Below are positions 1 to 64,000 of a stretch of 64,000 bases of DNA, piece by piece; positions within the stretch are counted from its first letter, which is position 1, and the number at the start of each line of letters is the position of its first letter. The stretch spans positions 26,845 to 90,844 of the forward strand of contig DATIHX010000008.1 of assembly GCA_035480235.1 (NCBI GenBank), written 5' to 3'. A program made the position numbers and the translations under genes. Below the pieces are notes generated by a model. It made no database searches, was not told the origin of the DNA, and was given only the letters and a program-made list of their open reading frames with translations. The DNA is from Candidatus Saccharimonadales bacterium (GTDB lineage Bacteria; Patescibacteriota; UBA1384; 2-12-FULL-50-11).

Positions 1-51
1 TCTCAACAGTTGTTAATGAACGTGGGGAATCATACCATATTATACCCGAAA

Positions 52-199
52 AGTCAAGGTCCTAACGGGTAATTTTGTAGTCTTCCAGCTTGTCTATTTC
101 TTCTTTAGTTTTGGCCTGGTAACTACATTGGGAACACTTAAAGCCCTCTTCATTCCTAATCATTGAACCTCGGCATTTGGGGCACTTTTTATACAGCAT
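52..199 (-). CDS. Small zinc-ribbon protein of about 48 aa (MLYKKCPKCRGS...CSQCSYQ).
   Basis: Unlisted short ORF with a CxxC-x16-CxxC motif. It lies inside the putative element and has no clear RBS. Confidence 0.3.
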
Positions 200-263
200 T
201 AACTCTTAATATCTCGGTAACAGGTAGGAAGTCAAATCTTAGAGTTATTAGAGATTTGCTACT

Positions 264-291
264 TGACAAACTATACATATATTTATAATAC
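264..291 (+). promoter_or_regulatory. Sigma70-like promoter (TTGACA 264-269, then TATAAT/TAATAC at 284-291) in an AT-rich block driving 325..2204.
   Basis: Hexamers are seen directly. A GGAGGG RBS precedes the ATG at 325. Confidence 0.4.
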
Positions 292-324
292 TATAATTAT
301 ATTTATAGTAACGATTGGAGGGAT

Positions 325-654
325 ATGCCAACGAAAGAAGCTACAATTCAGATCGCTAATCAAAGTCCGGCCTCGGCTAGTGAGGCTGCCTTATCTCTGA
401 ATCAGCCCCTTCTCGATCACTCCGGCTTCCAATCGATCGACACGGCGTTGCGCTCGATCTTCCCGACTACTCAGGAAGAAACGAAAGTCCAAAAAGCCCG
501 GGCTATCCTCCAAGAAGTTGCCGCTAATCTTTCCGACCAAGAGGTGGAAATCTTTATTACCGAACTCCAGTGCCTGATCGACTCCTGGTTCGACGTCTAT
601 GAGAAAGGCGTTTTTAACGGTTTGACGCTTAAAGAATTAATGAAAGGAGGGTAA
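325..654 (+). CDS. Hypothetical small acidic protein, translationally coupled to the serine recombinase. It could be an accessory or directionality factor.
   Basis: Good RBS. Its stop lies 2 nt before the recombinase ATG. Confidence 0.45.
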   Translation: MPTKEATIQIANQSPASASEAALSLNQPLLDHSGFQSIDTALRSIFPTTQEETKVQKARAILQEVAANLSDQEVEIFITELQCLIDSWFDVYEKGVFNGLTLKELMKGG

Positions 655-656
655 CC

Positions 657-2204
657 ATGGAAAATAAGATAGTTGGCTTAACAGCCAAGCGGATAGAGAA
701 AGCGGTCATTTATTTACGGGTCTCGACCGAAGAGCAGGTCGAGAACTACTCGCTCGATACCCAAAAGGAGATTTGTAAGAAAGAAGCGGACAAACGCCAC
801 TACGAGGTGGCGGAGATATTTCGGGAAGAAGGCCGCTCTGCTAAGACCGCCGATCGGCCGGAGCTGATCCGAATGCTGGAATACTGCCGGAAGCACAAGA
901 AGCAGATCGACACGGTAATAGTTTATCGGCTCGATCGGATCTCCCGCCAAACCTCGGATTATTTAGCCATCCGCAAAAAACTGACCGAGTGCGAGATTAC
1001 TTTAATCTCCGCTTCCGAACCGACCGGTAACAGCCCGACCGAGAAGTTTGTCGAAACGATGCTAGCTGGATTTGCCCAGATGGATAACGATATCCGAAGC
1101 GAACGGTCGCGTAACGGCATGAAAGCTCGGTTTTTAACCGGCCTCACCAACGGCGCGGTTCCTTTGGGCTACATCACCCTCAACGGCTACGCGACGAAAG
1201 ACCCCGAAAGCTGGGATTTGATGAAAGCGGCTTGGGAACGGATGGCCACCGGTACGACAACGCTCCAAGAGATGGCCAATATTCTCACTAAACAGGGCGT
1301 CCAAGAAAAAGTTCGGGGCCGATTGAAGAAGCTCCGCTCCCAGACCATGTCCCGGATCTTCAAGAATAAGTTTTACACTGGCCTCATCGCCTCCAAAACC
1401 TACAACCAGGAGGTTAAAGGCCAACACCCGCCGATGATTACCGAAGAGCTGTTCTACCAAGTCCAGGCGGTCATCGAAGGACGGAACAATAGCAAAGCAG
1501 TCTTACTGGCCAAAAAGAATCCCAATAACCCGAACTTTCCGTTGCGGAGGATTATTAAGTGCAGTATTTGTGGCCATTCTTTCACCGGTGGCTACAGCAA
1601 GGGCAAGAAGGCCCGCTTTGGCTATTATTTCTGTCCACAACGCTGCTACAAGGGCCGCGGGTCCTCCGTGCCGATTGATGACATGGATCAGGAGATGATC
1701 GCCTTGCTGGGGAAGATAACGCTCAAAGAGAAAACCGCTGATTTATTAACGGCTTATATCCGCCGGACCTACCAGGAACGGGCAGCAACGTTAATTACTC
1801 GCCGAGCCGATGCCGACGAAGAGCTCCAGAGCCTCTATAAGATCCGCCAGACGTTGATTGAAAAGAATCTCTCCGGTATTTACTCGGATGATGTCTTTAA
1901 AGAGCAGAATAAGCGGATCGAAGAAAAGATCACGACGATCCAGATCACGAAAAACGATGAAGTCTTGGAGAAGTATAACCTTGAGAGGATTTGCGAATCC
2001 ATTACAGCCAAATTCGCAAACCTCGCTCAAACCTACACAGAATCGTCCCTAGAACAGAAGCGGGTCATGTTGTGTTCGATTTTCCCGGTCGGAGTGCCCT
2101 GGGGCTATCCGGGCTATTCGAACACCCAAATTCATGACGTTTACACCTGTTGCTTGGAACTAAACAGCAATGATGTCTCTTTTGGTGGACCCTACCGGGC
2201 TTGA
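657..2204 (+). CDS. Large serine recombinase with resolvase/invertase N-terminal catalytic domain, recombinase domain and C-terminal Cys-rich zinc ribbon.
   Basis: N-terminus AVIYLRVSTEEQ...YSLDTQ...RLDRISR with catalytic Ser, and central CSICGH...C motifs, are typical of phage or ICE large serine integrases. Confidence 0.85.
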   Translation: MENKIVGLTAKRIEKAVIYLRVSTEEQVENYSLDTQKEICKKEADKRHYEVAEIFREEGRSAKTADRPELIRMLEYCRKHKKQIDTVIVYRLDRISRQTSDYLAIRKKLTECEITLISASEPTGNSPTEKFVETMLAGFAQMDNDIRSERSRNGMKARFLTGLTNGAVPLGYITLNGYATKDPESWDLMKAAWERMATGTTTLQEMANILTKQGVQEKVRGRLKKLRSQTMSRIFKNKFYTGLIASKTYNQEVKGQHPPMITEELFYQVQAVIEGRNNSKAVLLAKKNPNNPNFPLRRIIKCSICGHSFTGGYSKGKKARFGYYFCPQRCYKGRGSSVPIDDMDQEMIALLGKITLKEKTADLLTAYIRRTYQERAATLITRRADADEELQSLYKIRQTLIEKNLSGIYSDDVFKEQNKRIEEKITTIQITKNDEVLEKYNLERICESITAKFANLAQTYTESSLEQKRVMLCSIFPVGVPWGYPGYSNTQIHDVYTCCLELNSNDVSFGGPYRA

Positions 2205-2258
2205 ACCGGTCACCTCCTGACTGCCAGCCAGGCGCTCTACCAAATGAGCTAAGGGCCC
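2183..2258 (-). tRNA. tRNA-Ala (anticodon GGC).
   Basis: Cloverleaf read by hand on the minus strand: acceptor GGGCCCT with a G3:U70 pair, anticodon loop CTGGCAG, T-loop GGTTCAAGCC, and an encoded CCA. Confidence 0.85.
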
Positions 2259-2264
2259 GAGAAA

Positions 2265-2936
2265 CTACGAACCAATAATTTGTGAGATTATCTGCAACTC
2301 ATTATAAATGTTTGCCGAAAAGTAGTCTATACGGCAAACACCTTTGTAGGTTAGTTTGAGCGTGACCCTGCCGTGACTTCGGGCGTCAATTTGTGCATCG
2401 TAAAACTTTTCAAGGGGTATGCCAGTTATTTCTGACCAAAATTTCTCTAGTTCTTTGATGTTTTGATCGGCACGGCATTGAAGGGTGCAGCGAAATTTCG
2501 TTTCGTCGATTGGATAGCATTTTCTCAACAACTTTAGAAACAGTTTAATTATTTTTGGGTCGGAATTGCCAAACATTAAGCTACTTGGTTGCTTTCCGCC
2601 CTCAGTAAGATTGAGAATAGATAGGGCGATGAGCGCGGTTTGACGATCAGAACTAAGTTTATCGCTAAGATTGGCGTACTTATTGCTGATGCCCTGCAAA
2701 TACGCCGCTCGTTTCTTCCGAATTACTTCAAGGGCTTTCAGGCGATTAATGGCCAGTTTTTGGATATTTAGTTTATTTATTCTTGAGCGCTGATTATCAG
2801 CTAACCGAATATCGCTACACCAACCCGCGGCAGTACTTTTTGATACCGCTATATCTAGCTTCGAATTGATTTCAGCATACGTGAGCCCTTGCTTGCGCAA
2901 AGCTCGAAACTTAAATTTTACAGCCTCTGGCTCCAT
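2265..2936 (-). CDS. Hypothetical basic protein flanking tRNA-Ala.
   Basis: Intact 223-aa ORF with no recognisable motif. Confidence 0.45.
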   Translation of the reverse strand: MEPEAVKFKFRALRKQGLTYAEINSKLDIAVSKSTAAGWCSDIRLADNQRSRINKLNIQKLAINRLKALEVIRKKRAAYLQGISNKYANLSDKLSSDRQTALIALSILNLTEGGKQPSSLMFGNSDPKIIKLFLKLLRKCYPIDETKFRCTLQCRADQNIKELEKFWSEITGIPLEKFYDAQIDARSHGRVTLKLTYKGVCRIDYFSANIYNELQIISQIIGS

Positions 2937-2979
2937 AACCTAATCGTACTACAGAACCTTTAAATGTCACTAGAACAAT

Positions 2980-4647
2980 TCACCTAACCGCAGAAGCGGG
3001 AGTATTAGCAACAATCGGAGTCGAAGTTGGAGCGACAGATTCGGCTGGTTCATCAGCTTTCAAAATTAAGCTCTCGCCGGTCATTTCGGGCGACTTTTGA
3101 AGGTTAAATAGCGTGAGAATGGTTGGCGCGACATCAGACAGCGAACCGCCTTGACGTAACAGCCAGCCCTTCGCCACATCACCGGCAATAATAAACGGTA
3201 CAGGACTATTGGTGTGTTCAGTGTCTGGCTCGCCGGTTTTGGGGTTAACCATCTGCTCGACGTTGCCGTGGTCAGCTGTGACGATAAAAATACCGCCCAA
3301 CTTATTAACTGCGTCAAAAATTTGCTGCAAGCCCGCGTCCACTGCTTCACAAGCCTGGATGGCCGCTCGCAAATTGCCGGTGTGGCCGACCATATCGGGG
3401 TTGGCGTAATTGAGGACAATGAAATCATACTTGCCGAGGTTTTCCAAAACCGTTTTAGTGATCGCCGCGCTACTCATCGCCGGTACTTGGTCGTAACTGG
3501 GCACTTTCGGCGACGGAACGACGATCCGGTCTTCGCCGGTAAAAGCTTTTTCTTGGCCGCCGTTAAAAAAATAGGTGACGTGAGCGTATTTTTCGCTTTC
3601 GGCCACGTGAAGTTGCTTTAAACCAGCGGCTGAGAGCACACCGGAGAGCGGTAATTTAACATCTTTGGGTTTGAAGGCTACTTCCATCGGTAAACCCTCC
3701 TGGTAGTAAGTAAACCCGGCAAAATAAACATTTTGGAGGATTTTTTTGCGGTTAAAGCCGTCAAAATCCGGCTTCACAATGGCTTGGGTAATTTCCCGGG
3801 CCCGGTCGCCGCGGAAGTTAAAGAAAATTACCGAATCACCATCTTGAATCGGCACGAAGCTGTTATTCTCGCCCTGAATAACAGTTGGCGGAACGAACTC
3901 GTCGGAGAAACCGTCGCGGTAAGCAGCGGCCACCGCTGCCTCGGCGGTTTTGGCGCTGTTACCGACGCCTTCGGTCATCGCCCGGTAAACTTTTTCAATC
4001 CGCTCCCAGCGATGGTCGCGGTCCATGGCGTAGTAACGCCCTTCCACCGTACAAATCCGGCCAAAGCCGAGCTTTTTCAGGTTGGTAGCGACACGGGCTA
4101 AGTACTCTTCGGCGGCAAATGGCGCCGTATCGCGGCCGTCGGTGAAAGCGTGAATGCAGACGTTGGTAAATTCAACACTTTTGGCCATATCTAGCAACGC
4201 AAAGAGGTGGTCGATGTGGCTATGAATACCACCGTCGCTGCAAAGACCCATAATATGAACGGCCTTGCCGGCCGCTTTGGCATTAGTAAAGGCTTTGATT
4301 AGGACCGGATTTTTTAGAAAACTGCCGTCTTTGATAGCGGTAGTAATAGACGGAAATGCCTCTTGTACAACTTGGCCGCTACCGATATTTAAGTGGCCGA
4401 CCTCCGAGTTGCCGCGGTCGTGGTCTGGCAAGCCAACCGCCTCGCCGGAGGCAGCCAAAGTCGTGTATGGGAAGGTTTTAGTGGCCATATTCATAAACGG
4501 TGTGTGGGCCAAGGCCACGGCGTTACCGCCCCATTCCGGCGCTACCCCCCAGCCGTCCATCACGCAAAGGACAATTGGTCTCGGCCCAGCCGGAGAGCCA
4601 AGCTTACCAGCTTCGCTGGTCGCTATTGGTTTCGGCGGTTTAGGCAT
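2980..4647 (-). CDS. gpmI: 2,3-bisphosphoglycerate-independent phosphoglycerate mutase.
   Basis: iPGM signatures MGLCSDGGIHSH and ADHGN. It overlaps eno by 8 nt. Confidence 0.93.
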   Translation of the reverse strand: MPKPPKPIATSEAGKLGSPAGPRPIVLCVMDGWGVAPEWGGNAVALAHTPFMNMATKTFPYTTLAASGEAVGLPDHDRGNSEVGHLNIGSGQVVQEAFPSITTAIKDGSFLKNPVLIKAFTNAKAAGKAVHIMGLCSDGGIHSHIDHLFALLDMAKSVEFTNVCIHAFTDGRDTAPFAAEEYLARVATNLKKLGFGRICTVEGRYYAMDRDHRWERIEKVYRAMTEGVGNSAKTAEAAVAAAYRDGFSDEFVPPTVIQGENNSFVPIQDGDSVIFFNFRGDRAREITQAIVKPDFDGFNRKKILQNVYFAGFTYYQEGLPMEVAFKPKDVKLPLSGVLSAAGLKQLHVAESEKYAHVTYFFNGGQEKAFTGEDRIVVPSPKVPSYDQVPAMSSAAITKTVLENLGKYDFIVLNYANPDMVGHTGNLRAAIQACEAVDAGLQQIFDAVNKLGGIFIVTADHGNVEQMVNPKTGEPDTEHTNSPVPFIIAGDVAKGWLLRQGGSLSDVAPTILTLFNLQKSPEMTGESLILKADEPAESVAPTSTPIVANTPASAVR

Positions 4648-5854
4648 TCTTATTGGCGGTGAGTTGATCCTCGATAGTTAATAACCGGCGGTATTTGGTC
4701 ATTCTTTCCGGGTGAGCGTCGTTGGGCGCGCCGGTTTTAATAAACTGGGCGCCGATGCCAACGGCGAAATCGGCGATGTAGTCGTCTAATGTTTCGCCGG
4801 AGCGGTGCGAGACGATAATTACGTAACCAGCTTGGCGAGCCTGTTCAACAACTTGCAGCGTTTCAGTGAGGGTGCCGATTTGGTTAAGCTTCACTAAAAT
4901 CGCGTTAGCGGCATTCAACTCGATGCCTTTTTTCAGCCGCTCAGTGTTAGTGACGAATAAATCATCGCCAATCAGCAACAACTTTTTGTTACTAGCGTTC
5001 TGCTTGCTCATTTCGGAACGAAACTCTGCCCAGTTTTGCCAGTCTTCTTCACCGAACGGATCCTCCAGTGAGAGGATGGGGTAATCGTTAATTAAGCCGA
5101 TGTAGCGCTTGGTGGAGACTTCAAAGGTGGCCGGTAAGCTCGAGGCCGCCACGTCAAGAGCGAGCGAAATTTCATCCCAAGGCTTATAACCAGACTGTTT
5201 GATGGCTTGGAGAAGTAAATCCAGGGCGATCTCGTTAGTGTCCAGGTTAGGGGCGTAACCGCCTTCGTCACCGATCGGCACAAATGCCCCGTCGCCACGC
5301 AATATTTGGCCGAGCGTACTAAAAACCAGCTTACCGGCCGAAAGTTGGTTGTGATAACCAGCTACCTTGTCGGGCACCACCATAAACTCTTGCATATCGA
5401 GATTATTATCGGCGTGTTTGCCGCCGTTAATCAGGTTGAACATCGGAATAGGGACGGCAAAGCCCTTGCGGTGGTCTAGTTCACCGATGTACTGATAGAG
5501 CTCTATACCCTTTTCAGCGGCTGCGGCTCGCGATACCGCCAACGAAACGCCGAGCATCGTATTAGCGCCGAGTCGGTTTTTATCGTTGGTACCATCGAGT
5601 TTGATCATCGCCGCGTCAATCTCGGCCTGATCAAATGGGTCTTTGCCCTGCAAGAGCGGTAGAAATTGGTTCTTGATTATTTCCACCGACTTGGCAGGGT
5701 CTACAACTTTCGCCTCAAAAGTACCAACCGACTTGCCGGCCGGGATGGCGGCGGCGCCGGCTTTGCCGCCATCGGTTTCCACTGCCACTTGCAGCGTCGC
5801 ATCGCCGCGCGAGTCGTGGATCACCTCTCCAACAATGTGTTTAATTTTTGCCAT
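4640..5854 (-). CDS. eno: Enolase.
   Basis: MAKIKHIVGEVIHDSRG...SHRSGETEDDYIADFAV...KTGAPNDAHPERMTKY are classic enolase blocks. Confidence 0.95.
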   Translation of the reverse strand: MAKIKHIVGEVIHDSRGDATLQVAVETDGGKAGAAAIPAGKSVGTFEAKVVDPAKSVEIIKNQFLPLLQGKDPFDQAEIDAAMIKLDGTNDKNRLGANTMLGVSLAVSRAAAAEKGIELYQYIGELDHRKGFAVPIPMFNLINGGKHADNNLDMQEFMVVPDKVAGYHNQLSAGKLVFSTLGQILRGDGAFVPIGDEGGYAPNLDTNEIALDLLLQAIKQSGYKPWDEISLALDVAASSLPATFEVSTKRYIGLINDYPILSLEDPFGEEDWQNWAEFRSEMSKQNASNKKLLLIGDDLFVTNTERLKKGIELNAANAILVKLNQIGTLTETLQVVEQARQAGYVIIVSHRSGETLDDYIADFAVGIGAQFIKTGAPNDAHPERMTKYRRLLTIEDQLTANKNA

Positions 5855-5997
5855 AGCGTTAATTAATTCCCTCGCTTATTGTACTCAGCTGAGCTCTTCA
5901 CATTTTCCGATTCGAAATGCTCGCGCCGCTCGCCTCGAACCCGAAAAGGTTCGACATCGTGGATCACCTCTCCAACAATGTGTTTAATTTTTGTCAT
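5814..5997. repeat. 41-nt direct repeat with 1 mismatch: copy A at 5814-5854 is the eno start and copy B at 5957-5997 is the uORF start.
   Basis: tcgtggatcacctctccaacaatgtgtttaatttttg[c/t]cat occurs twice, 143 nt apart. Confidence 0.8.
5863..5997 (-). CDS. 44-aa uORF whose first 14 codons (MTKIKHIVGEVIHD) duplicate the enolase N-terminus. Its start overlaps the pgi/pmi stop (TGATG).
   Basis: Read directly from the sequence. The GAGGG at its 3' end serves as the eno RBS. Confidence 0.3.
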   Translation of the reverse strand: MTKIKHIVGEVIHDVEPFRVRGERREHFESENVKSSAEYNKRGN

Positions 5998-7016
5998 CAG
6001 ATTTTTTTGAGCGCTTCCTTTAGTGTAGCAATTTCTTCGACTGGCGTGGGGTCCACTCCGTAAACGCCGGCCAAATAATAGCTTAACAGGTCGCCGAAGT
6101 GGAGCAGTAACAATTGTTCACCAAGTTGACTACTGGATTGAACCGACAGTGGCACCACCGGAATCTGCTGGTTTTCAAAACTTTGGCTAACAACTTTCGC
6201 CCGCGCCACATTGCGGCTAAAGCTGTAGCTAGATTCTAGTAGTAAGACGGTTAATTTTTCGGGGATAGCGAATTCAAGACCGGCAATCAGGTTATGGCAG
6301 AGCTCCGGCAGGGCGGCCGGAAAAGCAGTGGTTTTACTGTTCTCGTTCAGTTGGGTGGCAAAACGGCGAGCCACCGCCCCTAGCGGCGCGGCGGCAGCGA
6401 TAATCGGCAACTCATTATTAAGGCTCATCGCCAGTGCCTCGGCTTTCGGCTCAAAGGTCCGTTTACTGATGCTGGAGCGAATTTCTTCGATGGCTCGGAA
6501 CAAATCGCCCTCCTTAAATGGGAAGTGGCCGGTTTTGGCCAGTGCCACCAGGAGCGAACCGTACAACTCGCCGATCGCCGCCCGGGGCGGCAGGTCGGGT
6601 TGCAATTTTACGACCGGAAGGCCGTGCATTTCCGCCAACCCCTCCATCTTACCGCCGCTGGTAATCACTAGCGCCGGTATTTTTCGCTCGGCTGCTTGTT
6701 TAACAGCGCTTAATGTTTCTTCGGTTTCGCCCGAGTAGCTAATGGCGATAAACAGAGTCTCGTCGTCGGCCCAGTGCGGCAAATTGTAATCGGCCCAAGT
6801 AAAAATAGGTGTCGGCGCAGCGGCAAATAATTCTTGGGCCAATGCGCCAGCGATGCCTGAGCCGCCCATACCGGCTATTAAAACTTGGTCAAATTCGTTC
6901 GGCAATGCCAAATCTTTTATCCAATGGGTCGTCCAGGTTTTTTCCAATTGATTCGGTAAATCCTGGATTTTTTCCAGCATTTTCCCGTCGTCGAGAACGA
7001 CTATCTGTTCAGACAT
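5997..7016 (-). CDS. Bifunctional phosphoglucose/phosphomannose isomerase family (SIS domains).
   Basis: Two SIS-like nucleotide-sugar phosphate binding blocks (GMGGSGIAG and ISYSGETEET), and glycolytic neighbours. Confidence 0.7.
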   Translation of the reverse strand: MSEQIVVLDDGKMLEKIQDLPNQLEKTWTTHWIKDLALPNEFDQVLIAGMGGSGIAGALAQELFAAAPTPIFTWADYNLPHWADDETLFIAISYSGETEETLSAVKQAAERKIPALVITSGGKMEGLAEMHGLPVVKLQPDLPPRAAIGELYGSLLVALAKTGHFPFKEGDLFRAIEEIRSSISKRTFEPKAEALAMSLNNELPIIAAAAPLGAVARRFATQLNENSKTTAFPAALPELCHNLIAGLEFAIPEKLTVLLLESSYSFSRNVARAKVVSQSFENQQIPVVPLSVQSSSQLGEQLLLLHFGDLLSYYLAGVYGVDPTPVEEIATLKEALKKI

Positions 7017-7221
7017 AAATTAACACTAACAATTTGTGGACCGGATGGGAATTGGACCCACTACTTCCTCAATGCGAATGAGGCGTTCTACCGATGAACT
7101 ACCGGCCCAGAATCATTTTGCCAGTAGTTCTTTCTCGCCTATTGGCTCGAAATGAACTACTGGCCCTTGGTTAGTTCCTACTGTAATTCTACCCTAAATA
7201 TTGATAGAATTAACTAGTTCT

Positions 7222-7305
7222 GCCGGAGTGGTGGAACGGTTTTACACGCACGACTCAAAATCGTGTGAGGGCAACCTCATGTGGGTTCGAATCCCACCTC
7301 CGGCA
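7222..7305 (+). tRNA. tRNA-Leu (anticodon CAA).
   Basis: Acceptor GCCGGAG/CTCCGGC, anticodon stem CACGA/TCGTG with loop CTCAAAA, long variable arm, T-loop GGTTCGAATCC. Confidence 0.85.
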
Positions 7306-7309
7306 CAGC

Positions 7310-8038
7310 ATGAAACAAGTGACCTTTGACGAAAACGACATCAAAAAAATAATTCGGGTGGATACAACGGCCCAAAAGTTTTGGCGGCGGTTTTGGTGGA
7401 CGATTCGCCAGGTCATCTACTTACTGGCGCTTTTTGTTTTCTTCTTTTACGCCTTAAACTACGCTGCCTACTTTAAGCGTTTCCAGTACGCGGTTGAAGC
7501 CAAACCGATTCAAAAAATCGCCATTGCTCCACCGCCCGCCCCAGCCGCCCCGCTACCCGATTACGCCCCAGAAGTGGATATCCCGAAAATTAACGTCAGT
7601 GCACCGTTACTAGTTAACGTCTCGGTGGCCGATATGTTGAGCCAGCTAACCAGCGGCGTGGTTCAATACCTGGATACGGCCCTGCCCGGCCAAACCGGCA
7701 ATATGGTGTTAGTGGGCCATTCGTCAAATTTCCCCTGGATTCACAGCCAATACAACACGGTTTTCGCCCTGGTCGATAAGCTAAGTGCCGGTGACCAAAT
7801 CATTGTGCCGTTTCACGCCCAAAAATATGTTTATGAAGTAACTAGCAGTAAAATTGTTAAACCCACCGACCTGGCCGTTTTAAATAAAACCGACACCCCA
7901 ACTCTGACGCTCTTAACCTGTTACCCAGTCGGCACCACCCGTAGCCGCTATATTGTGCTGGCCAAACTAGTGAGCGATAACGTTTCTGGCAGCCAAACAA
8001 GTGAACCGGCTACCGCTACGGTCCCGTCGCCGCGCTAG
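7310..8038 (+). CDS. Sortase family transpeptidase with an N-terminal membrane anchor.
   Basis: Catalytic His in LVGHSS and TLxTC Cys motif (TLTLLTCYP) plus a downstream Arg. The annotated upstream start overlaps the tRNA, so I place the start at ATG 7310. Confidence 0.8.
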   Translation: MKQVTFDENDIKKIIRVDTTAQKFWRRFWWTIRQVIYLLALFVFFFYALNYAAYFKRFQYAVEAKPIQKIAIAPPPAPAAPLPDYAPEVDIPKINVSAPLLVNVSVADMLSQLTSGVVQYLDTALPGQTGNMVLVGHSSNFPWIHSQYNTVFALVDKLSAGDQIIVPFHAQKYVYEVTSSKIVKPTDLAVLNKTDTPTLTLLTCYPVGTTRSRYIVLAKLVSDNVSGSQTSEPATATVPSPR

Positions 8039-8741
8039 GCATTAAAAGGTCGATTTCTTTAGCCGTGGGGCCGTCAAATATTGTTAGCTGCCAGTTGGCA
8101 GTATCGATATTGAAATTCAGCCGATCGCTAGAGCCGGCCTGGTAAATAGTAAAATCTTGGTTATTTTCAGCAAAAAAGAGGTGGAGTTCGTTGCCTTGTT
8201 GGTATAGATAGCTGGTGTCAAGCCGGTGGGCCTGAACAAGTGGGCTGGCGAAGCGGCTGACTAAACTGCCGAAATCGATCAGTTGGCCGTTTTGAAAAAC
8301 CAATCCAATATCAAACGGGCTATTCGGCCGGTAAACAGCCGCTGGAGCGTCGGTGATTTGCGGTTCTTGAGCGATTAAGATCGCTTTTTTCACGACCCCG
8401 GCTTGGCCGGGGGAGAGTTGGAAAATCCGGTCATACGGGTAGAAACCGGCTCTGGTGATGGCTAGGTCGTAACGGCCGCCCGGTAAGCCGTCTAAGGTAA
8501 TCGGTGTGGCATTACCAACCACTTTGCCGTTTAAGGCTACCGTCACGTCGCTTAAGGAATTATTGACGGCGATCACCGCGGTTGTTTCAAAGCTGCCAGT
8601 GGCCTTATCGAACCTCAAGCCGGTCGCCCAAACGATGGTAGTTAGGGTGATGACCAAGAAAAGGGCGGCGCCGACAAGCGAAATAATTAAACTAATTCGC
8701 CGTTGGCGTTTGGCGTAGCTCATTAATTTAGTATAGCGCAC
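8016..8741 (-). CDS. Membrane-anchored PEGA-domain protein.
   Basis: N-terminal TM helix. The PEGA-like block is NATPITLDGLPGGRYDLAITRAGFYPY. Confidence 0.55.
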   Translation of the reverse strand: MRYTKLMSYAKRQRRISLIISLVGAALFLVITLTTIVWATGLRFDKATGSFETTAVIAVNNSLSDVTVALNGKVVGNATPITLDGLPGGRYDLAITRAGFYPYDRIFQLSPGQAGVVKKAILIAQEPQITDAPAAVYRPNSPFDIGLVFQNGQLIDFGSLVSRFASPLVQAHRLDTSYLYQQGNELHLFFAENNQDFTIYQAGSSDRLNFNIDTANWQLTIFDGPTAKEIDLLMPSAATGP

Positions 8742-8788
8742 TTACTGGCCGTTGTTTCCAGGGAAAGGTTTGGTACAATGCCTCCAAG

Positions 8789-9796
8789 ATGTTACGTCGA
8801 GTGGGAGTGGATTTAGGCACTAATAATATCCTTATTTACGTACCCGGGCAGGGGATTGTGATCGACGAACCGGCCGTGGCGGCACTTGATGCCTACGACA
8901 ATAAAGTGGTGGCTTTCGGCGAAGAAGCCCGCAAAATGCTCGGTAAAACGCCGGACAGTATTATTGCAGCCCGACCTTTGCGCGACGGTGTGATCGCCAG
9001 CTTCAAAATTACCGAAGCGATGCTGCGCTATTTTATTAATAAACTCTCCGGCCGGGTTCGGTTGTTTCGGCCGGATATTATGGTAGCCGTGCCGGTCGGG
9101 GCCACTTCTACCGAGCGCCGGGCCGTCATTGACGCCTGCGTCGCGGCTGGCGCCAAAAACGCCTACATCATTAAAGAACCGGTCGCGGCGGCGCTTGGCG
9201 CGGCTGTCCCGATTACTACCGCCGAAGGCCACTTAATTATTGATATCGGCGCCGGCACCACCGAAGTCGCCGTGATTTCTTTGGGCGATGTAGTGGCCGC
9301 TACCTCAGTCCGGGTCGGCGGCAACAAAATGGATGTAGCGATCGCCAACTTCATCCGCAAAAAATATTCGCTGATTATCGGCGAGCCGACGGCCGAAAAC
9401 CTCAAAATCAAAATCGGGACGGCGATGCCGCTGAAAAAAGAACTGACGATGGAACTCTCCGGCGCCAACTCGGTGACCGGATTGCCGGAATCGGTCTTGG
9501 TTAACTCAACTGATGTAATGACCGCCGTTCAGGAAGAACTGAAAGAAATTATCGGCGCCGTCAAATCGGTCTTGCAAAAAACGCCGCCGGAATTGGCCGC
9601 CGACATTATGGACAAAGGTATGATTATGACCGGTGGGGGATCGATGCTGAAAAACCTCGACGCCTTATTTACGAAAGTTACCGGCGTGCCCTGCCAGCTG
9701 GCCGAAGAACCGCGGCTCTGTGTGGTTAAAGGTACTGGTATCGCCGTGGAACACCTGGACGAATACGTGAGGTCGGTCTTTTGGACGAAGCGTTAA
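8789..9796 (+). CDS. mreB: Rod-shape determining actin homolog MreB/Mbl.
   Basis: VGVDLGTNN...ARPLRDGVIA...IDIGAGTTEVAV blocks. Confidence 0.9.
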   Translation: MLRRVGVDLGTNNILIYVPGQGIVIDEPAVAALDAYDNKVVAFGEEARKMLGKTPDSIIAARPLRDGVIASFKITEAMLRYFINKLSGRVRLFRPDIMVAVPVGATSTERRAVIDACVAAGAKNAYIIKEPVAAALGAAVPITTAEGHLIIDIGAGTTEVAVISLGDVVAATSVRVGGNKMDVAIANFIRKKYSLIIGEPTAENLKIKIGTAMPLKKELTMELSGANSVTGLPESVLVNSTDVMTAVQEELKEIIGAVKSVLQKTPPELAADIMDKGMIMTGGGSMLKNLDALFTKVTGVPCQLAEEPRLCVVKGTGIAVEHLDEYVRSVFWTKR

Positions 9797-10335
9797 CTTA
9801 CAGTCTTTAGAACTTTTTCAGCTACTTGTTTTGGGCTTAATCCGTCAGTTTCAATAACTATCTCCCCCCTGTAGTTTACCGAGGGTTTATCTTTAAGGTA
9901 CTTATCGAGATCGGTACGATTACTAATCCTATAGTTTTCGTTTCTTCTGGAGACGCGCTTTGCAAGCGTCTCGTATGGCGCAGCGAGCGTAACAACTAAA
10001 AACCTATAGTTAGGGAACTTCTCAACCGCACGACGGGCAATATTAATAGTTTTTGGATCTGGCGATGGACGAACATAGATTATGTTCTGGTTTTGAGCGA
10101 GTAGAAATTTTATTACAGGTAGAGTAACTTGATCCATCAACTTTGGGATTCGATGTTCTTCAACAATGTCAAAAATAATATTTTTAAGCTCATGAAACCA
10201 GAATAGTTTCCAACTTAGCGTCTTTTGAATAATTCTGGCGACTGTGATTTTTCCCACGCCAGGTTCACCACGTAAATAAAGAAAGGTTCTTCTTTTATCA
10301 ATCTTCATCTGACCAAACGTAACAAAACTCCCCAA
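9793..10335 (-). CDS. P-loop NTPase, nucleoside/nucleotide-kinase-like.
   Basis: Walker A GEPGVGKIT near the N-terminus and small size. Confidence 0.5.
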   Translation of the reverse strand: MGSFVTFGQMKIDKRRTFLYLRGEPGVGKITVARIIQKTLSWKLFWFHELKNIIFDIVEEHRIPKLMDQVTLPVIKFLLAQNQNIIYVRPSPDPKTINIARRAVEKFPNYRFLVVTLAAPYETLAKRVSRRNENYRISNRTDLDKYLKDKPSVNYRGEIVIETDGLSPKQVAEKVLKTVS

Positions 10336-10467
10336 AAAAAGAAATTTTAGGTATCAACTTCCGGGCTGACGCTCGGCTAAGTTGGATGCTTCAATTCAGC
10401 TCGCTAACACTCGCTAATTGAAGCTATACTACGTATATGTTAGTCTCTCTTCTAGAAAGATGACTTT

Positions 10468-11574
10468 ATGATAAACAGTGGCCTCCTTATTGGCATTGAC
10501 GCTTCACGGGCGGTAAAAGCAAACCCCACTGGCACGGAGTATTATTCGCGCGAAATTATTCGGGCCATTCTGGAGCTGGACCGTCGGAACCAATACCGGC
10601 TTTATGCTCACAAAATGCCAGACAGCAGTTTTGGAGAATATTCTAACGTCGAGTGGAAGATTATCCCGCCTGGCCGGCTTTGGTCGCAATTGAAACTAGC
10701 GGCTGAACTGAAAAAAAGTTCGCCAGACGTTCTATTCGTGCCGGCGCACGTTGTGCCGCTGCTCTCCAACGTCCCAACCGTCGTCACCATTCACGGCTTA
10801 GAATTCTTGTACGCTCCCCAAAATTACGGCCACCGCGAGCGAGCTTATTTAAAATTTTCTACGGCTAGCTCAATCAGTAAAGCGCGCCAAGTGATCGCCC
10901 CTAGCCATTGGACCAAACAAGACATCTTGAAGCATTATCATTGCCCGGCTGGGAAAATTACCGTTATCGCCGAGGCCTACAACAAAGAGCTCTACAACAC
11001 GAACGGCGAAGCGGGGGAGCGGCCGATCAAAGAACCGTACATATTCTCGCTCTCCCGGCTCGAAGAACGGAAAAACCAAGCTTTGCTGGTGGAGGCTTTT
11101 GCGCTGCTGCGTAAAGAAAAAGGCGACGTCAAGCTGGTTCTGGGCGGCAAGCCGGGTTACGGTTTTGAGAAAATCCGCGCCAAGATTGATGCGCTGCCGG
11201 CTACTATTCGTGATTCGGTGTTATTACCGGGCTATTTGAGCGAAACCGACGCCGCTAATTACCTCCGCCACGCCGCCGTTTTTGCCTACCCGTCCAAATA
11301 CGAAGGTTTCGGCATCCCGATGCTTGAAGCCTTTGGCTCGGGTACGCCGGTCGTGGCCAGTAACGCCTCGTGCTTACCGGAAGTGGCCGGTGAGGCAGCG
11401 GTCTTGCTGCCGCCAGATAACGCCCTCAGTTGGGCCGCCGCCTTTAGCCGAATCTTGCACCAGCCCAAATACGCCGAGGAGCTAAAAGCTAAAGGCCTGA
11501 AACGAGCCAGCGAGTTTTCTTGGGCAAGCGCAGCCGAAGCAACACTAATAGTCATCGAAAATGCTGCAGCGTGA
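10468..11574 (+). CDS. GT-B glycosyltransferase (family 4/1 type).
   Basis: C-terminal EGFGIPMLEAFGSGTPVVAS (EX7E) block. Confidence 0.85.
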   Translation: MINSGLLIGIDASRAVKANPTGTEYYSREIIRAILELDRRNQYRLYAHKMPDSSFGEYSNVEWKIIPPGRLWSQLKLAAELKKSSPDVLFVPAHVVPLLSNVPTVVTIHGLEFLYAPQNYGHRERAYLKFSTASSISKARQVIAPSHWTKQDILKHYHCPAGKITVIAEAYNKELYNTNGEAGERPIKEPYIFSLSRLEERKNQALLVEAFALLRKEKGDVKLVLGGKPGYGFEKIRAKIDALPATIRDSVLLPGYLSETDAANYLRHAAVFAYPSKYEGFGIPMLEAFGSGTPVVASNASCLPEVAGEAAVLLPPDNALSWAAAFSRILHQPKYAEELKAKGLKRASEFSWASAAEATLIVIENAAA

Positions 11575-12283
11575 CCGCGTCCGGCTGCTGGGTGTTCGAG
11601 TCGATAGCCTCACTTGGGCCGATTTCGACCGTTGGGCAGAGCAAGCCTTGAGCGGTAACGAAGCTAATCAAGTAGTAACCGTCAACGGCGAACACATTTT
11701 GGCGGCTAATCGCGACCCAAAACACCAAGCGGCGATAAACCAAGCTGATTTGGTCGTGCCAGACTCAACAAATGTTTTGTGGGTTAGTCGTGTCAAAGGC
11801 AGGGGACTGGCCCAGAAAACTGCGGGGGTGGATTTGGTTTTACGGCTTTGCGACATCGCTGCCAAAAACGGCAATTCGATTTTTTTACTCGGCAGCCAGC
11901 CTGGCGTTGCCGACCACGCCGCTAAAAAATTAAAAAGTTGGTTCCCGACGTTAACGATTGCCGGCACTAGCGCCGCGGACCCAAACGACGATTATGCTTT
12001 AAAAAGCATAAAGCAGAGTGGCGCCGATATTGTTTTAGTGGCGTATGGGGCGCCGGCGCAGGAGTATTGGATCGCCGAACACAAAAACGAAACTGGAGCG
12101 AAAATCTTGGTGGGCGTCGGCGGGACCTTCGACATTTTGTCTGGTACTTTACCGCGGGCACCGAAGTTTTTCCGAGCCCTGCAGCTAGAATGGCTCTGGC
12201 GATTAATTTTGCAGCCATCCCGGATTAAACGTATCTGGAACGCCGTCGTCGTTTTCCCCACTAAAGCGTTGTTTAGTAAATAA
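11561..12283 (+). CDS. WecB/TagA/CpsF-family glycosyltransferase.
   Basis: VTVNGEHI...DLVVPDS...LLGSQPGVA...VGVGGTFD blocks. It overlaps the preceding GT, forming a polysaccharide or teichoic-acid-type pair. Confidence 0.85.
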   Translation: MLQRDRVRLLGVRVDSLTWADFDRWAEQALSGNEANQVVTVNGEHILAANRDPKHQAAINQADLVVPDSTNVLWVSRVKGRGLAQKTAGVDLVLRLCDIAAKNGNSIFLLGSQPGVADHAAKKLKSWFPTLTIAGTSAADPNDDYALKSIKQSGADIVLVAYGAPAQEYWIAEHKNETGAKILVGVGGTFDILSGTLPRAPKFFRALQLEWLWRLILQPSRIKRIWNAVVVFPTKALFSK

Positions 12284-12312
12284 AAAGGTCGTCTTTCGAC
12301 GACCAAGTGGCC

Positions 12313-12639
12313 TTACAGACCTAGCAAACTGCCAGCGAATAACGGTACTAGCGTCCCATTCCAACCGTTAAACGAATCTTCGGCTACCCTTCTTAGCTGT
12401 TCAAGAGAGGGGATCTCGCCAGCGCCAGATAAACCCTCCAGCCAAGTTTTAGCGACTTGATCACAGTGGATAGAGATAGCCTCTGGAGACCAGTGACCAG
12501 GAAGCGTTTGTATCTCAACGCGACCGGAAGGAGTTACAAGGCCGCGGACAAACCAATAAGGATCACGATTGTCGTACATTGTATTCCCGCTAGCTTTTGA
12601 GTAGCTGATTTCGAATGATAATGTTAGGTTAGTTGCCAA
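12313..12639 (-). CDS. Hypothetical protein.
   Basis: ORF only. Confidence 0.4.
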   Translation of the reverse strand: MATNLTLSFEISYSKASGNTMYDNRDPYWFVRGLVTPSGRVEIQTLPGHWSPEAISIHCDQVAKTWLEGLSGAGEIPSLEQLRRVAEDSFNGWNGTLVPLFAGSLLGL

Positions 12640-12681
12640 AGTACGCCTCCTACGCTTTCGCGTTTGATAGAGCTATTCTAC

Positions 12682-12745
12682 TTGCAAAACAACAAAAATT
12701 CCAGTAGTATGGCTATATCGTCCAGGATTTGATCCTGGCTTTTTT
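12682..12745 (+). promoter_or_regulatory. nusA leader: promoter (TTGCAA-17-TAGTAT) followed immediately by an intrinsic terminator hairpin (CCAGGAtttgaTCCTGG + CTTTTTT, 12722-12745) before the nusA RBS.
   Basis: Hexamers and hairpin read directly. Attenuator-like arrangement. Confidence 0.4.
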
Positions 12746-12786
12746 CAAAGAAATACCCTTAAATTAACTAAAGGAGACCTACATAC

Positions 12787-14193
12787 ATGGCAATTTCTAC
12801 ATTTGCAGCTGCAATCAACCAACTAGCCGACGAACGGGGGCTTCCCCGCGATATTATTATTGACGCCATCGAGACGGCCGTGGCCGCCGCTTACCGCAAA
12901 GACTACGCCGACCCGGAAGAAACCATCAAAGCCGTTTTGGACGAAGAAACCGGCGAATTTAACGTCACCAAAGTCTTCACCATTATCGACCCAGCCCAGG
13001 AGCTAGCTTTAATGAACGAGAACGCCGAAGCCGTTGAAGGCGACGAACCCAAAGAATTCGTCCAAAACATTCACTCACAGCTAACCTTAGACGAAGCTAA
13101 AGAACTGCTGAAAAACGAAACCAAAGCCATGCACGTCAGCGAATCGGGCAAAAAGACCGCCGCCGTTGGTGATACCGTCCAAATCCCGCTGGAACCGCAC
13201 TCCGACTTTGGAAGAATCGCTGCCATGACCGCCAAACAGGTCATCTCACAAAAACTCCGCGAAGCCGAGAAGGAAATTCTCTACGCCGAGTACAAAGAGA
13301 AACAAGGCCAACTAATTAACGGCTACGTCCAGCAGGTGGAAGGCTACAACGTCATCATGAACATCGGCAAACTAAACGGCCTGATGATCGCCTCCGACCA
13401 AATCCCAAACCAACACTACTACCCCGGCCAACGGCTGAAAATCCTCGTTTACAACGTCGAAGAAACGCCGCGCGGCCCCCGGGTGTTAGTTACCCGCTCG
13501 AGCGCGGATTTCATCACCAAATTGTTTGAACTGGAAGTGCCCGAAATCGCTTCTGGCGCCGTTGCCGTGAAAGTCATCGCCCGCGAAGCTGGTGTCCGCA
13601 CCAAAATGGCCGTGACCGCTACCCAGCCCGGCCTCGACCCAGTTGGTTCGTGCGTCGGCCAGCGCGGCACCCGCGTTCAAGCCGTTCTCTCCGAAATCGG
13701 CGACGAAAAAATCGACATCATCTTGTATAGCGAAGATACCGAAGCCTTGATTCGCGAATCGCTGAAACCCGCCAAAATTGAAAAAATCGTCCTGAAGAAA
13801 AAAGCCAACCGCGCCGAAGTGGTAGTGCCAGAAGACCAATTGAGCCTCGCCATCGGTAAAAACGGCCAGAACGTCCGGTTAGCTTCCAAGCTTTCTGGCT
13901 GGGAGATCGATATTCTGAAAACCGGCGAAGCCAGCCTGCGCCAAAAAGAAGACAAGGTTGAAGAAATGTTGGCCGAAGAAAAACCGGCCGCTGACGTTGC
14001 TGAGCCGAAAATAGTTAAAAAAACCACCAAGAAAACCGAAGGCGACGGCATGGACGACACTGGTAGTGAAAACGAAGTGACGCCTGGCGACCAACTGACT
14101 GACGCGGCACAAACAGACAAAGAAATCCTGGCAGAAACGCCAGCTGAGGCTGCCACCGAGCAAGAGCAGGTCGCCGACGAAGCCGCTAATTAA
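12787..14193 (+). CDS. nusA: Transcription termination/antitermination factor NusA with an acidic C-terminal tail.
   Basis: N-terminal domain, S1 and KH blocks ([22 protein letters not shown]). Confidence 0.9.
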
Positions 14194-14266
14194 CATCGCC
14201 AAACCTTATAGCACCTCCGAGGTGTAACTGGGGGTTAAAAAAGCGGGCCGTAAAGGCCCGTTTTGG

Positions 14267-14890
14267 CTAACTAATTGCTAGGACCGGCTGAGGGAATTCT
14301 GTTAAGAATCCCAATAACCGGGCCTGATCTTCAAATCGCGCTAACATCGCCAGTTCTTCGACTGTCCAATCTGCAATATCCGCCTCAGCTGTCAAGTAGA
14401 CTCCCTGTTTCTGGAACTCTTTGTTCAAGTATCTACTACCGTAATAGACTGAAATCCGAAGACATGTTGTGTTTACGAAACCAGGAAGTATCGTATTGCT
14501 GATTAAAAAGTCCAAATTGCCGCCGTAGCCAGCACTGAGCCAGTGAACAATGCAGCTCTTGAGGCCAGCAATAGTTACTGAATACTCCCTTAAGCGATTC
14601 AATCCTGCCTCGCGAAAGTGTATCCGGTCGTAGACTGAGCCAGTGGCAAATTTGAATGCTTGGACATTGGCATCGTACGGCTGATCTCGCCTTTCAGAGC
14701 TGAAGAACTCGACTTTTGGCGGCTCGTCTCGGACCAGCTCAAGAGTTATTCCGGTTTTTATATAACCGGGTGGGTACAAGGGCTCAAGATCGCCCCACAA
14801 CTGAATAGCGCTGTCCGGGATCAAATCAAGAAGCCGTTGAATGGCCTCGGGACTAAGTGGGCTTTGAAATTCAAATGCTGTAATGTGCAC
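14267..14890 (-). CDS. Hypothetical protein.
   Basis: ORF only, on the strand opposite its neighbours. Confidence 0.45.
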   Translation of the reverse strand: MHITAFEFQSPLSPEAIQRLLDLIPDSAIQLWGDLEPLYPPGYIKTGITLELVRDEPPKVEFFSSERRDQPYDANVQAFKFATGSVYDRIHFREAGLNRLREYSVTIAGLKSCIVHWLSAGYGGNLDFLISNTILPGFVNTTCLRISVYYGSRYLNKEFQKQGVYLTAEADIADWTVEELAMLARFEDQARLLGFLTEFPQPVLAIS

Positions 14891-15015
14891 TGCTTTCCTC
14901 CTATCCGTTTAGCAGAACGATAATGGCATAGTACGCCAGAAGAAGAAGAAAATCAATTGTAACTTCCTGCCTAGACTACTGAAACGGCTCGAATATACTG
15001 GTTGTATGCATCAAT

Positions 15016-15167
15016 ACTTGACCCCGCACTATGTCGGCCGAATCTTTGGCTCCCAATTTTCTAATACTCAGCTTACCTCATTGGAGTATTCTACAGAATG
15101 AGAATTAGTTATAAGCGACGCCAAAGATATAGGGAAAATTGTCGGCCGGAAAGTGCGGGGTTGACAC
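15016..15167. repeat. About 27-bp imperfect inverted repeats (15016-15043 and 15139-15167) flanking about 95 nt upstream of clpC.
   Basis: cttgaccccgcactatgtcggccg pairs with cggccggaaagtgcggggttgac. Confidence 0.5.
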
Positions 15168-15168
15168 A

Positions 15169-15188
15169 ATGTAAAGTTCGCTTTACAT
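15169..15188 (+). promoter_or_regulatory. Perfect palindrome ATGTAAAG-ttcg-CTTTACAT between the TTGACA at 15161 and the TATAAC at 15193, immediately upstream of a near-leaderless clpC. Candidate repressor operator.
   Basis: Seen directly. I found no CtsR heptad or CIRCE element. Confidence 0.5.
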
Positions 15189-15200
15189 TGGCTATAACAA

Positions 15201-17702
15201 ATGCCCAGTAATTACTTCCACAACAGGTTTAGCGAGACGGCCCAGAAGATTTTGCGTGATAGCGAAGTGATCGCCAGCGCCATGGCCGCCGGTATCGACA
15301 CCCAGCACTTGTTGGCATCATTAGCTAACACGCCCGGCACATACTCGTACGAAGCGCTGCGAGAGTTAACCGTCACCCCAGAAAAAATTGGCGCCACTAT
15401 CCACAACCATCAAGACATTATTAAAGCCGTCCAAGGCATCTCGCCCGATATGCGGCGAATTTTGAAAGCCGCTTACAGCCGAGCGGCCCACTACGACACG
15501 CCGACGGTTGATTCCGAGCACATTCTGCTGGCTCTGGTGAGCACCAAAGATTGCAACGCCTACCAAGTCCTAACCCAGATGGATGTGGACCCGAAACTCT
15601 TGCGCGATCAACTGGAGGATTATTTTGAACAAATTCACCAGGAGTTAGCTGAGCACCAAGATAGTGCCGGTAGCGAAGAAGAGCTGGAAGACGACGAGCA
15701 CGACCACTTCGCCCAACCGATGTTGCCGAATCACCAACAAGCGCCAAACCGGCCAAAAACGGCGATCGAGTATTTCACCACCGACCTGACTAAACTGGCG
15801 AAAACCGGCAAACTCGACCCTGTTATCGGCCGCGACAAAGAAACCCGCCGGGTCGTTCAAATTCTCAGCCGCCGGACCAAAAATAACCCGGTCTTAACGG
15901 GTGAGCCGGGCGTGGGGAAAACGGCGATTGCTGAAGGCTTGGCTCAAAAAATCGCCGGTGGTGAGGTACCGAGCCAATTGGCCGACAAACGGGTTCTATC
16001 GCTGGACTTAGCCCTGCTGATCTCTGGCACAACCTATCGCGGCCAGTTTGAAGAACGAGCCAAAAAACTGCTCGACGAAATTATTAAAGCTGGCAACGTC
16101 GTGCTCTTTTTAGACGAAATTCACAGCATTATCGGCGCCGGCGCCGCCGAAGGCTCGATCGATATGAGCACTATTTTAAAACCGGCCTTGGCTAAAGGCC
16201 AGCTCCGCCTGGTTGGCGCCACCACTAACGACGAATACCGCAAATACATCGAGAAAGACCCGGCCTTAGAACGCCGCGTCCAACGCGTTCAAGTGGAAGA
16301 ACCGAGCGTCGAGGAAACCATTGCCATTTTGCACGGTCTGAAAGGGCATTACGAAAAATTCCACAACGTGACGATTAACGACGAAGCGATCACTGCGGCG
16401 GCCGACTTGAGCAAACGCTACGTTAGTGACCGGTTTTTGCCCGACAAAGCCATCGACTTAATCGACGAAGCGGCGGCGGCCACCCAGCTCGAAACCGGTC
16501 AGCTGAAACTTTCCAACCAGCTACTGGAATTAGAAAAACGCCGCGCCCAAGCTAACAGCGAGCACCAGAAAGCCGCTGAGAACATGGAATACGAGAAAGC
16601 CGCCGAGTATCGGGTCCTAGAATTGCGATTAGTCAGCGAGATCGACCGTCTCAAAACTAAATTACCGAAGCGCACCGCCCCACGAGTAATTAACCGCGAA
16701 GACATCGCCAAGATTGTCTCGATGACCACCGGCGTGCCGGTGACGGCACTGGAGAAAACCGACCGAATCCGCTTGACCAATTTGGAGAAAGTCCTCAAAG
16801 AACACATCGTCGGCCAAGACGAAGCGATTCAAAACATCGCCGCCGCCATTAAACGCTCGTCAGCAGGTGTTTCCGACCCCAATCGGCCGCTCGGCTCGTT
16901 CATTTTCCTCGGCCCCACCGGCGTCGGTAAAACCGAGCTCGCCAAAGTCTTAGCTCGGGAAGTCTACGGCCGCCCAGAAGCCCTGGTGAAAATTGATATG
17001 AGCGAGTTTATGGAAAAACATAACGCCTCCCGCCTGGTTGGCGCGCCGCCCGGCTACGTCGGTTACGAAGACGCCGGCAAACTAACCGAAACCATCCGCC
17101 GGCAACCGTACAGCGTCGTCTTGCTCGACGAAATCGAAAAAGCTCACCCCGACGTCTTTAATATGCTCTTACAAATTATGGAAGACGGCTACCTGACCGA
17201 CGCCAAGGGCCGCCGCGTCAATTTCCGCAACACCATTATTATTATGACTTCCAACATCGGCATGGCGGAATTAAACCGGGCTTCGGCGATCGGTTTCAAA
17301 ACGGCTGGCGATAAGCAAGAAAGCCGGTACGAAGAGATTAAAAACCAGGTCATCGAAAAAATTAAAGACCATTTCCGGCCAGAATTCATTAACCGGCTCG
17401 ACAAAATTATCGTCTTTAAACCGCTCGGTCAAGAAGAGATTAAAGAAATTATTAACCGCCAACTGGCTCAACTCAACCGCCGCCTGGGCTTAGACGGCAT
17501 TAGTTTGGATGTTGCTGATAGCGCTAAAGACCTATTGAGCGAAAAAGGCTTCGATCCGGAATTTGGGGCCCGGCCGATCCGTCGGGTGATTACCGAGCTA
17601 ATCGAAGATCCGCTGTCCGACCTGATCTTGGGCGGCAAAGTGGCTGTCCGCCGGGCGCTGCGGGTGCTACGCAAAGGCAGCAAGCTGACGATCGTCAAGT
17701 AA
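15201..17702 (+). CDS. clpC: ATP-dependent Clp protease ATP-binding subunit ClpC-type (Clp_N repeats, two AAA+ modules, UVR-like middle domain).
   Basis: [15 protein letters not shown] and [12 protein letters not shown] Walker A motifs, plus the [12 protein letters not shown] motif. Confidence 0.9.
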
Positions 17703-17791
17703 CCAAAAACCGGGCCGGAAACCCTTGACTTCTGAGCGGTTATAAGGTATAGTTTGGGCGTCCCACAAGAGGGGATGAACATCACAGGAGA

Positions 17792-18100
17792 ATGAATATG
17801 AAACGGATTTCTACAAAGTTTTTCCTCGCCGCGATCGGCGTCTTTGTCCTTTGGTCGCTACTCGGTCCGATCGCCACGAATAACGACCCCTACGTCGTCT
17901 TGGCCTGGCCGAATCCGCTTTTCGTCGGTTCGCTCGTTCTCGGGCTTTTAGGTTTTATTGCCCTTCAGAATGAAACCCAGCAACAGCTCAACGTTGAGCG
18001 TTGCCGTCAAAATAAGCTCGAAGAAAAGCTTCAGCCGCTTGATGACGAAGTAGCAGAGTCGGTCCTTTGGGCCCGAACTCGTCAAGCTTTGGGGATCTAA
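17792..18100 (+). CDS. Small membrane protein, hypothetical.
   Basis: Two predicted TM helices and an RBS. Confidence 0.4.
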   Translation: MNMKRISTKFFLAAIGVFVLWSLLGPIATNNDPYVVLAWPNPLFVGSLVLGLLGFIALQNETQQQLNVERCRQNKLEEKLQPLDDEVAESVLWARTRQALGI

Positions 18101-18159
18101 AACCCAAGCTCAGCCCCGCGCCAATTTGGCCGGGGCTTTTTCTCTACACAAAAATGGCC

Positions 18160-18189
18160 TTGACTTGTTCGGTTTTTGTTCGCTATGGT
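18160..18189 (+). promoter_or_regulatory. Promoter of the [95-aa ORF]-dinB operon with a putative LexA box GTTCGGTTTTTGTTCG (18167-18182) between TTGAC and the -10.
   Basis: The identical 16-mer also sits in the lexA promoter. GTTC-N7-GTTC is the direct-repeat LexA box type. Confidence 0.55.
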
Positions 18190-18197
18190 AAGTATAC

Positions 18198-18485
18198 ATG
18201 GCGGGGGAGGCGAAAGAAAAAATTGGCGAAACAATTCGGGTACTGGCCAGTTTTTCAGAGGCCAAAATCCGGATTCATTTTTTTCACTGGCGCGACCAAA
18301 TATTCAAAGTGGACTCGGTGAATTTGTTTCATATCGAAAAAGACGGCAATAAAAAACGCTACCACTTCGCGGTGTCGGCCAAGGGCAGCGATTACCAGAT
18401 TGCCTTCGACCCGGTAAGCTTAGAGTGGCAGTTGGTGGATAGCGTAATCACCCCCTTCCGTGGCTGGAATCTAAACGTAAGATGA
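18198..18485 (+). CDS. Hypothetical 95-aa protein, SOS-box regulated and translationally coupled to dinB (ATGA overlap).
   Basis: Position and coupling only. Confidence 0.5.
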   Translation: MAGEAKEKIGETIRVLASFSEAKIRIHFFHWRDQIFKVDSVNLFHIEKDGNKKRYHFAVSAKGSDYQIAFDPVSLEWQLVDSVITPFRGWNLNVR

Positions 18486-19744
18486 GCAGAATCATCTTAC
18501 ATTTAGACATGAACTCGTACTTCGCCACCATGGAGCAACAGGCCTACCCGAGCTTAAGAGGCAAGCCGGTGGGCGTGGCGGGAAAAGGCCAAAACGAACG
18601 AACGGTCATTACCGGAGCCTCGATTGAGGCGAAAAAGTTTGGTCTGTATTCGGGTATCTCAACCTGGGAAGCCAAGCGGCTATGCCCGGAGCTAATTATT
18701 ATTCCGGCCGATTACGATCGCTATATTTTTACTAGTAAACGGATCTTTAGCCTACTGGAGCGTTTCACGCCCACCGTTGACGTTTTTTCCATTGACGAGT
18801 GCTTCCTAGAGCTACCAAATTCCACCGACTGGGCAACCGCCGAAAAGATGGCTCATCAAATTAAAAAACTGATCCAGACCCAAATAGGGAGCTGGCTAAC
18901 CTGCTCAATCGGCATCTCGTACGGCAAAACTTTGGCTAAGTTAGCCAGCGAGCTGCAAAAACCCGACGGTTTGGTGGTGATTCGGCTGGAGACGTTTGCG
19001 AAAATGGCGGCCGTAACCCCCGTCCAAGAGCTTTGCGGCGTCGGCCACCGTATTCGGCCGCGGTTGAACCAACTGGGTATTACAACTATTAGCGAGTTAG
19101 GCGCCGCGCCGCCAAAAATGCTTATTCAAACATTTGGCAACCATACCGGCAGCTGGCTGCACCGGATCGGTAACGGCCTGGACGATGATATACTGCGATC
19201 GTTCCGCGACTTACCGCAAGAAAAATCGGTGGGCCACTCGTACACGTTGCCGCGCGACGTTAATTCACTGGAAGACGCTAAAAAGGTTTTACTGCTATTA
19301 AGCGAACGGGTGGGCGTTCGGCTGCGCCGTAAAAACCTGATCGGCCGAACAGTTTCGGTCTATATTCGCTTTAACGACCGAACTGGTTGGGGTCAGCGAA
19401 AATGCCAAAAAGAGTTTGTGCTGGACGGCTACCAAATTTACCAAGCCGGTGTTCAACTCATCCAGTATTTGCCGCCCAGCCGGCCGATTCGGCTGGTGGC
19501 GATTACCATTAGCGACTTAGCCAAACAAACCGAAACGACCCGACCATTATTTGAAACCGACCGTCGGCACGAGCAGCTAATTAAAGCCGTTGATCGCGTT
19601 AACAGCCGCTACGGCGAATTCACCGTTCATCGGGCAGTTTTAGCCAAAATCAAATCCCGGATTTTTAACCTGCCGGACGGGCGGGTCAAACGCCTTTACT
19701 TGCCACAAGTGACGGAGGTAAATCCGTTCACCAAACGGATTTAA
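18482..19744 (+). CDS. dinB: DNA polymerase IV (Y-family).
   Basis: ILHLDMNSYFATMEQ...SIDECFLEL blocks. Confidence 0.92.
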   Translation: MSRIILHLDMNSYFATMEQQAYPSLRGKPVGVAGKGQNERTVITGASIEAKKFGLYSGISTWEAKRLCPELIIIPADYDRYIFTSKRIFSLLERFTPTVDVFSIDECFLELPNSTDWATAEKMAHQIKKLIQTQIGSWLTCSIGISYGKTLAKLASELQKPDGLVVIRLETFAKMAAVTPVQELCGVGHRIRPRLNQLGITTISELGAAPPKMLIQTFGNHTGSWLHRIGNGLDDDILRSFRDLPQEKSVGHSYTLPRDVNSLEDAKKVLLLLSERVGVRLRRKNLIGRTVSVYIRFNDRTGWGQRKCQKEFVLDGYQIYQAGVQLIQYLPPSRPIRLVAITISDLAKQTETTRPLFETDRRHEQLIKAVDRVNSRYGEFTVHRAVLAKIKSRIFNLPDGRVKRLYLPQVTEVNPFTKRI

Positions 19745-19815
19745 CGGTTACTTTTGAGGCTAATTTGTTGTATAATCGACCCATCCTGCAAAGGACGCAA
19801 ATTAGGAGCTAAAAA

Positions 19816-20409
19816 GTGATGAGAAACAAAGATTTCCCCCCACTCGTGAGATTCGAACGCATTGTCTGCGCCTTTATCATCCACCCCAGGACCCACCGAG
19901 TTCTAACGGTCCGGATGGATGGGAACGCCAAGCCCCCAAGCAAGCTTTCCAAAGGAACGGAGCGTCACTTACCCGGAGGAAATGTCAAACACAACCAAAC
20001 GCCCGAAGTCGCGATCCGGCACCAACTGTTAGACAAACTCAACATCACGGTGGAAAAAGTGCACGAATTCATGACGATGGTTCGAAGCGGCACGCTCAAA
20101 GATCCTAACGGAGAACCAGTGTTGGGCGGCAAGGTCTTTGTAACGACCTACTGGTACATTATCGAGCCAGCAGAGCAAAGCTTGGCCAACATCCGAGTAA
20201 ATCCAGGGTTTGACTTAATGGTCGAAAGTGAACTTTGGTCCGAGTTTCATCAGCTGATCGATGGCGACTCCGAGCATTGTTTAGGTGCCACCGCCGGTGA
20301 ACGAACGCCCTATTTAGATATCCAGCCTATCTGGCCGTACGGACACTCGTACCAAAAGCACGAAGCCCCTAGGGAACAAATCGGTTTGCAACAAGCCAAA
20401 CACGATTAA
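19816..20409 (+). CDS. Hypothetical protein with a degenerate Nudix-like box (LPGGNVKHNQTPEVAIRHQLLDKLNI).
   Basis: Weak motif. It sits between dinB and lexA. Confidence 0.45.
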   Translation: MMRNKDFPPLVRFERIVCAFIIHPRTHRVLTVRMDGNAKPPSKLSKGTERHLPGGNVKHNQTPEVAIRHQLLDKLNITVEKVHEFMTMVRSGTLKDPNGEPVLGGKVFVTTYWYIIEPAEQSLANIRVNPGFDLMVESELWSEFHQLIDGDSEHCLGATAGERTPYLDIQPIWPYGHSYQKHEAPREQIGLQQAKHD

Positions 20410-20415
20410 GTCGCC

Positions 20416-20440
20416 GACCCGCGCCCTGCGGGTCTTTTTT
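20416..20440 (+). terminator. Intrinsic terminator GACCCGC-gccct-GCGGGTC + TTTTTT.
   Basis: Seen directly. Confidence 0.7.
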
Positions 20441-20453
20441 GTAACTACCACCC

Positions 20454-20482
20454 TTGACACGTTCGGTTTTTGTTCGTAAGTT
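20454..20482 (+). promoter_or_regulatory. lexA promoter: TTGACA (20454-59), a 17-nt spacer made up of the GTTC-N7-GTTC box (20461-20476), then TAAGTT.
   Basis: Seen directly. Consistent with autoregulation. Confidence 0.6.
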
Positions 20483-20506
20483 GGAGATAAGTAAACAAGG
20501 AGGCGC

Positions 20507-21115
20507 ATGCTCACACCCAAACAAAAACAAATTCTCGATTTCATTCAGGCTTTTATCGGTGAACACGATTATGCGCCGAGTTACCGGGAGATCGCTGACC
20601 ATTTCGAGTTTAGTTCGGTGGCGACGGTCGCCGAACACGTGGATAATTTGAAAAATAAAGGCTACCTTTCCAGCGACGAATCTACCTACCGGTCGCTGAA
20701 AGTCACTGGCGTGGAGATCGAGCAGGGCGGCAGTTTCCTAGGCTTCTTAGTGCCGCTAATGGGGACGATCCAAGCCGGTAAGCCGATCGAGGCGGTGCGG
20801 ACCAGCGAAACATTGGAAATTCCCCGCGATATGATGACCAAAAACGTCTTCGCCCTGAAAGTGAAAGGCGACTCGATGATCGAGGACGCCATTATGGAAG
20901 GGGATTACGTTGTCGTTGAGCCGTGCGAGTCGCCCAAAAACGGCGATATTGTGGTAGCGCTGATTAATAAAGACGAGGTGACGTTAAAGCGTTTTTACCG
21001 CGAGAAAGACCACATTCGTTTGCAACCGGCCAACCGCAAATATCAGCCGATTCGCGTCAAAAAGGTGATTATCCAAGGCCGGGTGCGGGGTGTAATCCGA
21101 AAATTTGGCGGCTAA
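20507..21115 (+). CDS. lexA: LexA repressor (S24 peptidase).
   Basis: N-terminal wHTH. C-terminal blocks VKGDSM and KR..V.G.V. Confidence 0.92.
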   Translation: MLTPKQKQILDFIQAFIGEHDYAPSYREIADHFEFSSVATVAEHVDNLKNKGYLSSDESTYRSLKVTGVEIEQGGSFLGFLVPLMGTIQAGKPIEAVRTSETLEIPRDMMTKNVFALKVKGDSMIEDAIMEGDYVVVEPCESPKNGDIVVALINKDEVTLKRFYREKDHIRLQPANRKYQPIRVKKVIIQGRVRGVIRKFGG

Positions 21116-21343
21116 GCCAAACTGGGGAATACGTTTAACCTCCGCCGGTAGGCGGAGGGCTATGAGGATGTATATATCCCCTTATAGTGCAAATGAAACA
21201 CTCCAAGGGGCGCAAGAGCTAGCTAAAGAACATGGTTCTTGCGGCGCACGAGGTTGCAAGGCTCGCGGCAGCACGAGGCTGCTGAACGCTGAAAAAATTA
21301 TCTAATAATAATTATATTGTGTCAAGGGCCAGGGCTGTGGTAT

Positions 21344-21601
21344 ATGTTAACTATGCCGCGAATCAGCCAACGGAAATTATTCTTATTCGGCCGGTACTCA
21401 TTAGCATTATTACTGCCGAAAAAATGGCTACGCGAACTGGGCATAGAACCGGGCGCGAAGGTGCAATTGGAGTTCGATAAAACCCGCTCACGGATTGTGA
21501 TTCGGTTAAACACCGCCGCCCCCACCAAACCAGCTAAGGGAACCCAAAGCCCGAAAAGACTCGCCAAGGACGCTGGCTGGCAACCCATCCCGCCACTATA
21601 A
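21344..21601 (+). CDS. AbrB/MazE/SpoVT-like swapped-hairpin DNA-binding protein, tentative.
   Basis: GRYSLALLLPKKWLRELGIEPGAKVQLEFD...RIVIR pattern. The start is uncertain. Confidence 0.4.
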   Translation: MLTMPRISQRKLFLFGRYSLALLLPKKWLRELGIEPGAKVQLEFDKTRSRIVIRLNTAAPTKPAKGTQSPKRLAKDAGWQPIPPL

Positions 21602-21652
21602 GTTCTCGGCCAGGGAGCTTGAGAAATATTGCAGCAAAGCTAAGCTGGGTAT

Positions 21653-22198
21653 ATGGCCCGCGATTTTGATTTTGTCCGCCAAAGACCCAACAACCAACCG
21701 GCTGCTCCGAACCAGCCGGTTAAGCCGCTACCGAGAAGCGTCGTCAGCTTACCGCGACCGGGCAAAAAAATATCAGTCTGGATCTGGGTGGTTATCGTTT
21801 TCTTACTGGTGGCCTGGGTGGTGTTCTTTTATTTTCTCTCATTGAAACCGGCCGCGGTCAGCCGAAATACAGCGCCCACGGTTTCGAGTGGCGTGGCAAG
21901 CGGCGGCACGGCCGTTCTGGGCGCCCAGACCACGAACGCCCTGACAATAACGCTTTATAACAGCGGCGCCGGTAGCTTGGCGGTTGACGCTTTAACTCAG
22001 AAACTAAAAACCCAAGGTTACACCACTCAGAACTCGGGCGACTCACAGTTCCAGCTCGATCAAACCTATATCTGGTACCAACCAGCCTATTTGAACGACG
22101 TCCAAAAAATTCAAACACTCCTTGGTAGTAAAAAGGTGGCGTTACGGCCTTACAGCGGCACCGGACCGTACCAAATCCTCATACAGCTTGGTCCGTAA
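21653..22198 (+). CDS. LytR_C (LytR cell-envelope-related transcriptional attenuator C-terminal) domain membrane protein.
   Basis: TM helix followed by ITLYNSGAGSLAVDA...TYIWYQPAYLNDVQKIQ. Confidence 0.7.
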   Translation: MARDFDFVRQRPNNQPAAPNQPVKPLPRSVVSLPRPGKKISVWIWVVIVFLLVAWVVFFYFLSLKPAAVSRNTAPTVSSGVASGGTAVLGAQTTNALTITLYNSGAGSLAVDALTQKLKTQGYTTQNSGDSQFQLDQTYIWYQPAYLNDVQKIQTLLGSKKVALRPYSGTGPYQILIQLGP

Positions 22199-22215
22199 AA
22201 ACGGCCCTAAAAGTA

Positions 22216-22244
22216 TTGACCACTTTTGTGAGATCTGCTAAAGT
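22216..22244 (+). promoter_or_regulatory. Sigma70-like promoter TTGAC-17-TAAAGT.
   Basis: Seen directly. Confidence 0.5.
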
Positions 22245-22250
22245 GTTTCT

Positions 22251-22496
22251 ATCCAACACGGAAATTGGGCTAACCAATGAAGTGGCGGTGAAACACACAA
22301 GACTCTGGCAATAGCTAGAGCAGGAGCCCTACCAATGTCAACGCACTCCCCGCCTTGCCCGGTCAACGCACATTATTTAGGATTGGTGATTTCGAACGCT
22401 GGCACGATGGCCGGCAACACGGACAAGCACGGTGACGCGACCTGACGGTCGGCGCCCACCCAGCCCTCGGCATCGCCGGGGGCTCCCTTTTTATAT
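22251..22496 (+). ncRNA. Candidate stand-alone small RNA of about 245 nt, running from a promoter to an intrinsic terminator (GCCCTCGGC-atc-GCCGGGGGC + U-rich, 22463-22496). Its 5' and 3' ends can pair into a 6S-like closing stem. Identity unknown.
   Basis: No credible ORF. The promoter, terminator and end complementarity (GGGCU...AGCCC) were read by eye. Confidence 0.4.
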
Positions 22497-23045
22497 TTGC
22501 CAAATCCAGAATTTCCTTTCATCATAAGTATAATGAATACTTACCCCAATCAGCGTGTTGGCGTCTTTGTGGATGTACAAAATCTCTATTACAGCGCTAA
22601 GGCGATGTACGAAAGTAACGTCCATTTTGGCCGGGTTCTGGAAGCTGCCACCAAAGGCCGACAGCTAATCCGGGCATTTGCCTACGTGATTAAATCGGAA
22701 GCCCCGAAAGAACAGGGCTTTTTTGAGGCTTTGGAAAAAGCCGGCTTCGAAGTCCGGACGAAAGATATCCAGGTTTTTGCCGACGGTCAGAAAAAAGGGG
22801 ACTGGGACGTCGGGATCGCCATCGACGCCGTTAAAACGGCTGATCGCCTCGACGCGGTGGTCCTAGCCACCGGTGACGGCGACTTTATTCCGCTGGTGAC
22901 GTATTTGCGCGAGAACAAAGGCTGCCGGGTGGAAGGCATCTCTTTTGGCCGCAGCACTTCAACAAAACTGATTGAGACGCTGGATTCTTTTACCGACCTC
23001 GACGAAAAAGTTAGCCATTTCGTCTTCCGGTCGCGTCATGCTTAA
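22497..23045 (+). CDS. NYN (LabA/YacP-like, PIN-like) domain protein.
   Basis: RVGVFVDVQNLYY...DWDVGIAIDAV...LATGDGDF. The start may be the TTG at 22497 or the ATG at 22533. Confidence 0.7.
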   Translation: MPNPEFPFIISIMNTYPNQRVGVFVDVQNLYYSAKAMYESNVHFGRVLEAATKGRQLIRAFAYVIKSEAPKEQGFFEALEKAGFEVRTKDIQVFADGQKKGDWDVGIAIDAVKTADRLDAVVLATGDGDFIPLVTYLRENKGCRVEGISFGRSTSTKLIETLDSFTDLDEKVSHFVFRSRHA

Positions 23046-23763
23046 ACTTAGTCACGTTTCGGTTAAAAGTGGCTGGAGCGCTGGATTGAACGATATCTCA
23101 CTAACCGCTCAAACGGGGGAAGTTGTCGCGATTATCGGGCCAAACGGCAGTAGTAAATCACTTTTATGCCGAACCATCGCCGACCCGGATATTGGCTTTA
23201 ACGGCCAAATTATTATTAACCATTTTGACGCCCGAAGGGAGCCCGACAAAACCAAACGGCAAGTTGGCTACGCGGCCGCGGAGCGTCAAATGGAGCCGTA
23301 TCTAACCGGCTTTGAGTACCTGGAGTTAATCGGTAGTTTTTGCCAACTGGCGCCTGGCGTCAGAGAGCGGCAGATTTTGACGCTAGCCGAACAATTTGGC
23401 TGTGTCGGCGAACTTTACACCTTAGGTGAGCGCCAAACCCTGGCTCTCAACCAAAAAATCCGCTTAATCGCTTCGCTTTTAGCCGAACCGCCGCTGGTCG
23501 TTTGGGACGAGCCGACTTTATTTTTAGACGAACTCGGCCGACAGCAGGTAATGTTATCCGTCAAAAAACTGGCAAAAAATGGCACGACGGTGGTTATGGC
23601 CACCAACGACGTAGCACTAGCCGAGACTATCGCCGACCGAATTGTGGTAATGATGGGCGGTCAGGTGCTAACCGAAGGAACGGTAGGCCAAATCAATCAA
23701 CTGGCTGGCACGCCGCGCCGCGATTTGGCAGCCGCCTTTCGGCATTTAACTGCTCATGATTGA
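23038..23763 (+). CDS. ABC-type ATPase with slightly degenerate motifs.
   Basis: Walker A GPNGSSKS, a degenerate signature TLGERQ, and Walker B LVVWDEPT. Confidence 0.65.
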   Translation: MLKLSHVSVKSGWSAGLNDISLTAQTGEVVAIIGPNGSSKSLLCRTIADPDIGFNGQIIINHFDARREPDKTKRQVGYAAAERQMEPYLTGFEYLELIGSFCQLAPGVRERQILTLAEQFGCVGELYTLGERQTLALNQKIRLIASLLAEPPLVVWDEPTLFLDELGRQQVMLSVKKLAKNGTTVVMATNDVALAETIADRIVVMMGGQVLTEGTVGQINQLAGTPRRDLAAAFRHLTAHD

Positions 23764-25162
23764 CTGGCAGCTGATTAGTTGGCCGGTCAAACGGTGGTTG
23801 CGGCACACACCCCAAGTTAGCGAAGCTGGCTGGTGGCTGACGGTAATCATCAGCGTTACCTACGTCATTACCTGCGATGTTTTTTACCGGTTGGGCTTCC
23901 AGCAGCCCAGTTTACTCGAAATAACGGTCGGCTTTTTTTTAGTTCTTGGTTACGCTCTTGGGCTTTGGCTTGGTTACAGCCGCGTGCTCGGCCAACGGCC
24001 GAACCAGTGGCGGTTAGTTAATCGAATTAATTGGGCCTACCGAGAAATGCTGCCGGGTCTGATAATTTTCCTCCTGGTGGCCGGCGCCACGCTCAACAGC
24101 TTCCTAGCCGGAGCTCAAATTGCCGCCGGCCGCAGCGACGGGTTAATTTTCGTCCAAAACTTTGGGCTCTTGGCCGCCGTGGCCGGCACCGTTATTTTTG
24201 GCAGCTCACTTTCGGTGATAATTAAGGCGATCAGCCGCTCGGGAGTGGTCCGGTTAGCGACCTTAGCCCTGGTAATCTATGCCTCAATTCAGCTAGCCAC
24301 TTGGTTACGGCTACCGCTTAGCGCCTTGGTCAACAGCTTGACGGCGGCCGACTCGAATCAGATTACGCTATCGGTCGTCGGCCTGATCGGATGGTTTGGC
24401 TTGACTGTAGCGATTAGCGAACTGATTTTGCCACACTGGCCGATTAACCCCAAACCAGCCCGCCAATTTATCGCCACCCGCCTGCCAACCAAGGGTCTAG
24501 GTGGCTTTGGGCCGGGCACGGCCATCTTCAGCGCCGAAATTATTCGTTTTCTGCGCAGCAGCCGCTTGTTGCGGCGGTTTATTTTAGCGGTAGCAATTGT
24601 AGTTGCTGGCCTGGTGACATTAAACTTGTTTAGCCACATTTACCCGCAAAATGCCGAACAGCTCTTTATTACCTTGCTGGCTCTGACGATTGGTTGGCTA
24701 ATGGCCCTGATCGGCCAAGATAGCGGTTGGGCGGCAGCCGAACGGATCCAGCAGTACCGAATGTGGCCAGTCGGTTCCCGGAAAATTTTAACGGCGGTTT
24801 TCGCTAGTGGGGTCGCTGTTGCCGTCATCGTGTCGGCAGTTTTGATTGAATTATTCGCTGCTGGCGCTGCCCCGATCAGCCAACTCTTTCTACTAACTGA
24901 AATAGCTTTACTGGTTTACGGCGCGGCGTTTGTTGCCGGTCGGGCCGGTCACCAGCTCGTTAAAACCACTGACGACTCGTGGCTTGGCGAAATCGCCACC
25001 GGAGCGCTGGCCCTGCTAGTGATGATTTTCGGCGCAATTGCCCTATTTTTCTTTGGCATTGTGGTGCCAAGCCTGACCGCCTTAGTGGTAGCGGCTTGGG
25101 CTGGCGGCGTCGTGCTAATTTTTGAGCGATTACGCCGGCGAAACGAAAGCAATAGCCGATGA
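23756..25162 (+). CDS. Polytopic membrane protein, a likely permease partner of the preceding ATPase.
   Basis: Many hydrophobic segments, and an overlapping start. Confidence 0.55.
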   Translation: MIDWQLISWPVKRWLRHTPQVSEAGWWLTVIISVTYVITCDVFYRLGFQQPSLLEITVGFFLVLGYALGLWLGYSRVLGQRPNQWRLVNRINWAYREMLPGLIIFLLVAGATLNSFLAGAQIAAGRSDGLIFVQNFGLLAAVAGTVIFGSSLSVIIKAISRSGVVRLATLALVIYASIQLATWLRLPLSALVNSLTAADSNQITLSVVGLIGWFGLTVAISELILPHWPINPKPARQFIATRLPTKGLGGFGPGTAIFSAEIIRFLRSSRLLRRFILAVAIVVAGLVTLNLFSHIYPQNAEQLFITLLALTIGWLMALIGQDSGWAAAERIQQYRMWPVGSRKILTAVFASGVAVAVIVSAVLIELFAAGAAPISQLFLLTEIALLVYGAAFVAGRAGHQLVKTTDDSWLGEIATGALALLVMIFGAIALFFFGIVVPSLTALVVAAWAGGVVLIFERLRRRNESNSR

Positions 25163-25271
25163 AGCCGGTCCGGGAACACGAAACCTATGGCAGGCGGTTG
25201 CTACGCCGGCTAATTATTGCTGGGCTGATTCTTTTTATTGTCTTGAGTTCTTTGTTACTCTTTATACCAAA

Positions 25272-26633
25272 ATGAACCCAATCAGCATTCCCAATTGGCT
25301 AAAAACTTTGGCCGAACAATTTCAAGCCAAAGGCCGGCAATTTTACATCGTTGGTGGGGCGATTCGCGACGGCTTGCTCGAACGAGAAATTAACGAATGG
25401 GACGCCGCTACTGACGCCAAACCAGCCGAAATCGCCACTATTTTACGCGCCGCCGGCTGTCGGCAGATCGGCACCATCGGCGCCAAATTCGGCACAATCA
25501 CCGCCACTTTTGAGAACGAAACACTGGAAGTCACTACTTTCCGCACCGACCAATACCAAGCAGACTCTCGGGCACCGGCCGTCCAGTTTGGCAGTTCACT
25601 TTTAGACGATTTAGAGCGACGCGATTTTACCGTCAACGCGATCGCTTTCAACCCTTTGAACAACGCCCTTCATGATCCGTTCCACGGTCAGACCGATTTG
25701 AAAGCCAAGATTATCCGAGCCGTTAATGAACCAAAAAAGCGTTTTGAAGAAGACCCCTTGCGGATGCTCCGGGCCATTCGCTTAGCTGTTCAACTTGATT
25801 TCACGATTGAAAAGGAAACGTTAGTAGCGATCGAAAAAGAAAAAGAGCGAATGGGCATTTTATCTGCCGAGCGAATCGCCCAAGAATTCAATAAAATCTT
25901 GTTAAGCGAAAAGCCGAGCCAGGGGCTCGAACTGATTGTTGAAAGCGGCCTCATTAGCTACGTTTTACCGGAATTAATCCCGTCAATTGATCTGGAATTT
26001 GACCCGGGGGAACATAAAGACATTTATCACCATATCTTACAGGTACTTGATAATACCCCGCCGCGCTTGGAGCTACGCTGGTGCGCCCTACTCCACGACA
26101 TCGCCAAGCCGCTGACCCGCAAGAAAATCGGCGGCGAGTACCACTTTTTAGGCCACGAAGTGGTTGGCGCTCGGTTAGCCAAAACGATTCTCCGCCGGTT
26201 GAAATACTCCAACGAGTTCGTCGATTACGTTAGTAAGTTGGTTTACTTGCACCAGCGCATCCCGAACGATCAAGGCAACTGGACCGACGGTGCCGTCCGC
26301 CGGTTTGTCCGCGACGCCGGCGAGGCGCTACAAGACCTATTCACCTTCGCCGAAGCTGACTCGACCGGTAAAAACGAGCGTAAATTAGCCAAATATCGCG
26401 CTGGTCGCGACGAATTGAAGAACCGGATCGAAGTGCTCGAGAAAGAGGCGGAGATCGCTAAAATCAAAAGCCCACTGTCTGGCGAAGAATTAATGAAGCT
26501 GTTTCACCGCCCAGCCGGACCATGGATCAAACCGATTAAAGAAAAACTGCTAGCGCTAGTGCTCGACGGCGAGCTGAGCGAAAAAGATAAAACCAAAGCC
26601 GAAGAAATTGCCCGAACAATCGTCAAAAACTAA
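25272..26633 (+). CDS. cca: CCA tRNA nucleotidyltransferase (class II polymerase-beta head plus HD domain).
   Basis: FYIVGGAIRDGLL...RRDFTVNAIAF, HD motif around LLHDIAKP. Confidence 0.85.
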   Translation: MNPISIPNWLKTLAEQFQAKGRQFYIVGGAIRDGLLEREINEWDAATDAKPAEIATILRAAGCRQIGTIGAKFGTITATFENETLEVTTFRTDQYQADSRAPAVQFGSSLLDDLERRDFTVNAIAFNPLNNALHDPFHGQTDLKAKIIRAVNEPKKRFEEDPLRMLRAIRLAVQLDFTIEKETLVAIEKEKERMGILSAERIAQEFNKILLSEKPSQGLELIVESGLISYVLPELIPSIDLEFDPGEHKDIYHHILQVLDNTPPRLELRWCALLHDIAKPLTRKKIGGEYHFLGHEVVGARLAKTILRRLKYSNEFVDYVSKLVYLHQRIPNDQGNWTDGAVRRFVRDAGEALQDLFTFAEADSTGKNERKLAKYRAGRDELKNRIEVLEKEAEIAKIKSPLSGEELMKLFHRPAGPWIKPIKEKLLALVLDGELSEKDKTKAEEIARTIVKN

Positions 26634-26657
26634 AAAACCGCCGAATGGCGGTCGGGG

Positions 26658-27053
26658 TCAGGCAGCTTGGAGGCTCGGTAACTTCAATCCCATCTCCCGA
26701 AGGATGCTTTTCAGCCGAATGATTGGGTAGCTCTCCGCTCTCCCAACCGGTGGGTGAAAACAGACGCAGTTGAGTGACCGCATTTGCACGTCGCGGTACA
26801 CTTTCATCGGTTTATGGTTAGTCAGCGACGCTGGTGAGTAAATTTCGACCGCCTCAACCTGGTCGAGATACTCCTGATAGCAATCATGATCGGCGATAAT
26901 GAGAATATAGCGCCCTTCTTCGCGAACTGTCGAACGGGCAGCTAGGCCCGGCACCAACAGGTCCGGCTCAAAGACGATGATCAGTATTTTTCGTTCCATC
27001 ATAAGGTGCTCCGATATATCCAAAATTCTAGCATAAAATTGTTTAGTTGTCAC
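26658..27053 (-). CDS. Hypothetical protein.
   Basis: ORF only. The terminator for this gene is ACCGCC-gaat-GGCGGT + T-run at 26634-26655. Confidence 0.4.
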   Translation of the reverse strand: MTTKQFYARILDISEHLMMERKILIIVFEPDLLVPGLAARSTVREEGRYILIIADHDCYQEYLDQVEAVEIYSPASLTNHKPMKVYRDVQMRSLNCVCFHPPVGRAESYPIIRLKSILREMGLKLPSLQAA

Positions 27054-27093
27054 GACTTGGCAGACGCAATAATCGCGGTTAAGCTAATTAAAG

Positions 27094-28260
27094 ATGGACG
27101 AATTTAACCCAGCGACCCGGCCACCCGAAACCAGCCAACCGCTCAAACACTCTCGTTTCAAAGCCTGGCTGGCGGCCCGGAAAAAGTTATTACTGATTAC
27201 TGTGCCGATTATTAGCTTGGTAATAGTGCTGGCAGTTTTTTGGTCAATTAATAATAACCAACCGGTCAGTAGCGGCCAAATCAAAATAAAAACGACGACC
27301 CCAACCCCAGCTGTGAAAGTAGCCAGTCCGCTTACTGGCCTCTTAATCGACGCCGACACGGCTAAGAAACCCGTCGCAGCCGTGATGATCGAGAACTCCA
27401 CCGACGCTCGGCCACAATCCGGTTTGAGCCAAGCTGGTGTGGTCTACGAAGCGATCGCCGAGGGCGGCATCACTCGTTATATGGCCTTGTTCCAAGAGCC
27501 GTTTCCGTCCGTTTTAGGCCCAGTCCGGAGTGTGCGGCCGTATTACGCCGACTGGGTGAGCGAGTACAACGTGCCGATCGTTCATGCCGGTGGCAGCCAA
27601 CCGGGGCTGGCCAAAGTGAATAGCGGCAGTTTTAAAAATGTTGAGGCATTGGTTCAAGCCAGCGGTTTTTACCGCGCCACCGACCGAGCCGCGCCGCACA
27701 ATTTGTATACCAAAACCGATTTGTTGGCTAATTTGCTGACCAAAATGAAATTTGACGCTGCTCCCGCCTTCACTGGCTTGGCCCGCAAAGACGATAAGCC
27801 ACCGGTCGCCACCACCACGCCAGCCACCGCCACCGTTCCGGCCAGTACCGTCCCAGCGGCGGCCGCTCACCCGAAAATTAACATTACCTTCGGTATCGCC
27901 GCCTATAACGTCCAGTACGATTACGATTTAGCGACCAATAGTTACAAACGAACAAACGGCGCCGCGGCGACCATCGACCGCAACACCAACGCTCAAGTCA
28001 GCGTCAAAAACGTGGTCGTCCTGCAGTTCCCAGTTAGTTATAGTACCCAAGGCAACGGCAAGCCGGAAACAATTTACAAACTAACAGGAAGCGGCAAAGC
28101 CTTCTTCTTTATGGACGGCAACGCCGTGGTGGGCACCTGGAGCAAAACCAGCGACACCGCTATTACTACTTACGCCGACGCTAACGGCACTGCCATCACC
28201 TTTAACCGCGGCAATACTTGGATTTCCGCCATCCCCACCGGCAACGCCGTGACGTATTAA
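27094..28260 (+). CDS. DUF3048 (YerB-like) secreted or lipo-protein.
   Basis: VMIENSTDARPQSGLSQAGVVYEAIAEGGITRYMALF block. Confidence 0.75.
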   Translation: MDEFNPATRPPETSQPLKHSRFKAWLAARKKLLLITVPIISLVIVLAVFWSINNNQPVSSGQIKIKTTTPTPAVKVASPLTGLLIDADTAKKPVAAVMIENSTDARPQSGLSQAGVVYEAIAEGGITRYMALFQEPFPSVLGPVRSVRPYYADWVSEYNVPIVHAGGSQPGLAKVNSGSFKNVEALVQASGFYRATDRAAPHNLYTKTDLLANLLTKMKFDAAPAFTGLARKDDKPPVATTTPATATVPASTVPAAAAHPKINITFGIAAYNVQYDYDLATNSYKRTNGAAATIDRNTNAQVSVKNVVVLQFPVSYSTQGNGKPETIYKLTGSGKAFFFMDGNAVVGTWSKTSDTAITTYADANGTAITFNRGNTWISAIPTGNAVTY

Positions 28261-28298
28261 GAAGCTACTAGCTTCTGGCAACTAGCTTTAGGGCTAGT

Positions 28299-28322
28299 AA
28301 AAAACTGCCGATTGCTCGGCAG
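28299..28322 (-). terminator. Intrinsic terminator for 28329..29045: CTGCCGAG-caa-TCGGCAG + TTTTTT as read on the minus strand.
   Basis: Seen directly. Confidence 0.6.
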
Positions 28323-28328
28323 TGATAG

Positions 28329-29045
28329 TTAGTAAACAGCCTTAGCTAACAGCGCTGCGCTCTGGCCATCGTAAGCACTGTAGAGCAAGTCAATTTGCCC
28401 GGCTTCAAAACCGGCAAATTCCTCACCCCTTGGACCAGACACTCGCTGCACCAGCTCGGCAAATGTCCCGTAGGCTTCCGTAAGACCGAAGAAGCATTGA
28501 CGAAGCGTTGCCCCTGCCGAGTCCGTAAACTCAAAAGGAGAGCCTATAAATTCAAAGCCCTGGCAGCCAATTGCCTTGCGGACCTGCTCTAGATCGGCGC
28601 TCTCGTCTACGCGATAGGCGAGATGCTGAGGCTTGCCGGGAAAGAGCTCGCCACCGTCACCGCCGACACAGTGAGTGCCGTATAGGCGTAGGAAGTTTGA
28701 TAGGGGTGCGTCGTGTTGCAAATCCTCCAAGTTCGGCACCGAGAGTCCAATCATTGGCTGCCCAGCTTTGTGGGCAAGGGCAATATGCCGAGCTGGATAG
28801 ATCATCGTCCGCCAAACGCCAGCAAGGTCATAACCACGCCCTTGCCAATAATCACCGAATGCTTTTTCCATGTCGGGGTGAACAACGAATGTTAGGTGAT
28901 CTTCCATCGTTACCCCTTTTACTTCTTCTTTTAGAAGCGGGAGGGCGGGAAGGGACGAAAACCGCCCTAAAAGATATTGCATTGAACCACTAAGCATTTT
29001 TCCTCCAAATTGTTCGCCGTTACCAGCAAGAACGAATTGAGGCAA
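28329..29045 (-). CDS. VOC (glyoxalase/dioxygenase-fold)-like protein, tentative.
   Basis: Two beta-alpha-beta-beta-beta-like repeats. The gene looks GC-richer than its surroundings. Confidence 0.45.
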   Translation of the reverse strand: MPQFVLAGNGEQFGGKMLSGSMQYLLGRFSSLPALPLLKEEVKGVTMEDHLTFVVHPDMEKAFGDYWQGRGYDLAGVWRTMIYPARHIALAHKAGQPMIGLSVPNLEDLQHDAPLSNFLRLYGTHCVGGDGGELFPGKPQHLAYRVDESADLEQVRKAIGCQGFEFIGSPFEFTDSAGATLRQCFFGLTEAYGTFAELVQRVSGPRGEEFAGFEAGQIDLLYSAYDGQSAALLAKAVY

Positions 29046-29382
29046 TAATAAACCAATTTCTGGATAAAATCAACTCCTTGCCGCCCATAAAATAGTTCCT
29101 AAAACCGGAGGAGCAAACAGTGCCAGTTGCCGGTTTGCAGCCGGAGGTTTTCACAATACCCCAGTGGGAAGCTTGCGGGGGTGAGAAAGCGAATGCTTGG
29201 AGCTTTCGAACGGAAGCCGCTGCAAAAGTTATAATTTTTCCCTAGCTTTTGCCAAGCGGCGAGCGAGTAGCCAGGAGTTTGAGTGTGTAGGGGGCGGCTT
29301 AGCAAATTAGCCCCCTCACCCTCAAATAATAGTCAGTGGCGCTAGCCACATACAGATAGTGAGAAACACTATTCTGGTTTCC

Positions 29383-29409
29383 AAAAAGGACCCATTCGGG
29401 TCCTTTTTG
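29383..29409 (-). terminator. Bidirectional hairpin terminator AAAAA-GGACCC-attc-GGGTCC-TTTTT downstream of the Rpf-like gene.
   Basis: Seen directly. Confidence 0.6.
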
Positions 29410-29427
29410 TTTCAGTTCTTAACAACT

Positions 29428-30123
29428 TCAGCCGACGTAGCGCGCCCAGCAAGAACGACTAGCGTTCCAGGGGGCGGTACCGCGCAACTGCAGCGCTTGG
29501 CTAGCCTTTTGATCTTGAATTTCAGCCGGTGCGTCCTTAGCTCTCTGGTAACCACCGAAGCGGGCCCAGGTCGAGTCGAGGAACTGATAAGCGCCGGAGG
29601 CGCTAGAGCGGCGATTTTGGGCCTGATAATCGTTACGGCTTTCGCAGTAACGAATAGCGGCTAACATATCGCCCTGCGGCTTAGCGGCAACTGGCGTAGT
29701 GATGGCTTTTTTGGCGACAGCTTGCGCAGCTGCTTGCTTAACCGCTTCTGAGGCTTTCAGGCGAGCTTGCTCATCCAAATACAGCGAGCTCGGCGTGACT
29801 TCGATACTAATTGCCCGAGCACCACTAACTTCCGCTACTTGCGGCGTTAAGGCTTGCACCGTCGGCATTGGGCCAAAGGCTTGAACGCCGGCTACGGTGG
29901 TGGTAATCGGCGAAGTGGAAGCGGCGCTAACCAGCGTCATCGGCAAGATGAGCGTGGTAGCTAACACGACATAACCGACATAACGTAAGCTCTTGGCTTT
30001 GTTAAGATTGCGTTTGGTTCGAACGAACTGAACTTTACCAGCCTTAAAGATCCGGCCGGCAACCCTCCCTGTATTTTCGACGATTAAGTCGAGAATAATA
30101 GGGATAGTATAAATACTAATCAA
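29428..30123 (-). CDS. Secreted Rpf-type (resuscitation-promoting-factor-like) lytic transglycosylase domain protein.
   Basis: IRYCESRNDYQAQN...GAYQFLDSTWARFGG...APWNASRSCW matches the Rpf transglycosylase-like fold, with the catalytic Glu in CES and a C-terminal Cys pair. N-terminal TM/signal region present. Start codon uncertain. Confidence 0.75.
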   Translation of the reverse strand: MISIYTIPIILDLIVENTGRVAGRIFKAGKVQFVRTKRNLNKAKSLRYVGYVVLATTLILPMTLVSAASTSPITTTVAGVQAFGPMPTVQALTPQVAEVSGARAISIEVTPSSLYLDEQARLKASEAVKQAAAQAVAKKAITTPVAAKPQGDMLAAIRYCESRNDYQAQNRRSSASGAYQFLDSTWARFGGYQRAKDAPAEIQDQKASQALQLRGTAPWNASRSCWARYVG

Positions 30124-30304
30124 CTCCTTTTTAATTTGCCCACTTGGGGCGGTTCCGAATATGACGCTTCAAGGCGTTCGTTACCGAACGGCTAACAAAA
30201 AGCTTCCTTTCGGAAGTATGGGCAGTATAGCTGATTGGGAAAGCTTGTCAAGCCTTTGGGGGTAAAGTAAGACCCCGGACGAACCGGGGCCGAATGCTTA
30301 GGAG

Positions 30305-30487
30305 CTAGGTCCGAACCATTTCCTTGCGTCCCTCCGGCGCGTCACGTCCGAACATGCCCTCGTAATCCCTGCCAGTTGGCGTGTAGGTGGTGAAATTTGG
30401 CCCCTTGGGAACTTGGCACAGGCCCAGCTGCTTAACCATCTCATACACTTTCGAGCTATTAACTCGCCCCTGACTATTATTATCCAT
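30305..30487 (-). CDS. Small 60-aa protein with a strong RBS.
   Basis: GGAGGG lies 7 nt upstream of the ATG. Confidence 0.35.
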   Translation of the reverse strand: MDNNSQGRVNSSKVYEMVKQLGLCQVPKGPNFTTYTPTGRDYEGMFGRDAPEGRKEMVRT

Positions 30488-30659
30488 CGAATTACCCTCC
30501 TGGTAATTTTTAGTGCGAAGCAACGCCAGGATAGCATATGCCGTCCTTAAAGTCAAGGCCATTGCCTTAAATTTAACGTCCCTCGTTACGCACTTTCAAT
30601 ATTTTAACCGCTTTCTATTGCCGGCGAAAGAAAAAGCCCCGCCGAAACGGGGTGGTGGC

Positions 30660-31196
30660 TTAGGGTTTGAGCCGGCGAGAAGCCTGGAGGCGCCAACCAT
30701 CACCGCTCTCGAGGTAAACCTCGATCGAAACGATGGGAACCTTAGTCGGTTCGAATTCGCCGTTTGTTTGGACGTAGTTTTCTAACCAGGCCTGGGATGC
30801 CGCCGCTGTGAGGTCTTTGGCTACCGCTACGTGAAAATCAAAAAGAAAGGCTGGGTTAACGTAGCGATTGAGTTGATCAACGCAACGTTCCCGGATTAGG
30901 TCCAGCTCCGCGCAATGCCCAACCTTTAGCGAAACCACCCGGCTAGTTTCGTCGGCATTGGGATGTTCTTTTAGCCCAACGAGCGCCAGCGAAAACGGTT
31001 GCACACCCTGAATAGCATAATCAACAACCTCAATAACCTCTTGAGCTGGTTGGTGGAAACCCTCACTCGGCGCATCAGATACTTCAATAGGGTGAATGAT
31101 GGTCACATGCCGCGGCAAGTTGCCAGCTTCGGGCCGTAATCCTTCCCGGAGAAACTTGGCTGGGCAGTCACAACAGATATAAACTTTTTGGCTCAC
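30660..31196 (-). CDS. 2H phosphoesterase (LigT/ThpR-like) family, tentative.
   Basis: Two H-x-T/S-x-like motifs (HVTI, HVAV). Confidence 0.4.
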   Translation of the reverse strand: MSQKVYICCDCPAKFLREGLRPEAGNLPRHVTIIHPIEVSDAPSEGFHQPAQEVIEVVDYAIQGVQPFSLALVGLKEHPNADETSRVVSLKVGHCAELDLIRERCVDQLNRYVNPAFLFDFHVAVAKDLTAAASQAWLENYVQTNGEFEPTKVPIVSIEVYLESGDGWRLQASRRLKP

Positions 31197-31276
31197 GAGC
31201 CACCTCCTAAAGAACGAATATACTTCCTTGTACCGCTTTGCTGGCCTGGAGACAACTTTTTCGCTACGCTGTTGGC

Positions 31277-31609
31277 ATGGAAGACTGTTTGTTCTGCCAA
31301 ATTGTTCGCGAAGAAGTTCAGAGCGAGCAAATTATTGAGACGACAAATTACGTCGCCTTTAAAGATATCCACCCGAAAGCGCCGGTACACGTTTTGATCG
31401 TGCCGAAACGGCATGTGGAACGGCCGGAAGAACTCCGGGGCGACGAGATTACCGATATGCTCCAAGGCGCCGAAGAAGTTGCCCAGATCATGGGCGTGAA
31501 AGACACCGGCTACCGGCTGGTTTTTAATGTTGGCAACCATCCCGGCCAAGTCATCGACCATGTCCACCTGCACTTGCTCGGTGGGGCACCAGCTAAAAGC
31601 ATGTACTAA
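31277..31609 (+). CDS. HIT-family (histidine triad) hydrolase.
   Basis: HVHLHLLGG triad. Confidence 0.85.
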   Translation: MEDCLFCQIVREEVQSEQIIETTNYVAFKDIHPKAPVHVLIVPKRHVERPEELRGDEITDMLQGAEEVAQIMGVKDTGYRLVFNVGNHPGQVIDHVHLHLLGGAPAKSMY

Positions 31610-31610
31610 A

Positions 31611-32258
31611 ATGGCGACTGAACCGGAAATCGACCAACTCGCCAAAAAGCTCTGGGATTACGGCCTGCTGCACCAAAAGCTAGAAAAAGCTGATGCGATC
31701 ATCGTTTTTGGTAGTTATAACCCGAGTATTGCTTTGCGAGCGATTGAACTTTACGAGCAAGGGCTAGCGCCAATCGTGGTTTTCTCTGGTAATCGGAGCG
31801 ATTCCACCACCGCTTGGGCTAAAACTGAGGCCGAAACCATGGCTGATCTAGCCATAGAGCACGGATTGCCGAAAGAAGTGACCCGAATCGAGCCAAATGC
31901 TAAGAATTCTGGCGAAAATACTCGATTCTCCAGAGCGTTACTGGAGAAAGAGGGGATTAAAACCAAAAAAATCATTGTCGTCCAAAAGCCGTACGCCGAA
32001 AGGCGGGCTTACGCCACCGTCAGAAAGCAATGGCCAGAAGTTGAAGTGCGAGTGACATCGCCACAAGTAAGTTACGAGCAATATATGGACGAAACCCCTA
32101 AAGACAAAAATGGCTCGATTGCTACGATGGTGGGGGACGTACAACGAATAAAAGTTTACGGCGCCAATGGCTTTCAAATCCCGCAAGAAATCCCTGCCAA
32201 CGTTTGGAAGGCTTATGAGGGGCTAGTTGAGCTAGGTTTCAGTAAATGGTTAGTGTAA
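31611..32258 (+). CDS. DUF218/YdcF-like protein.
   Basis: DAIIVFGS...VVFSGNR...IIVVQKPYAERRA pattern. Confidence 0.7.
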   Translation: MATEPEIDQLAKKLWDYGLLHQKLEKADAIIVFGSYNPSIALRAIELYEQGLAPIVVFSGNRSDSTTAWAKTEAETMADLAIEHGLPKEVTRIEPNAKNSGENTRFSRALLEKEGIKTKKIIVVQKPYAERRAYATVRKQWPEVEVRVTSPQVSYEQYMDETPKDKNGSIATMVGDVQRIKVYGANGFQIPQEIPANVWKAYEGLVELGFSKWLV

Positions 32259-32298
32259 TTCCTATTGCCTGGAAATAACCGCCAGGTATAATAATTTC

Positions 32299-32709
32299 AT
32301 GAAAACCACATTGAATCCCTACCTGCATTTCAACGGCGACTGCGAAAAAGCCATGAATTTTTATAAAAGCGTTTTTGGCGGCGAATTAGCCCTCACCAAA
32401 TTTGGCGATATGCCGATGCCTGGTAACGACGCCGACCCAGCCAAAATTATGCACTCGGAACTAAAGGCGACCGACGGCTTTAACTTTATGGCCTCCGACG
32501 GCGGCAAAGGCACCATGAACACCGACAACTTTTCTATTTCCTTAAACGGCGAAGACGCAGAAACCCTAAAGAAGTACTTTGATGCCCTAGCCGAAGGCGG
32601 CAAAGTCACCGTTCCGGTCGCTAAACACCCTTGGGGCGCCGAATTTGGCATGCTCAAAGACCAATTCGGTATCGACTGGATGGTTAATATCGTCTCGGAA
32701 GAAAAGTAA
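32299..32709 (+). CDS. VOC-family protein, PhnB-like.
   Basis: PYLHFNGDCEKAMNFYKSVFGG is the PhnB-type start. Confidence 0.8.
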   Translation: MKTTLNPYLHFNGDCEKAMNFYKSVFGGELALTKFGDMPMPGNDADPAKIMHSELKATDGFNFMASDGGKGTMNTDNFSISLNGEDAETLKKYFDALAEGGKVTVPVAKHPWGAEFGMLKDQFGIDWMVNIVSEEK

Positions 32710-32805
32710 GCAACAGCAAACTAGCCTACGTCAAATCAGCTGACGCTGCTTGATTAATTGGTTAATTTGTTTACTATCAACTTAATATACCTTCAGGAGG
32801 ATGTT

Positions 32806-33432
32806 ATGCCTTTTTGGTTGTTCTTTACAATAAGTTTTGTGGTCGTTGCCCTGGTATTTGGCCTGTGCCTTTGGTTTGGCTACACGCGTCATATTACGCC
32901 GAGTGGAGAACCGGGTAGCCCCGGGCCAGGCGGTGGGACGATAATTGCCGCGGTAGCGGCGGGGTTTTTTGCTCAGATAGGCCTGATTCAAGGATTCTCT
33001 CCACAGACAGCCTTGGTTAACTCAAAGGGTGAGGTGGTAGCGGACTATCCTAATGGCCTTGGGTTCTTTTCGTGGCAGAATCCGGCAGCCCATCTCCAAG
33101 TAGTCGACTACGGGCCAGCGATTACCAGTGAGTCGTTTTCAGTTAGCAGCGAAAAATCGTTTTCGGTCAGCCTAAAAACGAGCGGGAGGCTGAGCGACTA
33201 TCTAGCGCTGACTGACTTGCTTAAAAAAGAGGGCGCTCAGTCGCTGGATGAATGGTTAAAAATTCACTACGGCGACGATCGAAAGGCTCTTGTGGCCAGC
33301 TACAATAAGCTGATCACCTTCCGCCAGAATCTGGGTAAAGAAGTGGAAGCGGCGACTTTTCAAGAAGCTGCCGATTCATACTTTGAGCCCAAGCTAGGAA
33401 AATACGGTATCAGCTTAAGTTCCGTTCCGTAA
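32806..33432 (+). CDS. Membrane-anchored hypothetical protein.
   Basis: CAGGAGG RBS 5 nt before the ATG. N-terminal TM helix. Confidence 0.5.
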   Translation: MPFWLFFTISFVVVALVFGLCLWFGYTRHITPSGEPGSPGPGGGTIIAAVAAGFFAQIGLIQGFSPQTALVNSKGEVVADYPNGLGFFSWQNPAAHLQVVDYGPAITSESFSVSSEKSFSVSLKTSGRLSDYLALTDLLKKEGAQSLDEWLKIHYGDDRKALVASYNKLITFRQNLGKEVEAATFQEAADSYFEPKLGKYGISLSSVP

Positions 33433-33507
33433 CCAGCAACCGCGACAAACTAACGTCGCGGTTTTTTAATTCTCGACAAATCCGAGCCTGAGGGTACAAT
33501 TTAGAAA

Positions 33508-34041
33508 ATGTCATTATTTTTTATTACTGGGAGTAAAAATAAGTTTGAAGAAGTAAAAACTGTCATCTCTGACGTCGAGCAGCTGGATATTGATTTGCCG
33601 GAAATTCAGCACAACGATGCGCATGAGATCATTAAAGCCAAGCTCCAGGAAGCCGTTAAGCACCGACAAAGCGAATTGATGGTCGAAGATACTTCGCTTT
33701 ATTTCGACTGCCTAAACGGTTTACCGGGGCCGCTAATTAAGTGGTTTATGAAAACGGTTGGTAATGACGGCTTGGCAAATATTGCTGAGAAGCTGGGCAA
33801 CACTAAAGCCCAAGCGAAAACAATTATCGGTTACGCCAATAGCAAAGGTGAAGTAGAGTTTTTTGAAGGGGTGATTGAAGGTACCATCGTTGCTCCCCGG
33901 GGCGAAACAGGCTTTGGCTGGGATCCGATTTTTCTACCCGACGGCCACCAGAAAACCTTTGCCGAAATGGGCCAAGACGAGAAAAATACACTCAGCATGC
34001 GTAAAATCGCCGCATTAAAACTACAAGAACGACTTTCTTAG
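33508..34041 (+). CDS. rdgB: Non-canonical purine NTP pyrophosphatase (Ham1/RdgB).
   Basis: FITGSKNKFEE...EDTSLYFD...FGWDPIF blocks. Confidence 0.88.
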   Translation: MSLFFITGSKNKFEEVKTVISDVEQLDIDLPEIQHNDAHEIIKAKLQEAVKHRQSELMVEDTSLYFDCLNGLPGPLIKWFMKTVGNDGLANIAEKLGNTKAQAKTIIGYANSKGEVEFFEGVIEGTIVAPRGETGFGWDPIFLPDGHQKTFAEMGQDEKNTLSMRKIAALKLQERLS

Positions 34042-34091
34042 TGAAAACCTACTTAACACTCGTCATTTTTCGTGGTAAAATTGATTAATCA

Positions 34092-34355
34092 ATGACTGAA
34101 GAAACGCCAACAGTTGAACAGCCGCAAACTCGCCCACAAGGTGAGTACGCCGCCCGTGGCCCACGCCGCGAACGTGACGAGCGCGAAGGCGCCCCTGTTG
34201 AGGTAGTTCTGCGCCGCTTTTTCCGCGATGTCCAGCAATCCGACATCATGACCGAAATTAAACGCCGCAAATACTACGAAAAATCGCCGACCCGTAACTT
34301 CCGCCGCCGAGCCGCTCACGGCAAAATGGCCCGTCGGGCCAAACGAGACTTCTAG
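34092..34355 (+). CDS. rpsU: 30S ribosomal protein S21 with an N-terminal extension.
   Basis: VEVVLRRFFRDVQQSDIMTEIKRRKYYEKSPTRNFRRRAAHGKMARRAKR. Confidence 0.7.
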   Translation: MTEETPTVEQPQTRPQGEYAARGPRRERDEREGAPVEVVLRRFFRDVQQSDIMTEIKRRKYYEKSPTRNFRRRAAHGKMARRAKRDF

Positions 34356-34363
34356 AAAGAAAA

Positions 34364-34486
34364 CACGAAGCACTAAATTCGAAATCCGAAACAATACTTA
34401 ATGTTCAAAATTCTAAAAACTGAAACTTTGAAAATTTGGAACTTTGAATTTGTTTCGGATTTCGTGCTTCGATTTTCGGATTTTTT
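34364..34486 (+). promoter_or_regulatory. Long imperfect hairpin between rpsU and yqeY. The arms at 34364-34397 and 34451-34480 enclose an AT-rich loop of about 55 nt with aactttgaa repeats, followed by a T-rich run. Candidate attenuator.
   Basis: Arms GAAGCACTAAATTCGAAATCCGAAACA and TGTTTCGGATTTCGTGCTTCG are complementary. Confidence 0.45.
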
Positions 34487-34491
34487 CTAGC

Positions 34492-34938
34492 ATGTCACTC
34501 CAAACACAACTTGACGAACAACTGATCGCCGCCATGAAGGCGGGGGAAACCGAGAAACGTGACGTTTTACGGATGTTGAAAAGCGCGATCAAAAATGCCG
34601 CGATTGAAGAAAGTAAGGCCGAGCTGCCAGACGACGAAGTTTTGGCCGTCATCCGCAAAGAAGCGAAAAAGCGGAAAGAATCCATTCTGGCTTTTGAGCA
34701 AGCTAATAAACCATATTTAGTGGCTGCGGAAAAAGCCGAACTAGCAATTTTAGAAACGTATTTGCCGGCCCAAATGGATGAAGCGGGGATTCGCACCAAA
34801 GTTAAAGAGTATTTAGCGGCCCACCCGTCGACCGTCGCCCAAACTGGCCAAGTAATGGGCGGGTTGTCTGGTGAACTCAGCGGCCAAGCCGACATGGGCT
34901 TAGTCGCCAAAATCGTCCGCGAAGAGCTTAATTCTTAA
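34492..34938 (+). CDS. yqeY: GatB/YqeY-domain protein.
   Basis: Typical YqeY blocks and the conserved rpsU-yqeY linkage. Confidence 0.8.
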   Translation: MSLQTQLDEQLIAAMKAGETEKRDVLRMLKSAIKNAAIEESKAELPDDEVLAVIRKEAKKRKESILAFEQANKPYLVAAEKAELAILETYLPAQMDEAGIRTKVKEYLAAHPSTVAQTGQVMGGLSGELSGQADMGLVAKIVREELNS

Positions 34939-34940
34939 CC

Positions 34941-35327
34941 ATGCCGAAACTAGTTGTAGATTTTACTAACGAAACGACTATTTCGGTTGATTTGAAGCCG
35001 TTACAGGGACATTTGGAGAAAACCCTCGAGCGCTTAAACGAAACTAAAGATTTAGCGGTGGAATTAACAATAATCGATCAAGAAAAAATCCAGCAATTGA
35101 ACCGCGACTTTTTACAGCACGATTACCCAACCGACGTCTTAAGTTTTTTGGCTCCAGAGGAGCCGACCCTGAGCGAAGTCGAAGGGCCAAGCCCACTCGG
35201 TAGTATCGCTATCTGCCTACCCGTCGCCCAAAAACAAGCCACTGATGCTGGCATCACCCTTGAAGACGAGCTCAAAGTCTTGGCCGGCCACAGCCTGCTG
35301 CATTTACTTGGCTTTCATCACAAATAA
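34941..35327 (+). CDS. ybeY: Endoribonuclease YbeY.
   Basis: HSLLHLLGFHH zinc-binding motif. Confidence 0.85.
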   Translation: MPKLVVDFTNETTISVDLKPLQGHLEKTLERLNETKDLAVELTIIDQEKIQQLNRDFLQHDYPTDVLSFLAPEEPTLSEVEGPSPLGSIAICLPVAQKQATDAGITLEDELKVLAGHSLLHLLGFHHK

Positions 35328-35364
35328 AAAAGCCACCGGATTAAAATCGGTGGCGCTCGGGAGT

Positions 35365-35913
35365 TCAGCGAGAGGAGAGTAGCTCTTCTGATACCCTGAT
35401 TAAGGTTTCACAGAAATTGACCAGATCGTTTTCGGCGGATTGGCATTCTAGCTCAAGATTTGCACGCTGCTTCCGCATTTCCGAGGCATTACTCCTGATG
35501 ATGAGATTGGTCTTGTGCCACTCCTTCATTGCATCAGGAATTCGGGTGAGAGCCTTCGCGACCAAGAGAAGCTCGTTAGCCTTCATAGTCACAATCTTTA
35601 CCTCGCCCTTACAATCTCTCGGGATCTTAGCCACACGAAATGGCTGATCATCCTTGAGAATGAGTAGTGAAGTAAAGCCTTCGGGCTCATTCTGCCAAAA
35701 GAAAATGCTTTTCCACTGATGATGTTTGATAAAGATCCGAAAGATGTGATCGTTATACCTCAATACCAGCTCAATTAGAGGCGTGAGCATTTGAAGAAGT
35801 TTTGTCTGAGCTTCTTTTGGCCTCTCCAAGTCGTATTCTGCAGAGGCTTCGAGTTCTTCCGCTTGAAGAGACTTGAACGCATCCTCGATAAGATTCAGTG
35901 TTTTTTGATCCAA
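35365..35913 (-). CDS. Hypothetical protein, an orphan on the minus strand between ybeY and ftsA.
   Basis: ORF only. It looks AT-richer than its neighbours. Confidence 0.45.
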   Translation of the reverse strand: MDQKTLNLIEDAFKSLQAEELEASAEYDLERPKEAQTKLLQMLTPLIELVLRYNDHIFRIFIKHHQWKSIFFWQNEPEGFTSLLILKDDQPFRVAKIPRDCKGEVKIVTMKANELLLVAKALTRIPDAMKEWHKTNLIIRSNASEMRKQRANLELECQSAENDLVNFCETLIRVSEELLSSR

Positions 35914-36084
35914 TTCATCCTCCAGCCGTAACTCAGTTGTCAGCAGGCTTTGTAAAATGTGCTAGCGAAACTATATCAGTAAGAATTTAAATAGTAAAGC
36001 CTTCAAGGCAGAAAAACAAGGGCTTAACGTCAGTTTCACTACTTTTTGACGTCAGCCCATTAAACTGGCTTAATATATAGACGG

Positions 36085-37323
36085 ATGGCACGAGATAATC
36101 TTTTAGTCGGTGTGGATATTGGCAGCTCGAAAATTGCCGTTTGTGTCGGCACGATGACCGAGGACGGCCTGCAAATTGTGGGAATCAGCGCTGTAACGCA
36201 CACTGGATTACGCAAAGGCGTGGTGACCGACCTGGAAGAAACGGTTAGCGCGATTTCCCACGCTCTGGAAGAAGCCGAGCGGATGGCCGGTACCAATTTA
36301 GCCCACGCTTACGTCGCCATTAACGGCGCCCACATCGAATCAAGGTTAGCCAAGGGGATTGTGGCGATCTCCAAACCGAACGGCGAGATCGACCAGAACG
36401 ACGTGGAACGAGTGCTGGACGCGGCCCGAACCGCTACATTGCCGCAAAACCACGAACCGATTCACGTTTTTCCGCTGCATTTTATTGTTGACGGCCAAAG
36501 TGACGTCCGCGACCCGGTCGGGATGACGGGGATTCGCTTGGAAGTGGAGGCCTTAATTGTCAGCGCCTCGGCCGCCGCCAGCCGCAACCTAACCAAAGCC
36601 GTTTACCAGAGCGGGCTGGAGATCGACGGCCTAGTCTTTGGGCCGCTAGCCACCGCCAAAGCCATCACCAGCAAAAAACAGCGCGAAAGCGGCGTGGCCT
36701 TGGTAGATTTCGGTGCCGGCTCCACTAATATCGCCATTTTTGAAGAGGGCCAAGTGATCGATGCGATTAGTATCCCGATCGGCTCAATGCATATCACTAA
36801 TGACATCGCCATCGGCTTGCGAACCAATTTAGATGTGGCCGAGACCATTAAAATGAAATACGGGACGGTACTGCCGGACGGGGTTCGGGATAGCGACCAA
36901 ATTAACCTTTCAACCTTGGATCCCGGCGAATCGGATAAGGTTTCCCGCAAACAAGTGGCGGAAATTATCGAGGCCCGGGTACTGGAAGTTTTCCATCTGA
37001 TTAAAGAGCGCTTGCAAGAGATCGGGAAAGATGGTTTACTGCCGGCAGGCTTGATCTTTACCGGCGGCGGTAGCGAGCTAGAGGGGCTAACGGAATTGGC
37101 TCGGCAAAATCTCCATTTACCGGCTCAAGTGGGGTTCCCCGTAGTGCCGATGAGCGGAATTGTTGACAAGATCGATAGCCCGTTATACGCTACCAGCGTT
37201 GGGTTAGTGCTCTGGGCACTCGAAGAACACCCAGACACAAGCGCACCTTTATGGCAAGGATTCGGGAAATTTGGGGGGGTATTTGACCGATTCAAGGGCA
37301 TACTGAAAAATTTCACAAACTAA
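36085..37323 (+). CDS. ftsA: Cell division protein FtsA.
   Basis: Actin-fold blocks VGVDIGSSKIAV...DFGAGSTNIA. Confidence 0.9.
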   Translation: MARDNLLVGVDIGSSKIAVCVGTMTEDGLQIVGISAVTHTGLRKGVVTDLEETVSAISHALEEAERMAGTNLAHAYVAINGAHIESRLAKGIVAISKPNGEIDQNDVERVLDAARTATLPQNHEPIHVFPLHFIVDGQSDVRDPVGMTGIRLEVEALIVSASAAASRNLTKAVYQSGLEIDGLVFGPLATAKAITSKKQRESGVALVDFGAGSTNIAIFEEGQVIDAISIPIGSMHITNDIAIGLRTNLDVAETIKMKYGTVLPDGVRDSDQINLSTLDPGESDKVSRKQVAEIIEARVLEVFHLIKERLQEIGKDGLLPAGLIFTGGGSELEGLTELARQNLHLPAQVGFPVVPMSGIVDKIDSPLYATSVGLVLWALEEHPDTSAPLWQGFGKFGGVFDRFKGILKNFTN

Positions 37324-37346
37324 CTAGATTGGTGAATTGGCTTTAA

Positions 37347-38630
37347 ATGGACAGGGATAGTTTAGATACCTTCGCAAATATTAAAGTCTGTGGCGTCGGC
37401 GGTTCCGGTGGGAACGCGATCGCCCGGATGATTGCCGCCCGGGTTCGGGGGGTAGAGTTTATTGCGATCAATACCGACGCTCAGGCGCTCATTAATAACC
37501 CGGCGCCGACCAAGGTGCAGATCGGTAAAGAAACGACGCGCGGCTTAGGGGCCGGGGCCGATACCGAAGTTGGCCGCAAGTCCGCCGAAGAAAATAAAGA
37601 CGAGATTTACGAGGTGCTGAAAGGCGCCGATATGGTGTTCGTCACTTTTGGTGCCGGCGGCGGTACCGGTACTGGCGCCGCCCCGATGGTGGCTCAGATC
37701 GCTCGTGAGCTCGGTGCGCTAACCGTTGGCGTCGTCACCAAGCCGTTCAGCTTTGAAGGCCTCCGCCGGAAAAAGATGGCCGAATTCGGCATCGAGGATT
37801 TGCGCGATAAAGTCGACACGTTAATTACGATTCCCAACGACCGGTTGCTGCAGGTGATCGACAAAAAAACCTCATTGCCGGACGCTTTCGGTATTGTGGA
37901 CGACATTTTGCGCCAAGGCGTCCAGGGCATTTCCGATTTAATTATTATCCCCGGTATTATTAACGTCGACTTCGCCGACGTCCGAACAATTATGAAAGAC
38001 GCCGGTTCGGCCTTGATGGGCATCGGCCGAGCCTCGGGCGAGAACCGAGCGATTGAAGCGGCCCGCCAAGCCATTGACTCGCCGCTGCTGGAGCTCTCCA
38101 TCGACGGCGCGATGGGTATTTTGTACAACATCACCGGCGGGCCCGACATGACGATGTATGAGGTAGAAGAGGCTTCTAAAGCCATCACCGAAGCCGCCCA
38201 CCCCGAAGCCAATATTATCTTTGGCGCCATTGTGGATGACGCGATGAGTGGTGAAATTAAAATTACCGTTATCGCCACTGGTTTTGAAACCGAGATGCAA
38301 AAGGCGCCGCCGAAACGCCGCAGCTCTGGCACCAGTGAAGAAGGGATTGGCTTCCACTCGCCGCTGGCCGATGTGCCGATGAATCCGTCGCCATCGATTC
38401 CGTTTTTTGGCCGCGACAGACAGGTGCCGCCGCAACAAACCTATCAGCCGCCAACCCCATACCAGCCAGACGAGCCAGATTACGATTTACCAGCCGCGCC
38501 GCCGCGCCGCGCTGAGCGCCGCAACCCCGTCGAGCCGCCAAAACCGCTGGCCCCGCCACCCCGCGCCAACCAAGAAGACGACGGCGACGATCTGGACGTG
38601 CCAGCGTTTATCAGACGGAAGTTGCGGTAA
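37347..38630 (+). CDS. ftsZ: Cell division GTPase FtsZ with a Pro-rich C-terminal linker.
   Basis: [18 protein letters not shown] and NTDAQAL motifs. Confidence 0.95.
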
Positions 38631-38669
38631 GAAAAGGACCGGTTAACGGCCCTTGGAATTAACTTGAGT

Positions 38670-39212
38670 TTATTCAGCTAGGACTAGCGGCGGCGAGAAG
38701 TGTCCAAGCAAACCGCCTCGATACTCTGAGTGGAAGGGGAGATTTATTTCGGTTGCGGAGCAGAAAATTGATTCATCGCCACCAAACCACTCGAACCCCT
38801 TTGAAGACTTGCTTTTGTGTGGATCGAGTCTATTGCGGTACCTCATACCGTCCATTTCGAATTCCATCGGCCCAAGGCCATTCAACCAAGCCCCGTGCCT
38901 TTTCCATCGTTCAAAAGCTTCCTCTAATGCAAATGCTCTCAAGGCGAGAACATTTTGGTCATTTTTCACGCACCAACCATGTAAATCCATATACCAAAGA
39001 GGTACAGAGTCCTTGGTAATAATTGTTCTCTCTAGCTTACACTCCATCGCTGCTGGCAGTCTTATGTGAGTGAAACTAAGACTCCCCTTGACGTACACTT
39101 GACCGCCCACGAGCGTCTCTTGTATCTTCCCCGAGCGTGACCGTCTCATTCCCAGAAAATAGAACTCTTGCAGCTCTAAGATTTCACCGCTATTCATGTG
39201 CAGCTCCTTCAA
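38670..39212 (-). CDS. Hypothetical protein, an orphan on the minus strand between ftsZ and nrdJ.
   Basis: ORF only. Confidence 0.4.
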   Translation of the reverse strand: MKELHMNSGEILELQEFYFLGMRRSRSGKIQETLVGGQVYVKGSLSFTHIRLPAAMECKLERTIITKDSVPLWYMDLHGWCVKNDQNVLALRAFALEEAFERWKRHGAWLNGLGPMEFEMDGMRYRNRLDPHKSKSSKGFEWFGGDESIFCSATEINLPFHSEYRGGLLGHFSPPLVLAE

Positions 39213-39404
39213 AGCCTCGCTTTGTTACTCGTATTTTAATACAACTCTGGAAACCGATCAACTCGTTATACAAACAAATACCGTACAAAACATATGCTAG
39301 TGAACAATACCCGAACAATTATGTGGTTTTTGCCCTTGACGGCCAGGTAAACCGTTATGCTAGGGTGAAAAAAGTGTAAGCAAAATAACGGGAGGTGAAA
39401 AGGG

Positions 39405-42400
39405 ATGGCGAAGGGACAAAGTGAGAATCGAGCGGCCGAAATTGCGTTGCAACCGGTGGAAATTTCCATCGAATTGCCGGGTAACGAAGCGAAAAAGAAA
39501 AAGACCGGTTTGAAGGTTAATCGCCGCTACACCAAGCCAGGTGAAGACGTCTTTGGTCAAATCGCTTGGGAAAAACGGACCTCGTTAATCACCGACGAAA
39601 AGGGCAACGTTATCTCCCAAATTACCGACCTGGAAATCCCTTCTACTTGGTCGCAGCTGGCCACCGATATTATCGCTTACAAATACCTCCGCAAGGCCGG
39701 CGTCCCCACGCCAGAAGGCCGGGAAACTTCCGCTAAACAGGCCGTTTACCGGATCGCTCACACGATGGCCGATTTCGGCGAAAAGTTCGGCTACTTTGCC
39801 ACCAAAGAAGACCGTCAGACCTTTGAAGACGAGCTAACCCATCTATTAATCAACCAAAAGGCCGCTTTCAATTCGCCGGTTTGGTTTAACTGCGGTTTGT
39901 ATCACCAATATAAAATTGAGGGCTCGGGCGGCTCGTTCTACTGGGACTTCAAAGAAGACAAAGTCTTGCCAGTGAAATACGGCTATCGCAACCCGCAGTG
40001 TTCGGCTTGCTTTATTTTAGCCGTCAAAGACACGCTGCCCGGCATTTTCGACGCTTTGAAAACCGAATCGCACATCTTTAAGTACGGTTCCGGTTCGGGC
40101 GCCAATTTCTCCACCTTACGGAGTAAATACGAAAAACTTTCGGGCGGCGGCACTAGCTCGGGCATGATGGCTTTTTTGCGGGTTTTTGACCGCGGCGCTG
40201 ACGCCGTTAAATCCGGCGGTACCACCCGCCGAGCGGCCAAAATGGTGGTGGTGAATATGGACCACCCCGAGATAGTAGAATTTATTAACTGGAAAGTTAA
40301 CGAAGAGAAAAAAGTTCAAGCCTTAATTAATGAAGGTTACTCGGCGGATTTTAACGGCGAAGCTTATCACACCGTTTCGGGCCAAAACGCCAACAACTCG
40401 GTGCGAATATCTGATGAATTTATGAAGGCCTACGAGCAAGACGGCGAGTGGAGCACCGTTTTCAAAACGACCGGCCAGGTCCACAAAACCTACAAAGCCC
40501 GGGAGATGATGGATATGATCGCCAACGCCGCTTGGCAGTGCGCCGACCCGGGGGTGCAGTTTGACACGACGATTAACGAGTGGCACACGTCTCCTAACAC
40601 TGATCGGATTAACGCTTCGAACCCGTGTTCGGAGTATATGTTCCTAGACGAAAGTGCTTGCAACCTGGCGTCGATCAACCTGGCAAAATATATTAATGAA
40701 GACGGCCAGTTTGACGTGGCTGGCTACCGCCACGCCGCCAGGATCATGTTCATCGGCCAAGAAATTGCCGTAGACTTGTCGAGTTACCCAACCGACCCAA
40801 TCGCCAAGAACTCCCACGATTACCGCCCGCTCGGCCTGGGCTACGCCAACCTTGGGACGCTTTTGATGCTCCGCGGCGTGCCGTACGACTCGCCAGAAGG
40901 TGCCGCTATCGGCGGGGCGTTAACGGCCATCATGACCGGCCACGCCTATAAGACTTCCGCGGAGATGGCCGCTGTTAAAGGCCCGTTCGCTGGTTTTATG
41001 AAAAACCGGGCGCCGATGCTGAATGTGATGAAGAAACACCGGGCGGCCGCTTACCGGATCAACGAAAAATACTGCCCAACCGAGATGTTGAACGCCGCTC
41101 ATCAGGACTGGGACGAAGCGGTAGCGTTAGGCGAGCAATTTGGTTACCGGAACGCCCAGGCCACGGTGATCGCCCCAACCGGCACGATCGGTCTTTTGAT
41201 GGACTGCGACACCACCGGCGTGGAACCGGACTTTGCCTTAGTGAAGTTCAAAAAACTGGCCGGCGGCGGCAGCATGAAAATCGTCAACAACGCCGTGCCA
41301 AAAGCCTTAAGTAACTTGGGTTACAATCCTGAACAGCAAAAAGAAATTATCGACTACGCTTTGGGCACTGGCACCTTGAACGGCAACACACCAATCAACC
41401 GGACATCTTTGCTAGCCAAGGGCCTAACCGACGTTGAACTGGACGCTGTGGAAAAAACTTTGCCAACCGCTTTCGACATTAACTACAGCTTCAACCGCTA
41501 CGTGCTGGGCGACGCCGCCATGGAGAAACTGGGCATTACCGCCAAAGACGAAGAGAAAAGCGACTTTTCCGTTTTGCGGAAGCTCGGCTTCGCTGAGTCG
41601 GAAATCAACCAGAGTAATGAGAAAATTTGCGGCACCCAGATGCTGGAAGGCGCCCCAAACCTGAAAAAAGAACACTACGCCGTGTTTGACTGCGCCAATA
41701 AGTGCGGCCAACGGGGGACCCGTTACATCGAAGCGATGGGCCACGTCCGGATGATGGCGGCCGTCCAGCCGTTTATTTCTGGAGCGATCTCTAAAACTAT
41801 CAACCTGCCGAACGACGCCACGGTGGAAGACGTAAAAAATGTCTATATTCAGTCGTGGAAACTCGGGCTGAAAGCCTTGGCACTGTACCGCGACGGCTCC
41901 AAACTTTCCCAACCGTTGAACGCCAGCCGCGACAAAGACGTTGAAGACAAAGAGGCCGCGCCGGTCGTTGCCGCCGTTAATGGCGTCCCGCACCGCCGCC
42001 GAATGCCGGACGACCGCCAAGCCATCACCCACAAATTCCGGATCGCTGGCCACAAAGGCTACATAACGGTTGGCTTGTTCGAGGACGGAACGCCGGGCGA
42101 GATCTTCATCACCATGGCTAAGCAGGGCAGCTTGATCTCGGGCCTGATGGACGCTTTCGCCACCTCGTTCTCGATCTCTTTGCAGTACGGCGTGCCGCTC
42201 TCGATCTGGGTGAGGAAATTTATCAACAGCCACTACGAACCGTACGGTTTTACGAGTAACCCGCAGATCCGGATCGCCAAATCGTTCACCGACTACATCG
42301 TCCGCTACCTGGCCATTAAGTTCTTAAGCAATGAAGAGCTAGATGAGCTAGGGATTAAAGTAGAAGGCGCCGGCCCGGCTCAAGCGGCCTTGTTTGAAGT

Positions 42401-42638
42401 ACCCCAACCGCCAGTGAGTGAAGCGAAAACCGTAGCCGCGCCAGAAGTACTGGCAACCGATCCGCTGCCAGTCGGTACAGCGGTAGAGAGCACGAGCGGT
42501 TTGCCGGAAGAACTGCCGGTGATGCCGGCCGCCCAAAGCGACGCGCCACCTTGCGCCACTTGCGGCTCAATGACCACCAAAACCGGCACCTGCTACACCT
42601 GCCTCTCCTGTGGCTCCACCACCGGCGGCTGCTCGTAG
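39405..42638 (+). CDS. nrdJ: Class II (adenosylcobalamin-dependent) ribonucleotide reductase with a C-terminal zinc-ribbon tail.
   Basis: NPCSEYMFLDESACNLASINL active-site block. C-terminal CATCGS...CYTCLSCGS. Confidence 0.92.
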   Translation: MAKGQSENRAAEIALQPVEISIELPGNEAKKKKTGLKVNRRYTKPGEDVFGQIAWEKRTSLITDEKGNVISQITDLEIPSTWSQLATDIIAYKYLRKAGVPTPEGRETSAKQAVYRIAHTMADFGEKFGYFATKEDRQTFEDELTHLLINQKAAFNSPVWFNCGLYHQYKIEGSGGSFYWDFKEDKVLPVKYGYRNPQCSACFILAVKDTLPGIFDALKTESHIFKYGSGSGANFSTLRSKYEKLSGGGTSSGMMAFLRVFDRGADAVKSGGTTRRAAKMVVVNMDHPEIVEFINWKVNEEKKVQALINEGYSADFNGEAYHTVSGQNANNSVRISDEFMKAYEQDGEWSTVFKTTGQVHKTYKAREMMDMIANAAWQCADPGVQFDTTINEWHTSPNTDRINASNPCSEYMFLDESACNLASINLAKYINEDGQFDVAGYRHAARIMFIGQEIAVDLSSYPTDPIAKNSHDYRPLGLGYANLGTLLMLRGVPYDSPEGAAIGGALTAIMTGHAYKTSAEMAAVKGPFAGFMKNRAPMLNVMKKHRAAAYRINEKYCPTEMLNAAHQDWDEAVALGEQFGYRNAQATVIAPTGTIGLLMDCDTTGVEPDFALVKFKKLAGGGSMKIVNNAVPKALSNLGYNPEQQKEIIDYALGTGTLNGNTPINRTSLLAKGLTDVELDAVEKTLPTAFDINYSFNRYVLGDAAMEKLGITAKDEEKSDFSVLRKLGFAESEINQSNEKICGTQMLEGAPNLKKEHYAVFDCANKCGQRGTRYIEAMGHVRMMAAVQPFISGAISKTINLPNDATVEDVKNVYIQSWKLGLKALALYRDGSKLSQPLNASRDKDVEDKEAAPVVAAVNGVPHRRRMPDDRQAITHKFRIAGHKGYITVGLFEDGTPGEIFITMAKQGSLISGLMDAFATSFSISLQYGVPLSIWVRKFINSHYEPYGFTSNPQIRIAKSFTDYIVRYLAIKFLSNEELDELGIKVEGAGPAQAALFEVPQPPVSEAKTVAAPEVLATDPLPVGTAVESTSGLPEELPVMPAAQSDAPPCATCGSMTTKTGTCYTCLSCGSTTGGCS

Positions 42639-42698
42639 GGGAAAGTTTCAAAAGGGGACTCTCGCCAAGCGGGTCCTGCTTTTGATACAAGGAGGTTA

Positions 42699-43247
42699 AT
42701 GGCTAAAATCTATACTCGTGGCGGCGATAAAGGCCAAACTGGTTTGCCGGGCGAGCGGCGGGTGAGTAAAACCGATCAGCTATTTGAAGTGTTGGGCTTC
42801 TTAGATCAAACCAACGCCCAGATCGGGCTGGCAATTAGTCTGGCGCGGCAAGAAAAAGACGAAAATCCAGTACCCACACTGGAAAGAGTGCAAAGAATGT
42901 TGCTAACTATTGGTTCGGCGCTGGCCAGCGAGGCTGGATTTCAAGAGACGATCCTCCAAAAATTGACCACCGAAGTAACGTGGATGGAGGGGGTGATAGA
43001 CAAGCTCGATGAAGAGTTGCCTCTGCTGAGAAACTTCATACTAGTTGGCGGCACGCCGGCTGGCGCCACGCTTCATTTGGTGCGAACGAGCGTCCGGCAG
43101 ACCGAGCGGCAATTCCACCGGTTGGGCGGGAAGCAAAAGCCGGCTGAAGCCGCTCAATACTTAAACCGCCTCAGCGACTTCTTTTTCCAGATTGCCCGGT
43201 ACTACAACTTTAAGCACAACCGCAAAGAGGCCATCTGGAAACCCTAA
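42699..43247 (+). CDS. pduO: PduO-type ATP:cob(I)alamin adenosyltransferase.
   Basis: MAKIYTRGGDKGQTGL...RVSKTD N-terminus. Confidence 0.85.
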   Translation: MAKIYTRGGDKGQTGLPGERRVSKTDQLFEVLGFLDQTNAQIGLAISLARQEKDENPVPTLERVQRMLLTIGSALASEAGFQETILQKLTTEVTWMEGVIDKLDEELPLLRNFILVGGTPAGATLHLVRTSVRQTERQFHRLGGKQKPAEAAQYLNRLSDFFFQIARYYNFKHNRKEAIWKP

Positions 43248-43269
43248 ACTAGAATTCGCCGTAAAGCAC

Positions 43270-43498
43270 TTGACTGGTGAGAAAATATGTCGTACAATGT
43301 CCCCGTACATTAGAAGAGTTTTTTACGAGGTTAGTAGTACCGAGATGGGGCCCGATCCCCTCCCGTGGTTCTCGTCCCGGTACTACCAACTTCGTAAAAT
43401 GAACCGACTTCACCTAGCTCGGCCTCGGGCCTTTGGTGTAACTGCCGGGCCCCGTGTTTTGACGATCAGCTTCTAGTCAACACGGCGGCCCTTTTTTT
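43270..43498 (+). promoter_or_regulatory. Riboswitch-like leader: promoter TTGACT-17-TACAAT, a structured segment of about 150 nt, then a long terminator hairpin + TTTTTTT (43447-43498) ahead of the 43528 gene. The structured segment has a 9-bp stem GUAGUACCG/CGGUACUAC enclosing a GGGG-CCCGAU-CCCC hairpin.
   Basis: Seen directly. I do not recognise the aptamer class. Confidence 0.45.
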
Positions 43499-43527
43499 GC
43501 GCAAAAAATTTGGTAATGTGAAAACTC

Positions 43528-44067
43528 ATGGGGGAAACACCAAAGCCAACGGCTTTTTTATTGACGATTCTAGCGATATTCGGCCGTCTGTTGCCACACC
43601 CACCAAACTTCACGCCGCTGACTGGCGCGACGCTGTTTGGTGGCAGTAAACTCAGCCGTCCGCTTAATTATTTATTACCGCTCGGGGTGCTATTTCTGAC
43701 CGACTTTTTTTTGGGTTGGCACAAAACCATGCCTTACGTCTACGGTAGTTTTTTGCTGATCGCCGTGATGGGGGAGTGGGGCTTGAAAAAATCGTCGAGC
43801 CTCGGGCGAGTGGCCCTGTTTAGTTTAGCAAGTTCAGTTTTATTTTTTGTTATTACGAATTTTGGAGTTTGGCAAGTTGGTGGCTTGTACCCACATACAC
43901 TCATCGGCTTGAGCCAATCGTATATTATCGCTCTGCCATTTTTCCGAAACACGATACTGGGCGATTTGGTATTTTCAATGGGCTTTTTCGTGTTATACCA
44001 ATGGGCCGAGAATCGAGTGGTGGTCGCGAGATTTGACAAGAAAATTTTAAACTGGCTAGTTAGTTAA
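43528..44067 (+). CDS. Small polytopic membrane protein (about 5-6 TM, conserved LPHPPNFTP near the N-terminus). Possibly an ECF-S-component/vitamin-transporter-like protein.
   Basis: Hydrophobicity pattern and size. The function is inferred from context only. Confidence 0.5.
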   Translation: MGETPKPTAFLLTILAIFGRLLPHPPNFTPLTGATLFGGSKLSRPLNYLLPLGVLFLTDFFLGWHKTMPYVYGSFLLIAVMGEWGLKKSSSLGRVALFSLASSVLFFVITNFGVWQVGGLYPHTLIGLSQSYIIALPFFRNTILGDLVFSMGFFVLYQWAENRVVVARFDKKILNWLVS

Positions 44068-44077
44068 AAGGAGGGAA

Positions 44078-44362
44078 ATGGCAGAACCGCAGGTAAAATT
44101 GATAGACTTTTGGGCCGCTTGGTGCGGGCCGTGCAAAGTAATGAATCCGATCATTGAAGAAATTGAGGCTCAGTTCGCGGGTAAAATTGTGGTTGAAAAG
44201 ATTGATGTTGACGCGACTGAAAACCAAGAAGCGGTGGCTAAATATCGAGTAATGGCGATGCCAACGTATTTTGTTGTAAAAAATGGTGAGGTATTCGAAC
44301 AATTTGTCGGCGCTCAGAGTAAGACCACCCTTATTAACTCCATCAACAAAGCCCTTGGCTAA
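44078..44362 (+). CDS. trxA: Thioredoxin.
   Basis: WCGPC active site. Confidence 0.9.
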   Translation: MAEPQVKLIDFWAAWCGPCKVMNPIIEEIEAQFAGKIVVEKIDVDATENQEAVAKYRVMAMPTYFVVKNGEVFEQFVGAQSKTTLINSINKALG

Positions 44363-44392
44363 CAAACCGGAAACGGATCATACTGCGTAGAG

Positions 44393-45526
44393 ATGCGACA
44401 GTGGGCTATTAAAAGTACTCGAATTGCCTATCAGTCGTTCCTGAAACCCGCCTTCTTCCAACAGAATCCTGAAGCTGTTCACCATCGAATTACTCGATTT
44501 GGGGAGAACCTGGGACGGAGCCAATTCTGGAAAAACGTCATCGGCCGACTCTTCAACGCAAGCAACCCAAAGTTGAGCCAAAAAGTTGCTGGGGTTGTAT
44601 TTAGTAACCCGATCGGGCTGGCAGCAGGTTTTGATTACGAAGCACGATTAACTCAAATCTTGCCGTTCATGGGCTTTGGTTGGCAAACAATTGGAACAAT
44701 TACAGCTCTGGCTAGCGGTGGCAACGCTTCGCCGCAGCTTGGCCGGCTACCCATCTCAAAATCGCTAATGGTTAACAAGGGCTTCCGAAACCTAGGGATA
44801 ACTCAGACGCTAATAAGATTGCGTGGGCTACGGTTCGTGCGGCCGGTTGGAATTTCGATCGGCCGCACCAATAACCCAGCTGTTGCGACGCTAGAGGCTT
44901 CAGTTAAAGATATCGTAACCAGCTTTCGCGAGGTAGAAAAGAATCGCGTCCCTTTTAGCTATTACGAGCTAAATATCAGTTGCCCAAATTTAGGAAAAGG
45001 CGCAAGTTTCTACGAAGTAAAAAACTTACGCGTCCTACTGACCCAACTCGATAAACTCAAACTCAGTCAGTCGGTCTTTATTAAAATGCCAATCACTCAA
45101 CCAAACGAAGTGGTCCAGCAACTACTTAAAGAAATCTGCCGCCACTCCATTACCGGGATAATTATCGGCAACGTCCAAACGGACCGAACGGTGCCCAGCC
45201 TCGACCCGGGCGAAGTTGCCAAATTCAAGATGGGCAATTTTAGCGGTAAGCCAACCCAAGCTCGGTCGGACGAGCTAATTGCGTTAGCGTACAAAAATTT
45301 TGGCAAAAAATTAGTGATCGTTGGCTGCGGCGGCGTTTTTAACGCCGAAGACGCTTACCAAAAAATCCAACTCGGTGCGACGCTTATTCAGATGATCACT
45401 GGCCTAATTTTTGAAGGCCCACAAGTTGTAACGGAAATTAACCTTGGGCTACTGAAGCTGCTGGAGCGCGACGGCTATAGAAATATCAGCGAAGCAATTG
45501 GGACTGAGACCTACTCGAAGCCTTGA
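44393..45526 (+). CDS. pyrD: Dihydroorotate dehydrogenase family with class-2-type N-terminal extension and architecture, but Cys at the catalytic-base position (NISCPN).
   Basis: NPIGLAAGFD, GFGWQTIGTIT...GN..PR, NISCPN and IVGCGGV blocks. Confidence 0.8.
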   Translation: MRQWAIKSTRIAYQSFLKPAFFQQNPEAVHHRITRFGENLGRSQFWKNVIGRLFNASNPKLSQKVAGVVFSNPIGLAAGFDYEARLTQILPFMGFGWQTIGTITALASGGNASPQLGRLPISKSLMVNKGFRNLGITQTLIRLRGLRFVRPVGISIGRTNNPAVATLEASVKDIVTSFREVEKNRVPFSYYELNISCPNLGKGASFYEVKNLRVLLTQLDKLKLSQSVFIKMPITQPNEVVQQLLKEICRHSITGIIIGNVQTDRTVPSLDPGEVAKFKMGNFSGKPTQARSDELIALAYKNFGKKLVIVGCGGVFNAEDAYQKIQLGATLIQMITGLIFEGPQVVTEINLGLLKLLERDGYRNISEAIGTETYSKP

Positions 45527-45581
45527 GCACGTTCTAAAAATTTGGTAGACTAACCGCAGTCTCAAATATGAGGGGGAATTA

Positions 45582-46253
45582 ATGAAAGTCGTACCTTTAA
45601 TCCATGGGATTGGAGCGGGAAATAACAAAGACCGAATCGAAACAATCGGCAATGATGTGTACGTCAAAGCGGTTTATAACGCTCTGCTGGCACTGGTAAA
45701 AAACGGGGACCAACTTGAAGACGGTCACGTTTTGGGCTGGCAACAGGACAGTACTGGTGTCCGCGAGGCCACTGCCTTCAAGAACGCATTCGTCAACGAG
45801 GCTAGGGAGCAGAAAGCGATTGCTATTCACCGACACGAATCGCACATGCCAATCTGCCGAGATCACGAATGCCTCGAAAAGTTTGGACTCAACCTTGAAT
45901 GCATCGAAGGGCCAAACTCGCTGGAGGCGATCGTCGAATGGGCGGACAAATTCAGCAATAAGGAACCAGGCGCGCTGTTGATTACCGACGAAGTTCGGCG
46001 GATGACGGCAATCTGCGAGCTCCGTTACTTCTGCGGCTGGAGCGAAATCGATGCAACGAAGTTTGTCCTTGGTTTGCCCAGGCCTGATAGCTGTTTCAAG
46101 AGCCTGCCTTACTGGCAAGCAGCCAAACAACGAGAGATACGAAAGTACATCCACTCGTGTAAAGACAACCATCTGAAGCCAACGTTAGAGGGATTCAGCG
46201 AGTATTCGATATTCGACTACCGGGATCACAATCTGAAAACCCCGATCGTCTAA
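45582..46253 (+). CDS. Hypothetical Cys-rich protein.
   Basis: ORF only, with atypical composition. Confidence 0.45.
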   Translation: MKVVPLIHGIGAGNNKDRIETIGNDVYVKAVYNALLALVKNGDQLEDGHVLGWQQDSTGVREATAFKNAFVNEAREQKAIAIHRHESHMPICRDHECLEKFGLNLECIEGPNSLEAIVEWADKFSNKEPGALLITDEVRRMTAICELRYFCGWSEIDATKFVLGLPRPDSCFKSLPYWQAAKQREIRKYIHSCKDNHLKPTLEGFSEYSIFDYRDHNLKTPIV

Positions 46254-46268
46254 GTAGCCCGCCGCGGA

Positions 46269-46295
46269 AGCAAGTCTGCGGCTTTTTATTACAGC
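46269..46295 (+). terminator. Intrinsic terminator GCCGCGG-aagcaagt-CTGCGGC + TTTTT.
   Basis: Seen directly. It overlaps the stop of the convergent helicase gene. Confidence 0.6.
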
Positions 46296-49216
46296 GAGGG
46301 GAAGGTAGCGCAAATTTGGCAACCGCGATCGGTGAGTAGGCGGGTGTGGGCAAATTTGTCGAGCATAAGAATATCTGCCCGTGCCTGCTCAATGGTCTTT
46401 TTCAGCGCTGCGATCTCTTCACGAGAAACTGTAAAAACTTCGCGACGGAACGTTTGCTTATCGTCGACAAACTGGACAACGTATTCCTTAACGGTGAAGC
46501 GGAACTGCGGATCGAGTTCGGCGAGCAGGGCATAGAAAACCAACTGCTGCTTAATTTCGCCATCGCTGTTTTGGGTCGTACCTTCGATCTCGTTACGAGT
46601 TTTAGCTTCGCCCGTTTTGTAATCGATCAGGCGAACCGTTCGGGCTTTCGGATCGATCGGTTCGATGCGGTCGAGCTTACCGGTGAGCGGAATGTCGCCG
46701 AGCATAACGTGGTGCGACGAGAAACTATACTCTACAGCCTCCGGCTTCGGGGCAGTTGTAAGGACTTGATCGTAAAAGGCCGCCAAAACGGCCCGGCCTT
46801 TTTCCAGCGCTTGCTGGCGACTGCCGGCATGAATTAGCCGACGCACAGCAGCGGCGAAGAAAGTAAGAAGTTGGCTTTTAGTGGGTAGCGCCTTGATGCC
46901 TTTTTGAAGACGGCCAAACTCTTCAAGGGCAGCGTGAACGGCGGTGCCGTATTCTTGAGCCGGTGATGGGGGAGTGGGTAAACGCAAAACCGAGGAGAGT
47001 AAGAACTGCCTTGGGCAGACTTGGTAGGCGTGAAGTGAACTGGCGGAAAAGGCCATTTCTCGAACACGTTGCCGAATGTAACTTAATTCGGCCGCGGCGA
47101 GCGGTGCAGCAATCGGTTGGCTGAGAGAATTTTCTAAAACCGTTTTAACCTTACTTTCCGTCGGCACTATTTCCCGAACGATGATAGTATCGCCGCACTC
47201 ACGGGCAAATAGGCAAGGCAAATTGGGCTGCCCGCCACTACCAGTCTTGGCGTAGGTCAGATAGAGCTGGTTTTTTGCCCTCGTCATGCCGACGTAAAAA
47301 AGCCGTCGCTGATCGTCTTCGTCGTCGGTCGGTATGGTTTTTAAGCCGGTTAGGCTCGGCAAAGCGATAGGGTTGCGATCGGGTCGGGGCTTGTATGAGG
47401 CTTCGTCAACGTCAACTAGGAAGACCACCTCGAATTCCAAACCCTTGGCTTTATGAAGGGTAGAAAGATGAACTCCAGCGGCACTGGTGGCTAACGTGTC
47501 AGCTTCGGCGCCTAGGCCTTGTTCGATCATCGTCTCGACCGAGCGAACAAAATCGGCTGGACCCGCCGTGGGTTTAGCCTTGGCAAAACTATCAGCCAGA
47601 GCCACAAAAGTTCGGAGAAGCTCTAGGTGGTTAATCTCGTCGACCGGCGAAAGCTGTTCAGTCAGCCGCGACTCTTTAATCAGCTCCAGCAGTAAGTCGA
47701 CTAACCCGCTGAGCTGGTATTTCTTGTGGTAACTGGTAATTATTTCCGCGACTTTTTTCGTGGCTTTATTAGCGCTCAGCGCTTCGATTAGCGGCGTCTG
47801 TTCACGCTGAGCTTGGTGCTGAATAGTCAGAAGGGCCACGAGCTGATCGCGACCCAAAAGCAGACGAGCTAAGGCGTAGGTAGCCTGGGTATTATTGGGA
47901 TTGATGACCGCTCGGAGCGCTTGGAGAAGAGCCTGAACAATCGGTTCGGTAACAATATTTTTGGCCGACAAAGTGGCTAGCGGCAAACCACAGCTTTCGG
48001 CAAAGCGCCGGAAGGCTTCAACGGTGACGTTAGTCCGGGCCAGAACAGCCATTTCCGACCACTCGGTGCCAGCGGCATGGGCTTTTTTTAGCTCGTCAAC
48101 GATAAACTGCCACTGAAGAACAGGCGAGGCAAACGCCACCAGTTGAGGCTGTGAGCCAGACTTCTTAACAGCGCTCAGTTCCGGCTGAAAATCTTTCAAA
48201 AACTGGCCGATCTGGACTTGGTTATGATTAATAACCGCCGTCGCCGCGCTCAATATTTCCGGCGTGCTCCGATAGTTCTTTTTGAGCTCGATCATTTTAA
48301 GCGATGGGTATTTTTTAGCGAAGTGAAGCAGGTTCGCCACCGAAGCGCCTTGAAAACGGTAGATTGCTTGTTTGTCGTCGCCGACAACAAAAAGGTTGGG
48401 GTTGGGAAAAAAGTCGGCCAAAAGTTCGACGAGACGGTTCTGGGCGTTATTAGTGTCTTGGTATTCGTCAACCAATAGATACTGGTACTTTTCTTGGAAA
48501 AAGGCCCGAACTTCGGCGTTAGTTTCCAAAGCCTTACCAACGAAAAGAATCGTATCTTCGAAATCGTAGCCGCCCGTTTCCGCGAGCTTGGCTTGGTAGG
48601 CGTCAAAAAAGTCGGCGAATTCAGCCAAACGTTTAACCTGGTTTTGCCGCTGATCGCGTTTGACTTTATTTTTTTCTGTGGCGGCAGCGGCCTGTTCAGT
48701 TTTAACAAACTTTCGCAGTGCGTCGCTCGTCACCGCTTCTTGCTTACAGACTTTTAAGCGGCTACTAATGTCTTTAATAAACCGTCCCGGCGCGCGGAGC
48801 GGCCGAAGCAACTGCCACTGAGGGTGAGCGTCGAGTAACTCTTGAATGAGGGTGAAGCGACTAATCTCGGTGAGTTGAGTTAATTCGCGGGTTTGTTGGA
48901 AAACGTGCGGAAAGGAACCGATTATTTCACCAGCAAAACCGTGGAAAGTTTGAATAGCGACCCGGTAACCTTCCGCACCGATCAGGTCGATGAGGCGCTG
49001 ACGCATTTCGGTAGCGCCAGCTTCGGTGAAAGTTAGGGCCAAGATATTACTCGGGTTAACTTGGGTTTTTTGGAGAATCTCACCGATCCGCGTGGCAACC
49101 ACCTGGGTTTTACCAGTACCGGGCCCCGCCAAGACCATGACTGGACCCTCGATGGTTTCCACTGCCTGGCGCTGTTCGGGGTTGAGCCGTTTTTTGAGCT
49201 GGGAAAAAGTTGACAT
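46289..49216 (-). CDS. UvrD/PcrA-type SF1 helicase fused to a C-terminal PD-(D/E)XK (RecB/AddA-like) nuclease domain.
   Basis: N-terminal LNPEQRQAV...AGPGTGKTQ and helicase motifs. C-terminal D...D-YK block plus a Cys cluster. I chose the start at ATG 49216. Confidence 0.85.
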   Translation of the reverse strand: MSTFSQLKKRLNPEQRQAVETIEGPVMVLAGPGTGKTQVVATRIGEILQKTQVNPSNILALTFTEAGATEMRQRLIDLIGAEGYRVAIQTFHGFAGEIIGSFPHVFQQTRELTQLTEISRFTLIQELLDAHPQWQLLRPLRAPGRFIKDISSRLKVCKQEAVTSDALRKFVKTEQAAAATEKNKVKRDQRQNQVKRLAEFADFFDAYQAKLAETGGYDFEDTILFVGKALETNAEVRAFFQEKYQYLLVDEYQDTNNAQNRLVELLADFFPNPNLFVVGDDKQAIYRFQGASVANLLHFAKKYPSLKMIELKKNYRSTPEILSAATAVINHNQVQIGQFLKDFQPELSAVKKSGSQPQLVAFASPVLQWQFIVDELKKAHAAGTEWSEMAVLARTNVTVEAFRRFAESCGLPLATLSAKNIVTEPIVQALLQALRAVINPNNTQATYALARLLLGRDQLVALLTIQHQAQREQTPLIEALSANKATKKVAEIITSYHKKYQLSGLVDLLLELIKESRLTEQLSPVDEINHLELLRTFVALADSFAKAKPTAGPADFVRSVETMIEQGLGAEADTLATSAAGVHLSTLHKAKGLEFEVVFLVDVDEASYKPRPDRNPIALPSLTGLKTIPTDDEDDQRRLFYVGMTRAKNQLYLTYAKTGSGGQPNLPCLFARECGDTIIVREIVPTESKVKTVLENSLSQPIAAPLAAAELSYIRQRVREMAFSASSLHAYQVCPRQFLLSSVLRLPTPPSPAQEYGTAVHAALEEFGRLQKGIKALPTKSQLLTFFAAAVRRLIHAGSRQQALEKGRAVLAAFYDQVLTTAPKPEAVEYSFSSHHVMLGDIPLTGKLDRIEPIDPKARTVRLIDYKTGEAKTRNEIEGTTQNSDGEIKQQLVFYALLAELDPQFRFTVKEYVVQFVDDKQTFRREVFTVSREEIAALKKTIEQARADILMLDKFAHTRLLTDRGCQICATFPSL

Positions 49217-49224
49217 GAAACTAT

Positions 49225-49376
49225 TGACATTCTTTCGGAAACGTGATATATTAGCAACACATTGCCTCAGTGGAATTCTGTGGCCTTGTCCGGCACTAGA
49301 CTCTGGCATAGGTCGCCGACACAAGAAGGAGATGCCAAACCAACCCCGAACGATCGTGTTCGGGGTTCTCTTTATT
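49225..49376 (+). ncRNA. Promoter (TTGACA-17-TATATT, 49225-49253) to intrinsic terminator (CCCCGAAC-gatcgt-GTTCGGGG + U-run, 49344-49376): candidate sRNA of about 115 nt, or a very short peptide gene.
   Basis: Hexamers and hairpin read directly. Its only ORF is a 25-aa hydrophobic peptide with an AAGGAG RBS. Confidence 0.35.
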
Positions 49377-49439
49377 CTATTTCCCCTAACGCTTCGACGG
49401 TAGCGTTACCATCGAAGAGATTTTCTTTACTTCCCAGGC

Positions 49440-49620
49440 TTGACAAGAGCCTAGTATTGTGGTAGGATTTTAGTAACAAGTGTCAATCGTGGGTGAACCT
49501 GACCCGGTTAGCGATTTGGCGACTTGCCAGCAGTTGTCCGGTGTAAACCGTAGAGCCATTGTGAGTTCTTGACAGCTGCGCCACCTTGCCAGACCCCGCA
49601 CCCGCGGGGTCAACTTTTTT
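49440..49620 (+). ncRNA. Second promoter (TTGACA-17-TAGGAT) to terminator (GACCCCGC-accc-GCGGGGTC + TTTTTT, 49592-49620) unit: candidate sRNA of about 150 nt immediately upstream of the rluA-family gene.
   Basis: Seen directly. No ORF. It shares a UUGUCCGG motif with the preceding unit. Confidence 0.35.
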
Positions 49621-49636
49621 AGATATACTTAGGGCG

Positions 49637-50362
49637 ATGACCGAACCAACGATTCTTGCCGAAACGGACGATTATTTTGTGCTTAACAAACCGGCGGGGT
49701 ATTCGGTGGAAACACTAGCCAACACACATTCGCTTGTTGATTGGTTGCAGACACAATATGTGTTCAAACACATACAGCAGTCTGGTCTGGAACGCGGGGG
49801 GGTAGTGCATCGGTTGGACGTGGAGACCAGTGGAGCAGTGATTTGGGCCAAGACGGCGGCGGCGCAACACGAACTCAAAACATTGTGGCAGGGGAGACAA
49901 GTGGAGAAAACATATTTGGCGCTGGTGATTGGCGAAACTGAAAGTAGCGGCACGATTGATTTAAATATCGAACGCGACAACAAAAACGACCGCCAAAAAG
50001 TGGCGATGTTAATGACGGAGAAGTCCCGGCCGGCGATCACGACGTATAAGCGCTTAGCGATAGGCACCTCGACTTCACTCGGGGTAAAGGGGCTGGGCGA
50101 GAAAAAAATAAGCTTACTAGAAGTTCACCCAATTACTGGCCGAACGCACCAAATCCGTGTGCATTTGAAAGCGATCGGCCACCCAATTATCGGCGATAAA
50201 CTCTACGGCGAAAAGGGGACTGACGAGCTGGCCAAAAGCCTAGACCTCAGTCGACAGTTTTTGCACGCCTGGAAGATTAAAATTCAAGACCAGAGCTTTA
50301 CGGCACCCCTAACCGACGAGCTAGAGGCGGTTTTGGAAAAAGTTGGCCTTTCGGTTGGTTGA
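49637..50362 (+). CDS. RluA-family pseudouridine synthase.
   Basis: HRLDVETSGAVIWAKT catalytic block. Confidence 0.85.
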   Translation: MTEPTILAETDDYFVLNKPAGYSVETLANTHSLVDWLQTQYVFKHIQQSGLERGGVVHRLDVETSGAVIWAKTAAAQHELKTLWQGRQVEKTYLALVIGETESSGTIDLNIERDNKNDRQKVAMLMTEKSRPAITTYKRLAIGTSTSLGVKGLGEKKISLLEVHPITGRTHQIRVHLKAIGHPIIGDKLYGEKGTDELAKSLDLSRQFLHAWKIKIQDQSFTAPLTDELEAVLEKVGLSVG

Positions 50363-50393
50363 ACTCGGCTACTTTCTCTGTTAACTTTACCTA

Positions 50394-51446
50394 ATGCGTC
50401 AGGTAGTAATTATGGCCGGGGGGAGCGGAACGCGGCTGTGGCCGATCAGCCGACAAGCAACACCTAAACAGTTTCAGAAACTAATTGGCGACCAAACATT
50501 ATTACAACAAACCTTCGGCCGAGCCGCTCAATTATTACCGACTGAACAAATCTGGGTGATGACTGGCGAGCAGTACGCCACGACGGTCGCCGAACAGTTG
50601 CCAGAGCTGCCCAAGAAAAACATCATTACCGAACCAGCGGCGCGCAACACCGCGGCGGCTAGCGGCTTGGCGACGCTGAAGATTACGGCGACCGACCCGG
50701 CAGCGTTGATCGCCATCTTACCGAGCGACCATTACATTGGGCGGGAAAAAGTTTTTATTAAAGCCCTCGACCAAGCTTTCAAGTTTGTGGAAACCCATAG
50801 CCAAACGATCGTGACAATCGGCATCCACCCAAGCACACCAAACACTGGCTACGGCTACATCGAAGTGGGGGACAGGCTCACCAACGGCAGCAAAACAATT
50901 AATAAAGTGGTTTCGTTCCACGAAAAACCCGATTTAGCGACCGCCGAAAAATATTTGGAAAACGGCCAATTTTTATGGAACGGCGGCTACTTTATTTTCA
51001 GCGCTCAAACAATGATAACGGCGTTTGAGGATCAGGCTACTGATATTTTGAGAAAGCTGGAAAGCTACATTGCCACGCCATCTAAAGAAGTATACGAAGC
51101 GATCCCCAAAGAACCGATCGATAAAGCCATCATGGAGAAGCTAACCGACTTAGCGGTGATTCCGGCCGAGATGGGCTGGAGCGACATCGGCGACTGGGCG
51201 GCTTTGCACGAGATACTCGCGGCCGAAAATAAAAATAGCGCCGTGGCAGTAGGGGAGCACATCGGCTCGAATACCGAGAATTCGCTGGTCATTGGCGGCA
51301 ATAAATTGATCGTGACTGTTGGCGTCAAAGATATTGTAGTGATCGATACTGACGACGTGATTTTAATTTGCGACAAAAATAGCGCCCAAGACGTGAAGAA
51401 GATTGTGGAGGCGCTCCAAGCCAAAGGTGACAATAGCCACCTTTAA
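50394..51446 (+). CDS. manC: Mannose-1-phosphate guanylyltransferase (nucleotidyltransferase plus cupin-like C-terminus).
   Basis: VIMAGGSGTRLWP N-terminus. Confidence 0.85.
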   Translation: MRQVVIMAGGSGTRLWPISRQATPKQFQKLIGDQTLLQQTFGRAAQLLPTEQIWVMTGEQYATTVAEQLPELPKKNIITEPAARNTAAASGLATLKITATDPAALIAILPSDHYIGREKVFIKALDQAFKFVETHSQTIVTIGIHPSTPNTGYGYIEVGDRLTNGSKTINKVVSFHEKPDLATAEKYLENGQFLWNGGYFIFSAQTMITAFEDQATDILRKLESYIATPSKEVYEAIPKEPIDKAIMEKLTDLAVIPAEMGWSDIGDWAALHEILAAENKNSAVAVGEHIGSNTENSLVIGGNKLIVTVGVKDIVVIDTDDVILICDKNSAQDVKKIVEALQAKGDNSHL

Positions 51447-51464
51447 AGTTAAGATGGGCCAGTA

Positions 51465-52724
51465 ATGCGACGGAATTTCTGGATCGGTTTAGTGTTAATT
51501 TTAGCCTTGATCGGCTTGGCTGGTTACATTAGTTGGCCAACAACCACCAAGTTTTTAAACCACTCGGTGTCCGTCCGCCAGGGGCTCGACTTGCAGGGCG
51601 GCGTGCGGTTAGTGTATCAACTAGATTTAAGTAAAACTGCCAAAAGCGATGTGGCTAACGCCATCCAATCGACGGTGCAGGTTATGGAACGCCGGGTGAA
51701 CGCCACTGGCGCCAGCGAGCCAGTGATCACCCCTGGCAAAACCTTAAAGGGCGAAAATATTATAACGGTGGAGCTACCGGGCATTAAAGACGTGCAAAGC
51801 GCCATCGATCTAATCGGTAAAACGGCCCAATTGGATTTCCGGGAAGAAGATTCGAAAGATTCCAGTAAATTTATACCCACCGGTTTGAGCGGTAAACAGC
51901 TTTCGAAAGCGACGGTGACGTTTGATCAAAATACTAATGTGCCGCAGATTAGTTTGCAATTCAACGCCGACGGCAGCCGACTCTTTGGCGACATCACCAC
52001 CCGTAACGTCAACAAGCCGATCGGGATTTTCTTGGACAATCAGGAGCTTTCGGCGCCAAACGTCAGCGAGCCAATAACCAGCGGCCAAGCGGTGATTACC
52101 GGCCGATTTACCATCGCCCAAGTGCGGCAGTTAACCACGCTCTTGAACGCCGGCGCCCTGGACGTGCCGCTCAAACAAACCTCGCAACAAACCGTCGGCG
52201 CAACGCTCGGCGCCGATTCAGTGAAAAAGAGCTTAGTCGCTGGCGTCATCGGCTTGAGCTTGGTAATGCTGTTTATGATTTTCAATTACCGGCTGGCTGG
52301 CTTCGTCGCTGTATTGGCGTTAGTAGGTTACACACTTATTACGTTCGCGCTGTTTAAGTGGATTCCCGTAACGCTAACGCTAGCTGGCATTGCTGGGTTT
52401 ATTTTGAGTATCGGTATGGCGGTGGACGCTAACATCTTAATTTTCGAACGGATGCGCGAGGAGTTGCGGCAGGGGAGGGAGCTGAAAATCGCGATGGAAG
52501 AGGGCTTTCGCCGGGCCTGGCCGAGCGTCCGCGACTCGAACGCCTCGACCCTCATTACCTCCGGAATTTTGTATGCTACCACGACGGGATTAGTGCGAGG
52601 CTTTGCACTGACCTTGGCGATTGGCGTATTGGTTTCACTCTTCAGCTCAATTACCTTAAGCCGGACCTTTTTGCGGTTGTTTAGCAGGGGAGTAGTGTTT
52701 CAAAAATGGCTAGCAAAAGTTTAA
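51465..52724 (+). CDS. secD: Protein translocase subunit SecD.
   Basis: Periplasmic domain followed by the 6-TM RND-like block. Confidence 0.92.
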   Translation: MRRNFWIGLVLILALIGLAGYISWPTTTKFLNHSVSVRQGLDLQGGVRLVYQLDLSKTAKSDVANAIQSTVQVMERRVNATGASEPVITPGKTLKGENIITVELPGIKDVQSAIDLIGKTAQLDFREEDSKDSSKFIPTGLSGKQLSKATVTFDQNTNVPQISLQFNADGSRLFGDITTRNVNKPIGIFLDNQELSAPNVSEPITSGQAVITGRFTIAQVRQLTTLLNAGALDVPLKQTSQQTVGATLGADSVKKSLVAGVIGLSLVMLFMIFNYRLAGFVAVLALVGYTLITFALFKWIPVTLTLAGIAGFILSIGMAVDANILIFERMREELRQGRELKIAMEEGFRRAWPSVRDSNASTLITSGILYATTTGLVRGFALTLAIGVLVSLFSSITLSRTFLRLFSRGVVFQKWLAKV

Positions 52725-52947
52725 TAATGAGTTTGGCCAAAGGAATAATTCCTTCTCGAACCGCCCTCTCCGGCCCAGCGGCCTCCGGGGCTTCACACTC
52801 AGCGATTTTTCCTCGAGTACTCGGAACCATGCAAAATCGCCTCCGTACGTTCTTCGAAGAAATTATTCCATCGGCCTTCACATTAATTGTTAATGGAGAA
52901 AATATTTTTCATACTAAGCTACCTGCATTTTTTGAAAGGGGAGGGAG

Positions 52948-53862
52948 ATGAGATTTTTGGGGAGAAAGAAATTCTGGTGGTTGGCGATTTCAGCCTTAAT
53001 TATGATTCCCGGCATTATCTCGTTATTTGTGTACAAGTTGCCGCTGGGGATTGATTTCAAAGGGGGAGCGCTGCTGCAAATTCAGTTTAGCAAACCTGTT
53101 AGTGAAGACGCGTTGAGAGGGGAGTTAGCTAAAATTCAAGAAGCTAAGGGGGCAACCGTCTCGAACGCCGGGAAGAGCAACGAATTTTTTGTCAAAACTT
53201 TGCCGATTAGCGAAGCTGACCATCGAAAAATTACTGATTCGCTGAAAAAAGATTTCGGCAATTTGAACGAAGAAGCGTTTCAATCTGTTGGCCCGAGCGT
53301 CTCGGCTGAACTCGCCCGTAAAGCAATTATCGCTCTGGTGGCGGCTTCGCTTGCGATTATCCTCTACCTCGCCTACGCTTTCCGGCAGGTGGCGAAGCCC
53401 GTTTCTTCCTGGACGTTTGGCACCGTCGCCGTGGCGGCCTTGATTCACGACTTGGTAATTTCGGTCGGGGTTTTCTCGATCGTCGCCCATTTCTTGCACT
53501 ACGAAGTCGACTCGAGTTTTATTACGGCTTTGCTGACGATTATGGGCTTTTCGGTGCACGACACAATCGTCGTCTTTGACCGGATTCGGGAAAACTTACT
53601 AAAGAACCGGGTCAACAGTGCCGAGGAATTTGAAGCGCTTGCCGACCAGTCGTTAAGTGAAACGCTAAACCGATCGTTATCAACAAGTTTAACGGTAATT
53701 GTGACGCTGACCGCGCTAGTGGTACTGGGTGGTGAAAGCATCCGGCCGTTTGTGACCACATTATTAATCGGCATTACCATCGGCACCTACTCATCGATTT
53801 TCACGGCCACGCCGCTCTTAGCATTGTGGCAAACGCGGCTTTTTAGACGGAACCGCTCGTAA
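52948..53862 (+). CDS. secF: Protein translocase subunit SecF.
   Basis: LGIDFKGGALLQIQF N-terminal block. Confidence 0.92.
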   Translation: MRFLGRKKFWWLAISALIMIPGIISLFVYKLPLGIDFKGGALLQIQFSKPVSEDALRGELAKIQEAKGATVSNAGKSNEFFVKTLPISEADHRKITDSLKKDFGNLNEEAFQSVGPSVSAELARKAIIALVAASLAIILYLAYAFRQVAKPVSSWTFGTVAVAALIHDLVISVGVFSIVAHFLHYEVDSSFITALLTIMGFSVHDTIVVFDRIRENLLKNRVNSAEEFEALADQSLSETLNRSLSTSLTVIVTLTALVVLGGESIRPFVTTLLIGITIGTYSSIFTATPLLALWQTRLFRRNRS

Positions 53863-53966
53863 GTTTTGGCTGTTAGACGAACAAGTAATCGTCTAATTTA
53901 TAAAACATGCTTAGAACGAAATTTTGACCGTAAAGTATGTTTTTCTTGGTTCAGAGCATATGTTTT

Positions 53967-53991
53967 GCCCGGCCGTAAGACCGGGCATTTT
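53967..53991 (+). terminator. Intrinsic terminator GCCCGG-ccgtaaga-CCGGGC + ATTTT downstream of secF.
   Basis: Seen directly. Confidence 0.55.
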
Positions 53992-54254
53992 CAGTAATCT
54001 TTTCGCATTCTCCGAAGCCTCCCGTAGTCAATGCAAACTTCCTTGATTTCCAGGCTCCAAAGCCACAAGGGCTTGAGTGAGTACAAGAAGATTCCAGCGC
54101 AGAGTAGACCCCAGATAAAAGGGTCTCCGTAGCCGCCGCGACGAATCTGCATCCAGCCAGTTGGAACGAGAACCCAAGCAAAAAGCCCTGAGCCGAAAAC
54201 TACTAATAAGACCACAAAACCGAAGAAGAACAGATAGGCGACTCGATAGAACAT
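53991..54254 (-). CDS. Small 2-TM membrane protein.
   Basis: GGAGG RBS 7 nt upstream, and a hydrophobic N-terminus. Confidence 0.45.
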   Translation of the reverse strand: MFYRVAYLFFFGFVVLLVVFGSGLFAWVLVPTGWMQIRRGGYGDPFIWGLLCAGIFLYSLKPLWLWSLEIKEVCIDYGRLRRMRKDY

Positions 54255-54545
54255 AGAACCTCCAATGGACTTGCTTTAGTTTAGCTGATCAACGAAAAGA
54301 ATCAAGAATAAAGCATCAAGCTATGTCCGGCAATGTATCTTGTGCGACGTAATAAAAATAATCAGGGCATTTAAGGGTAATTAGGCCTCGGCCTCCCTCA
54401 GGCCTCAAAGAGCGTGAAATAGCAGTGGAGCACTACCGTCTTAGCCCCGGCTCCCGGGTGTAATCACCAACAATTTGCAAAAATTTATGCACTCCCCCAC
54501 AACCGGCGGGGGAGGGGCGTCAAAAGAAAAAATAATAAGGGTAAA

Positions 54546-57500
54546 TTACAGCTCGTCGATCGGCTGAAAATCGTCAATTGGCGCTTTGGCGTCAACGGTT
54601 GTATTTGGCAGTTTTAAGCCGAGTTCGTCGGCCTTGTCCCAGGTAATTAGGTGCCCATTTTCGTCACTCGTCTCGCCTACTCCCCCACTCTGAACAGGTT
54701 GTGGTTCAGTGTTTTGATTCTCTTGGACAGTTGTTTCAACTTTCGGCTCCTCAACTTCAACCGAATTTGGCCCTGCTAGCGTTCCCCCGCCTGATAACTC
54801 CCCTGCTTCCGTTGGCGAGCTAACGGAGTACCATTTCCGATTAAAGCGATCGGAAAGCATCTCCAGTTTTCGGCCGGTCAGCGGTTCTTTTGGTTTTTCA
54901 CTCACTACTCCCCTATCCGCCGGCTGATTGGCCGGTTGATCGTCGGAGCGCTCTTCGACCGGTACTCCCCTATCGTCAAGGTTTTTTGGGGCCGACGCTG
55001 GCTCACTTTCCGCTTGTTCAACCGGTTGGTGCTCTAGTACTAGAGCACCGTTCGCTGGCACTTCCGATTCAGAAATTACCGGTGCCGTTGGCAAGACCGG
55101 AGTTGGCTTCGGGGTGACGATCCGCTCCCAATCTTGTTTGAGGCTTTTGGTTTTTTTATCTTCGTCGAGCGACAAGTTAACCGGTACCGACCAGTCGGTG
55201 ATGTAATCTTCCACGTCGGCGCGGGCAGTGGCGTACTGCTCTCGACTTCGTTCGATCACTAAATCTTTCAGCCGAGCTTTTTCTTCCGGCGGCGGTAAAG
55301 TAGCTGCTGAAAAAGCCGGTACCGTCACCCCATCGATCGCCATTTTCAAATAAATTTGGCGGTTCGGTAGATTAACTAAATCGTTGACGTCGAAAACCGG
55401 CTGGAACTCGTTTTTCATCGCTTCCGCGTCGCCCGAGCCCACCCGAAACGCGATCATCGTGCCGACGTTACCGAAGACGGCGTTGGCCACCGTTTCCGGC
55501 ATTTGGCTGATGTACTGGTTAATCATCACGAGATTGAGCCGATATTTGCGGGCTTCGGAAAGAATCGTCGCGAACGAATCGGTAGCGAAGTTTTGAAACT
55601 CGTCGACGTAGAGGTAGAAATCTCGGCGATCTTCTTCGGCCATATTGGTCCGGCTCATCGCCGCCAGTTGGATTTTGGTAATCAACATCGCGCCAAGTAA
55701 CGCCGAGTTGTCTTCGCCGATCTTACCGGTAGAAAGATCGGCTAGCAGGATTTTGCCGCCGTCCATGACTTGGCGAATGTCGAAAGCACTTTTCGGCTGG
55801 CCGACGATATTGCGGATAGTCGAGCTGGAGGTAAACTGGCCGACTTTATTTTGAATTGGGGCGATCGCTTCTTGGCGAAATTTTGGTTCGTATTTTTCGA
55901 ATTCGTTAATAAAGAAGTCTTTAACGACCGGGTCGTTAACGTTAGAAATAACTTGCCGGCGGTAAGCGTTATCGGTGAGGATTCGCATGACGCCGAGCAG
56001 GGTGGAATTGGGCGATTCTAAAAGAGCCAAAACCGAATTTCGTAAGATGTATTCCAGCCGCGGCCCCCAGCTCTCACCGAAGATTTTTTTGAAAATGCCG
56101 ACCACCCCAGATGCGACGACGTTGCGCATTTCCGGATCAACGTATTCCAGCACGTTAAAACCGATGGGGAAATGGTAATCGGCCGGCGAGAAATAAACAA
56201 CGTCGTTAACCCGTTCTTCGGGAATGAAATCTAAGATGTGGTCGATTAGTTCGCCGTGTGGATCCACCACCGCCACGCCGCGGCCTTCACGAATGTCGTC
56301 AAAAATCATGTTTTCCATCAGCGTCGATTTGCCGGTGCCGGTTTTGCCGATGATATAGCTGTGGAGGCGACGGTCTGGCTTTTTAATGCCGAATTTTTGT
56401 TCTTTGGCCCGGAAATTAACTTTCGCAAACACCGTTAACTCGTCAGCCGGGACGCTGCCGATTATCGGCAAATTAGCTGGCGGTTCGCCTTTTTTGCTGC
56501 CCGACCAAGCGATTTGTGGCGTCGCCACCGTTTGCGAAGGGAAATGGTAAATTGACGCCAGCTCGGTGATGTTGAAGAGCATGTCCGGCGCGCCAATCGC
56601 CCGGGCCTGGTACAAATCGATGGCGGCCGGGTCGTGAGAAATTTCTTTAGAAACGAAGGAATTAAGGTTAATACTATTGTATTGTTTGTAGGCGCCGATT
56701 AACTGCTCGAGTTTGGCGGTGGCAAAATTTGGGTCGCGGGCGATGGCCACCAGCCGAATCACCACTTCGAAACCGAGTTTAGTAATTTTTTCTTCGATCC
56801 CCTTGACCGCTTGCTGCTGCGAGCCGGTCAGCTCCTCTTTGTTATCTTTTTTCTCTTCTTTTTTCTCCGGCTCGGCGACTTTGCCGGTGAAAACCGCCCG
56901 GCCAAAATCCAGAACAAAAAGCAGTGATTTTTCACGAATTAACTCCGGCCAATGTTTGTGTTTCGGCGGTTTTTTGATGTTTTTTATCTCAGTTTCGCCT
57001 TGATCTTGCCAGTCGTCGTCAACCGGCCGGATGATGGTCTGAACCCAAAGCGACTCCCCTTCTCCGGCCGAACTTAATACGCCAGTGACGCCCGAGAGCG
57101 GATCAACTTCGAAATTTTGAAAAGTTTTAATTGGGTAGGTGCTCGGCCGCTTCAACGTTAGTTCGGTGGCGGCAACGGCGTTACCCTCGCTAAATTTGGC
57201 GTAATCTTCTTCGGCCGATAGTTCCTTGACATCAATGTTTGGGTACTGGGAGTAAATTTGGCTTAAAACAAAGTCTTTCAAGTCGGTGGGGACGTGAATA
57301 TAAAAAACGATATTTTGCTGGGTGTTAGCGATCTCAAAACTGATGCTCGGCTGGGCCTCGGCGTTAGTCCGAAAAATGCCGTGCAAGGCGGCAAAGAGCT
57401 GCTCGGCCGCTTGGGGAGTGCGCTCGTTATTGCGCGGCACGGCGATCGATAAAAGCTTGCTTTGGCCAGCCTCAACCGGCAACAACGGAACGTTTTGCTT

Positions 57501-57593
57501 AACTCGCAAGCGCCGGGTGGCTTGCCAAAAATATATCGCCCCCAGTAAAAAAAGGCCGATAAAACCGATATTAATGTAGGCGTAGAGTTGCAT
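54546..57593 (-). CDS. Membrane-anchored VirD4/TraG/TraD-like (FtsK-HerA superfamily) ATPase, paralog 2, with a C-terminal disordered acidic Pro/Glu/Val-rich tail of about 230 aa.
   Basis: N-terminal TM helix. Walker A GKTGTGKST, Walker B YLYVDEFQNF, followed by ARKYRLNLVMINQYISQ (TraG-D_C-like). Confidence 0.7.
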   Translation of the reverse strand: MQLYAYINIGFIGLFLLGAIYFWQATRRLRVKQNVPLLPVEAGQSKLLSIAVPRNNERTPQAAEQLFAALHGIFRTNAEAQPSISFEIANTQQNIVFYIHVPTDLKDFVLSQIYSQYPNIDVKELSAEEDYAKFSEGNAVAATELTLKRPSTYPIKTFQNFEVDPLSGVTGVLSSAGEGESLWVQTIIRPVDDDWQDQGETEIKNIKKPPKHKHWPELIREKSLLFVLDFGRAVFTGKVAEPEKKEEKKDNKEELTGSQQQAVKGIEEKITKLGFEVVIRLVAIARDPNFATAKLEQLIGAYKQYNSINLNSFVSKEISHDPAAIDLYQARAIGAPDMLFNITELASIYHFPSQTVATPQIAWSGSKKGEPPANLPIIGSVPADELTVFAKVNFRAKEQKFGIKKPDRRLHSYIIGKTGTGKSTLMENMIFDDIREGRGVAVVDPHGELIDHILDFIPEERVNDVVYFSPADYHFPIGFNVLEYVDPEMRNVVASGVVGIFKKIFGESWGPRLEYILRNSVLALLESPNSTLLGVMRILTDNAYRRQVISNVNDPVVKDFFINEFEKYEPKFRQEAIAPIQNKVGQFTSSSTIRNIVGQPKSAFDIRQVMDGGKILLADLSTGKIGEDNSALLGAMLITKIQLAAMSRTNMAEEDRRDFYLYVDEFQNFATDSFATILSEARKYRLNLVMINQYISQMPETVANAVFGNVGTMIAFRVGSGDAEAMKNEFQPVFDVNDLVNLPNRQIYLKMAIDGVTVPAFSAATLPPPEEKARLKDLVIERSREQYATARADVEDYITDWSVPVNLSLDEDKKTKSLKQDWERIVTPKPTPVLPTAPVISESEVPANGALVLEHQPVEQAESEPASAPKNLDDRGVPVEERSDDQPANQPADRGVVSEKPKEPLTGRKLEMLSDRFNRKWYSVSSPTEAGELSGGGTLAGPNSVEVEEPKVETTVQENQNTEPQPVQSGGVGETSDENGHLITWDKADELGLKLPNTTVDAKAPIDDFQPIDEL

Positions 57594-59990
57594 TTAAGTG
57601 GTGGGTTTAGCCGCTGAGGCGTTTGGGGCGAGGATTTGGACGGGGCCCTTGGCGTAGAGCGAACGGTTGTTGGCACGGATCCAGTTGGCCATCTCGACGG
57701 TTCCGGCGCCCGGCGTTTTCAGGCCGTTCATACTGAAGGGTTTGGTCGGCGTCAGATCCACCAGCAGTTTAACATATGTTTGAAAACGATCAAGATTAGT
57801 GAAGTCTTCGATCGTCAAACCGACCATCTCGCGGGCTAAGAATTCGGCGTCTTCGGCGCCGATGCGGTAACTAATGAGGGTGCCGACGTTGCCAATTACC
57901 GCGTCGCGGATTTTTTCCGTCAACTGGGCGAAGTACTGGTTGGTGATGTTTAAGCCCAGCCGATATTTGCGGGCTTCAGCCAAAATGGTGGCGAAGGTGT
58001 CGGTCGTAAAGTTTTGAAATTCGTCCACATAGAGGTAAAAGTCCTTACGATCAGTTTCGGCAATATTTGCTCGGCTAAAAGCGGCGATCTGAATTTTCGA
58101 AACCAAAATCAGGCCGAGCAAATTCGAGTTAATCTCGCCGATTTTGCCTTTAGCTAAATTAACAAAGAGGATTTTGCCGTCGTCCATCAGCTGCCGAAAA
58201 TTAAACGAGCTCTCTTTTTGGCCGATGATGTTGCGCATTAAATCGTTGGTCATAAAACGGCCAAATTTGGAGATGAAATAGTTGTACATCTCGGACTTGT
58301 GAAAATCGGCGGTTTTGGCCAGCTGCTGATCCCAGAAGGCTTTGACGACCGGATCGGTGAGATTGGCCACTGACGCGTCGCGGAAAGCGTCGTCGGTGAA
58401 GAGCCTTGGCAAGTCAATGAGCGTGCCGCCGCCCGGATTATTCATCACCGTTAAAGCAGCGTTGCGAGCCCAGTGCTCCCACTGCGGGCCGACGATACCG
58501 GTGCGGTTCGGGTCGAAAAGTTTGTAGAAAATTTCAATCACTTCTTGAATTAAGAAATCGCGTTCCTCGGGTTTTTGATACTCCAGCAAGTTCAAGCCAA
58601 ACGGGTATTGAGTGTCGGATGGGTCGAATAAAACCACGTCTTTAGCCCGTTCGGTCGGGACTTTCTTGAGGAGCGACTCGATAGCGTCGCCAAGTGGGTC
58701 GATGAAACACAGGCCTTTGCCGGCCGCCATATCTTGCTCGATCATTGTCTCAAACAGCGTCGTTTTACCGACGCCGGTTTTCCCAATCATAAAAATGTGG
58801 CGGCGGCGATCTTCATCTTGCAGGCGGACGTATTGTTTGACGCTGCGGTAGACCGATTCGCCGATGACGATGCCGGCTTTCGGTAAGTTGGCCGGCGCTG
58901 GCAATTTTTTCGCCCCCACCCATTTGACGCCGGGGGTTTCGAGAACGCGGGTGGGTAGATGGAAGAGGCTGGACAACTCCTCGACGTTCAAAAGCATTTT
59001 CGGGGCGCTATTAAACGAGCGCAACAAATACTCCCGGCTGATTTTTTGGCCGGTGGTTTTGCGGTATTTCAAACTATTATATTGCGGCGCGTAAAACTGC
59101 GAGAAAGCGCTAATAATGGTGGTCAGCCCGGCAGCGGCCGAAGCGTCGTCTTTGTCGGTGACGACCACCCGCAACACCGCCTCAAAACCGGTTTTACTGC
59201 CCTTTTCTTGCAAACCTTTCAAGAGCATCTCTTGTTCGGGGCTGACTTTTAAATCTTTGATCGGCGCGGTCGGTTTGACGACTTCGCCGATCTGGCCCAA
59301 AACTCGGGCGGTGCCGGTGCGGTTGACGAGATGGGCCTTGCCTTGCTGGACGTGGCCGGCAGCGATGTTGGTGTGCAGCCGCCAGTTTTCGCCGGTCGGC
59401 CGGATTAGTAGTTGAATCGCCGCGCCGTACGGCAGTTTAGTCATGGCGTTAGTGATCGCTTGGAGCGGATCGGCTTCCAGCGTTTGGTAGGTTTTAATCG
59501 GCAAGACAAAGTTTTTAGCCTGTTGGAAGATTGCCCCTGCCACCACCGGCGTTTCTTTGGTGAATAAACGCGGCGGCGGGCCAAGGGTAATTTCAGCGTG
59601 GGGAAAGTAACTTTGGAGCTGCCGTTCGATCACCTGCTGGACGCGCTTGGGTGCGACAATAGCGAAACTAATAACACCGCCCGAGGAGATAATTTCAAAA
59701 CTGACGTGGGCCGGGTTGCTGAAAAGCCAGTCGAGGAAGTTGCGCTGGTGAATAATGGTGGTGAGCGAGCCGAAAAATTGCTCCATCGGCGCGATCAGAT
59801 CTTTGAAATCCTTGACCGGTTCGTTGACCGATTTGTCGTCACGCTGATTGTCGCGCGGTAGTGAAACCAGCATACAAACCAGGCTGCCGGTGTCGGTGAG
59901 ATCTTCCCGGCGCTGAAAAAACCGAACCAAGAGCATCAAGGCCAGCGGCACCAACACAATAATAAGTAAAATGATGACCAGCGCGCTCAT
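57594..59990 (-). CDS. Membrane-anchored VirD4/TraG/TraD-like ATPase, paralog 1.
   Basis: N-terminal TM helix. Walker A GKTGVGKTT, Walker B YLYVDEFQNF, RKYRLGLNITNQYFAQ. It abuts paralog 2 (stop and start are adjacent). Confidence 0.7.
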   Translation of the reverse strand: MSALVIILLIIVLVPLALMLLVRFFQRREDLTDTGSLVCMLVSLPRDNQRDDKSVNEPVKDFKDLIAPMEQFFGSLTTIIHQRNFLDWLFSNPAHVSFEIISSGGVISFAIVAPKRVQQVIERQLQSYFPHAEITLGPPPRLFTKETPVVAGAIFQQAKNFVLPIKTYQTLEADPLQAITNAMTKLPYGAAIQLLIRPTGENWRLHTNIAAGHVQQGKAHLVNRTGTARVLGQIGEVVKPTAPIKDLKVSPEQEMLLKGLQEKGSKTGFEAVLRVVVTDKDDASAAAGLTTIISAFSQFYAPQYNSLKYRKTTGQKISREYLLRSFNSAPKMLLNVEELSSLFHLPTRVLETPGVKWVGAKKLPAPANLPKAGIVIGESVYRSVKQYVRLQDEDRRRHIFMIGKTGVGKTTLFETMIEQDMAAGKGLCFIDPLGDAIESLLKKVPTERAKDVVLFDPSDTQYPFGLNLLEYQKPEERDFLIQEVIEIFYKLFDPNRTGIVGPQWEHWARNAALTVMNNPGGGTLIDLPRLFTDDAFRDASVANLTDPVVKAFWDQQLAKTADFHKSEMYNYFISKFGRFMTNDLMRNIIGQKESSFNFRQLMDDGKILFVNLAKGKIGEINSNLLGLILVSKIQIAAFSRANIAETDRKDFYLYVDEFQNFTTDTFATILAEARKYRLGLNITNQYFAQLTEKIRDAVIGNVGTLISYRIGAEDAEFLAREMVGLTIEDFTNLDRFQTYVKLLVDLTPTKPFSMNGLKTPGAGTVEMANWIRANNRSLYAKGPVQILAPNASAAKPTT

Positions 59991-60283
59991 GGGTGTTGCT
60001 CGAATTGTTGAGCCAGGCTGTCTTCTAATTGGTCGGCCGGTAGATCGGCCTTAGTGGCAAGGAGCGTTTCTAGACTGATGGGCGGCGGCGCAGTGATTGG
60101 TTCGGCGGTAAGGGGTTGGGGCGAGCTAATCGGTTCATGGCCGAGCGGCGCTACTTCCGCCGGAATTGCTTGGCGAGCGCTCGCCTGTTCTTGGTCGTTA
60201 ATAATAACTGGCGGTGCCGGCTCACCAGCAACATTGGGCAGCGCTTCCGGCCCCACACCAAGAATACTCGGTTTCCCCTCCAT
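59987..60283 (-). CDS. 98-aa acidic Pro-rich protein, translationally coupled (ATGA) to ATPase paralog 1.
   Basis: GGAGGG-like RBS context (taaagtaATGGAGGGG). Low complexity. Confidence 0.4.
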   Translation of the reverse strand: MEGKPSILGVGPEALPNVAGEPAPPVIINDQEQASARQAIPAEVAPLGHEPISSPQPLTAEPITAPPPISLETLLATKADLPADQLEDSLAQQFEQHP

Positions 60284-60300
60284 TACTTTATTACTGTAAC

Positions 60301-61425
60301 TTAACCAAGATACTTTTGGTAGCGCTTCAGAAAACTGCCGTCTTCGATCGAAGCCCGGATGTTTTTCATCAGATTTAAGACAACTGAGAGGTTGTGATAA
60401 CTCAGCGCCCGAAGCGCGAAAGTTTCTTGACTGATGAGCAAATGACGCAGATAAGATTTCGAGAAATTTTGGCAGATTTTGCAGTGGCAATCGGGGTCGA
60501 GCGGCGCGGAATCGGTCCGGTATTGGGCGTTTTTGAGGTCGTGTTGAGTCAGTTTGGTCGTCCAGAAACTGCCGTGGCGAGCCAGGCGGGTGGGCAAAAC
60601 GCAATCGAACATATCGAAGCCCTGGTGGACAGCCCGAATCAGATCCTCAGGGTAACCGACGCCCATAAGGTAATGAGGGCGAAGCGGGTCCAGACCTTTG
60701 GCAACGTAATCGACAGCTTTATTAATCTTGTCTTTGCCTTCCGAGGCGATGGCGACGCCGCCAACCGCTATCCCGTCAAAGGGCAGGGCTTGAATTTCGT
60801 TCATCGACCGAAGGCGGAGATTTTCGTATAAACCGCCCTGAATAATACCAAATAACATTTTTTCCGACTTCCCTCTCCCCTCTTTCTGCCAATGGTCGAT
60901 GGAGCGTTTGGCCCACTCCCCTGTCCTGATGACAGCTGATTCGACCCGTTTCTCCGTTGCCTCTATGGGCGGGCAATCGTCCAGCGGCATCACAATATCG
61001 CTGCCGATTTTAGCTTGAATATCTAAAACCGATTCTGGGGTGAAAAAATGGGCTGAGCCGTCGTATGGCGAATAAAATTTGACGCCGTCGTTGGTAGTTT
61101 TGGCGCTTTTGGCTCGAGTTTCACCGAGCGAGTAGGCTTGGTAGCCACCGGAATCAGTCAGAATCGGCCGCGACCATTCTGACCACTCATTTAAACCACC
61201 GGCTTCGGCGATTAAGTCTTCGCCCGGCCGCAAATGGAGGTGGTAGGTGTTGCCTAAAATGATTTCGGCTCCCAGTTCCTCCATTTCCCAAGGCGCTAGC
61301 GTTTTGACGATGCCTTGGGTGCCGACCGGCATGAAAGCCGGCGTCTGAACGGTGCCGTGCGGCAACTCTAAAATGCCCGTTCGGGCTAAAGACCCTTTAA
61401 GAATTGACTTTATATTAAATTTCAT
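60301..61425 (-). CDS. tgt: Queuine tRNA-ribosyltransferase.
   Basis: GTVQTPAFMPVGT, DSGGYQ and Zn-site CxCxxC...H blocks. Confidence 0.9.
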   Translation of the reverse strand: MKFNIKSILKGSLARTGILELPHGTVQTPAFMPVGTQGIVKTLAPWEMEELGAEIILGNTYHLHLRPGEDLIAEAGGLNEWSEWSRPILTDSGGYQAYSLGETRAKSAKTTNDGVKFYSPYDGSAHFFTPESVLDIQAKIGSDIVMPLDDCPPIEATEKRVESAVIRTGEWAKRSIDHWQKEGRGKSEKMLFGIIQGGLYENLRLRSMNEIQALPFDGIAVGGVAIASEGKDKINKAVDYVAKGLDPLRPHYLMGVGYPEDLIRAVHQGFDMFDCVLPTRLARHGSFWTTKLTQHDLKNAQYRTDSAPLDPDCHCKICQNFSKSYLRHLLISQETFALRALSYHNLSVVLNLMKNIRASIEDGSFLKRYQKYLG

Positions 61426-61483
61426 AATTAGTTGAACCTGCAATATATATTATAATATATACGGGGATTTAGAGATATATTGA

Positions 61484-62005
61484 TTAAATGCCCGCAGGAT
61501 TGATTTTTTGGCACTCGACAGGAACTTCACCGGCGAAAACCAAGCGGTAGCCTTGGCTCATTTGGCAAGGAAAATCTAATTCTTCGGTTGTAAAGCCGAG
61601 ATGAGCTACCATCGACTCGATCGGATCTTCGTGGAACGACAACACAATCTGCTCACCGGCGTGTTTTTGGCAAAGTTCCTGTAAAAAATCTTTGAAAGCC
61701 GCTCCCCGCTCGGCGTAACCCTGCACCTGGCCGTGATACATTTCCGCTAATTCAGACCGGCTGATTATATCCCCTGGAATCTCCGCCGCCACTTTAATAA
61801 TTTCGGCCGTTTCGACGGCCCGCTTCATGTGACTAGAATAAATGACTGATGGCGCAAAACTTTTCAGATACTCCCCTACTCTTTTTTCTTGCGCTCTCCC
61901 CTCTTCCGTTAACACCCGCTCGTTATCGATACCCGCGTCGCTACTAAAATCTTTGTCGGTTTGCCCATGCCGGATGAAAAAAATTACTGTCTGAAGTTTG
62001 GACAT
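61484..62005 (-). CDS. Histidine phosphatase family (PGAM/SixA-like).
   Basis: FFIRHGQT catalytic motif. Confidence 0.8.
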   Translation of the reverse strand: MSKLQTVIFFIRHGQTDKDFSSDAGIDNERVLTEEGRAQEKRVGEYLKSFAPSVIYSSHMKRAVETAEIIKVAAEIPGDIISRSELAEMYHGQVQGYAERGAAFKDFLQELCQKHAGEQIVLSFHEDPIESMVAHLGFTTEELDFPCQMSQGYRLVFAGEVPVECQKINPAGI

Positions 62006-62056
62006 CCCTGTAATTTTACCAGGAAATGTGAGAAAATGCCTTTACACTAACACGTA

Positions 62057-63217
62057 GTGGAGGTCCCAAAAGTGAACATTGACATTATCGGCTGGGGCGA
62101 CACCCCGACTAACCCTAAATTCGCCGTGTTTAACGACGAGGTCATCGACCGAGTCCTGAAACGCCAAGCTAATCTGATATTAAGAGCCCATCACGAAAAA
62201 AAACTTGACGAAGTTGCCAAGTGGGAAGCCGAACTAGAAAAGATGCGGAAACTGACCCCCGAGGCAATAACCGAAAAAATTGGCGTCGTCTGCCGCCAGT
62301 ATTGCTGGGGCAAAACTTCTTATCAATTAGCGGTTGAAGCGGCTAAGCGAGCGATTGAAAAAGCCTATCAAAATGACCCCGATTTCCACGTTTGGAAAAT
62401 TGCGGCTGTATATTTTGGCTCTTCGTCAGCCGACAATGCCTACCCTGGTGGGCACGCTTACGCTCATTACTGCCAAGAGGCGCTCAACTTAGGGCGGGTG
62501 GAGGGCATAACCATTGCTGACGCCTGTTGTTCGGCAACGGCCGTGATGGCGATGGCTCATCGGACGATGAGCTGGAGGCCGGAACGCTACCCGTACATTC
62601 TGGCTCTTTTTGGCGAAGTTGTTGGTTCAACACACAACGCCTTTGAAGATGAGAACGCTACCCTCTGGGGTGATGGCGGCGCGGCTTTAATCCTGCGAGC
62701 CAACCCAAGGGGTGACCCGGCTTGCGGTATCATCGACTCCTATGGTCGAGTAGACGGCACCAGCAACCGACCAGACGGCAAAAACCCGAAATACCTCGCG
62801 ACACTCAGCGAAGGTAACGGCGCCGCCTTGATTCATCGGTGGCTACGGCTTAACAACTCAATGTGCGGCAAAGAGAAGCAGATCTTCCGGGCGGTTGTGG
62901 GCGAGATACCCGACGATATCTTGGAGAACTTCATTTATCCGAACAACTACCTGGAGCTCTTGCGAAGCGAACGGAGCGAGCTCTACCCGCATAACGGCAA
63001 CGAGCATATGCTGGAATCAAACGGCGCCAAATTGGGTATTTCACCCGAACGTATTCGGCACCGTGTTCGGGACAGGGCCAACCAGTCGTCAGTTTCGTCG
63101 GTAAGTAGTTTTGCCTACCACGCCGATCTTGGCTTAGTTACTTCCGGCAAAGCCGTCTGGTTTGAGACGTTTGCCAGCGGGCTTGAGTGGTGGATGCTAC
63201 TAAATGTTATTCCTTGA
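62057..63217 (+). CDS. Thiolase-fold condensing enzyme, FabH/KAS-III-like.
   Basis: Active-site Cys block ADACCSATAV and the ATLWGDGGAAL block. The C-terminal half is divergent. Confidence 0.6.
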   Translation: MEVPKVNIDIIGWGDTPTNPKFAVFNDEVIDRVLKRQANLILRAHHEKKLDEVAKWEAELEKMRKLTPEAITEKIGVVCRQYCWGKTSYQLAVEAAKRAIEKAYQNDPDFHVWKIAAVYFGSSSADNAYPGGHAYAHYCQEALNLGRVEGITIADACCSATAVMAMAHRTMSWRPERYPYILALFGEVVGSTHNAFEDENATLWGDGGAALILRANPRGDPACGIIDSYGRVDGTSNRPDGKNPKYLATLSEGNGAALIHRWLRLNNSMCGKEKQIFRAVVGEIPDDILENFIYPNNYLELLRSERSELYPHNGNEHMLESNGAKLGISPERIRHRVRDRANQSSVSSVSSFAYHADLGLVTSGKAVWFETFASGLEWWMLLNVIP

Positions 63218-63224
63218 ACTCTAT

Positions 63225-63248
63225 CCCCTACTTCGGTGGGGGTTTTTT
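63225..63248 (+). terminator. Intrinsic terminator CCCCTAC-ttcg-GTGGGGG + TTTTTT.
   Basis: Seen directly. Confidence 0.65.
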
Positions 63249-63250
63249 AC

Positions 63251-63609
63251 TTGCCACCCCCCTATTTCGTGGTTACAGTTAAGTCATGCCCTATTGGGGG
63301 GAAAATTTGAGGAACGCCCGCCCGTGTTCTTGGGGACGTTCACGAGATTAGCCGAAGCGGCTCGGTGTTTTGTTTGGGTACGCAGACCGACTGCCGAAGC
63401 GAGCGCCTCCGCGCCGATACTAGTACCACGTCTTTGTTCTTTAGAGATCGGTGAATCGTCCCGGCTTAGTCCTACCACGGGGCAAACGGGCGTCAACCGC
63501 GTACGGAATTTGCGTTCTGTCCAGGCGAATTAGTTGATCATCTTCGTCTGCAGCATGAGGCGGTTGGGAGTGCAAGCAGTGGGAGAACCTCGGCGCGCAA
63601 ACGCCGAGG
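63251..63609 (+). ncRNA. Candidate ncRNA of about 330 nt: promoter TTGCCA-17-TACAGT (63251-63279) to a strong terminator AACCTCGGCG-cgcaaa-CGCCGAGGTT + U-run (63577-63609). No credible ORF. Contains CCCGGCUUA and duplicated GCCGAAGCG motifs.
   Basis: Architecture read directly. I cannot match it by eye to RNase P, tmRNA, SRP or 6S. Confidence 0.4.
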
Positions 63610-63626
63610 TTTCTTTTTAATTACTT

Positions 63627-63839
63627 TTAACTTTTGACTGGCCAGAAGGCGGTGAAAATCGGCCCTTCCAGGCTTTTGACATCTTTCGTTTGCCAGTTGG
63701 CGAGTTTAGCTAGTTCGCGGACTTTTTGGTTTCTGTGGTTTTGGCTGAGGGCGGCGAAAGCTTGCCCTTCTTTTTTGGTCAGTCCCTTACCGTGAGCGGC
63801 TTGGAATAAGTCAGCGAAGCTGTAAGCGCAGTAGTGCAT
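63627..63839 (-). CDS. Hypothetical 70-aa protein.
   Basis: ORF only, with no RBS. Confidence 0.3.
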   Translation of the reverse strand: MHYCAYSFADLFQAAHGKGLTKKEGQAFAALSQNHRNQKVRELAKLANWQTKDVKSLEGPIFTAFWPVKS

Positions 63840-63853
63840 TGGCCCACTGTAAC

Positions 63854-63878
63854 AAAAAACCCGCCGTGATGGCGGGGC
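63854..63878 (-). terminator. Intrinsic terminator (CCCGCC-atcac-GGCGGG + TTTTTT as read on the minus strand) for the gene entering from the right edge.
   Basis: Seen directly. Confidence 0.55.
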
Positions 63879-63880
63879 CT

Positions 63881-64000
63881 AGTTAGGGATACCGAGCGGT
63901 GGCGGTGAAGATCGATCGACAACGATGACTTCGGCATCAATTGCGGCGGCATAGGCCAACATGAACCCATAGCCATTGGCAATGTCGTCTTGGTTCTCGA
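63881..64000 (-). CDS. C-terminal fragment of a gene continuing beyond the window (...IANGYGFMLAYAAAIDAEVIVVDRSSPPPLGIPN*).
   Basis: Open frame running to the window edge. Confidence 0.35.

Follow-up and report, generated by a model that had tools for sequence, protein, structure and literature searches.

How did the gene of a large serine recombinase (LSR) come to end inside a tRNA gene of a Saccharimonadales genome, and how far does the mobile element extend to which it belongs? The window, i.e. the whole stretch of 64,000 nucleotides analyzed here, is part of a 227-kb Saccharimonadales MAG contig. An element of about 6.25 kb (about 6.3 kb as the headline figure) very likely resides in this genome of the Patescibacteria, with window positions 1-2182 representing its right-hand 2.18 kb, and the evidence strongly favors the conclusion that its own LSR inserted it at the very 3' end of the tRNA-Ala(GGC) gene of the host. 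The whole account, which comprises LSR-mediated insertion, the T-loop box as a motif of the B' half-site, a crossover within tRNA positions 71-74 and a split LSR gene, is likely; recombination itself is inferred from sequence comparison. The features of the locus are the following:

62-199, minus strand: 45-aa four-cysteine (CxxC...CxxC) zinc-ribbon-like ORF, divergent from the recombinase operon
240-312, plus strand: AT-rich divergent promoter-like region with TTGACA at 263-268 and several -10-like hexamers
325-654, plus strand: 109-aa acidic, helical protein (pI 4.5) with a conserved domain at residues 36-109
657-2204, plus strand: LSR gene in its putative integrated (C-terminally swapped) form, 515 aa (ORF, Pfam, PHROG, AF2 model)
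2160-2207, no strand: attR (junction alignments of 70+ loci)
2183-2258, minus strand: tRNA-Ala(GGC), host gene and integration target, intact (ARAGORN)
L001 (parent contig locus) about 5273-11526: the element; window position = L001 position - 9344

The initial annotation had listed the 515-aa LSR, a 22-nt overlap with the tRNA, the tRNA itself, the 109-aa and 45-aa ORFs and the promoter block, all of which held at these positions.

Insertion and extent of the element

The empty site is documented by the related locus L092 (LeuRS 80% identical), where iPGM, tRNA-Ala(GGC), an 80-nt spacer, a 60-aa ORF, DUF378 and LeuRS follow one another with nothing between them. About 6.25 kb are extra at the same point of the window genome, and the uninterrupted order in L092 identifies them as an insertion. 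This comparison supported the earlier proposal that the 3' end of the tRNA is occupied by an LSR integration module marking the right edge of a mobile element, with the body lying leftward and the tRNA intact. The empty site was located via LeuRS homologues; a contig scan with iPGM yielded distant phyla only. The same tRNA site holds an LSR with 74% identity and an entirely different cargo in L006, and scars without an LSR in L091. A composition shift had been suggested as a check, and the GC content is 0.478 in the element versus 0.510 +/- 0.011 in 6-kb windows of the host. The ordinary core genes that were to be looked for nearby (60-aa ORF, DUF378, LeuRS, NusB and RNase III) start 6.6 kb left of the tRNA, beyond the element, and their order is that of the empty-site relative. 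The core 60-aa gene is separated from attL by 380 nt, for which the proposed account has no explanation. For the window genome itself we found neither an empty-site allele nor an excision or circular junction; the two samples carrying this genome provided occupied contigs only.

Several alternative left ends were rejected. The position L001 4625/4626 had been proposed since Logan contig L002 starts there, with TCTCT-TT-AGAGA as a would-be palindromic attP core, but the next 270 nt (a conserved 30-mer and the 60-aa ORF) are present in the empty site of L092. The ends of contigs L002, L004 and L005 are assembly-graph branch points at sequence common to genomes or tRNAs and were ruled out as element ends. 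An attL with the sequence TCTCTTGGTGGCC at L001 4728 is a chance match inside the conserved core 60-aa ORF. A 223-aa neighbor was dropped as a synteny marker, being a sporadic HTH/LAGLIDADG-like gene.

The initial annotation also expected phage or ICE cargo. In this reading the locus would be the edge of a large prophage or ICE that extends tens of kb leftward and is bounded by a long direct repeat of the tRNA 3' end. It could be supported by other family members that have conjugation-type genes (VirD4/TraG-like, Replic_Relax) or more than 10 kb of cargo. It is, however, contradicted by the resumption of core genes in the order of the empty-site relative, by the lack of phage and conjugation genes in this small element, by the absence of any family member from IMG/VR, and by the missing repeat: neither 21.5 kb of sequence nor the window contains a copy of the tRNA end (25 nt with at most 3 mismatches; also 10-25 nt). 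The prophage or ICE scenario is hence refuted for this locus and all but excluded. A repeat of 20-45 nt had been put forward as the test; the search was run and found none, but this criterion is wrong for an LSR, as no long repeat is expected for a serine integrase, and the element is real. The description of the locus as a "classic att-site arrangement" likewise failed for serine integrases, since that arrangement is classic for tyrosine integrases (Hudson et al.).

The recombinase and its position at tRNA genes

The gene product is a large serine recombinase (serine integrase), as shown by its catalytic domain, recombinase domain and zinc ribbon with coiled-coil insertion; catalysis is inferred from sequence and model. 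Pfam matches comprise Resolvase (8e-35), Recombinase (PF07508, 1e-10) and Zn_ribbon_recom (PF13408, 2e-5, just over the gathering score), and the PHROG match is integrase (2e-84). Aligned with TP901-1 integrase, Ser23 (in YLRVST) falls on the catalytic-serine motif; it is invariant in the family alignment, as are the cysteines C302, C305, C326 and C330. The parts visible in the AF2 model are the catalytic domain, a long alpha-E helix, the recombinase domain and the zinc ribbon, then a long coiled coil at 358-432; residues 507-515 form a disordered tail. Beta strands occupy 300-339, and long helices come after them at 358-405 and 411-432. Identity to structurally solved LSRs is low, with domain-level E-values of only 1e-5 to 1e-12. 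The ORF is full length and retains the catalytic serine and all 120+ family-invariant residues. Its conserved part stops at the Gly510 codon (2184-2186); codons 511-515 (GPYRA) are antisense-tRNA read-through and are unconserved in the family alignment.

The 3' end of the tRNA faces the LSR, and the overlap with its ORF is exactly 22 nt (2183-2204). This arrangement is characteristic of the family: in 67 of the 76 evaluable related LSR genes on other contigs, an antisense tRNA has its 3' end no more than 5 nt from the same point of the LSR, the conserved Gly510 codon, and nearly all of these ends fall precisely 1 nt ahead of it. The shared position in these 67 genes shows that the adjoining of LSR and tRNA is not due to chance. 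The abutting tRNAs represent 26 anticodons and 12 amino acids. Databases hold at least 964 LSR homologues at about 60% identity, and the C-terminal tails of 120 database homologues are translations of antisense tRNAs. Scans of IMG/VR for family members and for the P' motif (see below) both yielded none, and no description of this tRNA-targeting LSR element family was found in the literature searched.

Two further explanations, namely that the tRNA is cargo of the element instead of a host target, or that an ORF without a stop merely happens to run on into the tRNA, can be all but excluded. It is true that tRNA genes occur on some mobile elements and that the last five LSR codons are unconserved. 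However, tRNA-Ala(GGC) occupies the same chromosomal place by iPGM in relatives without the LSR, attL sites keep just 6-7 nt of the tRNA end, and the same 67 of 76 copies, at 26 different tRNAs, keep the tRNA end at a distance from Gly510 that is constant to 1 nt.

Attachment sites

We thus return to the host tRNA as the target. Its gene has G3:U70 and an encoded CCA. No CCA is encoded by the equivalent gene next to iPGM in relatives free of the element (ACTA, ACGA), nor by the two other tRNA genes of the window, which is why we infer from this comparison that the encoded CCA, and probably A73 too, come from the element. In attR, the last LSR codons (...GATGTCTCTTT) make up the P half-site, the shared core at 2183-2188 (TGGTGG) is the antisense of CC-A73-CCA, and the B' half-site corresponds to the tRNA acceptor and T arm. 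The latter includes the T-loop box CTTGAAC at 2200-2206, which agrees with TTCGAAC at 5/7 positions.

The attL of the window element was found via the conserved P' arm. Nine loci (10 sites) carry the P' motif GCACTTTCnTTCGAACAC on the upstream side of the LSR and in the same orientation as the gene; before every copy stand 6-7 nt from the end of the cognate tRNA. L001 5275-5301 matches the L091 scar over 27 nt (93%, E 1e-4). The attL core reads TTGTGG versus TGGTGG in attR, with T and G, respectively, at +2. The two sites have only about 4-6 nt in common; in the alignments the attL/attR overlaps measure 6-7 nt, from +1 to +6 or +7.

The motif TTCGAAC is located at +23..+29 in P' and at +18..+24 in the tRNAs, and the PWM similarity of B' and P' is highest at a shift of +5 (0.427 versus at most 0.30 elsewhere). 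A zinc-ribbon-domain (ZD) motif about 5 bp closer to the center in attB than in attP has been described for LI integrase (PMC3783163), and this equal shift indicates that the element follows, on its P'/B' side, the attB/attP zinc-ribbon-motif geometry of LSRs. The tRNA T-loop box would accordingly act as the zinc-ribbon-domain motif of the B' half-site. A symmetry scan for the crossover center provided no clear center (best value 0.326 at +3.0, background about 0.25), and a mirror-symmetry search of P versus P' revealed no clear mirror image of the P' motif in the P arm. The B arms are tRNA trailers and unconserved, so that attB would be unusually asymmetric for an LSR.

Strand exchange is inferred to take place within tRNA positions 71-74 (window 2185-2188); with an exchange at this point, the element would donate the CCA end and the tRNA would stay functional. 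Excision is predicted to create an attP junction reading ...GTCTCTTTTGGTGGCCTTCATGCAC... and an attB reading ...CAGAATTGTGGACCCTACC...; as synthetic sequences, the predicted joined sites are ...AATGATGTCTCTTTTGGTGGCCTTCATGCACTTTCATTCGAAC... for attP and ...TGTAACAATCAGAATTGTGGACCCTACCGGGCTTGAACC... for attB.

A proposed split integrase gene with an exchanged tail

The inferred attP is located inside the LSR reading frame, so that integration would exchange the tail of the protein. The last approximately 27 codons would be detached and five antisense-tRNA codons would take their place. The detached codons would encode the conserved helix ...ALSFEHLLGWFDTIERIYR (…ALSFEHLLxWLD…), left behind beyond the window at attL, at a distance of 6.25 kb, and excision would restore an LSR of 537 aa together with a CCA-less tRNA gene.

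In the frame of the LSR, the P' region continues without a stop over 18-62 codons (18-37 at all sites but one) before one is reached. At the attL of the window element the detached tail is an intact 28-codon frame in which every conserved residue is kept, and L124 harbors an uninterrupted LSR ORF of 550 aa. Differences at the conserved hydrophobic codons of the tail amount to 158/20/178 at codon positions 1/2/3, and synonymous changes of Leu, Arg, Gln and Ala codons reach past the 25-bp half-site. The LSR junctions of L009, L109 and L122 lack a tRNA, and no recognizable tail follows them.

The 109-aa partner protein

The stop codon of the 109-aa ORF (TAA, 652-654) immediately precedes the LSR start codon (ATG at 657), and a GGAGG lies within the end of the ORF. 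Of the 84 loci searched, 77 have a homologue directly in front of the LSR, its stop codon adjoining or overlapping the LSR start codon, and the protein forms 311 representative clusters, all of 62-171 aa. The AF2 model is helical, with a pLDDT of about 90 for residues 60-105. There is no Pfam, PHROG or PDB sequence match to the protein and no fold match to its model. The partner bears a helix ...L.D.WLD.FE that is similar to the LSR tail; in a profile comparison of the two, the WLD helices align only weakly (E 0.01, probability 4%). The 109-aa protein had been suggested as an accessory or directionality factor. The conserved-partner part of this proposal held, and the protein is a near-universal companion of the LSR. 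The directionality role is merely a candidate inferred from the position of the gene, without activity data, and the protein has no sequence or fold relatives of known function.

Cargo and mobility of the element

The order of parts in the element is attL, an XRE regulator, cargo, the zinc-ribbon ORF, the promoter, the 109-aa partner, the LSR and attR. The cargo comprises two P-loop kinases, an FkbO/Hyg5-like protein and unknowns. All Pfam zinc-ribbon matches of the 45-aa ORF are sub-threshold; the ORF is conserved solely in the closest related element, L006 (67% identity), and is possibly a small regulator. The promoter-like block, a 10/12 match in a consensus scan, also holds repeated ACTATA/TATAGT motifs that look operator-like from the sequence alone. 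The TTGACA and the RBS are kept in L006.

No virion, packaging or lysis genes were detected in PHROG and Pfam scans of all element ORFs, and the window element has no relaxase, replication-relaxation, coupling protein or T4SS genes. No Phage_integrase domain occurs among the called element genes, and the sole recombinase belongs to the serine family. A Replic_Relax gene is present in seven of the eight other complete elements and missing in the window element; the 270-aa ORF of L001, considered as a divergent Replic_Relax, gave no match. The cargo of relatives includes restriction-modification systems (L009, L007), a DGR (L006) and T4SS coupling proteins of the VirD4/TraG-like type (L009). Large cargo of more than 10 kb is also observed in some family members. 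The Replic_Relax genes of complete relatives together with the VirD4/TraG-like gene of L009 characterize the family as IME-like, with a window copy that is devoid of this feature. Given the missing Replic_Relax gene, the window element may be a reduced or immobilized derivative.

An alternative reading is a dead remnant, i.e. an element integrated by LSR recombination that is now chromosomally fixed, with a domesticated or decaying LSR. The missing Replic_Relax gene, the difference between the attL and attR cores, the lack of an empty-site or circular-junction contig in the samples carrying the genome and the scars in L091, which show that LSR-less remains build up at this very site, speak for it. 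However, the LSR ORF keeps its full length, the catalytic serine and all 120+ invariant residues, the detached tail is still an intact 28-codon frame with all conserved residues, and no damage is seen in the partner gene, the RBSs or the promoter-like block. Moreover, the difference at +2 is expected if this base stems from the host trailer. A dead remnant is unlikely.

Significance of the element family

Our preferred reading remains an element inserted by its own LSR. Serine integrases are workhorses of genome engineering, and protein-coding or intergenic sites count as their natural targets; a family targeting tRNA 3' ends would widen this target range. Its apparent recognition logic, a tRNA acceptor end plus a T-loop box, provides landing sites in every genome; reading of this universal box as zinc-ribbon motif would allow the spread over at least 26 tRNA species. 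The split-gene layout offers a testable idea for the coupling of recombination direction to integration state. It is conceivable, as speculation without activity data, that the exchanged tail and the co-translated 109-aa partner signal whether the element is integrated or excised and bias directionality. A bolder reading, possible and equally devoid of activity data, takes the tail swap and the obligatory partner of about 100 aa as a built-in integration-state sensor that sets recombination direction without a classical, separately regulated RDF. As part of it, this very abundant family of Patescibacteria, undescribed in the searched literature, may depart from the rule that serine integrases do not use tRNA genes. 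The mobile elements of Saccharibacteria and other CPR are barely characterized, and elements of 6-10 kb look like a major vehicle of gene flux.

Comparison with known systems

The phage large serine integrases (A118/LI, phiC31, Bxb1, TP901-1, SPbeta) share the domain order, the Ser nucleophile and the zinc ribbon with coiled-coil insertion, as well as short att sites without long identity, and for LI integrase (PMC3783163) the distance of the same 7-8-nt motif from the center is 5 bp greater in attP than in attB, as in the window family. Their targets are protein-coding or intergenic, whereas the window family targets tRNA 3' ends (26 anticodons). It further differs in an outer attB half that is unconserved trailer, in an attP within the integrase ORF, in a small conserved gene translationally coupled upstream, and in its carriers, which are 6-10-kb non-viral elements of Patescibacteria.

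Tyrosine-integrase islands (Islander-type; actinomycete AICEs, e.g. pSAM2) likewise integrate at tRNA 3' ends with restoration of the tRNA, carry the integrase gene beside it, include small elements whose relatives have a replication- or relaxase-type gene, and show tandem accretion and scars at one tRNA. They use a tyrosine enzyme in contrast to the serine enzyme of the window element, and serine integrases were stated as not known to use tRNA genes (Hudson et al. 2015). Islander-type islands possess a 15-50-nt tDNA fragment (at least 15 nt displaced), whereas the window element lacks a fragment or direct repeat and its attL keeps TTGTGG.

In the integration-dependent immunity of mycobacteriophages, attP is located in the repressor gene, recombination is carried out by a tyrosine integrase and the tail that is lost serves as a degradation tag. 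Like in the window element, integration alters the C-terminus of an element-encoded protein, and integrated and free forms differ. The altered protein is the repressor there, in contrast to the serine integrase itself, with a tail of unknown function, in the window element.

Integrases of the archaeal SSV1 type are partitioned by integration: attP lies in the integrase ORF, the target is a tRNA gene and excision restores the gene. SSV integrases are tyrosine recombinases, and the split takes a large N-terminal part and inactivates the gene. The LSR of the window element, as inferred from sequence, meets the partitioned-integrase feature of an attP in the integrase ORF, but the likeness is one of mechanism only; as a serine and not a tyrosine recombinase it is not an SSV-type member, and it exchanges just about 27 C-terminal residues beyond all recognized domains.

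Insertion of the element at tRNA-Ala(GGC)

The gene of the large serine recombinase (LSR) runs into the 3' end of a tRNA-Ala(GGC) gene, which points toward it, and the two overlap by 22 nt.

Features around the recombinase gene (window coordinates)
62-199, minus strand: divergent 45-aa ORF with four cysteines
240-312: AT-rich promoter-like block, TTGACA at 263-268 (10/12 promoter-like match)
325-654, plus strand: 109-aa ORF, pI 4.5
657-2204, plus strand: LSR ORF, 515 aa; Pfam Resolvase, Recombinase and Zn_ribbon_recom
2183-2258, minus strand: tRNA-Ala(GGC), ARAGORN
Left of the window, in order: unknown 270-aa; PRK-family kinase; FkbO/Hyg5-like; unknown 180-aa; AAA_33 kinase; XRE-type HTH
Core genes beyond the XRE-type HTH: 60-aa membrane ORF, DUF378, LeuRS, NusB, RNase III

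The top PHROG match of the LSR is 'integrase' (2e-84). Two nucleotides separate the 109-aa ORF, which has GGAGG within its last codons, from the LSR ATG, and the tRNA harbors G3:U70 and an encoded CCA. All elements of the initial annotation that had been seen in the sequence (LSR, tRNA overlap, 109-aa ORF, AT-rich block, small zinc-ribbon ORF) held, and its reading as an integration module at tRNA-Ala essentially held as well; the finding is real. The LSR protein was located on a 227-kb contig of the Candidatus Saccharimonadales MAG GCA_964636455.1, and locus L001 comprises its gene with 10 kb on either side (window position = L001 position - 9344).

The nearest relatives of the locus were picked by LeuRS. 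Locus L092 (LeuRS 80% identical) shows the order PGI, enolase, iPGM, tRNA-Ala(GGC), 80-nt spacer, 60-aa ORF, DUF378 and LeuRS, and thus represents the empty site. In locus L091 (LeuRS 75% identical), 1.7 kb that lack a recombinase but bear two att-like scars follow the same tRNA, and in locus L006 a recombinase of 74% identity occupies the same tRNA site, together with a 109-aa partner and wholly unlike cargo (DGR, AAA_5, trypsin-like protease). These comparisons document that tRNA-Ala(GGC) belongs to the host and that the block to its left has been inserted. The GC content of the element is 0.478 (0.40 to 0.605 per gene), compared with a mean of 0.510 +/- 0.011 and a minimum of 0.480 in 6-kb windows of the host.

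The 1.7 kb of L091 (7525-9250) lie between tRNA-Ala(GGC) and a core 59-aa ORF; one scar is of the P' type (an element arm) with an intact tail ORF, the other of the P-arm type and similar to the junction of L007, another compared locus. They are likely leftovers of earlier integrations at the same tRNA site. The L006 cargo includes a diversity-generating retroelement core (bAvd and reverse transcriptase, 7940-9386). Conservation of the 45-aa zinc-ribbon ORF is limited to L006. ACTATA/TATAGT hexamers recur in the promoter-like block (240-312), and its L006 counterpart contains TAGATAGT/ACTATCTA palindromes; from their look, both might be operators sited between divergent genes.

A 223-aa ORF (2265-2936, minus strand, GC 0.42) between iPGM and tRNA-Ala combines an N-terminal HTH with a LAGLIDADG-like C-terminus ('LYLGEGSK') and has 453 relatives (~50-55% identity) spread sporadically over Patescibacteria. 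L091 and L092, the closest relatives, lack it at the corresponding position, and the ORF therefore probably represents another selfish insertion, independent of the element and 5' of the same tRNA. The 44-aa ORF at 5863-5997 (minus strand), located between the PGI and enolase genes, begins with MTKIKHIVGEVIHD, which repeats the N-terminal 14 residues of the neighboring enolase (4640-5854, MAKIKHIVGEVIHD); here a short piece of the enolase 5' end has been duplicated. The LeuRS adjoining the element (L001 1381-4209) has a NUDIX domain insertion, and some of its relatives (P0241, P0243, P0253; 1117-1124 aa) an extra alpha/beta-hydrolase insertion.

The left boundary

A direct repeat of 20-45 nt of the tRNA end had been proposed as the test of integration. 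Neither L001 nor the window contains a second version of the terminal 25 nt of the tRNA (with up to 3 mismatches allowed) or a fuzzy 10-14-nt copy. This absence is the expectation for a serine integrase, and the proposed test would have wrongly refuted a real element. The left end was instead located by a 27-nt match (93%, E 1e-4) between L001 5275-5301 and one L091 scar, the DNA around the match being otherwise unrelated. The motif GCACTTTCnTTCGAACAC found there occurs upstream of the recombinase in the same orientation at 10 sites in 9 loci, and every copy follows a 6-7-nt stretch that exactly matches the 3' end of the tRNA abutting that recombinase. The scar match and the pairing of motif and tRNA end make it very likely that attL, the left element end, resides at L001 ~5273-5320 (...CAGAAT-TGTGG-CCTTCATGCACTTTCATTCGAACACC...). 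The element accordingly measures ~6,254 bp, its last 2,182 bp inside the window, and we are highly confident of an integrated LSR element with these boundaries; complete relatives span 6.3-10.4 kb.

An alternative left end at L001 4626, suggested by a Logan contig start, was ruled out as core sequence in L092. A stretch of 380 nt (L001 4893-5272, GC 0.447), which includes a minus-strand 49-aa ORF, separates attL from the core 60-aa gene; its counterpart in the empty-site relative is the 80-nt spacer only, and its origin is unexplained.

A family-wide tRNA rule

The locus alone is an ordinary-looking small island, and its interest stems from the wider family, whose serine integrases target tRNAs, whose attP mimics the T-loop and whose integrase gene is apparently remodelled by integration. 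We found at least 964 recombinase homologues (E <= 1e-20), most of them ~60% identical over the full length and all named sources being Saccharibacteria; a metagenome scan contributed 80 additional loci. The antisense tRNA end lies within 5 nt of the Gly510 codon in 67 of the 76 recombinase copies whose 3' end is inside the contig, nearly always exactly 1 nt before it. Gly510 is nearly invariant, and its codon, GGT or GGC, corresponds in antisense to the discriminator base plus CC. The target tRNAs comprise 26 anticodons and 12 amino acids, and translation of antisense tRNAs accounts for the variable C-termini (...IRT..., ...TLTxGLVLGKDAL, DERT) among the 120 best database homologues. Recombinases more than 90% identical reside at different tRNAs (Ser-UGA/CGA/GCU/GGA, Tyr-GUA) with the common 3' end TGGCGGAGAG, which suggests that the recombinases recognize the terminal 10-25 nt of a tRNA.

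Tandem arrays were found in three loci (L009, L112, L147) and scars without recombinase in L091. L009 (1-21563, GCA_964518195.1) harbors three family recombinase genes in 21 kb, of which two form a tandem at tRNA-Gly(GCC), and so demonstrates that elements accrete at one tRNA; among its cargo are a VirD4/TraG-like ATPase, Replic_Relax, Mrr and a restriction-modification system.

Architecture of the att sites

Positions are numbered from the plus-strand T that matches the terminal A of the tRNA (+1, window 2183). The antisense T-loop box TTCGAAC is located at +18 to +24 in real tRNAs and the same heptamer at +23 to +29 in P' arms. In a position-weight comparison of 62 host (B') and 13 element (P') arms, similarity peaks at a shift of +5 (0.427 versus at most 0.30 at other shifts). 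The LI (A118) integrase behaves alike, its zinc-ribbon-domain motif lying at positions 16-24 of the attP half-site and 11-19 of the attB half-site, a shift of 5 bp (PMC3783163). Half-sites of 25 and 20 bp place the center near +4 to +6.

The attL and attR of one element share only +1 to +6/7, and at +2 this element has T in attL versus G in attR. The tRNAs of empty-site relatives end in ...A-CTA and ...A-CGA, not A-CCA, and the other two tRNA genes of the window lack an encoded CCA. These observations are independent of the motif shift and consistent with it in placing the crossover; the simplest reading is that strands would be exchanged within +3 to +6 (window 2185-2188; tRNA positions 74-71) and that the element would donate the CCA. 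No clear mirror motif was found in the P arm, which doubles as coding sequence. The B arm is unconserved trailer, and attB, as far as can be inferred from sequence, looks asymmetric, which is unusual among LSRs.

A probable attP within the recombinase gene

Read in the Gly510 frame, all P' regions stay open for 18-62 codons before a stop (18-37 except at one site) and encode the peptide G-(G/A)-L-D-A-L-S-F-E-H-L-L-x-W-L-D-x-L-R-Q-A-F-E-E... The frame is unbroken where P' replaces the tRNA after the recombinase (loci L124, L112, L163, L165), the L124 ORF reaching 550 aa. Pairwise differences in the conserved Leu/Trp/Asp codons amount to 158/20/178 at codon positions 1/2/3, and synonymous changes (CTT TTA / CTC CTG / TTG CTG; AGG/AGA; CAG/CAA; GCT/GCA) reach far past the 25-bp half-site, thus indicating conservation at the protein level. 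The attP is therefore likely located within the recombinase gene, so that integration would replace a conserved C-terminal helix by read-through of the antisense tRNA. The read-through tail of the window is GPYRA before the stop, disordered in the AF2 model, and the detached 28-codon tail (CGLHALSFEHLLGWFDTIERIYRPDEYR, with its stop) persists intact at L001 5274-5360. A 537-aa recombinase would be restored by excision. It is conceivable, albeit without evidence, that the tail ties activity or directionality to the integration state.

The partner protein and the element backbone

In 77 of 84 loci searched, the recombinase is directly preceded by a homologue of the C-terminal ~72 residues of the 109-aa protein, and the stop codon of this homologue and the recombinase start codon abut or overlap. 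An exhaustive search returned 311 representative clusters, all of 62-171 aa. Comparisons with Pfam, PHROG and PDB sequences gave no match for the protein; its AF2 model shows a disordered N-terminus and four helices (pLDDT ~90 at residues 60-105) without any fold match. The partner helix FQxLxDxWLDxFE (LQCLIDSWFDVYEK, in the ORF at window 325-654) resembles the recombinase tail FEHLLxWLDxL (FEHLLGWFDTIERIY, L001 5274-5360), and a profile comparison aligns exactly these two, but weakly (E 0.01, probability 4%). Chance or a shared binding surface could account for this likeness, which is only a lead. Without evidence of function, we consider a regulatory role of the tail or the partner less probable than not.

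Complete relatives have a common backbone of attL, XRE, cargo, Replic_Relax, partner, recombinase and attR; Replic_Relax is absent from the element of the window. It contains no phage genes, and no family members were found in IMG/VR.

Comparison with known systems

The literature searched contained no account of elements like these from Saccharibacteria or CPR bacteria, which supports their novelty, although reports beyond it are not excluded. In their large LSR survey, Durrant et al. (2022) analyse protein-coding targets, and tRNA goes unmentioned in the main text. Domains, catalytic serine, coiled coil, short overlap and the 5-bp motif shift, all inferred from the sequence, identify the enzyme as a bona fide LSR. 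The family differs from described LSRs in its target (tRNA 3' ends), its apparently intragenic attP, its obligatory small partner and its host range (Patescibacteria). The split gene is mechanistically reminiscent of SSV1-type archaeal tyrosine integrases and of the integration-dependent immunity of mycobacteriophages.

Follow-up and report, generated by a model that had tools for sequence, protein, structure and literature searches.

Small-protein mRNAs and dual-function small RNAs (sRNAs) are known from several bacteria, among them SR1/SR1P of B. subtilis, SgrS/SgrT of E. coli and RNAIII/delta-haemolysin of S. aureus. They are short monocistronic transcripts of about 200-500 nt with their own promoter and intrinsic terminator, in which a structured non-coding part is combined with an open reading frame (ORF) of about 26-45 codons led by a Shine-Dalgarno sequence (SD). 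The unit described here shares these features, a likeness that comes from general knowledge and not from homology, as no sequence or Rfam relationship links it to any of the three. It also differs from them in that no base-pairing target was found for it (the 5' end of the downstream NYN gene was tested), and in that it is confined to a few genomes with near-identical neighbourhoods in an uncultured Patescibacteria lineage. SR1P and SgrT are said to be far more conserved than the peptide of this unit.

Three other classes of system invite comparison. Leader-peptide transcription attenuators of the trp, his and thr type have the same order of parts, namely a promoter, a short SD-led and weakly constrained ORF, an intrinsic terminator and then a gene. 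Unlike them, our locus has a conserved promoter between terminator and gene, it lacks both runs of regulatory codons and a conserved antiterminator, and its spacing from stop codon to terminator varies. 6S RNA (Rfam RF00013 and related models) is similar in size class and in promoter-to-terminator layout, but the unit fails the covariance models, does not fold into a rod around a central bubble, lacks conservation and has a ribosome-binding site and an ORF. With the small ORFs of type I toxin-antitoxin systems it shares, as far as general knowledge goes, a lineage-specific, fast-evolving and intergenic character and a structured 5' UTR; in contrast to them, its peptide is hydrophilic, no antisense promoter or RNA was seen, and it is present as a single copy in the window, by which we mean the whole 64,000-nt stretch of DNA that was analysed.

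Promoter and terminator of the spacer unit

The unit is located in the 334-nt spacer (22199-22532) between a LytR_C-like gene (21653-22198) on its 5' side and an NYN-domain gene (22533-23045) on its 3' side. The insert, counted from the LytR_C stop codon to the -35 box of the NYN promoter, measures 298 nt and has a G+C content of 59.5%, versus about 48-52% nearby. The whole spacer is identical in the Logan assembly of run SRR9179560 (L083), which was assembled separately from the metagenome-assembled genome (MAG), though possibly from the same reads. The gene order LexA, ~85-aa gene, LytR_C-like, NYN, ABC is kept in about 20 related species, and the nearest relatives carry the labels Patescibacteria or Berkelbacteria.

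On the plus strand, the spacer holds a sigma70-type promoter (22216-22244) that consists of a -35 box TTGACC (22216-22221), a 17-nt spacer with a TG extension (22236-22237) and a -10 box TAAAGT (22239-22244). Transcription is predicted to start at about 22251, and from there ~245 nt lead to a T-run at 22488-22496. The intrinsic terminator (22462-22496, plus strand) is formed by the stem-loop 22462-22484, AGCCCTCGGC-ATC-GCCGGGGGCT, with 10 pairs, of which 8 are G-C, followed by CCC and a T-rich tail (CCCTTTTTAT). Both elements had been proposed in an earlier, sequence-only reading of this DNA, and both held up: the promoter with its TG-extended -10 box recurs in relatives, and the clean terminator ~245 nt downstream ranked as the strongest of the 52 terminator-like sites in the 20 kb from 12000 to 31999. 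Such sites are enriched in that interval (52 vs 32.4 ± 5.9 expected), and several other strong ones also sit in short gaps between ORFs. In a local consensus scan, neither promoter-like sites (2 vs 1.0 ± 1.1 expected from shuffles) nor terminator-like sites (3 vs 2.7 ± 1.7) went beyond chance, and the minus strand inside the unit gave no promoter-like or terminator-like site.

Distribution of the insert and promoter of the NYN gene

Homologous loci were found by looking up the proteins that share a 90% cluster with the NYN protein of the window. Four of them have a long spacer of like architecture: L089 (GCA_034680565.1, 911-nt spacer), L090 (GCA_964463625.1, 403 nt), L091 (Logan SRR21686408, 331 nt) and L093 (Logan SRR28521200, 656 nt upstream of NYN, with the contig cutting the LytR_C end). 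The NYN genes of L089-L091 are 94-97% identical to that of the window as protein and about 80% as DNA. Promoter, terminator and their relative positions recur in all four loci, with the unit promoters all directly 3' of the LytR_C stop codon. In L089 and L093 the promoter reads TTGAC(A/C)-17-TGCTAAAGT, as in the window, in L090 TTGACA-17-TACTGT, and in L091, read by eye only, TTGACG-16-TATCAT. The terminator hairpins of L089 and L093 are homologous (AGCCCUCGGC...GCCGAGGGCU), and those of L090 and L091 are different GC hairpins with U-runs.

From the predicted start to the -35 box of NYN, the unit is 246 nt long in the window, 436 nt in L089, 278 nt in L090, 251 nt in L091 and 466 nt in L093. 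The units are alike at their ends, i.e. in the promoter, the first ~80 nt and the terminator, and variable in the middle. The stop-codon context CUGAC is common to the window, L089 and L093, and the remaining unit sequence has diverged to about 30-60% identity between loci. A homologous unit is present in at least three loci (L089, L090 and L093) and, judged by position and architecture, probably also in the divergent L091.

Outside these loci the unit was absent from the relatives inspected. In roughly 20 closest species-representative loci, the syntenic LytR_C-NYN gap is only 0-90 nt, and an nhmmer search of the spacer against 80 species-representative loci found no similarity. Even L085, L086 and L087, whose NYN proteins are 95%, 87% and 84% identical to that of the window, and L088 (also 84%) have a gap of 28-46 nt and no unit. 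Because it is absent from close relatives with 84-95% identical NYN, we infer that the segment is a recent, lineage-restricted insert. The sequence-only reading had put the region forward as a candidate housekeeping sRNA, perhaps 6S-like, and had named a lack of conservation in related genomes as what would speak against it. Conservation was found in a few very close relatives and at no distance beyond a very narrow clade, and as the segment is lineage-restricted, a housekeeping or 6S role is refuted on that reading's own terms.

The same spacer in L092 (JGI 3300064820, 170-520) holds an unrelated insert of 351 nt, with three copies of AACCATAT and then a short GC hairpin. L089 has an extra ~430 nt (2090-2510) between the LytR_C stop codon and the unit promoter, which is G+C-rich and hairpin-rich and has no Rfam match. 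On account of these two insertions, the LytR_C-NYN spacer presents itself as an insertion hot spot. A blastn search within the 64-kb window found no second copy of the unit, and blastn against phage and plasmid collections gave no match to the spacer. Metagenome and viral contigs were also scanned for the peptide pattern, and metagenomes for the DNA pattern of the NYN promoter block, likewise without a match. As tblastn of all six-frame spacer pieces against all loci returned nothing significant, the spacer holds no recognisable gene remnant. A mobile element was also considered and rejected: one copy of the flanking 8-nt repeat CCAAATCC (22171 and 22500) is inside the conserved coding end of LytR_C, and a 9-nt inverted repeat is weak.

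The NYN gene, the unit's neighbour, has a candidate promoter and start of its own at 22497-22535 (plus strand), arranged as TTGCCA (22497-22502), 17 nt, CATCAT (22520-22525), 7 nt and ATG (22533). This TTGCCA...CATCAT block, 3' of the terminator, is kept in each of the five loci with the unit. Close relatives that lack the insert have TTGAAA-17-ACAATA/ACTATA-7-ATG, with the same 39-nt geometry as the window, and relatives show the layout of -35, 17 nt, -10, 7-10 nt and ATG whether or not they carry the unit. The earlier proposal that the NYN gene is served by its own promoter agrees with this conserved candidate, though not in the element then chosen: the TATAAT said to be directly before the NYN start (22529-22534) overlaps the ATG (22533-22535) and for this reason cannot serve it. 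Since the NYN promoter is conserved downstream of the terminator, the insert is a self-contained unit, flanked by the stop codon of LytR_C on one side and by the NYN promoter on the other.

The NYN gene has no SD. Among the 52 long ORFs of the window, only about a quarter have an SD, and a -10-like TANNNT hexamer stands 5-9 nt before the start of 15, versus 6.5% of all ATGs (4.5-fold enriched). Leaderless or near-leaderless mRNAs thus seem to be common in this genome, judging from the upstream motifs. A literature search on leaderless transcription starts in Saccharibacteria, and on 6S RNA in the candidate phyla radiation, found nothing relevant. In L090 (2945-3003), the CATCAT box and the NYN start are set further apart by an insertion of 41 nt, which makes a 14-codon mini-ORF, whose TGA overlaps the NYN ATG (ATGA); the overlap suggests translational coupling in this locus.

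Several further observations concern the neighbourhood. The lexA promoter (20454-20482) reads TTGACA-CGTTCGGTTTTTGTTCG-TAAGTT, and its 17-nt spacer, with GTTC...GTTC as a direct repeat, hardly varies in front of lexA in L086, L088, L090 and L091 and is a candidate LexA operator of the lineage. An SOS-regulated small gene was rejected as an explanation of the unit, as this operator-like spacer is absent from the unit promoter. A NUDIX-like gene (19816-20409) lies between the gene for IMS (DinB-type polymerase) and lexA; the matching position holds a gene of similar size (193 aa) with no family assigned in L090 and no gene in L086 and L091, which is another presence/absence difference in the neighbourhood. 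The spacer between lexA and the 85-aa gene (21116-21343) contains a 45-codon ORF with a GGAGG SD (21168-21305, plus strand) and, on the minus strand, a near-consensus promoter TTGACA-17-GATAAT (21325-21297). Elsewhere in the window, a 60-codon ORF with an AGGAGG SD (30305-30487, minus strand), in surroundings (30100-30600) crowded with promoter-like sites, may be another small gene.

Known RNA families and the leader hairpins

We compared the region with described RNA families. At the gathering score, Rfam models matched only three tRNAs in the whole 64-kb window, all distant from the region. At E ≤ 10, positions 22150-22560 gave no 6S, SRP, RNase P or tmRNA, the very families against which the sequence-only reading had proposed a check, and only sub-threshold noise on the minus strand (HOTTIP_3, CRISPR-DR18 and sR2). 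No match was obtained on L089-L093 at E ≤ 0.1, ARAGORN found no tRNA or tmRNA in the region, and no riboswitch or T-box model of Rfam matched the region or the homologous loci. Both the minimum free energy (MFE) fold and the centroid fold of the 247-nt RNA are multibranched (z = -1.37), with no rod around a central bubble.

Two pairings between the RNA ends had been put forward as the closing stem of a 6S-like structure. In the first, GGGCU...AGCCC, the 5' strand (22268-22272) belongs to the loop of hairpin P1 (see below) and AGCCC is the 5' arm of the terminator; in the second, GGUG...CACC, the CACC partner is missing in L089 and L093. Both are incompatible with the terminator and with P1, which has covariation support. 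The promoter and terminator boundaries and, roughly, the length would suit a 6S-like RNA or another housekeeping RNA. We nevertheless consider such an RNA extremely improbable, given that neither the window nor the homologous loci match 6S, SRP, RNase P or tmRNA at permissive E-values, that the predicted folds are not rods with a central bubble and the closing pairings lack conservation, that close relatives and 80 related species do not have the unit, that its length varies from 246 to 466 nt, and that it contains an SD, an AUG and an ORF.

The structure that is kept lies in the leader. The first predicted hairpin, P1 (22253-22285, plus strand), has an outer helix of CCA(A)C (22253-22257) with GUGG (22282-22285) and an apical helix of AUUGG (22264-22268) with CCAAU (22274-22278). 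A CCA/UGG helix near the 5' end is found in all four alignable leaders. The apical helix is AUUGG/CCAAU in the window and L093, AUCGG/CCGAU in L090, and AUCGG/CCGAC, with a mismatched closing pair, in L089; its third pair is accordingly U-A in the former two and C-G in L089 and L090, and L091 alters two more pairs. The second hairpin, P2 (22303-22320, plus strand), is CUCUGGC-AAUA-GCUAGAG in the window and ends 1 nt before the SD. P2 is predicted at the same place in all five loci, though its stems have no sequence in common; in the four alignable leaders they read CUCUGGC/GCUAGAG, CCCCG/CGGGG, GUCGC/GCGAC and CCUC/GAGG, and the hairpin ends 1 nt before the SD. Five of the seven P2 pairs change on both sides, with 100% of cells paired.

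These counts were put to several controls. The hand-made alignment A6, drawn up in knowledge of the structure, comprises four N-padded leaders. In it, pairing extends to 93.9% of cells, and changes on both sides affect 8 pairs and 12 cells. Such values were reached in none of 500 column shuffles, and pairing fell to 19-45% when the partner strand was slid by 1-3 columns. RNAalifold recovered the same three helices from A6. With L091 added in a manual count, 74 of 78 cells are paired and 11 of 19 pairs show a compensatory change. A perfect stem of the length observed, abutting the SD, arises by chance in 0.002-0.2 of shuffles per sequence, the product being about 1e-8, and the position of P2 thus exceeds chance. 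Within these four to five sequences and on the hand-made alignment, compensatory changes show that the two predicted 5' hairpins are kept.

The folding energies of the single leaders are ordinary (z between -2.8 and +0.9). P1 is part of the MFE fold of the full window RNA, and in the MFE fold of the isolated window leader it is replaced by GGGCU:AGCCC. A covariance model of the leader, R1, matched only its own training sequences and left L091 undetected; it found no other copy in the window, with filters off, or in 89 loci.

Conservation of this kind bears on the reading of the segment as functionless inserted DNA in a hypervariable spacer, whose signals would be present by chance or carried over from the source. 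The hot-spot character of the spacer (the 351-nt insert of L092 and the ~430 nt of L089), a unit length that ranges from 246 to 466 nt, a G+C content of 59.5% against about 48-52% nearby, and the orphan status of the unit in the phage, plasmid, viral, metagenome and species-representative collections searched would all fit it. Against it, the promoter, the compensatory hairpins, SD-AUG and the terminator are retained at about 30-60% identity elsewhere. As the signals are retained while the remaining sequence diverged, selection is required, and we regard functionless DNA as quite unlikely.

The small ORF and the reading of the unit

The sequence-only reading had found no credible ORF between promoter and terminator. 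Of its promoter-to-terminator unit without an ORF, the self-contained unit separate from NYN stands and the lack of an ORF does not: an ATG ORF of 36 codons plus TGA (22335-22445, plus strand; MSTHSPPCPVNAHYLGLVISNAGTMAGNTDKHGDAT) is preceded at 8 nt by the SD AGGAG (22322-22326) and is called as a gene in public annotation. Between its end and the terminator there are 16 nt. Only 2% of the window's ATGs have a strong SD in front of them. The other loci show a similar arrangement: the window has AGGAG-8-ATG at RNA position 85, L089 AAGGA-7-ATG at position 80 with 48 codons, L090 AAGGA-8-ATG at position 79 with 33 codons (36 from an upstream ATG), and L093 AAGGAG-7-ATG at position 82 with 48 codons. 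The SD, a 7-8-nt spacer and an ATG at RNA position 79-85 are therefore found in four of the five loci, with unrelated spacer sequences; since these spacers differ in sequence and are near-constant in length, a working ribosome-binding site is indicated. L091 has GGAGG-9-CTG at RNA position 100, followed by 14 codons and a stop; it has no ATG and stops early, and retains promoter, hairpins, SD and terminator.

The peptides are alike only in the first 6-9 residues, at M-x3-[C/R]-[H/G]-S-P, and about 20% identical overall. In the Ser-Pro motif, the Ser codons vary between UCC, AGC, UCU and UCG and the Pro codons between CCG, CCU and CCC; because these codons differ between loci, the motif points to constraint at the amino-acid level. 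The codon score of the ORF frame (0.13) is the best of six, and it is reached by 3.6% of off-frame windows; among true gene windows it ranks only at the 13th percentile. This G+C-rich region leaves further frames open as well, so that ORF length alone means little. Over the ORF region, the window and L089, the only alignable pair, share 62% nucleotide identity with no excess of substitutions at third codon positions, and the middle part of their homologous DNA is read in different frames. Searches of 5.8 billion clustered and 1.84 billion representative proteins, Pfam and NCBIfam found no homologue of the peptide other than the ORF itself. The repeat proteins P0130 and P0131 were tried as relatives and rejected, as they match via summed repeats, which we judged to be chance. 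The peptide is hydrophilic, without a membrane-spanning stretch. Gene callers are inconsistent, calling the ORF in one genome and missing it in three. In L093 (347-499, RNA positions 304-456), there is a second ORF of 50 codons with the hydrophobic stretch NLAVIAVAISGYSALTCAM; it has no SD, runs through the terminator and has no counterpart in L089.

The main rival to a coding function is a pure non-coding, clade-specific sRNA of ~245 nt, working through base pairing or through binding to proteins, with the SD-AUG-ORF as an incidental feature or a decaying remnant. Conservation is indeed of the RNA type (compensatory hairpins, promoter, terminator). Evolution of the ORF body is close to neutral, its DNA similarity does not depend on frame, no protein relatives of the ORF were found, and L091 keeps the RNA features and not the ORF. 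However, an sRNA of this kind does not account for an SD, an optimal spacer and an AUG kept in place in four of five loci despite variable spacer sequence, or for a Ser-Pro motif kept through synonymous codons that include AGC versus UCN. Neither a conserved single-stranded seed region is evident nor does any Rfam family match. An antisense relation to NYN was examined and rejected: positions 22253-22273 are complementary to NYN codons 3-9 at 17 of 21 nt, and this one candidate target pairs no better than non-cognate or shuffled duplexes. On balance, we think a pure sRNA unlikely, though it deserves to be taken seriously.

The position of the ORF next to the terminator raises the alternative of a cis-acting leader, attenuator or transcriptional insulator for the NYN-ABC operon, in which translation of a leader peptide or an RNA switch would set termination or read-through. 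The layout of promoter, structured leader, short ORF, terminator and gene suits it; so do the window's stop codon, only 16 nt before the terminator stem, the ability of the SD region GGAGCCC (22324-22330) to pair with the terminator's GGGCUCC, and the constant company of the unit with the TTGCCA...CATCAT form of the NYN promoter. Yet that conserved promoter block stands between terminator and NYN, and as NYN has no SD, its translation from read-through transcripts would be poor. From stop codon to terminator there are 16 nt in the window and roughly 75 to 220 nt in L090, L089 and L093; because this spacing varies between loci, coupling between ribosome and terminator is not conserved. L089 lacks the SD-terminator pairing, in all other relatives NYN does without the unit, Rfam gave no riboswitch or T-box match, and inspection by eye showed no conserved antiterminator pairing. 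Control of NYN by the unit is, in our view, very unlikely.

We favour, at about an even chance, a young, fast-evolving and lineage-restricted small-protein mRNA with a structured leader, which possibly also acts as a dual-function RNA through base pairing. In such an mRNA, transcription would start at about 22251 from the near-consensus, TG-extended sigma-70-type promoter, and the 84-nt leader would fold into two hairpins, P1 from +3 and P2 ending 1 nt before the ribosome-binding site. Their probable effect would be a more stable 5' end and an accessible Shine-Dalgarno sequence. Translation would begin at AGGAG-8 nt-AUG (22335) and yield a hydrophilic peptide of 36 residues, and the strong terminator would stop transcription 16 nt after the stop codon, giving a transcript of ~245 nt. 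A near-leaderless promoter of its own would drive NYN in a separate transcript. The sequence comparison shows the signals, their conservation and the covariation of both hairpins; that the unit is transcribed and translated, that its hairpins have this role and that its peptide has a function are inferences. As only the first 6-9 residues are conserved, either the small protein would evolve very fast or the act of translation itself would matter.

A bolder variant is an undescribed dual-function RNA/peptide cassette of a narrow Patescibacteria clade, placed in a hypervariable hot spot directly upstream of an NYN (PIN-like) ribonuclease gene, in which the covarying 5' hairpins and the rapidly diversifying peptide would have a conflict- or host-interaction-type role, e.g. 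as a modulator or substrate of the nuclease; we hold it to be very unlikely. No RNA or protein family described so far includes the unit, while the kind of gene it would represent, a small-ORF transcript and possibly a dual-function sRNA, is well known.

The unit has no bearing on 6S or housekeeping RNA biology, and is a warning against calling regions ORF-less by eye. It is confined to a handful of genomes, with no evident link to a larger question. To our knowledge, hardly anything is known of the small RNAs and small proteins of uncultured, reduced-genome Patescibacteria. For this group, the locus offers a cleanly delimited, covariation-supported small transcription unit and a candidate for a young or fast-evolving small ORF. 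It also points to fast gain, resizing and loss, as the same spacer holds 0, about 250 or about 450 nt, or unrelated inserts, among loci whose NYN is 92-98% identical.

Follow-up and report, generated by a model that had tools for sequence, protein, structure and literature searches.

An Rpf-family gene with a conserved structured leader, probably long resident in a narrow Saccharimonadales clade

The minus-strand gene at positions 29428 to 30123 of the window (the whole 64,000-nucleotide stretch of DNA analysed here) encodes a protein of the Rpf family. It is probably a monocistronic chromosomal gene that has long been resident in a narrow Saccharimonadales clade, is read through a conserved structured leader, is old in origin and is unlinked to its VOC-fold neighbour. 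The original prediction had described both genes as a GC-richer patch with deviant codon usage, which an epibiont of actinobacteria may have acquired horizontally. The assignment to the CPR/Saccharibacteria agrees with the source of the DNA, a Ca. Saccharimonadales metagenome-assembled genome (MAG). The protein adds a member to the known Rpf family, and the leader is the most unusual feature of the locus. The features are as follows.

28304..28323 (-), terminator-like hairpin past the VOC-like gene (hairpin scan)
28329..28997 (-), gene for a 222-aa VOC-fold protein resembling the HPPD/HmaS C-domain, NCBI hypothetical protein VLE93_01865 (profile and structure model)
28998..29427 (-), intergenic region with blocks kept in the relative L001, e.g., GGCAACTGGCACTGTTT at about 29114-29131 (56% identity overall, patchy)
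29382..29409 (-), intrinsic-terminator hairpin after the Rpf stop codon, readable on both strands (compensatory changes in L001)
29428..30123 (-), Rpf-family (PF06737) muralytic enzyme gene, TTG start, 231 aa (profile match and NCBI record)
29431..29670 (-), catalytic lysozyme-like Rpf domain, aa 152-231, with Glu161 in CES, Cys160/Cys225 and the SASGAYQFLDSTW block (Pfam and alignment)
29671..29916 (-), Ala/Thr/Val/Pro-rich linker, aa 70-151 (protein composition and alignment)
29917..29985 (-), predicted single hydrophobic segment, aa 47-69, ending in VSA-AS (hydropathy)
29986..30123 (-), basic N-terminal cytoplasmic tail, aa 1-46, with 9 K/R and 2 D/E, conserved (ortholog comparison)
30100..30220 (-), structured 5' leader, running into the first 8 codons of the Rpf-like gene (three orthologs)
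30224..30251 (-), sigma-70-type promoter of the Rpf-like gene, TTGACA-16-TATACT, 11/12 (conserved in L001 and L082)
30271..30291 (-), terminator-like hairpin past the small ORF, parting it from the Rpf promoter (hairpin scan)
30305..30487 (-), small ORF, 60 aa, with an AGGAGG ribosome-binding site (position conserved, fast-evolving)

The Rpf-like protein was identical to an NCBI "transglycosylase family protein" from a Ca. Saccharimonadales MAG, and an exact-sequence look-up of protein P0001 returned no record. A Pfam profile search matched residues 154 to 220 to PF06737 at 38.4 bits (cutoff, 27; E = 2e-9), covering profile positions 7 to 75 of 77. Every motif by which the original prediction had recognized an Rpf transglycosylase-like domain was present: CES at aa 160 to 162, GAYQF at 177 to 181, TW at 185 and 186, GG at 190 and 191, APW at 217 to 219 and the second Cys at 225. 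The CES aligned with the CES of RpfC (2n5z/4ow1) and the CEA of RpfB (3eo5), as did the QF..TW..GG block and the C-terminal Cys with the same Mycobacterium tuberculosis structures. Residues E161, S162, ASGAYQ, W186, W219 and C225 were invariant in 21 homologs. By analogy with the Rpf family, whose fold and motifs are found here, the domain would cut the glycan strands of peptidoglycan, with Glu161 as the catalytic acid. C160 and C225, the latter aligning with the C-terminal Cys of RpfB, bracket the domain and may form a disulfide that would stabilize it.

The NCBIfam RpfC equivalog model NF046107 scored the protein at 28.1 bits, below its cutoff of 200, and judged by sequence the protein is a family member and not an ortholog of RpfA to RpfE. 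With the actinobacterial Rpfs (M. luteus Rpf and M. tuberculosis RpfA to RpfE), it shares PF06737, the Glu of CES, xxQF..TW..GG, the cysteines and a small C-terminal domain that is predicted to be exported. However, it carries S/T-ASGAYQFLDSTW...DAP..QD...GT.PW.ASRSCW where the named Rpfs have GNGYYGGLQF...AWP.CG, and it lacks their LysM, G5 and DUF348 accessory domains. It further differs from them in its conserved 46-aa cytoplasmic tail and transmembrane anchor and in its phylum, the Patescibacteria.

As one hydrophobic segment follows the basic 46-aa N terminus, the protein is predicted to be exported or membrane anchored, which is consistent with the secreted protein originally proposed. 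Hydropathy peaked at aa 49 to 67 (Kyte-Doolittle, 1.88), and the AXA-like end that closes the segment is also as expected for predicted export. The segment may be a signal anchor or a long signal peptide; the protein would thus be a single-pass, N-in membrane-anchored enzyme or be freed by signal peptidase, and a flexible linker of about 80 residues would bear its C-terminal Rpf-type lysozyme-like domain. The N-terminal tail motif I(S/R)IYTIP..GRVA..LNK..LRYVGY was kept in P0002 and L082. The TTG start is backed by in-frame stops upstream in 3/3 orthologs and by conservation of the peptide from residue 2. This TTG directly abuts GGAG, an unusually close spacing.

Neither gene is compositionally foreign, and the GC-richer patch with deviant codons disappeared once composition was computed. 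The GC content of the patch was 0.521 versus 0.510 for the window, at the 72nd percentile of all 2,159-bp windows. GC3 and codon fit stayed within about 1 standard deviation: z scores for GC, GC3 and codon log-likelihood were +1.0, -0.3 and -0.4 for the Rpf-like gene and +0.6, -1.1 and -1.2 for the VOC-like gene. The true compositional outliers of the window lie at 9793-10335 and 2265-2936. The median GC of Actinomycetota loci was 0.68, versus 0.52 to 0.54 here.

Other signs of an island were likewise missing around the patch. No integrase or transposase gene flanked it, its neighbours being housekeeping genes, and a prophage context of the Rpf-like gene was rejected on account of these neighbours. 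An Rfam scan of the whole window placed the nearest tRNA more than 20 kb away, and repeats flanking the patch were short and at chance level. A 16/17 inverted repeat (29325-29341/30465-30481) was considered as an element boundary and rejected, as it was not conserved in L001 and was near chance expectation. The terminators said to bracket the genes do exist as terminator-like hairpins. However, each gene here is followed by such a hairpin; the genes are thus separate transcription units, and no island boundary is marked by the hairpins. The Rpf-like gene would be transcribed from its own sigma-70-type promoter as a monocistronic unit.

The Rpf-like gene was present at the syntenic site in L001. 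The order 2H-phosphoesterase, small ORF, Rpf, slot, DUF3048, ..., CCA-adding enzyme was the same in that relative, with ftsA and ftsZ nearby. The amino acid identity of the Rpf-like protein between the window and L001 (0.68) fell within the range of the flanking genes (0.55 to 0.93), and four-fold sites were 0.42 to 0.61 identical. The promoter, leader and terminator of the gene were conserved at the L001 site, and the promoter and leader also in L082. Since gene, promoter, leader and terminator thus share one synteny across a divergence that has saturated synonymous sites, any acquisition must be old. The gene would have entered the lineage before the window genome and GCA_034680565.1 diverged, two genomes between which synonymous sites are now saturated, and would since have fully adopted the composition of its genome. 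The small ORF and its L001 and L082 counterparts have the motif N[FY][ST]x[YW]xPxG[RQ][DE] in common, and the intergenic region 28998..29427 probably holds the promoter and 5' UTR of the downstream slot.

It is this slot that the VOC-like gene occupies. In L001 the VOC-like gene is replaced by a gene for an unrelated 128-aa membrane protein and the Rpf-like gene is kept; absence from the syntenic site therefore holds for the VOC-like gene alone. Its sole close homolog sits between rpsU and HIT in L084. Since L001 lacks the VOC-like gene in this slot and the only close homolog of that gene lies elsewhere, it is not linked to the Rpf-like gene. As part of the whole explanation favoured here, the slot is thus probably variable and the VOC-like gene unrelated to the Rpf-like gene rather than half of a co-transferred cassette.

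The family of the VOC-like protein is tiny, with 43 representatives among 1.84 billion. As a single sequence, the protein matched nothing in Pfam, NCBIfam or the PDB (phmmer). However, a 28-sequence profile, drawn from a profile search of the 1.84 billion representatives, matched the HPPD C-domain at E = 2.4e-4. An AF2 model built on the 28-sequence alignment had a pLDDT of 93.5. Foldseek matched this model best to hydroxymandelate synthase/HPPD (TMq, 0.63) and methylmalonyl-CoA epimerase, with E about 3e-9 and probability 1.00, bearing out the proposed VOC-like neighbour. The strand/helix order E-H-E-E-E occurs twice in the model. With the HPPD/HmaS C-domain of the VOC superfamily, the protein shares two beta-alpha-beta-beta-beta modules, the His of QH(I/L)A, the Glu of F.E..QR and the C-terminal helix motifs. 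H71, Q124 and R185 were invariant across the 28 sequences, and H34, H125 and E181 at least 90% conserved. H125 and E181 align with the QH-A and F-E-QR motifs of HPPD as putative metal ligands. In contrast to HPPD, the protein is a single 222-aa domain without the HPPD N-terminal domain, and identity is 15 to 18%. The Pfam Glyoxalase-clan threshold was not reached; 5 of 28 relatives touched Glyoxalase_4, at E of 2.4e-4 or above, and the window protein did not.

Between genomes saturated at silent sites, the leader has diverged less than ftsZ DNA, and it carries more weight for follow-up. Over about 120 nt the leader was 87% identical between the window genome and L001, against 42 to 61% at four-fold/synonymous sites; identities among the three orthologs were 87, 79 and 78%, versus 82 to 84% for ftsA/ftsZ DNA. 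All three sequences independently gave the same minimum-free-energy fold (z = -1.9, -2.9 and -3.9): a long hairpin in three parts (P1 to P3) that has a GNRA loop, then the small hairpin P4, and lastly a helix between the Shine-Dalgarno sequence and codons 6 to 8. In this fold 93.5% of cells were paired, versus 35 to 49% when slid, and there were 3 compensatory pairs versus 0; across the three sequences, the observed covariation was reached in 27 of 500 column shuffles. The possibility of a leader peptide, or of an ORF extended upstream, was rejected in view of in-frame stops and an indel of 4 nt among the orthologs. In the predicted fold of all three orthologs the last helix hides the ribosome-binding site. 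The structured leader (about 100 nt) would hold expression in check through this pairing, and translation of the Rpf-like gene is thus probably restrained by it.

Known RNA families did not account for the leader. No family of Rfam 15, including ydaO-yuaA, matched it at gathering score in a scan of the whole window or at E of 10 or below within 28200-30800; the whole-window matches were three distant tRNAs, and matches at E of 10 or below in 28200-30800 were at chance level. The leader covariance model R1, searched against 85 sources that included all other Saccharibacteria, Actinomycetota and phage Rpf-like loci, found its three training sequences alone. A metagenome scan with the 21-nt leader anchor GGAGTTGATTAGNATTTATAC returned three loci, all unrelated chance matches. 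A ydaO-type c-di-AMP riboswitch precedes rpfA and other wall hydrolase genes in Streptomyces and other Actinobacteria (PMC10117811). The arrangement here likewise has a conserved structured 5' leader ahead of an Rpf-family wall hydrolase gene, and the parallel is a regulatory one, tight control over a dangerous enzyme. However, the present leader does not match RF00379, is shorter (about 100 nt), is known from 3 examples and has another architecture, in which a long interrupted hairpin is joined by a small one and by an SD-occluding helix. We consider it rather improbable that the region 30100-30220 represents a new class of cis-regulatory RNA (riboswitch or protein binding) gating a muralytic enzyme that was captured from a host/phage pool and is used at the epibiont-host interface.

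The relatives of the Rpf domain point to Actinomycetota and phages. A genome scan with the pattern S[TS]ASGAYQF, a strict peptide that biases the taxon sample, assigned about 73 of the best 80 loci with the CES...S/T-ASGAYQFLDSTW sub-type to Actinomycetota, in keeping with the view of the family as typical of Actinobacteria; the pool of the sub-type is that of Actinomycetota and phages. Among 5.8 billion proteins there were 3 close orthologs, plus 5 other species-level matches in Saccharibacteria. Beyond the three orthologs, the nearest domains (55 to 61% identical) lay on phage contigs and in Actinomycetota, with a best actinobacterial identity of about 56%. The domains on phage contigs were 55 to 58% identical and accompanied by clear phage genes: a terminase, an exonuclease, an M23 endolysin and an Rpf-CHAP fusion in L002; a DnaD-like loader and an exonuclease in L083; M23, T4 RNA ligase/PNKP and Rad52 in L089; and a tail collar, a primase and SNF2 in L090.

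In unrooted neighbour-joining trees of the domain (79 to 86 columns, with bootstrap), the window gene clustered with its two orthologs at 99 to 100. Saccharibacteria copies formed at least three groups inside an Actinomycetota-dominated clade (bootstrap, 98), one of them nested with Actinomycetes/Microthrixaceae (bootstrap, 100). These groups differed in indels and architecture (a membrane-anchored type with CES, a lipoprotein type with HES and a type bearing an insertion) and shared no synteny. The sister of the window clade in these unrooted trees was a phage grouping at a bootstrap of 21% or lower. When the tree was enlarged to 245 sequences, bootstrap was about 0% at all nodes deeper than that of the window clade; the tree thus names neither donor nor direction, and, being unrooted, it is also compatible with transfer in the opposite direction. 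Given the phage and actinobacterial relatives and the polyphyly of the Saccharibacteria copies, an old transfer from the Actinomycetota/phage pool stays likely. From the sequences compared here, old exchange between phyla or via phages is plausible, and the Rpf-like gene probably came into the Saccharimonadales lineage from this pool.

Of the horizontal acquisition originally proposed, an old form thus stays likely, and a recent, compositionally foreign patch does not. The outcome named in advance as refuting the proposal is half observed: composition is uniform and the gene groups with two syntenic orthologs, while its wider relatives are phage and actinobacterial. That the Rpf and VOC genes arrived recently together from an actinobacterial host is largely refuted, and we give this reading almost no probability; a recent host-to-epibiont island is not likely from the sequence comparisons. 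Dominance of the sub-type by Actinomycetota, the hairpins flanking both genes and the missing VOC-like gene in L001 speak for it. However, it conflicts with the unexceptional GC, GC3 and codon usage of both genes, the much higher GC of Actinomycetota loci, synteny of the whole Rpf unit across saturated divergence, the lack of mobility genes, tRNAs and repeats, the distance of the best actinobacterial domain, and two genes that do not travel together. At the other extreme, the gene could be ancestral, inherited vertically in Saccharimonadia and lost from most lineages with no transfer at all. Uniform composition and the synteny kept in L001 and L082 fit such a history, as does the enrichment of a KEGG Rpf orthologue in oral Patescibacteria reported in a catalogue study (10.1101/2025.03.10.642329), the one catalogue-level mention found in the literature on Rpf in Saccharibacteria or CPR. 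Yet vertical descent is improbable in view of the three or more Saccharibacteria groups with differing indels and architectures, their lack of common synteny, the group nested with Actinomycetes/Microthrixaceae, and the very few Saccharibacteria species that have the sub-type.

Two further readings are unlikely to a lesser degree. The gene may be a domesticated phage lysin or virion-associated hydrolase that was captured on the chromosome and gained a membrane anchor and host-type regulation. The nearest non-orthologous domains include those of the four phage contigs, phage domains adjoin the window clade in the neighbour-joining trees, PHROG transglycosylase and tape-measure families (PHROG 4067 and 6090) match the protein, and the GC of L002, L083 and L089 (0.44 to 0.53) is nearer to that of Saccharibacteria than to that of typical Actinomycetota. 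Phage lysins and tape-measure motifs of these families have the catalytic domain in common with the window protein, but phage versions are shorter (120 to 170 aa) or CHAP-fused, whereas the window gene sits in the chromosome among housekeeping genes, under a host-type promoter and leader and with no neighbouring phage gene. The low bootstrap of the sister grouping, the lack of prophage remnants and the almost equal similarity of chromosomal Actinomycetota copies (56%) also weigh against a phage origin. The exported enzyme might also be a tool that nicks the peptidoglycan of an actinobacterial host where the two cells meet, serving attachment, the uptake of nutrients or the transfer of DNA/protein. 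Rpf enzymes are adapted to walls of the actinobacterial type. The predicted export signal and long flexible linker of the protein, and its accessory, patchy distribution in Saccharibacteria, would suit a host-directed role, and cultured Saccharibacteria are described as epibionts of Actinomycetota (PMC8080830). The enzyme may act on the host wall, but we consider a host-directed tool doubtful, as the conserved cytoplasmic tail and membrane anchor fit a cell-bound housekeeping hydrolase, the gene sits among housekeeping and division genes, and no T4SS, pili or other contact machinery lie within 6 kb on either side. For the long-resident chromosomal gene that we favour, the likeliest job would be controlled remodelling of the cell's own Gram-positive-type wall in growth and division.

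To our knowledge, little is known of how Saccharibacteria handle their own wall or that of their host. With a false compositional signal corrected, the Rpf-like gene is no freshly acquired island. The leader would be a rare, lineage-specific regulatory RNA in CPR bacteria, with three copies known so far. Overall, one Saccharimonadales clade appears to stably retain an Rpf-type enzyme, predicted to cut glycan strands, of a sub-type otherwise found in Actinomycetota and phages, and the gene is a concrete candidate for old gene flow among host, phage and epibiont, with a testable enzyme as its product.

The Rpf transglycosylase-like domain of the original prediction was borne out by Pfam: residues 154 to 220 match the "transglycosylase-like" (Rpf) domain with 38.4 bits (curated threshold, 27; E=2e-9). 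All of the named motifs were found in the protein (CES, 160 to 162; GAYQF, 177 to 181; TW, 185 to 186; GG, 190 to 191; APW, 217 to 219; and Cys225). The solved domains of M. tuberculosis RpfC and RpfB align with it over the catalytic CES, the QF..TW..GG block, and the C-terminal cysteine. Its score with the NCBIfam RpfC equivalog is 28 bits, where the cutoff is 200. Judged by sequence, the protein is a member of the Rpf family without orthology to any named Rpf; the signature of its sub-type is CES...(S/T)ASGAYQFLDSTW...GG...A.DAP..QD...GT.PW.ASRSCW.

Features of the locus and parts of the Rpf-like protein
28323-28304, terminator-like hairpin at the patch border
28329-28997, minus strand, VOC-like neighbour, 222 aa (homolog at 5001-5720 of contig L084)
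29409-29382, terminator-like hairpin between the Rpf-like gene and the VOC-like neighbour
29428-30123, minus strand, Rpf-like ORF, 231 aa, PF06737
30100-30251, minus strand, promoter and ~120-nt leader (7938-8093 in ortholog locus L001; 508-656 in ortholog locus L082)
30251-30224, minus strand, promoter of the Rpf-like gene, TTGACA-16-TATACT (11/12)
30291-30271, terminator-like hairpin at the patch border
Protein part 1, basic N-terminus, 46 residues
Protein part 2, single hydrophobic segment, aa 47-69, ending VSA|AS
Protein part 3, Ala/Thr/Val/Pro-rich linker, ~80 residues
Protein part 4, catalytic domain, after the linker

The hydrophobic segment at aa 47-69 is a predicted export signal, in agreement with the proposed secretion, and the N-terminal tail is conserved at the protein level in both orthologs. 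Start-codon mapping upheld TTG at 30123, as in the NCBI annotation, because upstream in-frame stops are present in all three orthologs. The public gene call for ortholog P0003 (160 aa, start MTLVNA) is too short at the N-terminus; from the conserved TTG, the ORF (L082 626-1298) comprises 221 aa, with a tail and anchor of the window type. The window protein is 100% identical to an NCBI "transglycosylase family protein" of a Ca. Saccharimonadales (Saccharibacteria/CPR) MAG, and the gene is thus already known as an automatic annotation. No description of an Rpf-type enzyme from Saccharibacteria came up in the literature searches; a preprint (10.1101/2025.03.10.642329) lists K21688, the KEGG orthologue for Rpf, as enriched in oral Patescibacteria.

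The patch at 28329-30487 had been described as GC-richer, with deviant codon usage in both genes, and neither property was recovered. Its GC content was 0.521, compared to 0.510 for the window (72nd percentile among all equal-length windows), while the median in Actinomycetota loci with the same Rpf sub-type was 0.68. Among 57 ORFs, z-scores were +1.0 (GC), -0.3 (GC3), and -0.4 (leave-one-out codon log-likelihood) for the Rpf-like gene and +0.6, -1.1, and -1.2 for the neighbour. The hairpins predicted to bracket the patch are present at both borders, but they do not mark an island, since one also separates the two genes; each gene is therefore a separate transcription unit and nothing more. 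Searches revealed no meaningful repeats in the flanks, no tRNA within 20 kb, and no mobility genes among the neighbours (DUF3048, CCA-adding enzyme, 2H phosphoesterase, HIT, DUF218, glyoxalase, Ham1, YqeY, YbeY, and ftsA/ftsZ). A 17-nt inverted repeat (16/17 complementary; 29325-29341 and 30465-30481) flanks the Rpf-like gene, leader, and promoter; the repeat is not preserved in L001, and a match of this kind is close to what chance would produce in 6 kb. True compositional outliers lie elsewhere, at 9793-10335 (minus strand; GC 0.387, z=-3.7; GC3 0.35; codon z=-2.1; weak AAA_18/shikimate-kinase-like matches) and 2265-2936 (minus strand; GC 0.418, z=-2.8; no match in Pfam), and recent acquisition is a better guess for these two than for the patch that was flagged.

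Synteny with L001, the locus of ortholog P0002 in the relative GCA_034680565.1, points the same way. Both genomes have the order 2H phosphoesterase, small ORF, Rpf, one-gene slot, DUF3048, further genes, and CCA-adding enzyme, with HIT, glyoxalase, rpsU, yqeY, ybeY, ftsA, and ftsZ on the other side. The Rpf proteins are 62% identical over the BLAST alignment and 68% over aligned residues in a codon-aware comparison. As the latter value (0.68) falls within the range of the flanking genes (0.55 to 0.93) and four-fold degenerate sites are near saturation (42 to 61% identical), the Rpf gene predates the split of the two genomes. The slot between Rpf and DUF3048 holds the 222-aa protein in the window and an unrelated 128-aa membrane protein in L001; the variable element of the locus is the VOC-like neighbour rather than the Rpf gene. 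The 430-nt spacer from the Rpf stop to the next gene (28998-29427) contains blocks conserved in L001 despite the different downstream gene, namely a terminator hairpin with compensatory changes, TTTCTCACTATCTGTATGTGGCTAGCGCCACTGA, and GGCAACTGGCACTGTTT at ~29114-29131; a promoter/5'UTR or a small RNA may reside there. A small ORF of conserved position (30305-30487, minus strand; L001 7614-7811; L082 245-442; 60 to 65 aa) separates the 2H phosphoesterase from the Rpf promoter; it is preceded by an AGGAGG RBS and followed by a terminator of its own. Overall it is nearly unalignable, but the motif N[FY][ST]x[YW]xPxG[RQ][DE] recurs in all three loci; a family search gave no match.

The neighbour is 100% identical to NCBI "hypothetical protein VLE93_01865" from a Ca. 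Saccharimonadales MAG and matched no family as a single-sequence query. Its VOC-like character was nevertheless upheld by profile and structure. A search of 1.84 billion representatives with its profile yielded 43 relatives, and a 28-sequence profile matched the HPPD C-terminal domain (E=2.4e-4), including the QH-A and F-E--QR motifs; Pfam Glyoxalase_4 was touched by 5 of the 28 members. The AlphaFold2 model from this alignment (pLDDT 93.5) has two beta-alpha-beta-beta-beta modules, and Foldseek matched it to hydroxymandelate synthase/HPPD and methylmalonyl-CoA epimerase (E ~3e-9). H34, H71, Q124-H125, E181, and R185 are conserved, and the protein resembles a stand-alone C-domain of HPPD/hydroxymandelate synthase. 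The neighbour is a VOC-fold member of a very small unnamed family, which occupies different slots of the ftsZ-to-DUF3048 neighbourhood in different genomes. Only one homolog was found among 5.8 billion proteins (48% identity; contig L084), and as it sits elsewhere, between rpsU and HIT, the two patch genes do not form a cassette.

The protein collection contained only three close orthologs: the window protein, P0002, and P0003. When the sub-type motif was used to scan 185,579 species-representative genomes, 147 relatives were confirmed, a taxon sample biased by the strict motif. Among the best 80 of these 147, ~73 were from Actinomycetota (mostly Acidimicrobiia, plus Dermacoccus, Micrococcus, Ornithinimicrobium, and others), consistent with the claim that the family is typical of Actinobacteria; 5 were Saccharibacteria and 1 was a "Blastocatellia" MAG contig. 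In a neighbour-joining tree of the domain (84 sequences, 86 columns, 300 bootstraps), the window protein and its orthologs formed a clade (99%), and other Saccharibacteria copies fell into separate groups (L004 and L080, 54%; L038, L068, and L069, 92%), every group lying within a 98% clade whose remainder was Actinomycetota. The groups share no synteny and are further set apart by their indels and by their architecture (membrane-anchored CES type, lipoprotein HES type, and insertion-bearing type). L038, L068, and L069 (= L088 7001-7411) represent a distinct second type of ~136-aa predicted lipoproteins, in which HES replaces CES, an insertion follows the catalytic motif, and the C terminus bears GTGC. 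They are nested with one Actinomycetes and one Microthrixaceae sequence (100%) and on this evidence are the clearest case of separate inter-phylum transfer.

The sequences nearest to the window clade (55 to 61% identity) include proteins of four phage contigs; a typical actinobacterial chromosome carries a further close sequence, P0199. The Blastocatellia-labelled contig (L002; JACCVY010000269.1, 1-12225; GC 0.44) encodes a large terminase, exonuclease, M23 endolysin, holin-like ORF, and a 257-aa protein in which the Rpf-like domain is fused to a CHAP-like C terminus; it is phage rather than Acidobacteriota chromosome, probably mis-binned. The others carry a DnaD-like loader and exonuclease (L083), M23, T4-type RNA ligase/PNKP, and Rad52 (L089), or tail collar, primase, and SNF2 helicase (L090). 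Their small sub-type proteins (120 to 175 aa) are located beside replication/recombination genes, outside a classical lysis cassette, and exonuclease family phrog_298 occurs nearby in both L002 and L083. When the tree was enlarged by 160 metagenomic sequences, deep nodes had ~0% support, and no sister group emerged for the window clade. Polyphyly and the phage and actinobacterial nearest sequences therefore favour gene exchange in the distant past between Actinomycetota, phages, and Saccharibacteria. For the proposed horizontal acquisition, it is plausible that the enzyme is of Actinomycetota/phage type and was transferred long ago, but composition and L001 synteny argue against a recent GC-rich island. 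The original interpretation is partly supported to this extent, and the observation is partly confirmed: the domain and its export signal stand, as do the terminators and the VOC-like neighbour, but the composition claim does not.

From promoter to codon 8, the window and L001 agree at 87% of nucleotides, and the two are 79% and 78% identical to L082, in genomes with saturated synonymous sites, compared to 44% for the upstream small ORF region, 66% for Rpf coding DNA, and 82 to 84% for ftsA/ftsZ DNA. Folded independently, the three leaders adopt one common shape (z-scores, -1.9, -2.9, and -3.9): a long hairpin in three parts with a GNRA loop, a second, small hairpin, and a helix pairing the Shine-Dalgarno GGAG with codons 6 to 8. 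The apical stem contains three compensatory pairs (slid controls, 0), and 93.5% of cells are paired, versus 35 to 49% with partners slid; with three sequences only, the observed covariation score was reached in 27 of 500 column shuffles. Rfam gave no family match even at E<=10, no additional copies turned up across 88 loci with a covariance model, and scanning metagenomes with a pattern returned chance matches only. With three known sequences, the leader is a candidate for a new cis-regulatory RNA. As a ydaO-type c-di-AMP riboswitch controls actinobacterial rpfA and other wall hydrolases (PMC10117811), there is precedent for a regulatory leader on an Rpf gene, although the two are unrelated in sequence and structure.

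Fold family, catalytic motif, export signal, separate promoter, and terminator of the Rpf-like gene are established at the sequence level. By analogy with the Rpf family, Glu161 of the enzyme would act as the acid in the cleavage of peptidoglycan glycan strands, and a Cys160-Cys225 disulfide would stabilise the domain. The context favours a role in the controlled remodelling of the wall of the cell itself, because the protein has a conserved cytoplasmic tail and membrane anchor and its gene is sited among housekeeping and division genes. The long linker and the patchy distribution of the gene leave room for action on a host wall. Overall, the main value of the finding lies in the conserved leader and in the spread of this Rpf sub-type across host, phage, and epibiont.
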